Shown piece by piece: positions 1 to 64,000 of a stretch of 64,000 nucleotides of DNA. The stretch lies in the NCBI GenBank assembly GCA_017499595.2, contig CM039008.1, positions 806,001-870,000 on the forward strand, in the 5' to 3' direction. The translations under genes were made by a program, and so were the position numbers. The notes below the pieces were generated by a model. The model saw nothing but the letters and a program-made list of their open reading frames with translations. It made no database searches and had not been told where the DNA came from. Origin of the DNA: Psilocybe cubensis (Eukaryota). Numbering within the stretch: position 1 is the stretch's first letter; the number at the start of each line of letters is the position of its first letter.

Positions 1-435
1 CACCGGAGCCACCATAGCGTCTGATTCCCCAGTTGTTCCAGCTTCCCTGCTTCAGAACTTGGGACTCGGATCCCTGCGGCGTAGCCAACAACGGCGATCA
101 TTTGTGGGATTTTTCCGATTTGGAATACCTATGAGAGCAGTAAGACGGATTTTTGTCAAACTAGAAGAGCTTCATTTTCTCTAAGCTGACTCGGGGACCG
201 AGGCACGGAAGGCGCACTCACCTAAAATGGTCAGTGAACGGCAGATCTATACTACTTACAAACATCTGACAAAAGAAGGGGCACATATCAATCATTCTCA
301 TCAATGATTCTGAGCAGGAATCACAAAGTAGATAAAAATTACACAAAAGAAGGCTTTTTATATAAAATTTCTGGGGTTTATGCTAAAACATGAAGTTATG
401 AACTGTCAGTAACAAAGCATAATGCCGAGCGCTGA

Positions 436-1248
436 CACTGCGGGCATTGGCTTTAATAACTACTGAGTATATTTTGAATAAATGATATTCTGAGTAATTT
501 TATTTTTCAACATGTACTCAAGATATAACCCCTAGTAATTGTAGAAAAATTTTTCAGCCTTTGTTCAACATGTACAGAGGGATAAATATTGAATTTACAC
601 AACTGAACAAAGGTTGAATATTGTTTGAACTGACATCTACTATACTTGGTATACTATTTTTTACCAAAAACATGTTTGACCGAAACGTACACATGTTCTT
701 TTGTAATATAAAGAGCCCTTTCAAATCTGCCCTTTCTACCATACTAGTGCTAATTAGTGATCATGAGCGAGACAAGGTGGGTTAAGCTCATTTGTGGAGC
801 ATATTATATACTGTGACCTGGCCGGTACGTATGCATGTACATGTGTGGGTGTGTGTGGTTGAAGTTGGTGTTATAAGGTGGTGGCGGGGGGCGTGACGGG
901 TTGTTGAGCCCATGGCCAGTCATGTTGAGGTGTATGACGGGTAGTGATAGGCGGTTCATTGTGGCGGATTGGTTTACTAGATTTAGATTACTATAATACG
1001 CAGTTGATGGCTAGAAATATCCAAAAATATAAATAATCAATGTTGTTGGTCTCTCAACATGTATTCAAGCTTTAATCAGGACCAAAATTTCTTGTTTAGG
1101 ATGCTGAATACATTTTGAAAAAAAATTAAGTAAATGTTGAATATTTTCAAACTTTAACGAGCCGCGATACATTTTGAATAATTATTGAAAATAATGAACT
1201 ACATTTCAACATTTAATCATGTGGTTATTGAAGCCAATGCCCGCAGTG
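436..1248. mobile_element. Non-autonomous CACTA/EnSpm-type DNA transposon (MITE-like), 813 bp
   Basis: Terminal inverted repeats of 28 bp with 2 mismatches: CACTGCGGGCATTGGCTTTAATAACTAC (436-463) and the reverse complement of 1221-1248. Termini read CACTG...CAGTG. A 3-bp target-site duplication TGA lies at 433-435 and 1249-1251. The interior is AT-rich with recurring TCAACAT/TGTTGAA sub-terminal motifs and has no transposase ORF. Confidence 0.9.
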
Positions 1249-1716
1249 TGAAATCCTTCGAAGTTTTGGGTTAAAATGATGACGGTCCTTTGAACAGTGA
1301 CCGACCCACATAGTCTCCTTCAGGAATTTATGCAGAGTTTGTCCCTCTACAGATTACCGTGACGGCGTCGGCTTCGGGACCCTATTTCGTAAAGCCATAG
1401 TGTCAATGTTTGAAAAATTCCAGGAACATTGCGTTGGAGCGGCGCCTATTTTTGGGTCGTTCGGAGTTGAATGGTTTTAACAGTGTCGTGCGTGAGTTTA
1501 ATAGATATACATCCTGGTCCTGAGTAAGTCATACCAATCAGTTATAGCATCAGTTGCGGTGATATAAGTTTTCAAATACAACGATCATTGATGTTACTGT
1601 CCCTCTTTATCCTGCTTTAGTGCATTTAGAACGTGAAACTTAATTTGACGCCCTCTCCTAATTTGAATCTGAATCGTGGACTTACAGCCGGAACAGAAGC
1701 ATAGGTGTTCAGCAAT

Positions 1717-2931
1717 ATGTCGAATACAACCACATCTGAACTTCCAAATCCCTATACACCCATGGCTTTCCTGTCACCCGATGTTGTTTTTCAAGCAACT
1801 ATTGCAGCCTATATCACAGCAGGTTGTTTATCTGTGAGTTATGTGATCAATTTGATGCTTCAGTTCAATATTAATCTTGATTCTAGGTACTTATTTGGGA
1901 CATTTTGGACAATTTAAAAGCCGACATTACGATGATTTGGAATTTTTCATTTACTCACTTGACACTCGTGTACATTTCATCACGGTGAGGATTCCTGATT
2001 CAATGTTTCTCAATAAAGTTAAGATTTTTGAAGGCTATCTTCCCTGGGCTTCGTAATTGCAGCTTTTATCTTCCAAAGTAAACGCTCCATAATATGATAT
2101 GTATTGCAGAGTATATTAACGATAGTTTTAGTTGCGCCTGTAAAAGACTGTGCTCGCCTAGATGAGGGAATAACTTGGGCGTACACTGTCGCCATTTGTA
2201 CCACCTCGCTCCTCTTCTTTTTCCGGATCAGGGCTATCTTTAATAGGTGCACATATGTGACAGTTTTCTTTGGACTTTTGTGGATTGGTATTCTTGTGGG
2301 GTGCATAATTGCCACACAAGGAGTGAAAGGAGGGAGGATATTGACCACCAGTCACTGCTTCATCGTGGCTCTGAACGTTTCCCAGATAACAGCATTGGCC
2401 ATCGTCCCTGTTGTCAATGACACACTTGTTTTTCTAGCCATTTCTTGGCGCTTAATGAAAAACACAGCCACCCAAGTCTGCGATTTGAAAAGCGGTCTTC
2501 GCACAATGTTCCTGGGCGCTTACATGCCGAGATTTTCCAAGGCAATTTTACAAGACGGACAGATGTATTATCTGTGCGTCCCATAACACGCGCACCTTGG
2601 TTATCAACTTTTTGACGCTCTTTTTTTATTTTACAGCGCTACAGTATCTACGAGCCTATTGATTCTCGTCTTACTCCACATTCCAGGGGTCCCGGCAGTG
2701 TACAAGTCAGTGTTGTCGGTGCCTAACATTGTGCTCATGAACATTATGGCATGTCGGGTTTTTAGAAAGACGAAATTAGGCCATATTTGCGAATCGGGAT
2801 CTACTATGCCTACAATTGCATTCCAGATCCCTCTTTCATTATCTTTGGCTGAAGCTGGAACAAGGTCGAGCAGCATTGCCAGAGTTGATATTATTAAATC
2901 GGTAGAATATACCCATGACGGTGACGGGTAG
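1717..2931 (+). CDS. Multi-pass (about 7TM) membrane protein of an Agaricomycete-expanded uncharacterised family (DUF6533-like N-terminus), 5 exons
   Basis: Spliced reading MSNTTTSELPNPYTPMAFL.../VLIWDILDNL...YISSR/LSSLGFVI.../...NDTLVFLAISWRL...LQDGQMYYL/...PNIVLMNIMACRVFRKTK. It has several hydrophobic helices and canonical GT-AG introns, and a clear paralogue at 43756-45091. Confidence 0.8.
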
Positions 2932-4435
2932 GAGATTCACCTTGGTTGGTAGAAAGAGATAATGAAATAAAAAGGTACCCCGAATAGAAGAAGCATGCAT
3001 TTAGAAATTAGAGACACCCCTAGTGAATGGACTTTGACAGATTTTGAGCTGGGAGTATGATTTTCTCTAGGGCTAATCTCATGAATCCCGTAGGATATGT
3101 ATCTGTTCCCTTAAATTTTCTCTAACGGCAAGTCCCCTCCTAGTTGGGAAATGTCATCAACAACCGGTCAAACCTTAGGCCTTATCGATTTAAGTAATTT
3201 AAGGCAGGGGCCGTATAAACCAAGCTTGACAGTAGTGTTTTGAGTACAGATATTTTCTCAAAGTTGAAGTAACATACATTACCCTATATTTTATTCCAAA
3301 TCCTGTGGTCTAATAATGTATCTGCATATCCGCTGTCCCGAGTCGACCCAGGTACAAAATATTCATTCCGCCATCCGACTAAATGGCTCGCTTGACTACT
3401 AACCACCAAAGGTTATATGTAATCTCCTGACTTACGTTACGATCCATACGTTTATGTCACGGTACGGTGATCATCCAGCCAGCCATTACCCGTGGATTTC
3501 CTCGTAGAAAAGTTGAAGTAACGCAACTATGCAACGAAGCTCCGAGTAGGCAACTTTAGTAGAATGAAAGGAGTTATCGAAGAGCATCAAATTTGGCCGC
3601 CGAACATCGAGTTTTACTTGCACGTACATAGTACCTTTGACGAATGTCCCTCCTTGGTCGTTCCACATTTATTTTAGAGGCCTTGAAAATTTACTTTCAC
3701 AGGATTACGAATCGGACATTTACGCGGTCCAGACAAGTGTCAAGCGGGCATTTCTCGACTCACAGATCAGAAGCGTGGAGAAAAGGGTGTTGTCAGCAAC
3801 GTGACGACCGCTATGTGCCGTGGCGATGCTTCTATTCTATAGTGGCAGCTGTTGCTCACTCCCACCAACCACTTTTGGCTTAACGACTTCTTTTATATAC
3901 CCCAGAATAATTGTTCACAACCCTCACGAAATACTTTACGCAGTCTTAGTTTCTTCAAAAGGGCCCACCCCTACCGCTCCTTCATCTTCCAATTTTCTCG
4001 TCCCTTCAGAAGGTCCAAAGGTACCATGCTTCCAGTTCGACTGCCATGACGAAAAGCATATTGACCAGCCATGCGTTATGTAGGAGTGGCGAGCTCTCTA
4101 AGCTGTGGATTCAGACTGCCAGGCCAACCCCCAGTTTTGTCTCGTTTTAGTTTCAGCCACTGCCCTGTTCCAGTCAATCCGTAGGATATAAATTACGCTC
4201 ACGACCTCGTTGTAAACTCGCCTCACAAGTTAAACAGATCTTCTAAAGCTTCTTAGAGCTCGCCTTTCTAGCACCTGTCCTCTTAACGCCAATACGATTC
4301 AGACCAACCTCTATCTCTAACTGTAGAAGTCCTTACCTCCCGGTAAACCACACCCCTTATACCCAACTACAACCGACACACCTTTACCTCGCTCTTCACC
4401 CATTTTTGTTCCTTCCATTCCATAACACACCTACA

Positions 4436-5950
4436 ATGCAGTCCTTAGACCTCGTAGACTTTCCAGAGGAGTTGATAGAAGGTATCCTATCGCACTGCGT
4501 TATTGCTGCCATTACTCAGCCATCCCGCCCTTCATGGCATCAATCTGGACCTTCTTCAACACCGTCGCAGGCCATACGTGGCCGACTAGCACCATTACTC
4601 GTCTGTAGAAAATTCCTCAGGATCGCAACTCCTCTATACTACCACACTGTACACGTTCTTTCATCGGCTCAACTGCACCGCCTTCTATTGGATGCACTGC
4701 TACCAAGCCCCGCTCTGGCCCTCCACATTCGCCGCATCGTCTTTGCCGGGATATGGGCCGAGGGTGGTGAAATTCTTCGGATGTGTGAAGGGTCCATCAA
4801 ATTCCTCGATATTACTCTGGATTCCACACAGCTTTCGGGCGCAAGTGGGCCAATTCGTGACCTTGACGCCGAAGAATTTTGCGAGGGCCTGAAGGAGCTC
4901 ACAGCTTTGACCCACATCGTCATTCGTAAACCTAATGATGTGTACATCACGAGGCCTAAGCCCCGTTATGTATTATCAGAAATCGCGAAAGCGATGAACA
5001 GTTGGGAACACCTGGTACGGTAGTTGTTCGTTTTGCATCGTCCCTCTAACGAATATTTCCCCTGTATAGGAATACGCTAACATCGCTTTTCGTGCGTCCG
5101 ACGACTCGGGCACATTGCTCCATGGCTCTGTTGAAGCTCAGTCCTCCCGTGGGGCACACATCCAACATGGGCCTATCACTGCTCTTACGCAATCTCTGAG
5201 CACCCGCCCTAATTTGCAAACCTTCTGTACGCTTCTCCCGAGTGTGTGGAACGAGGTTATCCTTCGAGTGAGCGCAAACCCTTCACTCGAACGTATCATC
5301 CTAGGTGATGGCCACTCCCAGAACATCCGGTCAAGCCCCTTCACGAACTCCCGGTCGTCGACACCTACCTGGTCCTCTAAAGACCATTACGCGGGGCCTG
5401 TTAGTGTTGGTTTGCCTCCATCTTGGCCTCATTTTGAAATGGCTACTTCTGGAGTTATGGGGACGGGACTTTTCATGTTGCAGGCCAAAAAGCACCCGAG
5501 GTTGACAGAGTTGATCAGGGCTGGAACGTGCGTATTTTTTTTTGGTTTTATCAAATCTTTCGTTGTGAGCAGTGGCTAACAATTTTTTCCTTTTCGATAA
5601 ACAGTTCCATCACTCGGCCACGAGCGCAGACACTGGATCACAGCAGCCCTCCTCTGCCCATTATTAAGCCCCATGTCCAGGGGCCATCGACGCCCACGCA
5701 GGCTCCTGTTTCCATCCGTCGGGCGTCATATTCTTCCCCAACGAATGCGGTTATCTCAAATCGTGTTCCACGTGCACCAATTAGCAATATACCCTCCCGC
5801 GCTGAAGGTTCCGGTTCAAATTTCCGCCATCATCCACAGGGACATGGCTTATACCCACAACCCCATGAGACCACAGCTGTACTATCGCATCCCTGTCAGG
5901 CATCAGTTGGCTCAAGCCGCAGCCAAACCTCTGTGGCTTGTTCAAATTAA
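4436..5950 (+). CDS. Uncharacterised protein with F-box-like N-terminus and disordered Ser/Pro-rich C-terminus, about 3 exons
   Basis: MQSLDLVDFPEELIEGILSHC has an F-box-like (L/F)PxE(L/I) start, followed by LLVCRKFLRIATPLYY. Three ORF blocks (4406-5023, 5115-5579, 5528-5950) can be joined by GT-AG introns (first intron 5015-5069). Confidence 0.7.
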
Positions 5951-6476
5951 GGTGCCTATCAGACCCTCAATCGAGTAGGTTAGGGCTGAAAGTTCGGTGG
6001 CCTCCATATACATATACCCCCTGTACAAAATCCATCATTTCAATGAGCCCTGTGCACCATAACCCTATACAACTATTCTGAGCGTTATTTTTTCGGTCTT
6101 AGCTATAATCTTAGCACTTCTTAGCCTCAAGGATATATTTTTGATATGCATCAATTTTTGGGACTTCTGGACTTTTACATATCATCACTCGTTATCGCTA
6201 TTCTGTTCAAATGCATGCTTTACGTTAGTTCGTATAATAGTAATCTTTCAATGTACCCTTACTTCCCTATTTACTTAACATAAAGGAACAAAATCCTGGA
6301 CACTACTTTCCAAAATTAACCCATCCTTTCAGCTCTTGCAATTAATTTAGCTGCTCGAACATTAAGCACGTCATCTTTGTGTATACGAAAAAACGGAAGA
6401 TGAAATTATCTCCGCTCAAACCTTCGGTAGCTTCCTTCCAATTCGCTTCACTTCTTTCTAATTCTCCTGCCTAGTA

Positions 6477-9400
6477 CTGTACCCGACCCTGAATATGGCC
6501 ATTTCGGAATGTTCTTCAAATTGCGAGCGCCTTGCCAAACCGTTTGCTACAATTCTTTTTGAAAAACGTCGGCGTACATCTTAACTTTAACATATAAAAT
6601 TTTCAGATTTTTTGAGTGTTTTGAGGAAGGGCAATGAATATTTTTCTACCGAAACCCCAAAATGTGGCTTTACACGGCAACCAGCCAGGCGTGGGAATCT
6701 TGGCATTATTGACCGCAGTCGATGCTCGCGATAAGGATTCTCACCTTTTCTACGCAGTCATCATCAACGTTCTTGCTCCCTCGTCCATTTAACACCAATC
6801 GGCTAAAGGTAACACTTTGTTTGTACATTTTTCATATGAAATAGCCACTATTTATGAGTTTTACGTCTAGGATACCGTCTTGCACCAACATCTTCAAGGT
6901 TGATAAGTGGTGGGTCAGCTGCCTCAACCGTTGGGGGCTCAGCTTGAGCATCGTTGTTGTTGCGAAGGGATGTTGGATTTGGTTGATGATGGGCTGGTGG
7001 AGGCTGAGGTTCTTCAGGTGCGATATATACAATCATCCTTATCCTTTTCCACTCTTCATCAAAAGCCACTGTTGCCAGTCCCTGATCCAAATCAGCATCA
7101 TCATCAATGTGAGTCTCAGTAACAGCTCGTCTGGTCACCCTTTTCCTGCCCCCTCCCCTTCCACGTATATGAACTTGTGCTCGGACTTTTGCTGCAGCTA
7201 TTTCTTCAGCCCGCTTTACCTTTTCTGCAGCCTTTTCTGCAGCCTTTGCCTCTCGCTCCTTTTTCTTTTTCTCTTTCTCTACTTCCTTTTCAGTATCTCG
7301 CCTCTGCTTCTCTGCCTCTCGCTCTGCTCGCTTTGAAGCCTGTTCTGCCATTCTAACCTCTAGTGCAGCCTCCTTCTCCGCATCATCAATTGCCTTCCGC
7401 CTTGCCTTTAGTATTTTACCTGCTTCTTTTAACATTGCTTTCCAGCCCTGTCGCCACTCAGCCTCTGCAAGTTCATTGAGGTTCTCGGTACTAGTCATAT
7501 GGCGGGGATTTGATGATGAGTAAGTCTTCTTTCTAGTAGAATCCCGGTGATATAAGAGTTGTCGGAGGCGCTCATTCTCCTTTACCATAATTGTTTTTGT
7601 TGCATGGTCCCGTTCGATTTGGATTTGCATATCATCGAGTAGTTTTCGCAGTTGTGATATTTGTAATCGTAGTTCAGGGCGTCCGGCCGTATGAGAGAGT
7701 GAAGGAGGTAATCCAATTAAGCGATATCGACTTGAAACAGATGATGCTGAAGACATAGTCGAGAGTATAGTAGGTGCCGCCTCAGACTGTGTGCCTATAC
7801 TGTGCTCACTTGGTGTAGACTGTGTTGTATCTGATGTAGTGTCTGATTAATTGTATGTAAAAAAATGATACATTGACTTACCTGGCACAATCTCGAGAAG
7901 TGGAGTAAGATCAGATGTAACGGGTAGAGCAGCCTGAGTTGTTGTGTTTTTGGATGGCTCGTATGCTTCTAATGGAATAATTCCCGGATTGATAGGCCAG
8001 ATGCCGGTTTTTGCAAATGCAGAAATAATTGTAGACCTTTTGAATGCCTTTTCTCGTGCAGTGTGGTAATGTCGGAGAAAGTTAAACTTGGTAACAGGAA
8101 TGCCGTCGCGTGTTAACCGGTTTACCAGTGATTTCCAGCTATTGGATAACGGGCTGAAAGCACCAACATCACAAGGCTGCAACACATGGGTAGTATGGGA
8201 AGGGAGGCAAACAATGACAATCTTGTTCCGTTCTGCAAAGCGGCAAAGCTTGAAAGTGCAGTGTGAGTTGTGACCATCAAGTATAAGCAACCGGTACCCT
8301 CCAGATGTGTTGCGCTCTTCTGATTTTGGATGAAAATCCCGCTCTAGCCACATGCTTCCAAGCTCTTTATCAGTCCACCCATTTTCCGAAATAGATAAAC
8401 TGTATTAAATGTATAAAATATCTGAGTTTGCATTATATACAATATAACAGAAAGTCTACCTAGCGTTAGATGGATTATCCTTTCCCCATTCCAATATACG
8501 CCGCTTTGCTTGATAGATAACTGATGGCGAAAGTGATGTGCCATCAGCACAAATGGTTTCAATAATAGTCACCATTTCACGGTTCCCATTTTCAACTTGT
8601 TGTACATTTTTCTGTGTTTTGTCAACAATTGCAGAAACAGCTTTTCCAACGCCAAGTTGTATTCCTTTTTCATCTGAGTTATAGATGTTGCTTGGTATGA
8701 TATCATATTCCTAAATCAAGGAGATCTTTGAATTATGTCATATCTAGGGATGATATTTTTACATGCCTCGATTAGATCTTTGATCATCACAAAAAACTCT
8801 CCAACAACTGTCGGATTCAAAGAGCGGGCCCGACATTCCTCAAGTGCAGAGGTTTTTTTGATTTTAAGATCAGTATGTCGTTCCAAAAACTTCCGGGGCC
8901 AGTTGATACCAATTTTCTGTTGTGATATTTCCTAAAAAATAGTACAGTATAAGTAACAGATTACCAATCACAGCACATACAATATAACAAAATAGCACTT
9001 ACTGAAGCATATTCCCGAAGCATGTCCTGAGTTACAGGAAACCCCCGTCGTCCTAATGTCTTTGCCCAATCAACTAGAATACTTTCTTCGGCATCTGAAA
9101 GTGCACGTTCGCCTGCATGTGCATCACGTTTGGTTTTGACTCCATTTAGCCGATTAGTCAACATTCCACGCTTGACACTGTAAATGCGACAGGCCTCCCG
9201 GATTGACAGTGTGTGCTGACCATTAGACTTTAAAGGTGAGGACATAATGGCCTGAATAGCTTCTTGAATCCGATTTTCTACAGTATTATTGATAAGATCT
9301 GGGATGTCATCATTGGTAGAATCATGTGGAGAAACAGGAGAGGTTGTAGACATTCTGTGAGTAGTTGAGGAAGAAAAGCGAGTACAGCTGATTTCTAGTA

Positions 9401-10222
9401 GCTACTGACAGTGTATCCTACTTAGTTATTATATACTAGGGGTGGAATTAAAGGAGGACATACTTCGGACTTTTTATGGCATTTTGTATGATTCTTCCAC
9501 TTTTCCGAGTGCTATAACTTGGTGAGATGGTGGTTCTATCATTCAAAAATTGGTATTCAATGTCATAGGACATTGCAAAACACAAACGCGCCTTCAATTT
9601 CTGCCGATCTTTAGCCGTTCTGAAGAACTTCTTTCAATGTTGAAGGTGTTCAAAATTAGCTACTTTTTACTGATTGTCATATTTCAAGCCTAAAAAAATC
9701 GCAAAAAATAAGAGAAGCGAGATTGTGGTACCTTGAAGTGTTATCACTGTAGATCAAGTCATTGTTTGCCGCAATTTTTCCTCATCTTCTCCGAATACTG
9801 CATACAATATGCATATGTTTAAATAGGCAAATCAGTCAAGTCATGCACTTAATTTCCAATTCTCGGAATATTCTCTGGAGATATCTACTTGGAATCGAAT
9901 GTATATTGTAGCCAGGGCTATATATGACCGACGTATACTGTTTTTGTGTCTGCTCAGCGCAGTTGTTGTGTTTGACCAAGTCGATAATTATGGATTAGAC
10001 GTGAGAATGATTAGCAAATCAATGGTGATGGTGAAATCTCACGGTGTATTGGCAAGATTGTGGCAGCAATACTTACTGCCTTGCTCTAAAAGTTTCTGAT
10101 GTGGTGTAGAAGTACCACAAGAGCAGTAATACACAAAAAGATTGAAAGAAATTGCTATACAACTCGTCAAAATTGCTCAGTGGCCATTTTCCGGGGTTGG
10201 CCGGTTTCAGGGTCGGGTACAG
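6477..10222 (-). mobile_element. Fot1/pogo-like (Tc1/mariner superfamily) DNA transposon, full length, 3746 bp
   Basis: Perfect 17-bp terminal inverted repeats CTGTACCCGACCCTGAA (6477-6493 and reverse complement at 10206-10222), TA dinucleotides on both flanks (6475-6476, 10223-10224), and an internal transposase gene. Confidence 0.93.
6848..9353 (-). CDS. pogo/Fot1-type DD35D transposase (HTH-psq + CENP-B HTH + DDE_1 + long charged C-terminal helix), about 755-760 aa, 5 exons
   Basis: Exons 9353-9003, 8931-8767, 8710-8460, 8399-7882 and about 7842 (or 7830)-6848 join in one frame. Motifs: SIREACRIYSV (HTH), LSDAEESILVDW, NIYNSDEKG, SENGWTD, LLILDGHNSH and HVLQPCDVGAF, with 35 residues between the second and third Asp. 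Confidence 0.9.
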
Positions 10223-10600
10223 TACGTCCAGCAGTGTTGCCACCAATTTCCACACGGCACTCTGTCCCGTTCATTCGCTCGGGTAATACTTTTAGGACCT
10301 TAATCTCGTCAGGAGTCGCCAGTTCCGCCGGTGTCGGTTGCCACTGTTGACATGTGCCATATCCGGTGCCGAAATTGGCACACCACAATCTGGAGAGTCC
10401 ACACCTATCCACAGTGCTGCGATTGTCCAATGTGATACCATCGAATTCTAATACCCTGTTGACTATCGGCTAATGTATACTTACTGACAGGTCAATGAAC
10501 GCCACTGTTGAAGACTTCCAGGACCCTGGGATTTAAGTTTGTGATATTTTTCTAATATATAGGGAAGATATGGATCGGAAAGACGACGCTTCTGCCCGCA

Positions 10601-12745
10601 ATGTCGTACGCGTTGGACATGGTTTCTCACACATCTGTGATGCCCGCCGCTGCATCCCTTGCGGTACTTCTCTGCATTCTCTATTATGCTGTATCCATGG
10701 TGCAAGGGAAGCGTCTTCCTCCTGGCCCCCGACGCTTACCATTGATTGGTAACGCTCATCAGATGCCTAAGGGCCATCCCTGGCTGAAGTTTACCGAGTG
10801 GAAGAAGACCTACGGTGCGTCTTCTTGACATAGAGCTACCGCAGAGGTTTGATAATATTTTTTTACTTTCAGGAAATATCATACATGTCGATATTCTGGG
10901 CAAGCCGCACATAATTCTCAACTCAGCCAGGGTCGCGAAAGAGCTGTTGGACAAGCGCTCGTCTATTTACTCTGATCGACCGCACTTCGTAAGTAGTAAC
11001 CGACTTGTGCCGTCTGTAATGAAAGCTGATTTTCGGTGAATTCTGCTATTATATAGGTTTTTGCAGGTGATCTGTGAGTAAAGATATTCTTCTCTCGACG
11101 TGGACAAAGCCCAATTGTATTTGATTGTAGTGTACACTACGATGAACCCTTCGCCCTTCAGCCATACGGTGACAATTGGAGAAGACAACGTCGACTCGTA
11201 GCTCAGGATTTCAGTCTTGGGATGACCCCACGATATTACTCTTTGCAAGAGAAGGAGGCTGCCTCCTTGGTGCGCACATTAATGCAGAGGCCGGAAAGAT
11301 TGTTCCCGGAAGTTAAGCTGTAAGTATCCTCTTGTGATTTTTCGGTACACTATTTATCGTAGATGACAGGCGAATAGCAATCATTATTATGAGAGTGACA
11401 TATGGATATTATATTCAATCCGAAGACGACCCTTACTTGACTGTGGTTTTGGCTGCAATGACGAATTTCAGCAAGGCAACAGCGCCTGGTGCCTTCTTGG
11501 TTGACTTCGTCCCTGCGTGTGCGTCCTTACGTTGATTTTCTTACTATTGACTGACGTTCGAACCATGTCTGTTTCTACCAGTAAAGCATATGCCACGTTG
11601 GATGCCCGGCTCAGGTTTTTTGAAAATAGCTGAGGAGTGGAACAAAATCTTCTTTGATTCAACTATGAATATCTTCGATTGGTGTAAGAGCAATCTCGTA
11701 CGTTGTTTTTATTAATTTGCTTGCATTGCTGTATCTTGACGCCTACCTCGTTTTACAGGATACAGGAAAATCTCTTATGCCTAATCTCTGCGGAAGGTAT
11801 CTACAAGATGCGAACGGGAAAATGTCTAAAGAGGATGAGAAGACGTTGCTTTGGGGGGCTTCTTGTGTTTTCGGAGGTGGTTTGGATACTGTGAGTTTAT
11901 CCGACACTCCCTTAACATTTTGAAGCGTCCTTAACATTACATGGCATGGATAGAATATGTCCTCAGCTTTGACGTTTTACATGGCAATGCTCCTTTATCC
12001 CGAAGTACAGGCAAAAGCGCAGGCAGAAATAGACTCTGTCATCGGAAAGGATAGATTGCCAACTATCGCGGATAAGCCAGACCTACCCTATATCAGAAGC
12101 ATCTTGGCAGAAACATACCGTTGGAGCCCTGCTGCCCCACTTGGTCGGTTTTTCCACGTTAACCACTTTTTAGACTAAGCTGACTAGAGTCATCAAGGAA
12201 TTCCTCATGCCGTGACCCAGGACGATGTCTACGACGGATACGATATTCCTAAAGGAGCCACTATTCTTCCCAATGTTTGGTACGTCCTATCATTCTGAAC
12301 CGAAATGTTAGCTTCTATCGTTTGTTAATCACGTCAGCAGGGGTATGCTTCATGACCCAGAAGTCTATCCTCGGCCAATGGAATTTGATCCAGAACGATA
12401 CAATGGACTGGATTCAGAGATGGTGAAGGTGACAAGCCTTGTATTTGGATTTGGTAGGCGCGTTTGCCCCGGTATTTATTTCGCGGAAGGGACTCTCTTC
12501 GCAATCATTGCAACTACTCTGGCTACCTGTGATATCCTGCCCGGTCTTGATGAGCATGGAAACGAAGTGCTCCCAACTTACTCCTATACCCCAGGAACAC
12601 TCACGTACGTGTTATTTCGCTGTGATGTTCTGAATACTGGCTTAACACAACGTGCAGTACTCCCGAGCCATTTACCCTCAGGCTGAAACCCCGCTCTTCT
12701 AGTTCCTTAGCGCTCCTGGCCGACATCCCACCAACAATAGAATGA
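10601..12745 (+). CDS. Cytochrome P450 monooxygenase (basidiomycete group I / CYP64-clan-like), multi-exon
   Basis: N-terminal anchor followed by LPPGPRRLPLIGN, I-helix GGGLDTN, K-helix ETYR, FDPERY, and heme-binding FGFGRRVCPG. The last exon ends ...DIPPTIE-TGA at 12745. Confidence 0.95.
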
Positions 12746-13073
12746 ATAACGACAATCACTTTTCAGCTTGCTAGCGAAATTTATGAATAGCAATCAGTGC
12801 TGGGTAACGATTATTAATGAAAGCTACGAATAGTAATTAGACGTGTTATACGAATAGTAATCATGTACTGTAACGAGTTACGAACTAATGACATTCGCGA
12901 AGACTTTGGTGCTTATTACTTGCCTTTGCAGACTAGAAATCTGATAGAAAGAATTCGAATAGAAAAGGCTTAGATGAATATATTTTCCAAAATCCAGCAT
13001 ATTACATAGTCCGCATATCGAGGTACAGTATATTTACATAAAGGAAGGTGATGAATTGAAGATGGAGAATTCT

Positions 13074-13737
13074 TTACTGCCAAGCGTTGGGATAACCCTA
13101 GATATCTCTGTGTCAGTGACACCGAGGAAACGTATTGGCAAATGTAAACTCACAGCTTCTCTGCAATATCTCGAAGCGCTGTTCCAGGAGTTCTGGTATT
13201 CATCTCCGGAGCAGTACTGTCCAAAGCAGGACCTAGTATCTGTGATCCATTGGTTGTTGGCACAGAGGCAGCGATAATCAAACGGTGAACATTCGTAGTT
13301 GTTTCTGAAGCAGTTATCTGAGGAGCATTCTGATATAGAGATATGTGAGTCAAAACACTTTGATTGTGAGAGGGAGAAAACGTACGTGGCCAGGTATTGC
13401 CATTGCCAAAACCACCACCATTACCATAACCGCCACCATTGTTACCATTGTTTGGACCACCATTATTGCCATTCCCGAAGCCGCCGTTTCCGCCGTTGGG
13501 ACCACCGCCGCCACCGTACCCGCCACCGTTGTTACCAACTCCATTTCCTCCACCGTACCCTCCGCGGTTACCACCTCCTCCATTGTTGTTACCCCCACCA
13601 TATCCCCCATTGTTCCCACCTCCGTTGCCCCCATTGTTGCCACCGCCGTTTCCATCACGAGCATCGACAGATACGGCAGAGGCAGAGGCAGAGATGATAG
13701 CAGCCAAAACAGTGACAGAGAGCGTTGCAAAATGCAT
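13074..13737 (-). CDS. Small secreted protein (183 aa): signal peptide + Gly/Asn-rich repeat region + C-terminal CFEM domain
   Basis: Exons 13737-13386, 13329-13154 and 13097-13074 give MHFATLSVTVLAAIISASASA...DAR-DGNGGGNNGG...WPQCSSDNCFRNNYECSPFDYRCLCANNQWITDTRSCFGQYCSGDEYQNSWNSASRYCREAGYPNAWQ*. The 8 Cys fit CFEM spacing (PxC..C..C-x3-D-x2-CxC-x11-C-x4-C-x15-C). Confidence 0.85.
13395..13655 (-). repeat. Coding low-complexity repeat (GGN/AAY codons; GGGNNGG and GYGGG units)
   Basis: Imperfect tandem CCACC/CCATTGTT units on the + strand, encoding the Gly/Asn-rich segment of the CFEM gene. Confidence 0.85.
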
Positions 13738-15534
13738 GATGAGTGAGCTGTCGAGTAGTATTGTGTAGTGCAACTTGTGAGAAGTGATTGTTTAGAGGTG
13801 GGACGGCTGGAAATAACATTTCATGGAAGATTTTATACCTGGCGAACGTTAGGAGAATAATTTAGAAAGGAGGGTGATTGGAACATAGACGTCCTAGAAG
13901 ATAGTGTATTTGCCATTGAACCAGACTGCATGACGCAATATCAATAGGAGAATTGAGGCAGAGTAGCTCGATTCAAAATCGGTCTCGACGGTTGAGTACG
14001 CCTGTCTCTGTGTCACAACGTCATGAAGTGTAGCAAGTTGTTATATAGGAGGTTTGATCTTTATGCTTGAGGGCCGAGGTAGTCAAGGGGCCTATTTGCA
14101 CTGTTTTTGGTCTCCTAGTTCCAAATCCTGTGTTGAGGATGTGACAATGGTTCAGACAGACCCAGCCGCTAGCGCGCGCCGTGATTATAGACTCCACGGA
14201 TATGGCCGAGCGTTTTCCCAATTGACCACGATGTCCGAAATACTACAAAATCATAGGAAGGATACAAAGATATGCTGAAGTTCGTTGCGTTGGGCATGTA
14301 GTACGATTAATATGGTAGCCCGTTCAATTAGTCATTGTCTGAGGATAAATGACGTGAAGCCATCATGGTGCCCGAAGTGTATTTGTGCAATGCAAGGGCT
14401 GGGCACGACTTGTTCAATGATGTGTAATAGGTCTGCTGCTGAATGACATAACCCAGGTCTTCTGTGTACAAGAGGGAGAACTGGAAAAAGAGCATAAAGA
14501 GGGCGCTATAATCAACCTCAATGCGCCTGGGCATGTTTGGAATCAACCAGAGAATGTCCCGCCGATCGACAATGAGAAGGGCATATGAGTAACTCGATTG
14601 GTGCACCCAAATCGGAAGCGCGACTTCAAAGACGATTGGCAAAACTACAAGCAGATCACTGAGAGCACTGCACACAGTACCACTCCAACGCGTTTAACAG
14701 CGATGCAGAGCCATTCGCGAACGAATCGACCTTGTTTCTACTTTCAGTCAGTGAGTAATCGAGTCGTGGCCCTATTCAGCACCAGAGAAGCAGAGAAGAC
14801 TGTCCATACACCACAAATGCTCCTTTGATTGTGGAGGCGAGTTAGGATGCGTTCCAGTGCGTCTGTGAGACCAAAACCTTCTCATGTCTACCGCTGCAAG
14901 CTTGACGCGAGAAATACTGACTAGATTCGAAGGTTCCGTCTTTTGTAGGTAGTAAATGAACTATAATCATTTAGCCTTTGAGTCACTAGAACGCTGCAAT
15001 GCCTGCACTAGCCGCATAGAGTCCCAGTAGAGTCCTAAGAATCAACAGTCCAAGAAAATCTTGAATTACGGCGAGTAAAAAGGTTTCTGGTCAAGAGTTT
15101 GAAGAAGTCGATGGATTATGTGTTATTGGAGATGATCGAGTCGCTGGGAGATGGTGGTCAGTGATCAAGGGGCGGCGCTACTCCTGCCCTTTGTTTTATG
15201 GACACGTGAAATGGCACAGAATTACTGACACGTGGTACTTGTTCTTCGACAACCAGTTTCCATTTAGTTTTCATAGTAGGCAAGCCTGAAGAAAGCAACT
15301 CCCCGGCTTCAAATATCTCCGATCAGATTATTGGACTGCTGCATTCAATAAACAAGTATGTACGAATATATCCTGAGGATAAAATCATCAAGTAGATATT
15401 ATTTCCGTTAGATAAATCCCAATTGCAACCAATTTGGCGGATAAAATACCCTGTGCGGCATAGATCTACCACTGTGGAAGGTTGTTGAGCTAAGCTAAGT
15501 TCAGTGCATAATTGAATCATCACCTTCTAAACCA

Positions 15535-16236
15535 TCAAGCCGATATTGGATGCCTCCATTTGAGTTCGTGTCCATTGGCCATTGTAGGCTCAAGGAATCC
15601 GCGAAATATCCATGGCCGTTTATCTTCTCCTTCACAAGGAGATTGATCCTGAGACCATCGCATTCCATACCCTTCCTCAACCCTCACTTCATATACTAGT
15701 ATCTGATGCGGGAGCCAGTGCAGATTTCTCCAAGTTGCGTTATCCATGACCTTCCTGAATAATGCGAGGGATTTCTCATTGATAGAAGAAACTGGACCTG
15801 AAGCAGTCCCCCACCACCCTGAGCTGCGTTTGCGCTTATCTGTCTCAGAGTCATCTGATGGTGGTGGCTGAGACCGATGTGAATGCTTTGACCAGGCACG
15901 CGATCCTGCTGTGAGCCCGGCGCTGTTTGGGACGAGATAAGCTGCTAGACAGGTGTCAAGCGAGGGCGGAGTGGATCCCAATGCTGAACCCGTGGTGTAG
16001 GCCAAGCCATGGGCGAGATGTAGAAACAATGGGCTATCTGTATCTTCCAAGTCATCAATCGCTAAATTTGACGAATCTAAATCTCCATCTGCGAGATGTG
16101 TTTTGCCCAAAGCCTTTGCAACGCGAGCACGCAGTTTTGAAGCCTCAGGCAGTTCTTCAAGCCCAAAGCAATGAGGATCGTTAAGAAAAGAAAGATCTGA
16201 GGAGCTATTCTGTTCAATCTTATCAAGCTGATCCAT
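15535..16236 (-). CDS. Intronless 233-aa conserved hypothetical protein, resembling the C-terminal domain of ASCH-domain proteins (possible nuclease/toxin-like fold)
   Basis: Single uninterrupted ORF with motifs GLTAGSRAWSKHSHR, GWWG, WRNLHWLP, YEVRVEEGYGMRWS and FRGFLEP...GHELKWRH. The resemblance is recalled from plant ASCH-protein C-termini and was not searched. Confidence 0.75.
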   Translation of the reverse strand: MDQLDKIEQNSSSDLSFLNDPHCFGLEELPEASKLRARVAKALGKTHLADGDLDSSNLAIDDLEDTDSPLFLHLAHGLAYTTGSALGSTPPSLDTCLAAYLVPNSAGLTAGSRAWSKHSHRSQPPPSDDSETDKRKRSSGWWGTASGPVSSINEKSLALFRKVMDNATWRNLHWLPHQILVYEVRVEEGYGMRWSQDQSPCEGEDKRPWIFRGFLEPTMANGHELKWRHPISA

Positions 16237-16816
16237 TCGTGGAGCTGGACATGAACTTGGAGCCCTCAGGGTTTAAAGTTAGAAAAATTTGTGATATCGA
16301 TTTGATGCAAACCGTTCAAATGTTGGTTATTGATTGTTCGGCTAAATGTTGCCGAATTCAAAGTCAGCTGTAGCTCGATGGCGGACCACTCCGCTTTGCA
16401 TTATCTTCCTTGCATTTCACGAATCCCAAATTTCTCTTTGACGGGGAATATCTTTCATGGTTCCGGTATAAATTTTGTGTTGATATCTTGTGAGTATTTC
16501 TGTTGGCTTGCGCGTAGCAGACTTTCTTGCCGAAGTGCCGCATCTTACTGAGCTATCGTTTATGGGTATTGAAACCCCGCTGACAAGATCCATGCCCGAG
16601 ATCTGCCTAACTCTTGGAGCAGGACTAAGGCTTATTGGGCACGCTTCAGTACCTTTTATTTGGTTTCAAAAATCGACGGCCTTTTCAGTTGCATTATAAG
16701 CATTTTTAAGTTTCATGTAGTAATAACGGAACAGCTTATACTACTAGATTGAAGCCGAAAGTTGATGTCATCGAATTTTGTCGGCCGCACAAGCGACATT
16801 AAATATACAGAATCAC

Positions 16817-17496
16817 TGATAAGAAATTTTTTGCGTCGTATCAGGAGATTTCAAGGACCTTAATGTGGCTTGATACGGATATTTCTTGTTGGCAGTTGCA
16901 GTCGTTCATGTCTGTCGGCCGATTTCACAACTTTAAACTCCTCTAATCTCGCGTGAAATGACTTTAAAACGAAAGATAGATCTGCGACTTTGCTTGGTTT
17001 CTTGGCCACCTGTCTGTAAAATCATTTCTTTAAGCCTGACGCGTCTGTGGCGCGCGCGTAAATTACTACCACGTGATGCGACTTTTTTGTTGACAATCCA
17101 TAGCTTTGTCAATGCATGCGAGTGAAGTCCTGGCGTCGTGCAGCATCATCATGGCGAACGGATGAACTGTCAATTCTCAACAGCCACGAGACTCCGTTGT
17201 TCCTTCCCGATACTTTTGATATGTATGAGCTTCTCTTATTTCCGGGCCCTGTAAATCACTGACTTCTGATCAAACGATCATCAGGGAATCGTTCGGGAGA
17301 CGTTGATATAATTGCTTATCTCGACTGTTGGCAACTCTTCTGCATGTTGTCTGCCACCACTTATCTTTGGTACCCGACAAGGATGGATAGAATGGGGCCG
17401 ATTATACCCCTTCCTGTGCCTAGTTTGGAAGTCTGAAGTGACATTTCCCCACATTGAGTTGTGGGACCGCTTTCGACCGACTCACGATTTCTTATC
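16817..17496. promoter_or_regulatory. Cluster of GATA elements upstream of the urea transporter (candidate nitrogen-catabolite regulation)
   Basis: TGATAA at 16817, AGATAG at 16974, CTTATC at 17315, TTATCT at 17361 and CTTATC at 17491, all within about 800 bp of the DUR3 ATG. Confidence 0.4.
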
Positions 17497-17615
17497 GTGA
17501 CTTTGACGGCCTGGGATGATGGTAATAAAAGGCCAAAAGAAGTTTAGGTCGAAAGCTCTTCGGCTCTCCTTGCACTCCAAGTGTTCTCCTGCCCTTTGCA
17601 GAGAAACATACAAAC

Positions 17616-20600
17616 ATGTCGGATGCTACAGTCCTTCCTCAAGGTGCCGGCTATGGTGTTGGTGCGTCTACGCCTGCGTTTGCTCTTTGGATAGCAATGT
17701 TGACTAGATTCCGTTAATTCAACTGAGTAGTCGTCGGTAAGTTTTCTTATTACACATGCAACGTATGTGTGCCTTAACTTACTCTTTCTCTAGGCATTGG
17801 GTTGTTTTTCAGCGCCTTCATGTTATGTATCACGGCCATCCAAGCTCGATATACCGCATTCTCGCCAAAAAACTCTGAAGAGTTTACCAGTGCTTCAAGA
17901 AGCGTCAAACCTGGATTGATCGCTTCTGGTATTGTCTCAGCATGGACATGGGCGGCTACTTTAGTATGTCATACTGCCTATTGTTCTGCGATCTTTTTCT
18001 GATTTTAGGATTCTCGCGCAGCTTCAAAGTAGTGCAGTGGCTTACAAGTTTGGTTCGTTCGGGAACTTTGGGGACTAGTGCCGTTATCCATACTGATGAT
18101 CTTCACTATTCAGGCATCAGTGGACCTTGGTGGTACGGAGGTATGAAAATGATTTCTGGCCAATGTTATATCTTCTGCTGACGCTCTCTACTTTCCTATA
18201 GCTGGTGCCACCGTTCAAATATTGCTCTTCGCCATGGTATCTGCATTCACTTTCCCAGTGTATGGAATGAATATGAATCTATTTTTACAGTTAGCCGCAA
18301 AATTGAAGCTCAATGCCCCCTATGCGCACACATGGCTTGAAATTGTTCAAGCCCGCTGGGGGAAGCTTGCTCATGGGGTGTTCATGTTCTTTGGGTAAAC
18401 CCTCTATCATCCCTCTTCCGGGAAAATTCTCTAACGAACGGACAGTCTTGCGACCAATGTCATTGTCAGCTCCATGTTGATCCTCGGAGGCTCTGCAACC
18501 GTAACCGACTTGACGGGAATGAATACGATTGCCGTAAAATCAATCTTATTTTTTCTTCTACAGCTGTCCTGATAGTAATGTCATGCAGGCATGTTTCTTG
18601 ATTCCTCTGGGAGTTGCCATTTATGTTGTAGTCGGTGGGATGCGATCCACGCTGTTGTGTGATTAGTGAGTCTTTCTATGTCATTTGTCTGAATATGTCT
18701 GATATATTACAATAGTACGCATACTGCCGTTCTGTTTGCAATCATCTTGGTCAGTCTTATTGAAATATACTCTTCCGTTATCTCATCTGAACTTTCGAAT
18801 ATTAATGGAAAAATCAACTTGCAGACTTTCATCTTTACTGTCTATGCCACGAGCGATAAAATTGGTAGTCCGATGAAGATGCACGAACTTCTCAGCGCCG
18901 CCTCAGAAGCTAATCCAGTCCCGGGGAATGCCCACGGATCGTACCTCACCATACGGTCCAAGAATGGTCTGATCTTTGGTGTCATCAACATCATCGGGAA
19001 CTTTGCCACGGTATTTCAAGACCAGGCCTACTGGCAGCGTGCTATTGCCAGTCGTCCTGCAAGCACAGTCAAGGCGTATCTTCTTGGAGGAATCGCATGG
19101 TTCGCTATCCCGTTCACGTTTGCGACAACGCTGGGACTCGCAGCTGTGGCACTGAGAGGAGATCCGGAGATGAAAGTGTTGAGCCCAGCCGATGTGTCGG
19201 CTGGATTGCCCGCTGCTGCTGCCGCCGCCGCGCTGCTTGGACAAGGGGGTGCTGCGGCCCTTTTGGTTCTTCTATTTTTGGCTGTCACGAGCGCATGCTC
19301 TGCTGAGCTCATCGCTGTGTCGTCTCTCTTAACATACGATGTTTACAAGGTATTTTTATTCCACTATTCTATTGTGCCATGACTATATTGTTCTACAGAC
19401 CTACATTAACCCCAAAGCAACTGAAGAGCAGATTCTACGCGTCGGACATGCAGGAGTGCGTATGATGCCATTGATTCATTATCTGTGTCTAACGCATGTA
19501 AAACTGTGCTACAGGTTGCATTCTATGCCCTTGTATGTGGCCTCTGCGGCTTGATCTTCTTTTACATCGGTGTATCGATGGGATGGCTCTATGTGCGTGT
19601 ACTTTCGGCATGATGCTTCTGGAGTTGCACTCAAGAGTTATGCAGACTTTCATGGGAGTCATTCTCGGGTCTGGTGTCGCGCCTATTGCTCTGTGCATCA
19701 CCTGGAGCAAAGCTAACAAGTGGGGCTGCATTGGTGGATCTATTGCTGGTTTCGTGGCTGGTATCGTTGCGTGGCTGGTTACAACCTCAACTCTGAATGA
19801 TGGTGTGATCAATGTAGTTGTAAGTAAACCTGCATTAGATCAATTACCTTTCATTGGCTAATTATGCATGCACTTCTAACAGACCAGTGGAGGTATACAT
19901 ATATCCTTCATACAGACGTGGGTTATTCGTTAACGTAATTCTATTTTAGGCGACTTTGAGATGTTGGCTGGCAATCTTGCCTCAATAGGTGTAGGAGCTA
20001 TCGTTGCAACCGTTTCATCTCTCATCGTAAGCTCTTTCGTATTTCGAGTCATTCATTGAGCTAGAGCATATCATCGCTTCCAGTGGCCTGACAACTTTGA
20101 CTGGGAAGCCACTCGGGCTATCAACAGACCTGTACCTCCTGCTGCTAAAATCGTGGACGAGAAAGGCGACGACGAAAGCGACAAGAAAGAACACGAAGTT
20201 AATGTAAAGGGTTCAGTGGCTGGAGATTCATTTGATGCTCGTGAAGAAGAGGATGAGCTTGATCCCGTTGCACTTAAGAAGGCCTTTAAATTTGCGACAT
20301 GGTCGTCACTCGGGCTGGTATGTATATTTGCAACTCGTATCATATCCTCACGCTCAAGATCTCATCCAATCTTCTTAGTTTGTGGTCCTTATATTGATTA
20401 TCCCCCTCCCATTGTTCTTCTCTCATCATATATATGGTGTCGGTGGTTTGACGGCATGGGTGTCAGTTGGTATTGCTTGGACCTTCTTGTCGGCTATTGC
20501 AGTGGTTATCTATCCCCTTTACGAAAGTCGGAGCGCTCTCACCGAAATCACCGTTGGGATCTATAAGGTGTGCCACTATTTAGTCGTTCATTTTCATCAG

Positions 20601-20692
20601 TGTTCATTGAAATTTATTCTCTTTCATAGGACCTGTTCACGAAGCAAAGTGGAAAGTATGTCGGTGCTGCTCCTCCCACTTCAGTCGCGTGA
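17616..20692 (+). CDS. DUR3: Urea active transporter (sodium:solute symporter family), many exons including micro-exons
   Basis: MSDATVLPQGAGYGVVVGIG, SEEFTSASRSVKPGLIASGIVSAWTWAATL, GNFATVFQDQAYWQRAIAS, AVTSACSAELIAVSSLLTYDVY and WPDNFDWEATR are characteristic DUR3 motifs. Confidence 0.93.
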
Positions 20693-21886
20693 AGTAGGGC
20701 ACTTTTCCATTCACCATTCCCTGGTTGTCTAATTACAACCTATCATCTTTCGACTCAGTATCAACCCTAAGCCGTTCAAAGGACACTCAGCCATCACTAG
20801 CACTTGTGGAATGGTCAACTATTCCGAAGTTCGGAACGCCATAATGGAAAATGTGGGATACACACGAAGCTTTCGAATTGATTCATGATAATGTTTATTT
20901 ACGATGTGTTTATCTTTTTTGTACGGATATAATGTCATTTGGATTGAACGCAAATGTGGGTCTCCGTTCAATGGTGCAGGTTCAGCGTTGTCTATTGTGA
21001 GGACATCTCACACTGATAATTGGCTTGAAGTAAGCATGGCTTGGCACTGCTTGGAAACGGCTTAGCTGGCGAGGAATACCTGGAACTTTGTGCCAGTCTG
21101 TAGCATGTTCGTAGGCGGATTCGATAGCAAATGTAATAACGTAAAGTGAAGGCACCTGGGTCGTAGATAAGTCTGGAGTCTGGATGTCTCTACGAACCGG
21201 GGGTTTTAGCATTGTTGAAACTTCCCCATATGCATCAGAACCATCCTGACCGGTCCATGACCCCTAAGTGTGTAATAACCTGGGGTATCATGAACAGTGT
21301 TGTTATACGGATTTTCTAGTAGTTTCATATCATGCATCGACTGTCAAACAACCTTCGAGAAATTACGCTGTAATTGTACTCGCTACTACTCATATAATAT
21401 TCATATCAAAACGATAGCTTGAACGTCCCCCTCTAAGCTCCGTCATCACATGTGTCCTCCCCTGCAATGTTTTCCAGACTCCGAGATACAGGGTAGGTAA
21501 ACCCTGACCCACAAGCATTAGACTGATTGGTATCGGTGCCATTCTGTGAGTGGAATTAAATCTGAGACTGTGATATAACCACAGAAACTTCCGATGCTTT
21601 GAATTGTGGAGATGAGACATTTTACCCCACTGCAATGAGTGTCGTTCTACCTACTCATGATGAGCACTCCCGCCGTGTTGCCGCCATGCCGAATCATAGA
21701 GGGCGGGTCATAACCTAAACGGGGATATACTCGTCATCTTGGAACGACAACGTGACTCGCCAAGCATACCAAGGGGGACCGCGACACACTTATAAAGGGC
21801 GTCCGCCTTGGCCCTCACAGCCTTTTGTCCCCGTCCCCGCTTTCTAAGCTATTTATCGCCCTTTCTCATATCTCGGGAACAGCTGA

Positions 21887-23949
21887 ATGGGAGAATCTTT
21901 CGCTTTATCTGCTCATGATGCCTCTAGCAATGTTCTTCCACAACCAACACCCACTCTTGTTGCTGAAGATGACGACGAACCCCCTAGTAGTGGGACGCCC
22001 CACAATCGGCAGGCTCAAATGACTGAAAGGTCGAACGATGTATCTACGCACTCTCAACTTAACGACCATGATATCCGCGAGAAAGATTTTGCTCGTGTCG
22101 ACAGTATCTCGGTCAAGCAGGTCGCCTCGGGGCACCATGCATCAGATCTTACAGAAGAGGCGAAGTCCAGTCGCGACATCGTTAACGTAGTTGATTTGGA
22201 GAAGGATGAGCACGCTGAAGAAGGTGCACCACGTCGGCGCCGTCGAAGGTTCAGGGTGGTGAAAATGTCTCCTACTGCACGCTTCCGGGCGCTTATTGCC
22301 TCAACTCGTTCCACCGGCCCCCAGCCTACATACCGCGCTTCTGCCATGGCGATGTTGCGATACTCTCCTCTCAATATTCTTTTGGTCTTCATTCCAGTCT
22401 CATGGGCCCTTCATCATGCTCATCAAAGTCCTACTTTGATCTTCGTTTTCTCGAGTCTGGGAATTGTACCTCTTGCTGCCTTACTTGGTCTGGGTACGGA
22501 GCAGATTGCTCTTCGAACGACTCAAAGTGTCGGAGGACTTCTTAACGCTTCGCTGGGAAATCTCATTGAGATGATCATTTCTGGCATCGCTCTCAAACAG
22601 GTCCGTTAACACTTTTGTTTGGTTTGATATTTATCCTCATGCGCCTACTCTCAGTGTGAATTAGAAGTTGTTCAAAGCACACTGCTGGGCGGCCTGCTAA
22701 GCAATTTATTGCTTGTTCTGGGAATGGCCTTTGTTGGTACGAGAATCGCTTTGATTATTTGACGCATCATTAATCTATATGTTCTAGTCGGAGGCTTCCG
22801 TTTCCATCACCAACAGTTCCATCCTATGGTTGCGCAGCTTAACTCCTCTTTGCTAATAGTTTCAGTCATTTCGTTGACTATCCCGGCTGCCTTTGTGAGT
22901 CTCTGAAACGCTTTTCATTATGCATTGCTCATGCTTTCTTTTCGTAGCATCAATATCTTGAGAATCGACTTCCCTCTGGAACCGAACTCGACATAATTTT
23001 GGAACTAAGTCGCGTCAGCGCTATCATCTTGATATTAATGTTAGTGTTTGCCTTTTTCATTTTTTATAATCGTCTGATTTTGTCCATTCTTCCTCTCTCT
23101 AGCTATATCGCTTACTTGTTCTTCCAATTCTACTCGCACAACCATTTGTTCAAGGACACCATCCAAGAATACAGTGTATCTACCGGTTCTAGCACTTCTT
23201 CCAGTCGTAGCCGACGTTCCACAACACCTACCCTCCCCCTTCCTTCCATCGCCCCTTCCTCGGCATCAACAGCATCTATCACGTCGTCAACATCTTCGGA
23301 AGAAGAAGTCCAGAAAGTCAACACCGTCTCGGCGCTTATCCTTCTGGTCACCGTTACCGCCCTTGCATATGTGACTGCCGAATATCTAGTGGAATCACTA
23401 GAAGGTCTTGTCGCTGCGCATCCCTCCGTATCCAAAGAGTGGATCACACTTATCATCATTCCCATTATCGGCAATGCTGCTGAACACACCACAGCCGTTA
23501 TCGTCGCTAGTAAAGGCAAATTCGATTTGGCGATGAGTGTTGCTGTTGGCAGTTGTATCCAGATTGCACTATTTGTCATCCCTGTTTTGATTCTTGTCGC
23601 TTGGGGTATGGATAAACCGCTCACGCTTCTCTTTGACCCACTCGAGACAGTGGTACGTATTCATTCTATTGTTTAACTGTTGGAGTTATGGGTTTACTGA
23701 GCATCATATTAGGTGTTATTCTTATCTGTCTTGCTCGTCAAATTTTCCGTGGAAGATGGAAAATCGCATTGGATGAGTGGTATTGTTCTCATTGGTTAGT
23801 ACTATCATGCACCACTGCGTGTCATCCAACATAATCTAATCAAAACCTTTCCCTTAGCCGTATACGTGCTCATCGCAGTTGCATTTTGGCACTTCCCCGG
23901 TGACACCGTCAGGATTATCCAAGGTCAAGTTATCCAATGCTTCAAATAA
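21887..23949 (+). CDS. Ca2+/H+ exchanger (CAX/VCX1-like, CaCA superfamily)
   Basis: LNILLVFIPVSW, VGGLLNASLGNLIE (alpha-1 repeat), LLGGLLSNLLLVLGMAF, IIGNAAEH (alpha-2 repeat), VAVGSCIQIALFV and DGKSHWMSG. Confidence 0.92.
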
Positions 23950-24367
23950 GGCCGTCCGCCTTAAATATGGGAGAAATTGCCCAAACGTTTTTGCTATCAT
24001 GAATCGGCTGTTCCATCACCATTTCTATCATGATTATTTTACATTTGATGTTTCGTTTTCATTTGTCAATTTTCCCTTTATCCATCTTCCATCTTCTATG
24101 CCTACATCTGCCTACTCTACGAATACTGTACGATGATTTTAACGTTCGATGAAATGATGAAATATCGACATTATCTTTGTTAACTTGGGTATCTGGAACT
24201 TCAGAACAGATCCGTTCACAGAATTCAATACCGCCGACCGTGGCTCTATCAGCACAGCCACATTTAGACATCTAATCACCAATTGCGACAGGGGTACAAC
24301 TTAGGACGAATGAACTGACACTTCTGAACGTCGTCAGGAACAGTGACATTATCTTTTTAAGTTACAT

Positions 24368-25921
24368 TTAAGGGAAAGAAACTTTGCCTTCTTTGGCAGC
24401 AATTTTCGCAACGAATATCTTGGTCTCAGCCATAATCACCAAGCGACCGTCCCCTGCGAAGATCATGTTCGCAGACGTCGTTTCAATGAAAAACTTGCCC
24501 AGTAAAGTGCCTTCAGGTGACCACACTTGAACGCCATCTCCACAGCCAGCATAGACATTTCCCGCTGCGTCGACCTGCACGCCGTCAGGGATGCCAGTAT
24601 CGGTGTAAGCAAATATGCGCCTGTTGAAGAAGGCCTGTGATTTGGGGTCGACATCGAAAGCGTAGCTGGTGAGAAACGCGTATTTAGCTTATCATAGAAT
24701 TCTGTCACTGTAAAAATGGCCTACATCGTGGCTGGGGCAGTTTGATTATTTCCTAAAAAGCCGGAGTTGGCACCAGTGTCGGTCCTGTGTTTGACATAAT
24801 TCGAGTTGAAGGTCAACAGCAGGTTTCATGCATTCAAGCATTGATCACTCACACGTAGGCTGTATTCCCGTCTGGTGTAAACGCGATACCATTGCACTTA
24901 TCGAAATCTGTGGCTACTACGCGAACTGATCGTTTGGCCATGTCAAGTCGGTAGACTTGATTGCGCATCAACGGTTCTGGGCGGAAATGATTGAGAAACC
25001 CATATCTGTAACGCAGATTAGAAATCGATACGTCATATATTTAGCAAGAAAACTTACGTAGGATCAGTAAAGAAGAGGTCTCCTGTGACTGGATGGATCT
25101 TTATGTCGTTCAAAGAGTTAAATTGCCTCCCAAAGAAGTTGTCCAACAGTACGGTTACGTTGTGGGGCGCTTTGGGGTTGACGAGTGCAATGGACGGTGG
25201 CAACGGGCCGCGTCCGGATGTGATTAAGACAATAGAAGATCCTAGGGGGCCCGTTCCACCGTTCGTCATCTGAATTGTGTCCGGAAGGTCAAGCTGACAT
25301 GAGAGAGAGAAACACATATGTCAACAGTTAATGTCGGATTGAAAGAAATTAACCAAGTGCGCAGCAACGTTCTCACCTCAGTAACCGAAACGTTTACGGC
25401 TGCACCACTCCCAGGCTTCAGGCCTTGCAAAGCCTTTTCGACAGCCTGCATACTGATTTTCCCCACTTTGTTGTTGTGGTTTATGTCGCTATTTCCGAGG
25501 GCACCACCATCATTGCTCGCGAAGAAAACCTCGTCTGTGTCTGGCACATAAACGGGCGCTTCATGTGCAAAGGCGAAATCAGGATTTGAAGCGACTTCAT
25601 GAATGGAAGGATTAGGTCCCAAAATGTCGAGGAACGCCTCATCAAAGATCTGGATAAAGGGGGGTTTCCCTGAGGTGGGATTGAAGAACTGTGTAAAGGA
25701 CGAATTTCTGAATGGACCATTTGGTCCCAAGACTGCGAACGATTTAGGATCAATAAACTGAATGGAAGTTAAATTAGAGGATAAAGCTTATCGAAAAGTG
25801 ATGAACGTACGACAGATTGAGGTGGTGAACCGGGAGGCACAGGTTGTGGTGGCTGTCCAAACGTCCATGTGAGATGTTGGAAAATAATGGTCAAGGCGAC
25901 TTTAAACCAGCGATTCTTCAT
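24368..25921 (-). CDS. Secreted SMP-30/gluconolactonase-family lactonohydrolase (6-bladed propeller)
   Basis: Signal-like start MKNRWFKVALTIIF, then FAFAHEAPVYVP, QMTNGGTG, LLDNFFGRQFNSLNDI, FFTDP, CNGIAFTPDG and GIPDGVQVDAAGNVYAGCGDGVQVW. Confidence 0.9.
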
Positions 25922-26604
25922 TGGAGAATATGTCAGTGCACTAAAAGCAGCGAAGGTAGATTGATTTTAGAATTTTTCACTTACTTATATACCTTCAGAG
26001 GTGTCATGAGATGCGATTTGTTCACGGCATAACTCGAAGGGTGAATTGTTTTTATCAAGAACCAATACTATCCTTCATCCTTCTAGATCACCGACACGTG
26101 AGTTATTCTCTGGTGAGCGCATGACGAAATAGTTGACAATGTCATCTTCCAAGAGTTGAGCACTTGAGTACAAATTCCCATGCCACGCTTGGAAAAGGAG
26201 GCTTCCACCCAAAGGCTGTCGACAATCGCGTCACTTGATGCTACAGCTGCATTTAAACTGAAAGTAATAGCATTTATGGCTATTCGCCCGCAAGCCGAAT
26301 ATTTCTGTCATAAGCCTCCACCAAGCAAGTAGCTCAATGTGTTATAATTACACACCAGTAGACTGACGGCGAGGTGCCGTTGCTGAGAGGTTGAAGCGAC
26401 TGAGTTGTAGTTGAGGTTGGAGTTGGTTCCAGCTACATGTTATAATTTCGTGTGATAATCATATCCTTATGAAAGAACAAGAGTGTTCTCAGATCTTGTG
26501 AGAGTGGCATGGAAAGTTTATTAAGGTGAACCTCGAGTTAAACTTGAACGTTGTTTGCACATCCATCATCTTGCCTTTGAGGCGTGGGGAAATCATTAGT
26601 CAAT

Positions 26605-27057
26605 CTAATTAGTCATCCCAACTTTATAAGTGTAATCCGGAGGGCGACCGTCGGGCTTTTTGATACACACCCTTGGGTCGTACAAGTTCAAGCTTGATAG
26701 TGCGCTCTTATCAACAGATCCGACAAGTTCGACTATCTTTTCATTTTTAAAGCGCCATTGATATTTATCACACTTGAACACGATCTTCAATCCGTCACCA
26801 GAATTCTCCGGAATCACTGAATCTGTAGGATCAAACAATCGTTTAAACCCCAAATTGATGGCCACGATGTACGGAACAACTGTACAAAGCTTCATGAAAA
26901 CGTTCTGGAAGTCCACTCAAACCCGAAGCAGCTTTTAACGAATTTATCCCGACCATCCTTTGGAGTCTGGCTGCTGTCGCCAGTTATTGACAATGTACAT
27001 ACTCCCTTGTTTGTACGCGTCGAATGACTGCAGCGTTTCCGACATGTATACAGGCAT
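26605..27057 (-). pseudogene. Possible small gene or degraded gene of unknown function
   Basis: Two protein-like ORF segments lie in the same frame (26944-27057 and 26605-26916), separated by three stop codons. A GTATGT donor is present, but the only in-frame acceptor I found is a weak GAG. Confidence 0.25.
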
Positions 27058-27517
27058 CGCCACGTTATGTTTAAACGATCCACTGATACCGCCGCCTCGT
27101 GGACAGTAATCTGCGCCCAATTTCAAACAACATCACATTTTTGTGTATGCAACATACAGACACACGTAGCACACAGGATCCCAGGGTATTGTTTCCGACT
27201 CCCGGAAGGAAAAAGGCGTGGCCTGCTGGCTTCTTTTATACCTTGTTCACCTCCAAAAGGAACTGCACCCTTCTATAAACGGAATCAGGGTCACCCCAAA
27301 GCTGAGCGATCCTGAAGAGAATCTGAGTCTTAAAAGGTTTTGAACTTTTCTTAAAGACCCACCATGTGTTCCAGGCAGCATCTTTTCGTGGGATTCGACA
27401 TCAAAGTTATCACTTTGTCCGCTTGGCGCACACTCATTCTGAACGCTTTCGAAGCTCGACACTCTTCGGCATTGCCCCACATACCCTGACCATTGAACAC
27501 AATCTACTGTTAGACAG

Positions 27518-29050
27518 ATGTACTCAACCTATAAAAGAGGATTTCCGCCAACGAATGGGATTAGATGGTTTAATGTTGCAATTTTAGTGTTCACACCAGC
27601 AATTGCAGCATACGGTCTCTGGAAAGTGGAGGTTAAGTGGCAGACCGCCTGCATTGCTTTGGCCTACTATGTTTTCTCAATGTTAGGTGAGAAGCACAGT
27701 TCTTCTTTACTAATAAAACTCGCGTGGCTTGACAGCGTATCTCCCAGGCATCACTGCAGGTTAGTCTCTACATCCTTTTATTATTTTGCTTTATCGAGGA
27801 AGATATAACAGGCTATCATCGATTGTGGTCTCATCGTTCCTACAACGCGAGCTTTCCTCTTCAATTATTTTTACTGGCTGGTGGGACCAGTGCAGTGCAA
27901 GGGTCCTGTTACTGGTGGGCAAGAGCACATCGATCTCATCATCGACATACAGACACAGATCTCGACCCATACAATGCTAATCGAGGTCTGCTATGGACCC
28001 ACATTGGATGGATGGTGTTCAAATCTACTCTCCGCACAGGGCCTTCGGATATTTCGGACTTAAGGCAAGACCCCCTAATACAGTGGCAGCACCGTCATTA
28101 CTTCCCATTGCTTGTCATTTTTGGCTACCTGTTACCAGCGGCTATCCCGGGCCTTCTTTTGGGCGACTGGCTAGGTGGGATTTGTTTCTCGGGGGCATTA
28201 CGCCTGACCATTGCGCACCATGTCAGTTCTAACTTTAGTTCTTCAAGTCCTTACACTGATGTATATGTACATGCGTATAGAGCACATTCTGCATCAATTC
28301 CATCGCCCACTGGCTTGGATCATCGCCTTATGATGATGTATTGTCCCCACGCGACCACTTGTTGTCCGCCATTTTGACAATGGGAGAAGGCTACCATAAC
28401 TTTCATCACCATTTCCCGATGGATTACCGAAACGCGTTTTTCTGGTATCAGTACGACCCCACAAAGTGGTTCATAGCGTTCTGTGGAAAGGTCGGATTAG
28501 CAAGCCACTTACGTGTCTTCCCAAGCAACGAGATAGCTAAAAGCCAATTGGCTATGAAGCTAAAAGAACTCAAACGTACTCAAGATTCTCTCAAGTGGCC
28601 CACCCCAAACGAAGAGTTACCAGTGGTGTCCTGGGATACATGTCTGTTATTTATTCGCTTATATGTACCCGCTTTCAGTTTATTACTGACACAAATTCAA
28701 GTCCAGGAAGAAGCTCAATCGAGGCCTTTGATTCTCGTTGCTGGTTATATTCATGACGTTTCTCGCTTTATTGATCAGCATCCGGGTGGGAGACATCACC
28801 TCGAAAACAACTCTGGAAAAGAGATGACTGCCTCGTTTTATGGAGGAATCTATAGGCACTCTCGTGCAGCCCATAATGTACGTCATTCTGCTCAAGATTA
28901 TGTTCAATTTTGCTGCCGTCGACTTACTGAGTGATATAACTTCAGCTTTTAGCAATGATGAGAGTAGGAATTCTAGACTGTGGTGTCGAAACACCTAAAA
29001 TCCCTGTAGCTATAACACGCCGGCTAAACATATCTGAGCAAGATATTTAA
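27518..29050 (+). CDS. Delta-9 acyl-CoA fatty acid desaturase with C-terminal cytochrome b5 domain (Ole1-like)
   Basis: His boxes GYHRLWSH, HRSHHRHTDTD and GEGYHNFHH, plus YQYDPTKW and the b5 motif FIDQHPGG. A 12-nt micro-exon at 27748-27759 contributes GITAG. Confidence 0.93.
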
Positions 29051-29137
29051 AAAATTTACCTGACATATCTTAAATTCTGATGAATGATGTAAGCCTCAAG
29101 TTTTAGATAAAGAAGCTTTGTAAATTCCTGATTACGT

Positions 29138-31764
29138 CTAATACGCTACAACATGAGCATGTCCTTCAAGACTGGAACGTCTTTCAGTAGTTTCAAGCGG
29201 CGCCATGAGCGCGGCGCTTGTCCAGCCGCGATTGTAGTCCTCGACATGTACAGCAGGCCCGTAACACCAATGAGGATGACCTATCAAGGGTAAAGTAATC
29301 CAATTAGACCTATATCCGTAAATTAGATGCGTCACAACACTCACACCAGCGACGGCAGAAGGGATTGCCCAAATGTGGTTTGGGGTCAACATGGCCGCTT
29401 GTAAGAGATCGGACGCGAGGGCACCAATGCTACTGATAGTCAGGACAAGACCGATACGGGTGCTAAAGCAACATCAGTCAAAAAGACCAAAAGATTCAAA
29501 GTTTCCATGCATACCCAATTTCACTGTTTCTAGAAGCCAGAGACGCCAAAGCAGTCGCCATGAGCGATAACCCTATTCGACGGAGATTAATGACAATATT
29601 TATTATATCACATAAATAACGCACATGCACCGGCAAAAATGCCATAGAAGAAAGCGTAGGCACAAAGCGATTTAGGCCCTTGACTAAGAAAAAGGAAAAG
29701 GCATTTAACATCTTAGCGATAATGGTAATGGATTGATCGATTGCTCACATCGTGCATGTAGTGAACATCATAATTGACAAAAATCCAGAGATGGGCAATA
29801 GAAGGTTCCACGGGCCAACAAAATCGGAGGCAAATCCGAAAGCGACGCCTCCCAATACCCCGGAAAGGCTGAAAACGATGATCTAGGTCCAGGTGTGTAA
29901 GCAAAGATCGGCAGTCATAAAAGGAAATACATTTACCATATTGAATGCGAAATCAGGTTTGACGCCCTTCTCCAAGCCCAAGAGCTCTAGATACATAGCA
30001 GGATAATATATGATGAGCATTGTGAGGAACGTTCTGTTGAATTTGCATTGTGCGTCAACGAAAAGAGTGCAAGCCAAGAAACATCTGACGTACGCCCCGG
30101 CAGCGAAGATGTATTCCATCTCCTTGGAATATTTAGCCAAATCGAGATGCGGAAGTGGGAAGATAGGTTTCTCTTCCTTGGGAGGAGTGCGCAAAAGTCC
30201 GTTGCCTACGATGAGGAGCCCGAGTACGACGAAGGCAGTGATACGAACCGCACCGCCCAATGCAAAATGGGGAATAAGGCGCCTACAATGTATTTTAGCT
30301 CGGAAAATGTTGGGATCAACAAGTCTGATACCTTAGAACTAATAAAGCTCAGTAAGAAATGGGAACAATAGATTTAATCAGAAACGAAGCTCACCTGGTG
30401 GAAAGACCATCCCACCCAAAGATCCACCACCCATGACAATACCAGCTACCAATCCCCTACTGCGCTTGAAATAATTGAGAGGGATTGCAATAGTTGGCAC
30501 GAGTACGAGGCCCATTCCCATTCCCATCACCAAGGATTGGCAGACAAAAATCTTCAGCACGTCATCAGAATGAATCAGCAGTTGTTTAGTTAGCTGACTG
30601 ACCAATCCAAATTGCTCTTCTCCAACGAAAGATAGCAGCATTAGACTAGTACATTTCGATGGGCGGTCAACATATGCTTTATTGAATAAGCTTTACTCAC
30701 CCGACTATGAAAAGAAAGGAACCTCCATGGATGGCGAAGCGGAAATATCCGATGTCTGCAAGTTTGCCCGAAACGATAGAGAGGAATAAAGCGAAAAAGA
30801 ACTGAACGCTTGCAATAAACCTGTTGGTTGGTTGTAGTGAAATTCGAGTCAAATTGATTAGATTACCACTGACCTGACTGCAATGGAATTTTGATCTACC
30901 AGCACGACGTGTGTATATTGCTCTAATTCAAGGCCACATTCAAATTGTGAACGTCATTGTAACAGGAATACACACCTTCAAATACGTTCCATGTAAACAT
31001 GTACCTTAAACTCTGATCAGTAGAGCAAAATTGTCACAACTGGTACAACCTACCCAATTGTGCTGAATTGAATCAAAAATCTGCACATGAAAGAAAATTC
31101 AATCAGCTACATATGTATGCGTTTCTAAAATCAAAACTCACGCTCCAGCCACCGTCATCCATCCATATAGCCCGCCCTCGGGAGCATGTTTCTTGTAAAG
31201 CGGAGGGGGGTCTCGTGTGTATTCATCTTGAAGTTCCGGAATGTACTCTTGGTGAAATTCATGTTCAATGTGTGCTGAAAATTTGGCGCTCTTCGGGGTA
31301 TATCCCCACTCTTCGTCACTGGCAAATTTATGGGATTTAGGCGTAACAGGAGGAATTACAGAAACTTCTGGTGTGGGTTCAGACCACGGTGGCCGAAGCT
31401 GGGCCAGCCAGCTACTCATAAGGTAAGAAACAGATCATTTTGATAACAAATGGAGGACTCACGATCGGCCGTTATCAACCAGATTCTTTGCATTGAACTT
31501 GAACTTCTTCCTGGACGGGGCGACAACACTGCGAGGCAATTCACGCGGAGGCAGACCTGGGAGCGTAAGAATAGGGGCAGGTCTGTCGGGTTGAATATGT
31601 GCAGTCTGTGGTCTAGGAGGCAAAGTTGGGCTACTGGGTTGATAGATCCGTGCGACTCGATGTTCTCGTTTCAACGATGGCTTGGGCGAAATAGGACGAG
31701 GAAAGGAGTCAATGTGAGCTTCTGTTGTAGGAGTTCGAGGTCTGACGGGGAAGGTCGTGAACAT
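29138..31764 (-). CDS. MFS transporter, monocarboxylate permease (MCH/MCT-like) family, with long Pro-rich N-terminal tail
   Basis: APEGGLYGWMTVAGA, SGKLADIGYF, QSLVMGMGMGLVLVP...YFKRSRGLVAGIVMGGGSLGGMVFP. Many small hydrophobic exons. The start codon is uncertain. Confidence 0.85.
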
Positions 31765-32965
31765 GTTTCTTGATTGCCACCAGGGCTATAGTTTGGAGGC
31801 CACCAGGGCTTTCTCAGCAACGTACAACGTTGAGGAGAATAACGCTTGACCCGGCGAATGCATATCTTTCGCGCTGCGCTGTTTTCCGACAATGGCTGTG
31901 CTCTCGACCGCCCGCCTCAAACCACCGCGCCGGACTCTTAGGACATTATTGATCGGATTATATTAGCTGTTGTTACGACAACACCGGAACAGCCACTGTC
32001 TTCTCTCCTTGAGCGCTAAAGCTTTCCTCTGCCAGCTCTCTGTGAGCGAACATACAGTAAATACTATTTAAATTTCCGAATATCAGATTGTATGTTTTTC
32101 ATTTCTCTCGGAGTTTGCTCGGGGTCGAGTCGGACTGTCGGAGTTCTTGAGTCCCAACGTGAGAGCTTAACCAAGGGAGTCACTGGACTGAACTGTACTC
32201 TCTGGAGTATCGTATACTTTCTTCGACATTCATAGTATTCTATTTCATTGTCTGCGGAGGCGATCTCTGATTCTCGGAGTTGTAGTTGCAGTTAAAGCCG
32301 ATGGCCGGCGTGAGACAACTTGTACTGCTATTTCTTCCAGTTGTTGTCCTTGTATTTCCGAGTCCGAGAAATGAATATCAGCCTGAGGTATGTTACTGCA
32401 TGGTCGATTGAAATCAGCTATTTATGAACTTGTACTACTCTCATGTAATCTTATCTCACGTTGAACATATGAAACTCTTCACAGGTCATAAATCGCTGCT
32501 CCTAACTTCGGGAGAAGTTATCTTGACTTGAAGTCCTGTCAAACGTTACTGTGTAACACAACCCTCCGTCAGCAGCTGCCTGGCATATATTCGTAAAATT
32601 ACATTGACAAATGAAGGCTAATAAACATTCTCGTTCTCGTAATGTGCCTAAAGAGTATGCTCATTCCAGCTGCGAATCAACCCTATACTGGAAACCTTCA
32701 ACTCACTTTACTCATCGCATTCTAGATGTACTGGTTGGCTAATAATAAATTGCCGAGAGAGGTTCCGACATGAGAGTTGATTTTGTTGAGGTTTGATATT
32801 CATCATCAGTGATATGTGAGCTGTGAACATGTGCTATTTAGAGTACACTGGCGTGTACATGTTGAATGGGATCGGGTCTTTCTTTGAGATATAAAGCGGG
32901 CCCGACAACTTCAAATATTGTAAACTACACCATACCTGCTGCACAAGAATTTAAAGGTGTAAAAC

Positions 32966-35615
<2,650 letters not shown>

Positions 35616-35854
35616 TGGACGGAATTTTTGGAGATAAGAAGCCGAATTGGTTTCCTGGCAAATATTTTGATAGAGTCTGAGAAGAATATCTACTTCTTTT
35701 CTTGGTCACAAATACATTTTGAATACGGACAAACCAAAATTAGCGCCCATCGGAGCGCCCATTGTTAGCCGGTTTGCTGCCACCCTTGATAGCATCTGTA
35801 ACTGCGTAGGAACCCTCCACCTTCTATTCGGCAAACTCCGACATCATTTCTTTT

Positions 35855-37833
35855 CTAAAGTTCAAAAATCTGTTCAATGTTAGTAACCTGCGCCGTTGGA
35901 TAGTAGTGATTCACACCACTTACATATACTTTCTTTCCGCTCTTGACCTCCTGTACGCGTTGTTCAAGTAAAGACGCTGCGAGTTCTTTCCAATCTGTTT
36001 CCATCAAGCGTTTCAGTCGTTCCCTAACGGCGAGCTCTGTCATGTGTTGAGGGATAAATCTATGGATATTGGCGTCAATGCCAGGATTGAGGAAGCTGAT
36101 TCGAAACATGCCTTGGTATTTCTGTTGCAGAAGCCGTTGCTATGGTTTTTAGGAAGGAGTCCCAGTTACGAGCGTGTACGTGATAAACATAACTAACCAG
36201 TTCAACTAACGATAAATAAAATTCCAGTATACTTCGGACCGCTAAACGAACTCACGGTGGCTCGAATTGGTTCAGAGATGGATGTTGTGTGTGCCAGTGT
36301 GACTTATTCCATGGTTCATCTTTTTTCCAGTTGATAATCTGTGATAATGTCATGCTGAAATGAGACTAGACGGAGACAGTTGAAAAATTTTGCATATACC
36401 GACAGGGTTAATGAAAGGGACACCCTGACACAAAGCATTATACGGTGATGGGCTCCAGAATGGATTTCCAACCCCCACCATAGCTTTACTTAACCCGACA
36501 TGGGCCATAAAGTCGTCCATGCTCAATGGACCGAAATTGATAACGCCGTGCCCAGGATCCGCTATATCAGGCATGTCTCCTTGTGTTTTAGGATCCCATC
36601 CCAGATAATGTTGATCGAGCATCCAGCCACCTACAAAGTTCATCTCCAGCTCCTGGGCCGCCATGCTGAAATACGAACGGTTCCAAGTAAATCTGTCGTC
36701 GTAAACGTACTTTATCTGCTTCATGAGCATCCACACTTGGTTTGAACGATGATAAAGCCGGACGACGGGAATTTTCTGGCAATCTTCCTCGATGGAATAC
36801 CTGCATCGGTATAAAGATTTAAATATGTTTTGACATGCATCGAAGAAGGGAAACATTTATACCCTATATATTGAAGAGGGCTGTCTTCCTCCGCGATGAA
36901 ACGGGGATCTGGATTGGCGGACAAAATCCATTTCCCTCCCAATGGCGTGGCATAAGGGTGTCCCCCTACAGATGGAAAAAATTCGAAATCAAATATTTTC
37001 CAGGCCGGTATTCCTCGAGGATTCATGGGACCTTTTACACAATGTGGGTTCTCGTGGCATTCCCCTGCTCGGTTTCGTATGACAACCTATTAACGCAAAG
37101 CCAGATGTGATGCTTAGCGTCAATATCCGAGACGGATCACTCACTTTGACCAGATCAGGGAACAGGCGGTATTGCTCCAACGCCTCCTCTGAGGGAAAAT
37201 AACTGTTAGTATATATCCACGGCTATTTGGGGAATGATTGTACCGAAGCTGTTCGCGAAGAGTGTTGTATACCCCATTAATCTAAGGTTCTTATACTGTC
37301 GTACTCTTTAGAATGCGAAGCCGGGCGTCAATCGATAAAAATACACAAACTCACAATGGACATCCCCCTGAACATGATAGTTGTGAGTAATATAGTACTC
37401 TGCCCTACAATTGCGAAACGTAGGCTTACCAGATACCCTCTCCGCCTCTCCACCCTCGCACAACAGCCTCCTCAAACCAATGTGAAGCCAGAAGGGCGAT
37501 CTTTTGCTGATTCTTCCCACAATTCTTCATTGAAATGCATGAGTAGAGATCTCTCAACGTTCTCGCGTTCCAATCGTGATAATCTTTGCTTTCAACAGTC
37601 TCCGCAGAAGAAAATATGTCGTCGACGTGCGGTGGAGCTGGGGTATATTGTTCAGCGTGGAGATTTGAAATGGAGGATGGTTGGTGGTCGACGTGAATGT
37701 TAGCTATGGATGGCGACGACAATGTACTGTTCATGACCCCTCTCAAACTGAGCAAGATTACAAAAACGGATGCTACGATGCCTGACGCAAGAAATATCTT
37801 GGTCCTTGGAACATTTTGTCTACTGAAAGGCAT
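35855..37833 (-). CDS. Type II membrane glycosyltransferase, GT18-like (MGAT5/GnT-V catalytic-domain-like)
   Basis: N-terminal anchor IFLASGIVASVFVILLSL, GGEGIW, and SKAMVGVGNPFWSPSPYNALCQGVPFINP, which resembles the GT18 motif GxGxP..P.P.A...G..FLNP; also TQHPSL. Confidence 0.7.
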
Positions 37834-38618
37834 CGATGTTTGATATCAGAACCACTGAATAAACTCGTTAGCGGGTGATAAGTGTGTCAATGGAAAACCT
37901 CGATGAACCACTCACGACGATTGGGCTATGTGTTGGCATCCTGGGGTTTCGCTTCGAGAAATGAGCAATCCTTGTAGTGAAGAATATGAATGCTGACCAT
38001 CATATGCTGTTGTGCATTCAAGAAATCCTATAGGATCTCGTTGTGGGAGCTCCACATTCATGAATGTTTAAACATTTGAACATTCAAGATGCTCTTTCTC
38101 GCATTAATCATGCTCCCAAAGCCTAACAGGGGCAGAGTGAAGGCGGTAATGTAAGCTAGCAAACCGATTTTACAAATTATAATCTAACTACAAATTTTTA
38201 AAGGAGCGTTGCAACGTTTGAAAAAATGGATGGCAAGGTAGAAGCAGGATCGTTATGACAGCGCTAGGCAAAAATCGAAGAGAGTCAGAATTGCAGCTGT
38301 AGGCAACTCGAACAACTGTGACCAAGAAAAGAAAGGTCAACGGATGTCGGTCTATCTTGACGAACATCGTAAATCGTAATGAAAGCAAAAAACAGGAAAA
38401 GGTCCGAAATAGAAAATATCCATTCAAAGTCTGTTTCAACAAATATGAATATGAATATAAATGGAATTCCGTTTGATTGAGTGGGAGCATGATTTGGTCC
38501 AATGATGTCTTTGAAGTCGAAGTTCAAGTCCAAGAAGGGAACGTCGTGGTTCAGTCGTGAGTAAGTGTAAGTCCAAATGTCCGCCCGGCGAGAACATGGT
38601 GGATGATGCGTTCCAAGA

Positions 38619-41139
38619 TTAATATCTCAAACCACTCGGAGGCGGTGTCTCGTGCTGCATAGGGGTCGTCGCATAGGGGTCGTAGTTTATACTCATGCCT
38701 GTCCCGCTCGGTCTGCTGGGTTCGTAGGCATCGTGATCGTCCCTATACGGCGCGTTTAAGCTCGTTGTACTCGCGTTCCATGCCTGGCTGCGATTGTCTT
38801 GCTGTAGAGGCATGAATGCACTTGAATCCGAACTTCGCATCCCTGCACGCGTTCCCATCACAGGAGCACCGCTGCCAGTTAATGACATGCCTTCCGCAGA
38901 GGTCATAGGGTATGAGGACGCTGGCGGAACTGCACCTGTTCCATGACGCGCTGCGGCACGGCGACGGCGGGCAAGGCAGACACCAATGACAGCACCAACG
39001 ACACCGACGAGCGCAACTCCTCCCACTACACACCCGATGATGACGCCCAGGTTAGAACTCGATGATTTCTCAGGATCTGAGGACCCTCCTGGGGTGGTGG
39101 AGGTACCAGATGCAGATCCAGAGGCAGATGCAAGGCGCACGTTGGGAGGGAGCACACTGGCAGCGGCGACTGGCTGAGTGCCAATCTTTCCATTACCGAC
39201 AATAAGATAAGAACCATTGCTAGGGATGCCGTTGATGTTAACAAACATGAAGGCCGGCCCAGGCTGGAAGAGGTTGGGATTTGGGGGAACCTGTGCCACA
39301 TGGAGTATGATGGAGCCATCGCTCTTGACAGTGTATGTGTTATTAAGCTGGAGGAGACGCTGACCCATGTTCATGGCGTGTGTAGTGAAACCTCCTCTGT
39401 GGATGACAACAGAAGCGGAATCTGCGGCATCATTGGCGGAGCCAGAGTATGAGGTGGCAGGTATGGTGATATCGAACGAAGGCCCGCCATATGAAAGCGT
39501 CTTGGGTATACCAACAGGCGCCGGGCGGGTCGCCGCTGAGAAGTATGGAGGGTAGAAAACTTCTGCCTTGTATGTCGTAGGGAACACAGTGGTCAAATTC
39601 ACGTCAACGTTGGGATTGGATCCGGCGATCAATACAGATGCATCTGGAAGCAAGATGGCTGAGGAGTGATATAGGCGAGGAATAGTCGATACTCCAAGTC
39701 CTTTGTTTGACCATCGACTTCCTTTCGGCGCGTTTGGGTCATAGATAGCAGGAGTAAGGACAGGCCCAGATGCCAATGATTCTCCGTAGGGCATGAGATC
39801 GTACGAAGGTGTCACAAGAGTTGCCTGAGAGTATCCCGCCGTACCATTGAGGCCTCCATTGACAATCAATAACTTTCCGGTAGGCAGTATGACAAATTGG
39901 CCCATGGTCCGTCCTTCCAGCATGTCGTCGTCTTTCACGTAAACTGGAGCAGACTGGTCCACGGGTTCAGCAGTCAAGCGTTGACAATCCTTTGAAGCTG
40001 GATACTCCCAAGTGTTGATATAAGGGTAAGTGTAGTTGCCCCAAGCATAGTCTGGCATGTCACTTCCACCACAGAATAATACTGTAGGTGTATAATTGTT
40101 GGCCGGGGTAAGAGGAAGCATTGCTGTGGCACCCGACGCGGGATAGACGCGAACGACACCGCCGGGCATGTCTGGGAGTGGTGTTTCTGTGTTGGTGACA
40201 TGATCCCATAGCACTAAAACGAATTGTCAATTTAGATCGCTATGAATACTAAACAACAAACCTGTGGAAACATTGGCCTGTACAAGCATCTTGCCTGAGG
40301 GCATAAGGAAAGTATGGGCGTACGCGTTGAGGCCAGACGTTTGAATCAGGAACCGGAACGTTCGAGGCGCATCCGCGACCGGTGGGTAATATTCGTACGT
40401 GCTGTCGGCAGCTCCTCCTTGCCTTTCTGGATCGACGTTGGGGTAATTACGATTTATGTATCCACCGTTGACAAATCCGCCGATAATGACAATGTTTCCC
40501 TCACCAGTGGGTTCTGCAGCAGAGTACCACCGACTGTTTTTCATTGAGAGCACAGTGGGATCGTCGAACCACTGGCAATTTGGGGAGGAAAAGGTGTCCG
40601 AGCTTCTGCACGGATTCAAAACGCGAATGGCCCTTGTCCCGTCAAAATCTTGGTATGTGGAATCCCATGCAGCAGAGTATCCTCCTGGGTTGAGTTGTGA
40701 ACCAAGGTTTCCCCCTGGTCCAACGGCTCCGTTTCCGCCAAACGTCACAAACGAGCCATTAGGCAAATGCATGCCGGATGAGCAGAATACGTTCGTCCTC
40801 ACGTCCATAACTTCTGTTTCATGGGTTTGAATGTCCCTACAAGGTTCGCTGAGCGTTTTGGACGGATATTAAAAAATTTCGACGCGCACCATACAGATCC
40901 CCACGCCGGATGACCCATTACTTGTGCTGCATTTCCTTCTGCTTTGTCGAGGATATACACCTTTTCTTCGTTCCCAAGGAACATCTGGAACCAACTCAGC
41001 GTGCATCAGGCAGACAAACGGATGAACATACCATCATTGCGCTAACTAGCGTATCTCCTCCATCTGAAAAGGACCCGGCAATAGATGCTCCATGAGCCAA
41101 CGGGGCTGCAAGAGCCAATAAAGAGAGTGGACGTAGCAT
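38619..41139 (-). CDS. Copper radical oxidase (CAZy AA5_1, glyoxal oxidase family, cro2-like) with C-terminal transmembrane helix
   Basis: Signal MLRPLSLLALAAPLAHG. Cu-radical residues: NVFCSSG (Cys), RWYS (Tyr), RLYHSS (Tyr/His), FTTHAMNMGQR (His). A TM segment LGVIIGCVVGGVALVGVVGAVIGVCL-ARRRR is followed by a cytosolic tail. Confidence 0.93.
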
Positions 41140-41923
41140 AAACGAAAGGTAAGAAAAAGGAGGTTGTGGTTGAAAAGAAGAATGCCGTCGGAGCTCCTAT
41201 TGCCTTGTGTTCGTCCGAGACCTCGATCACTCTAGAACGTTACTTCAGGAATGCCAGCCACTTTGTCCCGTAACATTAATATACGAAACATCTCCGTAGT
41301 TACAGTTACTTGCTAGTATTTAACTAATGTGTGGTAATTCGTGATAATTTTTCAAAGCCTTCGTGGTATAAATAAAATAAGATCTAGAATAGCATCCTCA
41401 CGGTGAGGGCTTAAAACGGAACCTTGTCTGAAACTTGCCCAAAGCGACTTATAAACTTGGACTATGATCAGTGTTGTATTCACGTTTATAACTGTCGATT
41501 TCCGTAGGATTAATTCTTTCATAAACTTCGATATGAAAATGCCGTCCTGTCCTCTCGCAATTAAAAAAGTTAATTATCTATTTTTAGTGCATGAGTGTTT
41601 ACTGTTGGTTTGAATCGTTGTTGATTTCCTTACACGCCAATCAGTTGACAGCTTGTTTGAGCACCAAATGACGGATTCTTTGCGAGACAGACCATACTAC
41701 ACCGCATACCAATCAAGTGGACGGATACTTACAGAAAGCCCTGAATCTGCTGATGGTGGGAGGGAGGAAGGAATGACGGATCAGAGCTAACAAAAATGAT
41801 ATGGTCAAGTTATGGCTAAAGTACCTGAGTAGTACCCGCTAATATGCATACAGAAAATTGATATGCACGGACTCAGAGTCCACGCCACGGACGTGGCTTG
41901 GTTTGTTATCCACCTCCATTCTA

Positions 41924-43465
41924 ATGGTTAAACATGCATCGATGGCTTTCTTCCAGAGATTTCGTCGACCTGCGACGGTTTTTGGTGTCCTCTTGTTCTC
42001 CTTGATTACTGTAGGCTTCTTCAGCGGCACCACTCTAGGGATACCCGAAAGCATACGATGGCGCACGACAGTCGAGTGGAAAGAGAGCAGGAGATTCATT
42101 GTTGGCTTGACAGAGAGAGCCGGACACCACGATGAGGTGTGTCTCTCGTCGATTTAATCTTCGAAGTCCACTGACTAAATTATTGTACATGGTTGTAGGT
42201 ACTTGGCGCACTTCTCTACTCACTGCGTACCATGCAAAGTGTTCGAAAGGTCCTAGTATATCGCAACAGTTTCCGCTATAAATTCGACGAAACTATCAGG
42301 CCGTTCTATCCCTTTGCTCCAGAGCCTGCTCAGGCAATGCTCGAATCTCTGTCAAATCCCAATAACACTGACGCGCTGGATGTTGTCATCTTATCCACCG
42401 GGGAACGTACCATTGAAGCCATTATGCCCACCCTCGTCGAGGCATTTGATGCCCGACCGCCTGATCGCAAGTTCACGGTACTTTGCGTCGTGCATGATGC
42501 AGGTCGCCTACAAGAATTGGATTTTATTGCCCCCTTGTCTATCCGCGGGGCACTTCGATATGTGACTCTGAATCAAGCTGCTCAGCGGACGCTGTATGAA
42601 GGGATTTTTGCTGCCGCCGCAAGACACCCTGAGGCTCAGTTCGACCGCGTACCAGTCTATGCAATTGCTCCTATTTTTCCTGTACAAGGTTTGAAGAACC
42701 ACCAGCGATATATATTAACGAACGTAGTTGTTCAAGGTAACATGGATCAAGGCCGTCGGGACTATAAAAAGCTCTTCGATGACATGATGGATGCGCTAAA
42801 GGGTCTGTTCCTCCAAAATTAAATTTTCGTGGCAATTTAACTTTGATACTAATGAATATCGTGTAGAGAACGCAGAATTTTGGGGATACAAACCACTGGA
42901 AGAAGGAACAAATGGATCTTACGTACCACTCGAACCCTCGTTCGGAATGGAGCCATTTCTCATTCACCTCGCTGGTGGCACAGTGCGAAATTTGGTGGTT
43001 CCTCAAGCACTATTAAATGTCGTCAAGGTTCACCAGTCGCTACCCTATCCAGAGTACTTTGCTCTCATGAACAGCATGGATCTCGTCTTACCCGCTTTTG
43101 CTAAAGAGGGGTACTACAAAACCTCAGCGTCGAGCTCAGTCGCAGCTGCCGTTATAGCCGAGGTACAACACTGTTTTTTTACATCAATAGCGCAATTGAA
43201 GTGTTTTCAACGTTTCCAGGTTCCGATTTTGGCTAGTCGACGGCTGCTGTACTGCTACCAATATCTCGATGAGAGGAACTCTGTCATTTTACCCTCGGGG
43301 ATGTCGGAGATAGAGGCGGTACGACTCATCCGAGCTGGAATCACGCCTGACACTGGAGAACCATTTAATCGGGAGGCTGTCTACAATCGCACAAATATGG
43401 AGCGTTTACGTCAAGAGATCTACGACTCGAATGAGAGGACGTTGATCAAAGCCTTTGCGTTATGA
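41924..43465 (+). CDS. Type II membrane protein, probable GT-B fold glycosyltransferase of unassigned family, 4 exons
   Basis: N-terminal anchor VFGVLLFSLITVGFF, then GHHDEVLGALL, VVQGNMDQGRRDY, and LPYPEYFALMNSMDLVLPAF...SASSSVAAAVIAEVPIL, which resembles a GT-B nucleotide-sugar-binding region. The start codon is uncertain (41924 or 41942). Confidence 0.6.
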
Positions 43466-43755
43466 ATTACCCAAAATAATACCTATGGGGCATCATGTTA
43501 TTGAGAAGTAGAGAAATTTAACTTGCACCAGAGCGACCTGCCACGATAATTCTATGGCGTGTTGAGCAGATTTCACACATTATTCCCACCATGGGCGCTT
43601 ACTGCTTTAGACCGGCCCGGGATAGATACGACAGATCTAAATTCCTCTACGATGAATGTCGTGTACCCATCCTCACGTTCTGGGAGGTAGTAAATATGGT
43701 CCCTAACTATCAACAAGAACGAAACATGTACTTTGGCATAATAATAATATTATTA

Positions 43756-45091
43756 TCAACACGACTCTCGTCCCTTCTCAGCATTATCTAAGCCTCCGGG
43801 GTGTATTTTAGGGCGTTCAGCAGCAGCAGCAGTAGCAGCGTGCTCAGTTCCATGCTCACCCGTGCTGATATCGACAGTAATACTAAAAGTGCCACTGAAT
43901 GTATCCCCGTGAGCATAAAGCTTATTGGAAGCAAACGAAGGCATTTGGGTACTGCGGATATCCATCGACTCCGACGATGCAGGTGGTGCCGATATCATGG
44001 TTTGCTGTGTGCAATACGACAGCGGCGCAAACTTCGTATTTCTGAATACGCGGCACGCCATAATGTTCATGAGCATGACATTTGGACCTGCAAGCATGAT
44101 TCGATATTCGTCCGGGAGAGATGTCATGAACATCATGATCAGCGTTGACAGATTGGTGGTAATCGTCGTGCTTAAAAATAACCATAACCATGAGCGCATA
44201 TATTTATGTACAATAACATTGAGAGACTCACAGATAGTACATTTGACCATCATTAAACAACGCTCGTGAAAACGGCGGCATACGTCGCCCAAGGACTATC
44301 TCCTGAAAATGCACTTTATGTCCATCACGAAGAAGCGTAGCTTGCATAAGCCTCCATGAAATAGCCAAAAACACCAGCGTGTCGTTGATCAATGGAGCAA
44401 TGACAGAGCTCGTCGCGTATCCTTCGAAATGCGTATTGACGCAATATCCCGTTTTACCGATTTCCCGCACCGTGTCTCCATGGATCGTCGTGAGACAACC
44501 TCCAATGACAAAAAGCCACAATATGCCAAAGAACGCAGTGACAGATTTGCTTCCTCCATAAATTGCGCGTACTCTGATGGTAAAGAGCAGGGTAGTGGAC
44601 GGGACGGCAACGGAGTACATCGCCCCCATCGCCTTTTGAAATCGTGTGCAGTAGATAATTCGGGTGGCTGGAAAAGAGGGGTTAAACTTCAGGGAAACAT
44701 CATCACAAATTGTATTTACTTTGGAACACCGTGGATAGTAAAATATAAGCCAGAGAGGAGAACCTGAAATACCAGTGTCATTACACGAGGTCACGCAAAA
44801 TAAGAGGATCGCACATACCTCGAAATAAAGTATGCAATCGTCGGTAGCCTGATTCTATAGTTGAAGAGTAGTGTATAATCATCTTTCACATTTTCCAAAA
44901 CATCCCAGATCAAAATCTGAAGCGTAGAATATTTAGCTGGATGACATAGCGGATGAAAAAGATTGAAAACTCACTCCAGTGCAAGCAACAAATACGTACC
45001 CAGAAACCGACGTTTGGAACTGTTCGTCATCAAGAGGGAGGCGAGGTTCGAGATTAATCATTTTCAAAGAGATACCTGTGGAGGTATTCAT
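43756..45091 (-). CDS. Multi-pass (about 7TM) membrane protein, paralogue of 1717-2931
   Basis: MNTSTGIS...GYVFVACTG/ILIWDVLENV...YFISR/FSSLAYIL.../...INDTLVFLAISWRL...NDGQMYYL/...PNVMLMNIMACRVFRNTK, with the same four intron positions as the first copy. Confidence 0.8.
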
Positions 45092-45521
45092 TGTCTCTGT
45101 TCATGGAATGCATATACAGGTTGAAGAAAACAGAAACGGTGAGTGCGATAACCTCGCTGGGGGGCACTCCTCACCCGGGTCAGCCCATATTATATATATC
45201 ACATCAGGGGAAAATACTCCGACCGAAACGCAAAAATTTGCTCAAAGAGGGTAGGATACATACTCAGAGAAGAGTTACGAATTAAACCAGAGAAAGTAAC
45301 ATTGCATCCGTACATGAGGGTACTTGTCATTCTGTCAATAAAAGGCTTTGGCGAGTGGTGTTGGTCGGTGACCTCATCGGTGTTGGATCTTATCTTATCT
45401 AATCAGAAGCAACATCGTTTAGAAAGGAAACAGTCAATCAGCAACAATGGATACTCACTAAAAGTTACATCTTCCTTCAACGTATACCACCTCGTACCTC
45501 GTACCAAAGACAAAAAAACGC

Positions 45522-47570
45522 TCAAAATTTCCATCCTCCAGTAAGACCCATAACATTATCAGGATCAACTCGCGCCTTCAACACACGCAGCGCCGGAAGA
45601 TTATCGCCATACATCTCCTTCAGCGGTGTACCAGCAAGCGCATAATTCGGATACACAGGCGATCTTAGAACATCCGTTTGTCCCTGGGCAACGGCGGCGT
45701 TACGAATGTGCGCAGAGCTAGCGACAGCAGCGTCGTGCCAATCCTTGTCGAATTCCTCAGAGGCCCAGTTGTAGTCTAGCATGAAGGGCTTGAATGGGAT
45801 GGTTCGTACAGGTGGGTATGCTGTTTTGTCGGTGTTGTGGGAATAGATGTTTGGTAGGAACAATTCCGCCAGGTACGCGACGCTGATCTCGCTTTTATTC
45901 GCTAAAGCCTTCCCCCAGAACTTTACGAGAGATGTAAATCAAAGGCAGACGTAGATAACTTTGTAGAACACATACGACTGTTTCATTCACCAGTAATTGA
46001 GATATTCCAGGCGTAAAATTGAGCATAGGAAGGGCATTATAAGCAAATCTGAGATACGGGGGGTGAGTTAACGAACAAAAAGCGCACATAAACACTGACC
46101 TTGTCCCCTGAGTTGCATTCAGAGGCGCAGACTGTATAAGATTGAGGTAATCCCTCGTACCAACATCGGACGAAAGTGGCTGGATATCCAAAAACCCATC
46201 AAATATGCCTGGCGGCGGTGTGGGCGCATCGTAGAAGAGAAACGCGAGCGCAGTCAACTACAGGTCAAATCAATCAGAAAAAATTGCGCATTTTGTCGAA
46301 TAAAAAAAAAGTTTATTATTTACTTGGCTACTCGTTGGATCCCATGAGAATCCTATTATTGCAGCGGCCTTGGGGTCTGTATTCGTCTGGAATGCGAGTG
46401 TGGCCGCTGTCAGAGCATCCACAGTCGACGCATCAGAAACTATGCTCCCGCCCTAAAGTATTTCAAAAAACAATAAGAGTCAAAACGAGACAACCAGGAT
46501 TCGTTATCATACCCAGACTTGCGTTTGAGGGAATGCCCTCACAGTAAATCTAGTTACAATACCCTTGAGTCAAAGACGTTAGATCCACCCTATTACACAC
46601 ATGAAATCAACCCACAAAGTTATTATGGCCACCCTTCAATCCGAAGAACAGTTCAGGATCCGAAGCTTGAGTAACTTCAACAACCTTTCCATCGGGCTTA
46701 ACGAGCTGATACGAAATCACATTATCGACCGCGAGCCCAAACTGATTTGTCTTATACGAGTACCCTACCAGAAAGAAAAAGAAAACCTCCTGGATCAGTA
46801 TCAAACCTTTCCATTACAATTGAGATCAGGGGGGGAGGGGGGGGAGACATACCACCGCCGAGTGTAAACCCAGCCACTCCAACTCCAGTTACGCGTCCCC
46901 CTATCGCCGTGACCCCGAAAGGCTGCAGTGCAGCGTACACATCGTCCCATATCAACCCAGGACCCAAGTCAATCGTCTGCGACGCGCGATGGTAATTGAC
47001 CTCCGAAAAGCGGAACATCGCGATCTGAACACCGGTTGTGGACGAAAACCCCTGGTTCGCGATGTGTCCGCCGCCCTTCACCTGGAAAATGAGATCATGA
47101 TGAATACGAGTGATCTTTTTTGGTTGTGTATCATGTTGTGAACGCACTGCGAATGGTGTTCGTGTTCGTCCGAGTATGGTTAGCTTTGTAGGTTTGTTCA
47201 GCCATGGGCAAGACCGCAACTGAGAGATGAAGATCCACCAACAATTTTTCCAACGTCCGCTGGTGTTCCTGGTTCGACTACACAAGTCGCGTTCTGTGAG
47301 CTGGAGATCGCATAATGAAATATCCCCTTGTCGTACAACGGGTCCCCTATTATGATAGTGATTCAGCTTTTTGTAACTTGGGGAGCGTGCGTCTTTTTAA
47401 TGATTACCTGGGTGGAACACTCCGCTGGCCGAAGATATTGCCTTGCTGATCTGGATGCAGACGGCGTCAGGAAGAACAGCCCTTCGGTTGTTGTCTGCGA
47501 TAATCGTTCCAAAGACCAACGGTAAGCTACAGATTGCTGTAACAGCTGCCTTCCAAAGACGTGTACCCAT
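45522..47570 (-). CDS. Secreted FAD-binding oxidoreductase, VAO/BBE-like superfamily (AA7-like)
   Basis: Signal MGTRLWKAAVTAICSLPLVFG, then TCVVEPGT, FAVKGGGH (covalent FAD His), GVGVAGFTLGGG, LFFGLKGGHNNFGIVTRF and YPNYA...MYGDNLPALRVLKARVDPDNV. Confidence 0.9.
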
Positions 47571-48889
47571 GACAGTAGCTGTGAGAACGTCGACACTGGG
47601 ATACCATAAAGCCTACGCCTACGACGACTTATATCCTTTAATTCCCCATGATGTAAGGCCTCGAAAGTTGATGAGAACAATGTGAATAACGCCCCAGCTG
47701 CATTATATTTATTAGCCTCGACGTGAGAACACGTTGTCCACGTTTTGGAGCACAATTCAGTTCGGGTCGGGCAGGAAAGAATAAGGACGGTTTTACAGCT
47801 GGGAATGAGCTACAAGCAGAGGGTGTGAGTGAAGGCGCATGCAGAAAAGGAAAGCTACACTTACGCGATGCTTCTCATGCGAGCTACTTTTGATCTGGGC
47901 GTCTTCTTTCAACTGAGATGCACATGCTGTTGTTTGGTGGGTGGATGTCCGAGATGGACTCTGAAGAATGATGTCTGAGAAGGCCGACGTCGTGCACTAG
48001 CGAAAACAAAATTGTATATAAACTCCTGTCTGGCTTAAGTGGCACTGTATCGGCGAACGTTGGTTAATTACAAGGTGTACGAATTGGGCATTAATGCGTA
48101 CCAGGAATACTGGAGATAATCCGAGAGTAAACACAAGGCCTTGGAATAGAATTGAGGATTATACTTTACGGTTGTCTATGCTTGTCTCCGTCGGTCTCGG
48201 TCCTGTGGGATGAAATTTCTTCCTCTGGGAAAAGGCTGGGGAAGTGCATGGACACTGAATGAATGGATTGGAGACAGCGTTCGAGCAGGTGGTTATACAG
48301 CGGAATATATGCGCCGTCACGGTCTTCTACGGTAATCTCTCCTATGGCAGAGGGTAACTCCTGACTGATCGCTAAATAAAACTATACGACAAGCTATATC
48401 AAGCTTACCGTCGAAATAAGTATTGCTCCCATATGTATGCTTTTGGCCATGGGCCTGACCAGGGGTAGGTTGGTATATGGTTTACGACATGGCTTACAGT
48501 GGCGCGGAGGTGAACGGTAGACAGCAACTTTTGCTTCACTGAACGCCAAAACGTGATATTCTGCCAGTTTCCCACGATAGGAGAATGAGTTCGTGAGTGC
48601 AAAAAGAATGACAATATTATTGCGAACTACTAGCAATAGCAAAGCGAGCGACAACAGTAGGATGAAGGTATATAACAAAAGAACACAAGACAGGTATACG
48701 TGGGGCGAAGCATCAGTTATTCCCTTGCATGTTGCACAACTACATTCGTCAGAATCCGAAAATAGTGGTATTGATATGGTACAACAAAGCAAAATCTGGA
48801 GAAACAATGATGACATTGGGGAATAACGAAAACGAAGTATTCAAGCTCCAGCAGAAAGAAAGATTTTAAAGTGGTATCAACACATTAGA

Positions 48890-50074
48890 TCAATCGACGC
48901 GCTTGGGGAAGATGCCCAAGGGGAGGGAGACTACTGTCATATCTTCTGAAGCCAAGAGCTCGCTGAGACCGACGTAGTAGGCGATGAAGGCTGTGGCGAC
49001 ACCGAATGCTCCACCAGCTTTGGTTGCACTGATAAGGGGGGATTTAGCCATCGGATCACTCCACTGAGCTATTAATGCTACGCACCTAACTTTACCGCTG
49101 AATTCACCGGCGGCTAACAGAGCGAAGGTGATGGTAAGGAAAGCGAAGAGGACGATGAAGCCAACGTTCTTGCGGAGTGCGGCAACACTAGATAAAGGTT
49201 AAATTTAGCACGAGAATCGAAATGGGAATAATCCGACGATGATACTGACAGCAAGAAGAAGGTGACCATCATCCATGCCACCAGGAAGATACCGAGAGCA
49301 CTGGCGAGCTCGTCCTCATTTCCAGCGTACGACGCGACAATTCCGCTTCCAGGGATCAGGATGGTGGCATAGGCCAACCAGAAAGCACCGTAGGAGGTGA
49401 AAGCTATGAACGAGAGCAATGGATCAGTAAATTGGTCAAGAGCCAAGATCGCCAGCACGCCAAGGGAAAGTGAACTGAAATAGGTCAGGGGCCAGCCATT
49501 AACGGATAATGGTTATGCCTATGACGTTGATAACAAGGCTGGGCAAGTGTGGGGTAATTGCAAACCCACAATGAAAGCTCTACCCGCGACTATGCAAAAA
49601 ATTGCAGCGTACCCGCCTTCCAGCGCCAAGGGATGCAGAGGAAAAGAGAAGTTTTGGAAAGGCTGACAGAGCCGGCGCGTCGAGCAGGCAGATACGTGAA
49701 AGCGGCTTACCTGTTCCACCGAAAACGTTGCCCCTAGGGAACTCCCACATGCCAGCGAGCAACTGAGCCAGTCCACCGCAGAAGATGGCCATACCAACAA
49801 CAACGTTAGGAGTGTGGATACCACGCGTCTGAAGATTGTAGAGCGAGAGCATGAACGTGGTCGACGCGAACGAGAACAATCCACTGGGTAATCAAATAAG
49901 CCGACGAACACAAATGATATGGAATTTGCGCGACACGTACAGAGCACCTGGATTGCCGATCCTCGATGGACGAACAGCCTGGCCGTAGGAGGCTGGGAGA
50001 ACTCCATTATTTCCAAGGGCCTGCTGGGGGGTAATGGCGTGGAGACCGTTTTTTTCGACGTCGTGCGAGGCCAT
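48890..50074 (-). CDS. GPR1/FUN34/YaaH family acetate/ammonia transporter (Ato/Ady2-like)
   Basis: IGNPGALGLFSFASTTF signature, GGLAQLLAGMWEF and FTSYGAFWLAY. The gene ends ...LGIFPKRVD*. Confidence 0.92.
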
Positions 50075-53000
50075 TGTAGAGTTCGAGAGACAATAAGGGG
50101 AAGGTTAGGGAATGAAGGGGGGATGAGGGAGAACCGAAGGAGACGACAGAATCTATTTATGTGACTGTTGTGTTTGTATCGTATGATCGCGAGCCTTGGG
50201 AATTGGCACGATTGGGGATGGAGCGGATGTCCCACGATCACGGACCAAACAACACTTGGCCGTATATTCGTCGTTACAGTGGTCCCTGGCCTATCCATTA
50301 CATATCCTTCAACCCATCCAAACGCGGCGGATCTCATAATAGATCTATTTTTCTTCGAATACAGGCCCTTTCGGAGAATTTTCAGTGCTACACGTTCCCT
50401 TCATTGAACCATATTAGACTTAGTTCACATTGCAGCGCCCATACAAACGTAAACCAGCTCACCGTAGGACCCGTGAGCCAACCGACATTGGCGAAATCAT
50501 CACCTCCTCTCCCTCCTCCATCGTAAAACTTGCAAAACTTCAAATTTTCCTCGATCACCCACCCCAGAGCCAAGCCAAGATTACCAACGTTTGCATCTAA
50601 CCCCCACATTGTAAAATCGTTTATCCGGAAAGCCATGGCGGAACAGAGTACAGTTCTCTTGCAATACCGGTAGCCACCATGTGTTCATTCTTCAATCTAG
50701 ACTGGCAAATTTACAACAACACACCCTTTCCCCGATTAACGTTATGTTGGGCTATTTTTAGCTCTAGATCAGTCCAGTGATTATAGCGCTAAAACACCCG
50801 CGCTTCATTTCATTGCAAAACGTTCTAATTTTTGCAGTGCTTCTATTCTCCTGAACATCTCGCTCGACTAGAAATTTTACCACTGGAAAGTGTGTGTTAT
50901 GAATTTCCTAATACTAACGTATTATGCAGGCTAATTGTCAATACAAGACTCCTTCAATCAAATGAATTCGGGTGTTCTAAAAATAAACAATTCCGGCATC
51001 CGGACAGTGGGCGTGTTTTTTCAATGGCAGTTGGAGTTACCAGTGTGACTGACTGACGTGGGTTGGAAATCGAAACTGAACTGCTTACATGTAAGCAAAA
51101 AGGCCAAATTTACCGACAATTCCCAGAGGAGCGCAAACCCTATCACGTTACTCCTATGTGTACAGGTGTGCAAAATATACTTCACGCCGCTTCACGCCGT
51201 GCTGCCAGTGAGTGTGACGAGCGATGGGCGACACGGAATGCGAATAGTCCGACTTCTCAAAAAATCTGTTCGGGTCCCGAAATATCAGTGAGCACGTACA
51301 GTACGCCCTTTGCCAGCTGGCAGGACTGTGTAGGGTACATAATTTTGGCGGGAAACACGGTGGATTCGGTCGGATTGAGCCGGCGCTAACAACTAAAAAA
51401 CATAAACTAGATGTGATCTTTTTTTTCAAGTTTGACAGTAAGCGCCACATCGTACCGAACGGTCGTCATTGTCATATTCCTAAAACACAAGTCAAGGGGA
51501 AGACGGGGATCTCATACAATGCTAGAACAGCGCTTAACGGATGGAGAGCTGTGAAAGGAATATTTGCACGACCGCCGCTAACAACTACATATGTCTATTT
51601 AGTACATACGCATATATATTGTGACTGATGAAAGGTGGTGAACTGCAGCTATGTCGATATTGCATGTCCCCAAAACACTTGTAAGTTGAAACGCAACATA
51701 CGACCATGACCGGCGTTTAACTCTGCGTACCCCAATGGACCGAAAAATTGGCCATCACATTTACAAGTGATTAGACTTTCCCTTGCTCCAACACAATAAA
51801 TAGACCACGCAGATCATTGCTATGTATCCGCTGCTTCCTACTTTGATGTTCGCTTTCGAAGACTTAGCACTTATCAGTGATGATTATCATCCGCAAAAGC
51901 CAGACCGATCAGAAATTATTTATTAGTATCACTCATCTCATCAAACATCATTGACAGAATCTATTCATCATGGCATCAGATTCAGATTCATAATGAAGAA
52001 GAAAGTCGAAAACGCGGTGGAAGCCACCAGACATAACTTGTGACCTACTTCACATATGTTCGAAGTGTACCAGCAATTTGGGTAGAGAAGGAAGGGGCGT
52101 TGAAATTGTCATACACAGCGTGCGGTATGCAGCGTCCGTACCGGCAAACCTCAGGTAACCCCACCCGAGCCTCTGAGACGACGGCGTCGCCTTCAAGTCG
52201 AATGATTCGAGGAGCTCCGGTTCCGGCGACAATACATTACCAGATCACATAACCATAATATTGCAGCTTTCACAGTAGAAATCCCGCAGGAGGAGCTCCG
52301 TCAAACTTCAAGTTCTAGAGTTTTTGATGACTTGGCATCCATCCTACTCGTTGCCCACAAAGCGGCCCCTTAAAGTTAAAGTGAATGAACACCGAAAACG
52401 ACCTCGTTGATAAGTGGTATTTAGACCGGGCATAGACTTTGGTATGCCCATATAATGCCCCTATCCAGACCCGCCGGGACCAACCATTTTCTCTTCTCCA
52501 AAATGCCTGAATCATTGTTACCCCACACCATCCCCACATTGATTCTCGAACTCCAAGTAAATAAGTAATTTCAATATGTGATATCACTACATACCCCGGG
52601 GCCCGGGGAATTCGAAGGTGAAGGAAGATCTAGAAAGATTCAAAGTCGTACTGTTGTTTTCTTAAAATGTATATTTACCATTATTGAGGCCGAGTGCGCA
52701 ATGGACTTCGGAATCATACTACCGTCTTCGCAATAATCGTTGACCGGCCTTTCGAAGAGACATCATGAAATGCTCGTGATTGAACCACCACGCCAAGAAC
52801 AAGGCGCTTCCTTGACACTAAAAGGAGAGGGAAAAAAGGAGCTCAAAGGCGGTGGAACATGAACAATGAACGCATAATGGCTATCCGGAACATCAAGCTG
52901 CAGTAGGCTATACATGACGCATGTATCTCACAGCTTTTCGAAGCTCCTGATTCCTGAATGTTGAACCGAGGAAATAATGCAGACTTCATTCGCAATTGGC

Positions 53001-53211
53001 GAGGAAAAATACTTCCGCTTGAATATCCGAGCTTTCAGCTCACGGAAGAATATCCCACCGCTCACGAGCATGAACAAAAGATAACGAAAATTGAGACCAC
53101 ACTCGGAGAATATGCGAGGTTGTTACTAGCAATTGTGCGCAAACCGGGGAGAGAACGTTTCAAGTTTTTGTATGCTATGGATGAACAGGAGTCGTTACAG
53201 TAGCTCCGACC

Positions 53212-54463
53212 TCAAAGCCAAACGAAACTGGTGCGTGTGGGTATGGTAAGGTCTCTGGCCACGATTTCCAAGTTCCTGCCACCTTCAGTGCGCTTGAGGA
53301 TGATAACGCCAGCCGAGCCAGCCACACCAGAAGCGACCAAAAACTGGTCACATCCATTCTCCGCGTTTCCGAACTCCATACCACGGATTTGATCCAAACC
53401 AGTGAAGACCTGGTTAACAAGGACGAGTCCCTCGTTGGGTTGTCCTTGATTGACGTGCTCGAAAATAGCTATGGAGTCGCCGGTGGGAGTCTGGGTGCCG
53501 GTGTTGCGGTTGGAGACGTAGATGTATGGTGTCGGGAATGCAGCAGTCGGAGGAGGAATGAGGATCTCTGCCCCCGCCCATAACGCGCCGGGACTGGGGT
53601 TCGAGGGGATGATGGAAGCCGTGGCGTAAGTGATGACGGTACCATTCGGCTGAGCAGGCACATTTTGCACGCTCAAAGTCGATGAAAGCTCGTGGATCGT
53701 GAATAGACGGTCATCTAAGATATATGATTAGCTTGAATGAAAAGTATACGATTTGCAAGTTGGGCGTACTGAAAATAGCGATGTGCCTCGGACCGCTTCC
53801 CTTGGGCTGAGGAATAGACCCCTGAATGGCGTATACACCTGTGCTGGGGTTCTGCTTCAAGCGCCAAATAGTATCTCCGCCCTAAAGATAGTAGAAATTA
53901 TTAATACCAATGCCTTTGCTATTATCGTATCATATGACGCACCAGGTCCGGAACCAGAACCTCTCCTTCGTGCTCTAAAGCCATGTGAGGGTGGGATACG
54001 CCTCCAACGGGTGGCGGGAATGTGATGAGTGGTGCCGACTGACTGAACTTGGACTGCTGTGAAGAGGTAGGTATAATTTTGCCATTTCCGGTATCGTAGT
54101 TCATGATTGCAACGGAGCCGGTTGATAGAGCAGTGGCGAACGCTGGACTGCTTCCTCCAGAGGAGACAGTGTCTATGGCGGCTGACAAACTTCCATCCGG
54201 GTTGATGAGGAAAGATTGCAGGGCTCCATTGCTATTCTCGTTGACAGCACTGTAGATATGTATTGGAAATCGCGTTCAAGGGTGTAGAAAAAGTAGGGTG
54301 CTCACTATAATAGACTTCGATTAGTTGGATTTAATGTGATCCAAGACGGGTTGCTCCCTGTGGGAGACTTGCTTTGCACGGAGAGGGTGTTGGTTGCCGA
54401 ATTGAAGAGGTATGTTGCGACGAAGACGTCATATCCTCCAGCCAGAAACTTGAAAGCCACCAT
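53212..54463 (-). CDS. Lactonase, 7-bladed beta-propeller (6-phosphogluconolactonase / muconate cycloisomerase family)
   Basis: MVAFKFLAGGY, NPSWI, SHPHMA...VPDLG, GSGPRHIA, IHELSSTL, AEILI...IYVSNRN and IRGM. Confidence 0.88.
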
Positions 54464-55264
54464 TTTGACAAAAGAAAAAGTAGACCCAAAAACCTACCAG
54501 AAGGGCGAAAAAGAGACCAGGGAAGGATGAATCGAGTTAGTCCAGCATTATTATATGTTCGCGCGAAGGGAAGCATACGAAGCATTCTCAACATGTGATG
54601 CATCTTCCCCAACTACATCTATATTTACTTCTGTGGTGCAACTGCCAGATTTCGTTGGATACCCCGACTTTGAACTTCTGGATATTGTTCGTTGCGACAT
54701 ACACTCGGAAGAGCTACGGGACGACGTAGCGCGAGTAACGGCAAAAAGGGCCGTTAAATATGACGTCCCGGTTGGCAAGAAACTCGGCATGGCACAACCA
54801 GCTGCATAGGATTCGTAAAGATAGGACAGATGCCGTCAGCATACTGGAGACCAACTCCAAGTTTTCGCGTATTATCGTGGCGACTTCTTTTAGGAAAGAT
54901 GGCGAGAATGAACCGACAGTATGCGTTGAGGAAGCAGAGGATAATCCGGAATGAATATTTGTTGCAATTCGGAGGTTTGCACTATGAGGCAATCATGATA
55001 GAAACTTGGAGAAAGATGGTTAACTGATGCGAGAACCGAAGTTTGTTGCACATGATGAATGACGATTCGGATAACGGCTAGATGGGACTGACTAGGTGTA
55101 GCAAATTAGAAGCCATATATATGCGCACAAGAACCTACTTCGCCGAGGATCGAGCCGTTGTCGCGCTTCGGCACGGGTCCGTGAATGACCCAGAGATTTG
55201 CTGGTCAGGCAAGACTTCTTGTGATGAATTTCGCGACCGTGTTCGGTATCGAAAAATACCAGCC

Positions 55265-56368
55265 TCATTGTTCATCGTCCTCTGCAACCTCGGATTCATC
55301 GTCTTCTTCTTCGTCAGAGTCCACTTCTTCGAAAGAAAACGGCATTTCTTTTCCATTTCCCACTCTCCAAAATTTCCATTCGACCTTCTCGAGCCGCGGT
55401 GGTATTAGATATGGCGACCACTTGTCAAGATCTCCTGGTTGTATACCATTCTTTCGAGCAACCCAAACTGTCCGAAAGGATTCATCTTCGTACATCAAAG
55501 ACATGCACCGGTCGCACTCTCCAGACCAAAGATTGTCGTTGACTTTGTCGGAGAGCCCAGTAATCGGAAGCCCAGGGCCAAAATCAGGCAATCGAATGAA
55601 GACCTCTTTCAGAGATTGAAGGGGAAACAAGACACGAGAGTAATGATACTGATAGAAAAGAACATGTGTCAGTTTACCGCCAGGGAGAGGAAAGGGGGAC
55701 AGACGGGTAAGCCCAGGCCATTTGAGTACGAAATGATTGCTGGAGAAGGTGATGGAAGTCGAACAAGGATGCACGTATGGCAAAGGCCGCACCATATCCT
55801 CAAGAAATCCAGTTTAAGGGTAACCAAATCGCGAAAAGGAGAAACCAATGCCATCAAAAGCATGGGCGAAGGGTGCCGTACCCCGCGTATGTCGAGGTGT
55901 TTTACTTGAGATTCCAAATTTTTGAGGAGTGGTTGACCTCCGTCGCCAATATCGGAGACACCTATACAAAGCCAGTCAATCCTCAATGACGATAGACGTG
56001 TGAAGCCGGCAAGGTCCCAATGCGTCGCTTTTCTATCTTTTTCCTGGACGCAGTGTATGTGTCTGAAAACAAAATGAGTTGGGATATTTGAAGTTGATGA
56101 TCACAAAGCGACAGCACCTGCACCAGCTTGTCTTGAGAACAGGAAAATAGGAATCACTTGTTTTCAGGTCTTCTGCTGAAACAATATACAGTTGACGAAA
56201 CCATAAAGCTAGGCCAATGAGGCGAAACTCCCGGCACGACAAAGTAAAAGAACGAATGAGATCCCATGGTGGCTTTATGTTCTGTCCGATTGTTTCCTTG
56301 GGCTCCGGAATGGTAAGGATACAGTGCACGATTTCAGTGACAAGTTCCAGTGGTAGATTATGGTGCAT
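55265..56368 (-). CDS. F-box-like uncharacterised protein with acidic C-terminal tail
   Basis: MHHNLPLELVTEIVHCIL (F-box-like), IWCGLCHTC and WSGECDRCM Cys pairs, tail EEVDSDEEEDDESE. The ORF blocks can be joined by GT-AG introns. Confidence 0.65.
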
Positions 56369-56957
56369 GTTATTATGAAGTCAATAGCATATCAACGAGA
56401 GGTAGGCTGGACTTCTACTGGGGCCATCATTTTCAAGCAATCTCCGACACAATGTGAGTGCCATATGATAGGGGCCTGGTACCGAAGGGTGTACTTACAT
56501 CAACTGACTACCCTTTGACGCTGCCTTTATATGAATTCTATTGGAACTAAGCTTGACGAATAATCAAAGTAGTTGTTCGGACTGCTGAATCACACTCAGG
56601 ATGCGGACCGCTAATTATTGACTTACCCGCTCTGGCATGACGTTTCCATTCATCATGACCATGGCCTTTTAGATACCTTTTGGCAACAGACACTCTACTT
56701 CACATGCAGCCGTTGAACACCATAGAAAAACCATCGATTTACCTCACGTTCACCTATTCAAAAGTGCCCAAAGGAAGCTTCGATGTCAACGTCGCAACTC
56801 GGATTGGAGTCGATGGCGCGGGCGGTACGATCAATCGATACATTCTAGTGGCGGCTTGGTATGTGCAGCCGCCTGATTAAGTGAAGAGGGTCCAAGCTTG
56901 AATGTTGCGTATCGTTCCCCCTGTTGGATTATCCACAGTTCGTTGTGAACCACTTCT

Positions 56958-59105
56958 ATGTCGTTGACTAGGACACGCAAAGCCCTGAAGCTATCACTTT
57001 TTCTGGTGGCTGCTGTACTTTTCGTCTTCATTGCCTTTCAAAACATTGCTCCCTTCCCGATACGAGCTGAAAATGTACGACTGCAACGAATACCACCGCA
57101 AATTCTAGCGGCAAATAGCACTCAACAACTGCCCTTCGAATCCCCAAAGCCGCCACTTGGGAAGCATCTGTATCGCCCCGATGGATTGTTGGAAGTTAAC
57201 AACGACGGTGCACATCCTATATACGAACTTATGTCCCGAGCAGAGGCGGAATGGGTAGCAAAACACGAGCGAGCGAGCAAGACGCTTGAAGACGCTGTTT
57301 CTGAGTACAGGAGACGATATAAGCGAGCACCTCCCAAAGGATTCGATCTCTGGTGAGTGTTCTATTCCGTCCTACATATCGTAAACCGTGCTCAAGCAGC
57401 ATGTATCGGTTTTTTAGGTGGAAATTTGCAGTAGAACATAATGTACAGCTACCGGACGAATACGATCAAATATTCATCGACTTAGAAGCATTCTGGGGGA
57501 TAGAACCAAAGGATCTCATCGAAATTCGAAAGGAGATTGAATCAAAAAAAGGGACTTATACCATTGGCAAGAATGAGACGAGCCAGGTTGAGATCGTGGC
57601 ACACACGTTCGAAGAGGACCAATATCCGAAGCTGGTTAATGGGACAAAAGACCTAATGGGTTTGTTTAGATTGTTTGAGGACGACCTTCCGCCTTTCCGC
57701 ATTACCATGTCGCCGCAGGATAGACCAAACTTACTAAGCGACTACTCGATTAAAGCTGCCACTCTGGAGGCTGCGGCGTCACAGACATGTATTTATATCT
57801 TTTTTAACCTTCGTTTCTTAGCTGAATACTCATATCAATAGATATCCAACGCAGGGCGCTTCCAAAAGTCAAAACAGTAGGGTGGATAGCTGCTTGCCCA
57901 CCAAATTCTCTTGCTCGTCAGAAGACCATTAACCTTGATAGTCCGCCACCGAGACCCTCGAAGAAAACGTTCATCTGGGATCATTTGCAAACGATGGATC
58001 CATGCAACCACCCTAACCATTTTTACCACCACGGTCAATTTCTCTCTCACAATATGGGGCCAAGTCCACAGTCCGCAATGGTTCCGGAATTTTCATACTC
58101 CTCGTCAATGATACATCACGACATTCGATTTCCAGCTCCGTATGGTTGGCTAGAGGACATTTATCCTCTCACTAATAACCCGGAATGGGATGACAGGAAG
58201 GACGAGCGCTTACTGTGGAGAGGCGCGAATACTGGTATATTTCACGGAAAAAACACCCGGTGGGAACAATCACATCGTGACTTTCTTGTCTCGTACACGA
58301 ACAGTCTAGAGGGAACGGTCAATGTACTCCCTTCTAACAGAACCAGGGAGGAGAGACTAGGTGACCTACGTGAGCTCCGCGCTGCCAGAATCAATCCAGC
58401 AGTCATGGATGTCGCTTTCGCTGGGACACCGATATCCTGCTCTCCTGAGATATGTGAAGTTTTGAAAAAAACATTTCCATGGCGCAACAAGCAAAGCATT
58501 CAAGAGGCTGGAAATTACAAATACGTCATTGATGTGAGCCTACACTACTACTGCCTTCTCCTGTTTTTTGGAACGAGATTGGGACTTTTTCCCTGACTGA
58601 TACTTGTTTTAGGTTGATGGAAATGGTTGGTCGGGTCGATTTAAAAAACTCATGACAACCAACTCTCTCGTTTTCAAATCGACCATCTACCCAGAATGGT
58701 GCGTGATATTTTTTGATAATATGATATCTATGTGTGAAGAAAATCTAACGAAACACGGTGCCTCGTTGTCAGGTTTGCAGACCGTGTTGCACCATGGGTG
58801 CACTACGTACCCATCCAAATTGACCTCTCAGATTTGCACGACGCACTAATTTTCTTTCGAGGAGATGGGAATGGTGATGGTGCCCATGAGGACTTGGCTC
58901 GCAAGATCGCGATTGCAGGAAGACAGTGGAGTAAGACGTATTGGAGAAAAGAAGATCTAGCAGCATACTTTTATAGGTAGGTGCATCTGCATGTCAATAT
59001 ATGCGTTTACTTGCGTATTCAATTTCAAATAACAGGTTGTGCCTAGAGTACATTCGACTTATGAGTGCCGACAGGAAGTTAATGAGTTATAAGGATGCCG
59101 CATAA
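56958..59105 (+). CDS. Glycosyltransferase family 90 (CAP10/Cxt1-like beta-1,2-xylosyltransferase)
   Basis: Type II anchor, then AVSEYRRRYKRAPPKGFDLWW, LLWRGANTG and YKYVIDVDGNGWSGRFKKLMTTNSLVFKSTIYPEWFADRVAPWVHYVP. Confidence 0.92.
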
Positions 59106-59230
59106 TTTTCTTTGGAATCTAGATTCTTCAGAGTTAAATAACTATAAAATAACTATCAACACTTCTGGCAATTCAAACAATCAACGAAGGGGGTTTGGGA
59201 TGTATAAACACTATGTACAACACCGGCGTG

Positions 59231-61191
59231 CTAGTATATAGGCATACTGAATACTGTAATACTACCATAAGTGGTCGATTTAGGTATATACTTCTCCAGC
59301 GCGGTCAGATCCTTGCAGGAAAATGTTTTGATCATGACCATTATACCATCCGCGAGGTATTGAAAACAACTGTTATGGGCATATTCCCATTCACATCTTG
59401 AAGTGGCGTCAATGTAATATTAAGCTCTGCACATTAATTCGACATACCGATTGGCTAATTCCTCGAGCGCACCGTCGATGACAATCCAAGGATCCATATC
59501 GGAGCACTTGACCTTATCCCAAACTTCAGCCTTTTCAGCATTGTCTGGCCAAGCTCCCAATAAAGCAACCCAATCTTGTATTCCCTTCGCAAGGTTGGGC
59601 GAGATCGCTTGCTTTGCTTCCTCGTAGTCGCTATCATCCGAATCGTATCCTTTCATAGGGTTGCTGTCTCTGTTCAACGGGCCGTCCTCACCATCTGGAT
59701 AGTCCGAAGCAATATTGGCGAATTTTCTGAGAACTGGTTTCAACTTGGTTTCGTCTTTAAGACGTCGAGGATGCCCTGGTTCTTCCCCATCGTCTGACTC
59801 AGAGTCCGTGACGTACATATCGTCCAGTTCAAATTCCAGCCAATCGGTGGCGTTATCTAGTCCCGGGAATACCTCATCAATTGAATTCCAAACAGAATCT
59901 TTTGCCCGCTTGAGGCCGAATTCGAGAATTTTTAGACCGCGTGCGCGAATCTCCTTAGAGGTTTGGGTAGAGAGATACTTGACAATTGCGCGTAGAGTTG
60001 TGTCAGACATGGTGGAGGAATATGTTGTTATATCGAGTATGCGAAGGAGGGCCTTGGTCTGTTTACATTCCATGAAGATCTCGGCTGCATCAGAATAAGA
60101 TATAGCAGGATATTTAGAAAAGGCATTCTCGCGAACGAATGTGATGAGTTGCTTTTTGAGGGTAGGATACTGTGATACCAGTCGGCGGTAAAGCCCAATC
60201 GTGGGACTTTTCTGAAATTCGGCGATGCGTTCTTGATACTGGCGCTCACACAGTTGAGTGGAAAAGTCTTTCATGGACTGATTCCAATGTTTGTCCCAAA
60301 ATTTATTCCCTTCGGGTTGTTCCCCATTGGCTATGTTGTTAGCAGTAAGGCAAAAGAATCAAAAAAGAGACGGAATTGTACTAACCGGGAAATTGTTGCA
60401 GGAGCCCAAATACTTTGTCCGTCTTTTCAAATTGCTCAATATCATCCAATATCCCGTCAATCGCGATTTTTCGACTCCCTGAAATCACGAGCAATTCCCT
60501 CCACATCCAAACAAGCATATCACCGATACCTCCAGACTTGTTCTATGTCAATACACTGCCATTAGTAGCCGATAATGGATGGAGGTTACATACCACCTTG
60601 TAGATACTTTCCCCACTAGACCCAGATATATTTATATCGAACCTCTGGTCGCCATATTCCGCACTGTTTTTGAGTAATTAGCAAGAGACGAAAGCTTAAA
60701 GGACACTGTTCGACAAACCGGCTTTTGCAGCTCCAAATGTCACCGACGATTGTAGAACACAGAACTAATGATGGTCTTATCAGTTCCGGATCTGCTTCTT
60801 CCTCTGCCATGACTCGCCAGAGTTCCGGAAGCCATTGCACAATTTCTTCAGATATTTCAGACATCATTTCGCTCTGTCTTTCATAACCATCTTTCCAGTC
60901 CCTTTTGCAGTGCTTTTGTAGCGCCCTGATTTTCTCATTGAGAGAACGTTTGTGATCATTATATCCGATAGACTTGACAAAATTTTCGACCGGAAGGGCC
61001 TGGAGTATTGAGCGTGCTAGTTTGATTGCTTTTCGCGAATCAGGCCCCTTTAGTTCGTCTGGATCGATGTTTTCGGCAATGAACAATGCATCAGCAAGGA
61101 GTTCGTTAAGGCGTGAAACAGACGTAGTTTTTGTAGATGGCGTGCCCGCAGTGGAATAACGTCTTTTCTTGGTAGTAGAGGCGCGCGACAT
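59231..61191 (-). CDS. Uncharacterised, probably nuclear, helical protein, about 5 exons
   Basis: Long ORFs 60616-61191 and 59420-60274 link through in-frame GT-AG introns (intermediate exon with LVWMWRELL). It has an N-terminal KKRR basic motif and acidic patches. The terminal exon ends at the TAG at 59231. Confidence 0.6.
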
Positions 61192-61528
61192 GTCTTGACT
61201 GCTTTCTGAAGAAAGGAAGATGACTCGACGTTGTAAAATTTTTGAAACAATGCCCCTAACATTTTACCATAATAGTTAGTTAATAATCCATTTTAAGTTA
61301 AAACTCCAACAACAATTTAAACTCCGATTTGCGGCTTTCACCGCCGCTTTCACACGCCTCGCTACTTGCAATACCTGGACCTTTCCTTGACGATTGCAGT
61401 TTTGCAGACTAACTGACGCAATATTGTTTGTCTTGTATATTAATAAAACATGCACTTTGTTTTCATGTATCTCCAGTTTTCGATGTTTTGTATCTAGAAA
61501 GTCGATGCTGAGGTATGTGTGACCATGA

Positions 61529-62369
61529 TCATGCGGTTGAAGAGTCAAAATTTGGAAGTGTCTCTGGCACGACTTCTCCGCCTACAACAACCGGCTCAGC
61601 ATCGAGAATCACCACCGCATATCTTGCCCAGCCCGGACCAGGGTTCTGATAACCGTGCGTGTTCGCCTTGCGAACAAGAATATCACCTTCTTTGATATGA
61701 AATTCTTCTTTCTCGCCGGGACCCGTGCTTATAACTTCGCCTTTGACTGTCATTATAGCGCCAATGATTAGCAAAGTATAATTATGCATCTTCGAGTAGA
61801 ATATTTTTTGCACGCACTCATTATTATATAATCGATACTGTTGCTTCTATGCTGTTATCCGGTCAAGGAGAGTGAATCCGTGATGAGCTATGATCTTGAA
61901 TATATGAGAAAAATGTGGGACGCACCATAGGGACCTCTGCTCCAGGCGCCAGATCCTGAACAATGAAATTTGTACCATTGCTGTTCACAAAACCGCCGAA
62001 TCGGTCTCCAGGTCTATGTGCCCCGTCAAGTCTGGGCGTCGTAAAGCAAACAAAAGCATTGCATCAATGAAAGTGTATTATACCCATATAAATATTGCAC
62101 ATACTCTTTGCCTGTGTTGCTGTCCTTTGAGGGAGTTTCACTTGTTCTCCATAGAAGGGCAGTTGTAGCACCCCAAAGACCGGTTTCCTGTAATCAATGA
62201 ATATTTAGTTAAAGGAACACGGATTGAGTAACGATTTACTCACATGAAAAGGAATGTTATCTATCGTTGTATTGTTTTCGTCTTTTCCAACTCCACTAAC
62301 GATTCTCGTTAGATTTCTCGATAGCTCTTGTGGTTTTACTGGAGGTGGACGCTGGTGCTCTACGGCCAT
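61529..62369 (-). CDS. Cupin-2 barrel domain protein, 5 exons
   Basis: Spliced ...DLAPGAEVPM/HRSNSIDYIIM/IKGEV...IKEGDILVRKANTHGYQNPGPGWAR, which matches the fungal cupin pattern MHRTxSxDY...GDxxVQRGTxHxWxN. Confidence 0.8.
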
Positions 62370-63197
62370 TGTAAAGTTTCTGAATCGTGATGGTCAGGTA
62401 AGACGTTAGTGCTCTAAACGATCTGTGTGCACCCTATTTATTAAATCACAAGAAGTGGTAGTCTTTATTTACGTAGCCTTCAAACCTATAAGGTGACCCC
62501 AGGTGCGATTTGCCGATGTCAGGTCGGCGCATGTTCCATACCATTTACAGTCAATCTCTACTATTGCAATAACAAACGATTTTTCAACCAGTTTACCCCA
62601 AATTACAGATCCTGAAATATGTGTTCACAACCTAACTTGACATTTCTTCCATTTTAGTCGGGGAGCATGCGTTAGAACTGACCGCACAGGAAGAACATTC
62701 GGACGGGGACGATGAAGCAACGCAATAATAGGTAATGGTTGTAAATGTTGCCCCGGTTCCAACACTCTCCCCAGGCTTACTCGAAGCAAGGGGCCTTAAG
62801 AGATTTAACACATAGGCACCGTGGGTAAAATGTTTATGCCTGATTATGCCCATGACTGTGGTTACAGTGGGCATTGCGGTGAACCCTCTGTCAAGCTCAG
62901 ACACCGAGTTCAACTGTATGAGCCCGCAATCACGGTGTGCCTCAGAAGGGAAACGGTGTATACTATTTGTACGAGTAATCAACGTCCCTATTCGCAGCGG
63001 GCGCTTATTAATAATGCTTTGCCCATCGGCAAAAAGGACAAGATCCCCAAATGCCTTGCCAAGGCATTTGGAGGCGTCCAAAGGCCCCAAGGCCCAAATG
63101 GCCTTTTATATTGACTAATTAGAGACTCGGAAGTCTAAAAGACTCCGAATCCTTGATTCAAACCAAATGTTTTAGGTAGCTCTAAATATAACCCAAT

Positions 63198-63257
63198 CAT
63201 TTGGATAACCTTTGAGAGTCCCGAAAACATTTGGACAACATTTGAGAGACCCAAAAT
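63198..63257 (+). repeat. Degenerate tandem duplication, 30-bp unit x2
   Basis: CATTTGGATAACCTTTGAGAGTCCCGAAAA and CATTTGGACAACATTTGAGAGACCCAAAAT (5 mismatches). Confidence 0.6.
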
Positions 63258-63917
63258 TTTAATTGGTTCACACACTAATGCTCGTATTTTATTCCTAGCA
63301 GCCACGTCAGGCAATCACACAATATAAATAGTAATCAAACGAGAAATTTCATTGAATAGGATTCTAATACAACAGAGGCTACACAGAAACAATATGATTT
63401 GTGACTACACAGCCAACGGGCAAGCGTGTGAAAAGGTTACCATAACTCGCATAATTTGATTGAAGAAGATCTAGAACGATTGAATCATAGTAAGCAAAAT
63501 GTAAAATATATGCGTGTCAAATGCACATATATGCGCATATACTCACATTTAAGTTAACAGAAATGGCTGTATAGTCATTCAAGGTACTGGTAGAGGAAAT
63601 GGAACTTGGTTAGTTGGAGTTGCCCAATGAGACAAGTAAACAATAGTGCTTTACCTTCAAGCTCTGCTCTGTGTGCAAGCATGTTTCGCACTAGCAAGTA
63701 CAGTCATCAGAGCGGTGGAAATGAAAGTGGAAAGAAAGGGACTGGGGGCCGTGTCGTGAATATGTCTCAAGTTATTATACAGAAAAATGAGGTTCAATCT
63801 CCGATTTAATTTGTACATGGACTGGCGTGGTTTTGCGGAAATTGACTCGACTTGACGTCATGTAATAATGCTACGGTCAGCAAAATTTCTCCTTGCAAAA
63901 TCATTTTGTGTGAATTG

Positions 63918-63966
63918 CAATCCCTGTAATCGTTTGGCATGTATTTCAATCCATGTAATCATTTGG
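63918..63966 (+). repeat. Direct repeat, 20-bp core with 29-bp period
   Basis: CAATCCCTGTAATCGTTTGG (63918) and CAATCCATGTAATCATTTGG (63947), 2 mismatches. Confidence 0.55.
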
Positions 63967-64000
63967 ATGGATGTAAATTTGAATTCAAGGTTTTGTGCTT

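What the first reader, a model, noticed from the sequence alone, without database searches (positions are those of the whole stretch)
13074..13737. Hidden CFEM domain fused to a prion-like Gly/Asn repeat in a small secreted protein with no GPI or TM anchor
The ORF track misses this because the CFEM domain appears only after splicing. The architecture is signal peptide, short pro-piece ending DAR, about 90 aa of almost pure G/N/Y/F repeats, then an 8-Cys CFEM domain at the extreme C-terminus that keeps the Asp (SPFDYRCLC) which coordinates heme iron in Candida CFEM hemophores (Csa2/Rbt5/Pga7). Typical CFEM proteins have the domain N-terminal, followed by an S/T stalk plus GPI or TM helices, so this layout is inverted. 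The G/N-rich tract could self-assemble (amyloid-, gel- or wall-matrix-forming) and display a heme-binding or effector domain (inference).
Basis: partly seen in the sequence, partly recalled or inferred. Interest (0 to 1): 0.72.

Follow-up and report, generated by a model that had tools for sequence, protein, structure and literature searches.

The report
Anchorless glycine-rich mushroom CFEM protein
This is a real, spliced mushroom gene for a small secreted protein in which a floppy glycine-rich arm carries a well-known fungal surface domain that has lost its usual membrane anchor; it is an unstudied variant of a known family, most likely a cell-wall or matrix protein.

Summary
The gene is real. 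It has three exons on the minus strand (13737-13074) and codes for 183 aa. Both 56-nt introns are skipped in contigs of two runs from two studies and kept in a DNA-like run. Exon 2 is a CFEM domain: Pfam 32.5 bits, cut-off 22; closest solved fold Csa2, Z 6.1, rmsd 1.9. An 87-aa Gly/Asn tract precedes it, and there is no GPI or TM tail.

The layout recurs in Flammula and Galerina, so this is a small agaric subfamily. It is not an inversion: both introns sit at the same codons as in the genome's GPI-type CFEM genes, which points to a tract expansion plus loss of the stalk and anchor.

The Asp is family consensus, kept in 9 of 9 CFEM matches in this genome, so it is no sign of heme binding. Asn-richness is not conserved (0% in Galerina). 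Hydrophobins already show a signal + G/N tract + 8-Cys layout, with amyloid and wall-binding roles proposed (PMC2253510).

Best reading: a loosely wall- or matrix-held protein with a flexible Gly arm (about 45%). The scan's earlier notes had no match.

The parts
13831..13837 (-). TATA-like box, 100 nt upstream of the ATG
   Evidence: pattern scan; function inferred. The X1 contig runs on upstream of it
13386..13737 (-). Exon 1: signal peptide, pro-piece, G/N tract, Trp-Pro before the domain
   Evidence: joint 13329/13386 in X1 and X2
13675..13737 (-). Probable signal peptide, aa 1 to about 21
   Evidence: hydropathy maximum 2.4; cleavage point by eye, SignalP not run
13657..13674 (-). Short pro-piece ending VDAR, a probable monobasic Kex2-type (LxxR-like) site
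   Evidence: VDAR here, LESR in Flammula, LDSR in Galerina; motif described in PMC8528282 and PMC13525654; cleavage inferred
13396..13656 (-). Gly/Asn low-complexity tract, aa 28-114 (51 G, 25 N, 6 aromatic)
   Evidence: no confident structure in a single-sequence model
13330..13385 (-). Intron 1, 56 nt, phase 1, in the codon between Pro and Cys1
   Evidence: skipped in X1 and X2; same position in L004, L005, L006
13154..13329 (-). Exon 2: the whole 8-Cys CFEM domain
   Evidence: Pfam PF05730 32.5 bits; AlphaFold2 pLDDT 86.6; Csa2 4y7s Z 6.1, rmsd 1.9, 58 aligned
13277..13279 (-). Codon of Asp135, the consensus Asp that corresponds to Csa2 Asp80
   Evidence: profile alignment to 4y7s; numbering inferred; present in 9 of 9 genome matches
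13098..13153 (-). Intron 2, 56 nt, phase 0, three codons after Cys8
   Evidence: skipped in X1 and X2; same position in L004, L005, L006
13074..13097 (-). Exon 3: 7 polar or aromatic residues and stop, where paralogues have a 54-75 aa S/T stalk with a hydrophobic end
   Evidence: a matching tail is allowed at the same distance in P0001
12973..13073 (-). Probable 3' untranslated region
   Evidence: the X1 contig ends at 12973; a contig end is not a mapped transcript end

Best explanation
A secreted, anchorless CFEM protein of a small agaric subfamily, derived from the GPI-anchored CFEM wall-protein gene type. SHOWN: spliced transcript, hydrophobic N-terminus, G/N tract, CFEM domain with a Csa2-like predicted fold, no anchor, same layout in two named agarics, shared intron positions. 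INFERRED: the signal peptide and the 6-residue pro-piece are removed in the secretory pathway, leaving a 156-aa, 15.4-kDa acidic protein (pI about 4.7). The Gly-rich arm stays disordered and, through its spaced Tyr/Phe residues, sticks loosely to wall or matrix polymers or to other copies, doing the job that the lost stalk and GPI anchor do in the paralogues. The disulfide-locked CFEM head is the binding part, with an unknown ligand (a wall component or a partner protein more likely than heme). Likely setting: hyphal surface or extracellular matrix.
For: Splicing in two studies. CFEM by HMM and fold. Same architecture in Flammula alnicola KAF8962127.1 and Galerina marginata KDR79206.1, with a 9-10 residue tail containing Pro and Trp in all three. 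Exon 2 is 66% identical in P0001, which also allows the same exon-3 peptide after a 56-nt intron; in the control the only 2 hits among 180,590 tests were this gene's own exon 3. Introns at the same codons as in L004-L006, whose exon 3 is 44-49% Ser/Thr with a hydrophobic end. Tract length and make-up vary (88, 39, 31 aa; Gly 58, 69, 26%; Asn 28, 18, 0%), as expected of a flexible arm. Precedent: class II hydrophobins carry G/N-type or D/P-type N-terminal extensions, with wall binding proposed (PMC2253510). CFEM proteins act in wall integrity (Ccw14, PMC4530338; CfmA-C as cited in PMC9684206).
Against: No localisation, binding, expression-stage or knockout data. The wall-binding role of hydrophobin extensions is itself only a hypothesis in PMC2253510. 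Only three other members were found, one of them a partial unspliced prediction. The Galerina tract is short and acidic and may not stick to anything. The direction of change (loss of the anchor) is inferred from the layout of the paralogues; the 8-row tree is unrooted and its key branch is unstarred (89/88). An Asp at P3 is reported as unfavourable for Kex2, and this gene has it.
Confidence: 0.45

Rival explanations
1. A freely diffusing secreted defence, signalling or interaction protein (Type I CFEM) in which the Gly tract is a passive spacer or a by-product of repeat expansion.
For: Type I anchorless CFEM proteins act as secreted effectors in plant pathogens (PMC13586796). Secreted CFEM genes of Coprinopsis are 527- to 1481-fold higher in vegetative mycelium and were proposed as defence proteins (PMC4082614). 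The tract is poorly conserved and shows tandem-duplication traces. The CFEM surface differs in charge between members (Lys+Arg 4 here, 10 in Flammula), as in fast-evolving interaction proteins.
Against: A Gly-rich tract is kept in all three full-length members. No processing site is visible between tract and domain. The defence label in Coprinopsis rests on resemblance and expression only.
Confidence: 0.25
2. A soluble hemophore like Csa2: the CFEM binds ferric heme through Asp135 and passes it to GPI-anchored paralogues such as those at L004-L007.
For: The Asp aligns with the Csa2 ligand, with an aromatic residue just before it in both. Csa2 is the best fold match and is also secreted in a relay with anchored partners (bioRxiv 10.64898/2026.05.08.723727). 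The domain has 10 aromatic residues.
Against: The Asp is in the family consensus and in 9 of 9 genome matches. Identity to Csa2 is 21-22%, and Csa2 was the only CFEM structure these searches returned, so the match is expected for any member. The match covers Csa2 61-121 only; the N-terminal segment that lies by the heme site (a Tyr36 lid is recalled, not seen) is replaced by the Gly tract. The Galerina member lacks the aromatic before the Asp. HGATAR sites upstream are not enriched: 2 in 1.76 kb against about 5 expected (weak test).
Confidence: 0.15
3. A functional amyloid: the G/N tract stacks into cross-beta fibrils that display the CFEM heads.
For: 28% Asn with spaced Tyr/Phe. The same idea was put forward for hydrophobin G/N extensions by analogy with Ure2p (PMC2253510).
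Against: 58% Gly and no Gln; high Gly is described as inhibiting beta-sheet and amyloid (PMC5703643). Asn is 0% in Galerina. No regular period among those tested against shuffles (3, 4, 5, 7, 9, 13), though periods 8 and 15 had the highest raw self-match and were not tested. A single-sequence model gave no order (pLDDT 39.9; weak evidence). PLAAC was not run.
Confidence: 0.12

Closest known systems
Type I (secreted, anchorless) CFEM proteins, PF05730, e.g. Candida albicans Csa2 (PDB 4Y7S)
   Same: Signal peptide, one 8-Cys CFEM with the consensus Asp, no GPI or TM; predicted fold matches (Z 6.1, rmsd 1.9, 58 aligned).
   Different: An 87-aa G/N tract lies between pro-piece and domain. Cys1-Cys2 spacing is 4 (consensus 3) and Cys2-Cys3 is 6 (consensus 8-12). 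22% identity. Heme binding untested.
Agaric signal-CFEM-S/T-GPI genes of the same genome (L004, L005, L006/L007)
   Same: Both introns at the same codons; Arg shortly before the Pro-x-Cys start; exon 3 begins with Gly.
   Different: 26-28% identity in the domain; they have no G/N tract and have a 54-75 aa S/T stalk with a hydrophobic end.
Uncharacterised proteins KAF8962127.1 (Flammula alnicola) and KDR79206.1 (Galerina marginata; UniRef name 'CFEM domain-containing protein')
   Same: Same order of parts: signal, LxxR-like site, Gly-rich tract, aromatic-Pro, CFEM, short Pro/Trp tail; 37-39% identity in the domain.
   Different: Shorter tracts (39 and 31 aa). The Galerina tract is G/D/Y-rich without Asn, and its domain has two extra Cys.
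Class II hydrophobins with G/N-rich N-terminal extensions (QID3, HCf-6/HCF6, Claviceps CFTH1 spacers, CmQHYD)
   Same: Signal + G/N tract + C-terminal 8-Cys domain; G/N and D/P-rich variants both occur; wall-binding and amyloid roles were proposed (PMC2253510, PMC7827705).
   Different: Different domain (beta-barrel hydrophobin, CC doublets) and ascomycete hosts. This protein has a helical CFEM and no hydrophobin Pfam hit. An analogy, not homology.

Membership tests
CFEM domain (PF05730) | HMM score over the curated cut-off | tested here: met
   32.5 bits against 22, E 8.9e-08
CFEM domain (PF05730) | Eight Cys with Pro-x-Cys start, Asp before Cys4, CxC, and spacings 9-14, 3-4, 15-16 | tested here: met
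   8 Cys; Cys4 onward spaced 1, 11, 4, 15; consensus from PMC4530338
CFEM domain (PF05730) | Exact consensus spacing of Cys1-Cys2 (3) and Cys2-Cys3 (8-12) | tested here: inconclusive
   4 and 6 here; 3 and 7 in Flammula. A deviation from the written pattern that the HMM and the fold model tolerate
CFEM domain (PF05730) | Helical-basket fold as in Csa2 | tested here: met
   Model pLDDT 86.6, four helices. 4y7s is the only chain with Z of 5 or more among 48,161 (Z 6.1, next 4.3); the tool warns that Z under 8 alone may be a common arrangement. Foldseek TMq 0.77 but E 6.8. Profile to 4y7s E 5.6e-08
Type I secreted CFEM proteins | Signal peptide, no TM helix, no GPI signal | tested here: met
   Hydropathy only; SignalP and GPI predictors not available; secretion not shown
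Type II GPI-anchored CFEM proteins | C-terminal S/T stalk and hydrophobic GPI signal | tested here: not met
   10 polar or aromatic residues after Cys8; mean hydropathy of the last 20 residues -1.37; splicing into the short exon 3 confirmed
CFEM hemophores (Csa2/Rbt5/Pga7) | Asp at the axial-ligand position | tested here: met
   not discriminating, 9 of 9 genome matches have it
CFEM hemophores (Csa2/Rbt5/Pga7) | Structured N-terminal segment next to the heme platform | tested here: inconclusive
CFEM hemophores (Csa2/Rbt5/Pga7) | Binds ferric heme (Soret about 406 nm) and is iron-regulated | not testable with these tools
   needs protein and expression data
Prion-like / functional amyloid domains | PLAAC-type prion score | not testable with these tools
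   PLAAC not available; composition only: G 51, N 25, Q 0 of 87
Prion-like / functional amyloid domains | Asn/Gln-richness conserved among homologues | tested here: not met
   Asn 28%, 18%, 0% in the three full-length members
Prion-like / functional amyloid domains | Forms cross-beta fibrils | not testable with these tools
   needs experiment
Hydrophobins with G/N extension | Hydrophobin Cys pattern with two CC doublets | tested here: not met
   no CC doublet, no hydrophobin Pfam hit, all-helical model

The most novel reading that the evidence does not exclude
An agaric CFEM lineage swapped covalent GPI anchoring for a self-associating Gly/Asn/aromatic arm, forming an extracellular gel or fibril mesh that displays many heme- or ligand-binding CFEM heads; that would be a matrix-held hemophore or adhesin scaffold in mushroom-forming fungi, convergent with the G/N-extended hydrophobins.
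Probability: 0.1. Interest if true: 0.7.

Novelty: new variant of a known kind. Interest (0 to 1): 0.35.

Why it matters
The functional CFEM studies listed in the review sections I read concern pathogens; this is a compact subfamily in mushroom-forming agarics that my searches did not find described. Its gene structure suggests a traceable change from an anchored wall protein to an anchorless one with a low-complexity arm. It offers a small test case for an old, untested idea: that G/N extensions on secreted 8-Cys fungal proteins hold them in the wall or make them assemble. It does not by itself open a new mechanism, and both headline claims (heme, amyloid) lack positive evidence.

Tried and rejected
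Word-based homologue search with the CFEM region, 68-219 aa: no candidate. With an alignment, 31-217 aa: 3 hits among 54 candidates, all already known. For 315-2000 aa: none among 8000 scored (weak). Lengths of 220-314 aa were not covered by the word searches, but one search had no length limit.

Of the 5 phmmer hits, P0003 was dropped as an unrelated Cys/Trp repeat protein, and P0004 was set aside as an unspliced ordinary-type CFEM with no Gly tract (read by eye). ESM Atlas gave only generic CFEM clusters (0.88 and 0.76, leads only). Single-sequence search of PDB sequences gave nothing under E 0.17. Foldseek gave no match at E 0.001 or better. The exon-1 protein matched only itself in the own genome (the search scores few candidates).

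The fold used the unspliced open frame, of which only aa 1-117 are real; it says little. Other splice acceptors (intron 1 at 68 nt; intron 2 at 46, 48, 77 or 82 nt) were rejected by the joints. No run is on record as RNA, and X8 and X9 of study P2 hold next to none of the words; neither is taken as evidence on expression. Contig depths were not used to rank genes.

A functional link to neighbours (P450, transposase remnants, transporters) has no support. Complex prediction was not run, since no binding is claimed. Look-ups of the scan's earlier notes gave nothing relevant.

Paper searches that found no description of this architecture; the term search in the 2026 review found no 'glycine', 'low complexity' or 'amyloid'. 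The CFEM section of PMC10282164 lies beyond the text held. No supplement was seen (that review's expression tables and the CLANS data of PMC13586796 may bear on novelty and expression).

Full report
Observation. The window lies in a 46.6-Mb, 21-contig genome; the closest named relatives of this protein are from Agaricineae. The minus strand at 13737-13074 holds a three-exon gene for 183 aa. Exon 1 codes for a hydrophobic N-terminus, a six-residue piece ending in VDAR and an 87-aa tract of 51 Gly, 25 Asn, 4 Tyr, 2 Phe, 2 Pro and three other residues. Exon 2 codes for all eight Cys. Exon 3 codes for seven residues and the stop. I laid 4 of the 9 runs listed. Contigs of X1 and X2, from two studies, skip exactly the two predicted 56-nt GT..AG introns; X3 shows no joint; X5 runs through unspliced. 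The tool only guesses that X1-X3 are RNA, but X1 also skips an intron of the neighbouring P450. No indels were seen in the tract; two single-base strain differences change aa 68 (Gly to Ser, X1) and aa 25 (Asp to Asn, X3).

The domain. Exon 2 scores 32.5 bits on Pfam CFEM (cut-off 22). An AlphaFold2 model from an 8-row alignment has pLDDT 86.6 and four helices. Among 48,161 solved chains the only match with Z of 5 or more is Csa2 (Z 6.1, rmsd 1.9, 58 residues, 22% identity; next 4.3). Foldseek ranked Csa2 sixth with E 6.8 but TMq 0.77. A profile of the alignment finds Csa2 at E 5.6e-08; that profile includes three ordinary CFEM paralogues. The first two Cys spacings (4 and 6) depart from the written consensus (3 and 8-12; PMC4530338). 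There is no hydrophobic C-terminus.

Relatives. phmmer over 1.84 billion representatives gave 5 hits at E 0.001 or better. Two are full-length proteins with the same order of parts: Flammula alnicola KAF8962127.1 (132 aa) and Galerina marginata KDR79206.1 (124 aa). P0001 is an unspliced prediction, 66% identical over exon 2, whose read-through allows the same exon-3 peptide after an intron of the same 56-nt length; in a control of 180,590 tests only this gene's own exon 3 passed. P0003 (unrelated repeat) and P0004 (ordinary type) were set aside. A search with an alignment of these members added none (3 of 54 candidates). The tracts are 88, 39 and 31 aa with 58, 69 and 26% Gly and 28, 18 and 0% Asn; the Galerina tract has 23% Asp. 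What is kept is a Gly-rich spacer with aromatic residues, an LxxR-like site before it and a short Pro/Trp tail. Asn-richness is not kept.

Origin. The genome has 9 CFEM matches. Only this one has a G/N tract upstream (28 of 30 residues against 4-6 in the other 8). In L004, L005 and L006 the two introns lie at the same codons as here: phase 1 between the Pro and Cys1, and phase 0 three codons after Cys8, followed by Gly. Their exon 3 is a 54-75 aa stalk of 44-49% Ser/Thr with a hydrophobic end (these paralogue splice models are predictions). L010-L012 look like the same anchored type by eye but with other intron positions; L007 is a near copy of L006; L009 was not resolved. So the domain has not moved to the other end. 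The simplest account is expansion of a Gly-rich stretch in exon 1 and replacement of the stalk and anchor by a 7-residue exon. The direction is inferred; the 8-row tree groups this protein with P0001, P0002 and P0005 at 89/88, unstarred and unrooted.

Heme. The Asp matches the Csa2 ligand (Asp80 per PMC13586796; numbering offset inferred). But it is in the family consensus and in 9 of 9 matches in this genome, so it cannot single out a hemophore. The structural match covers Csa2 61-121 and leaves out the N-terminal segment near the heme site; the Tyr36 lid is my recall of Nasser 2016, which I did not read. GATA-type sites upstream are not enriched (2 against about 5 expected; weak). I put this reading at 0.15.

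Self-assembly. The layout signal + G/N tract + 8-Cys domain is known from class II hydrophobins (QID3, HCF6, Claviceps spacers, CmQHYD), where G/N and D/P-rich forms both occur and where wall binding and Ure2p-like amyloid were already proposed (PMC2253510; PMC7827705). High Gly content is described as inhibiting beta-sheet and favouring hydrated disorder (PMC5703643). No significant period was found among those tested and a single-sequence model showed no order (weak). PLAAC could not be run. Loose, sticky association is more likely than fibrils (amyloid 0.12).

Mechanism. Best reading (0.45): after removal of the signal peptide and the pro-piece (LxxR-like site; PMC8528282; inferred, and the Asp at P3 is reported as unfavourable), a 15.4-kDa acidic protein is secreted. 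Its disordered arm holds it non-covalently in the wall or matrix in place of the lost anchor, and the CFEM head binds an unknown partner. Main rival (0.25): a diffusible defence or interaction protein with a passive spacer, as proposed for mycelium-specific CFEM genes of Coprinopsis (PMC4082614).

Comparison with what is known. It is a member of the CFEM family and fits the Type I secreted class (PMC13586796). It fails the Type II and hydrophobin tests. Hemophore and amyloid membership need experiments. One homologue is already labelled 'CFEM domain-containing protein' in UniRef. Searches found no description of this architecture, but the library lacks most subscription papers, the CFEM section of PMC10282164 lies beyond the held text, and I saw no supplements.

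What I saw of each paper. PMC13586796: abstract, sections 4, 9, the first part of 5, and passages. PMC4530338: parts 1-2 of 3 of the text. PMC2253510: passages and the first part of the Discussion. PMC7827705, PMC8528282, PMC13525654, PMC9684206, PMC8867779, PMC4082614, PMC5703643, bioRxiv 10.1101/550103 and 10.64898/2026.05.08.723727: passages only. PMC10282164: one table-of-contents line; its bioRxiv version 10.1101/2021.12.09.471732: a term search with no hit. Nasser 2016, Kulkarni 2003, Rauscher 2006 and Vaknin 2014: not read, known through these papers or recall.

Verdict. Observation confirmed; interpretation partly supported. A real, transcribed variant of a known family, conserved in at least two other agarics and undescribed as far as my searches reach, with a plausible evolutionary origin and no positive evidence yet for heme binding or amyloid. 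Interest 0.35.

Noticed in passing
window about 10570-12745 (+): A many-intron cytochrome P450 gene converges on the CFEM gene (Pfam p450 in three pieces); its intron 12605-12657 is skipped in run X1. No link to the CFEM gene was seen.
   Followed up: partly
window 7850-9401 (-): Pieces of a Tc5/pogo-type transposase (DDE_1, HTH_psq, HTH_Tnp_Tc5), probably a decayed element.
   Followed up: no
L006 (G000:C11:1736287-1739469) and L007 (G000:C12:1889833-1893015): The same CFEM gene and flanks on two contigs at 99.6% identity over 3.2 kb: a recent duplication or an assembly duplication.
   Followed up: no
window 13837-14100 and beyond: The spliced X1 contig continues without an intron more than 260 nt upstream of the TATA-like box: a longer 5' end, an overlapping transcript or an assembly merge.
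   Followed up: no
window 15535-16236 (-): A 233-aa open frame with no Pfam hit, the nearest long open frame upstream on the same strand.
   Followed up: no
window 18693-30692: Pfam hits for a sodium:solute symporter, a Na/Ca exchanger, an SMP-30/gluconolactonase, a fatty acid desaturase with cytochrome b5 domain and an MFS transporter; a weak F-box-like hit lies at 4247-5020. A mixed neighbourhood with no evident cluster.
   Followed up: no
P0005 (Galerina marginata KDR79206.1): Its CFEM has two extra Cys (one between Cys1 and Cys2, one after Cys8), which may form a fifth disulfide.
   Followed up: no
G000:C13 (L004, L005) and G000:C2 (L010-L012): The ordinary CFEM genes lie in loose groups: two within about 86 kb on C13 and three within about 50 kb on C2.
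   Followed up: no
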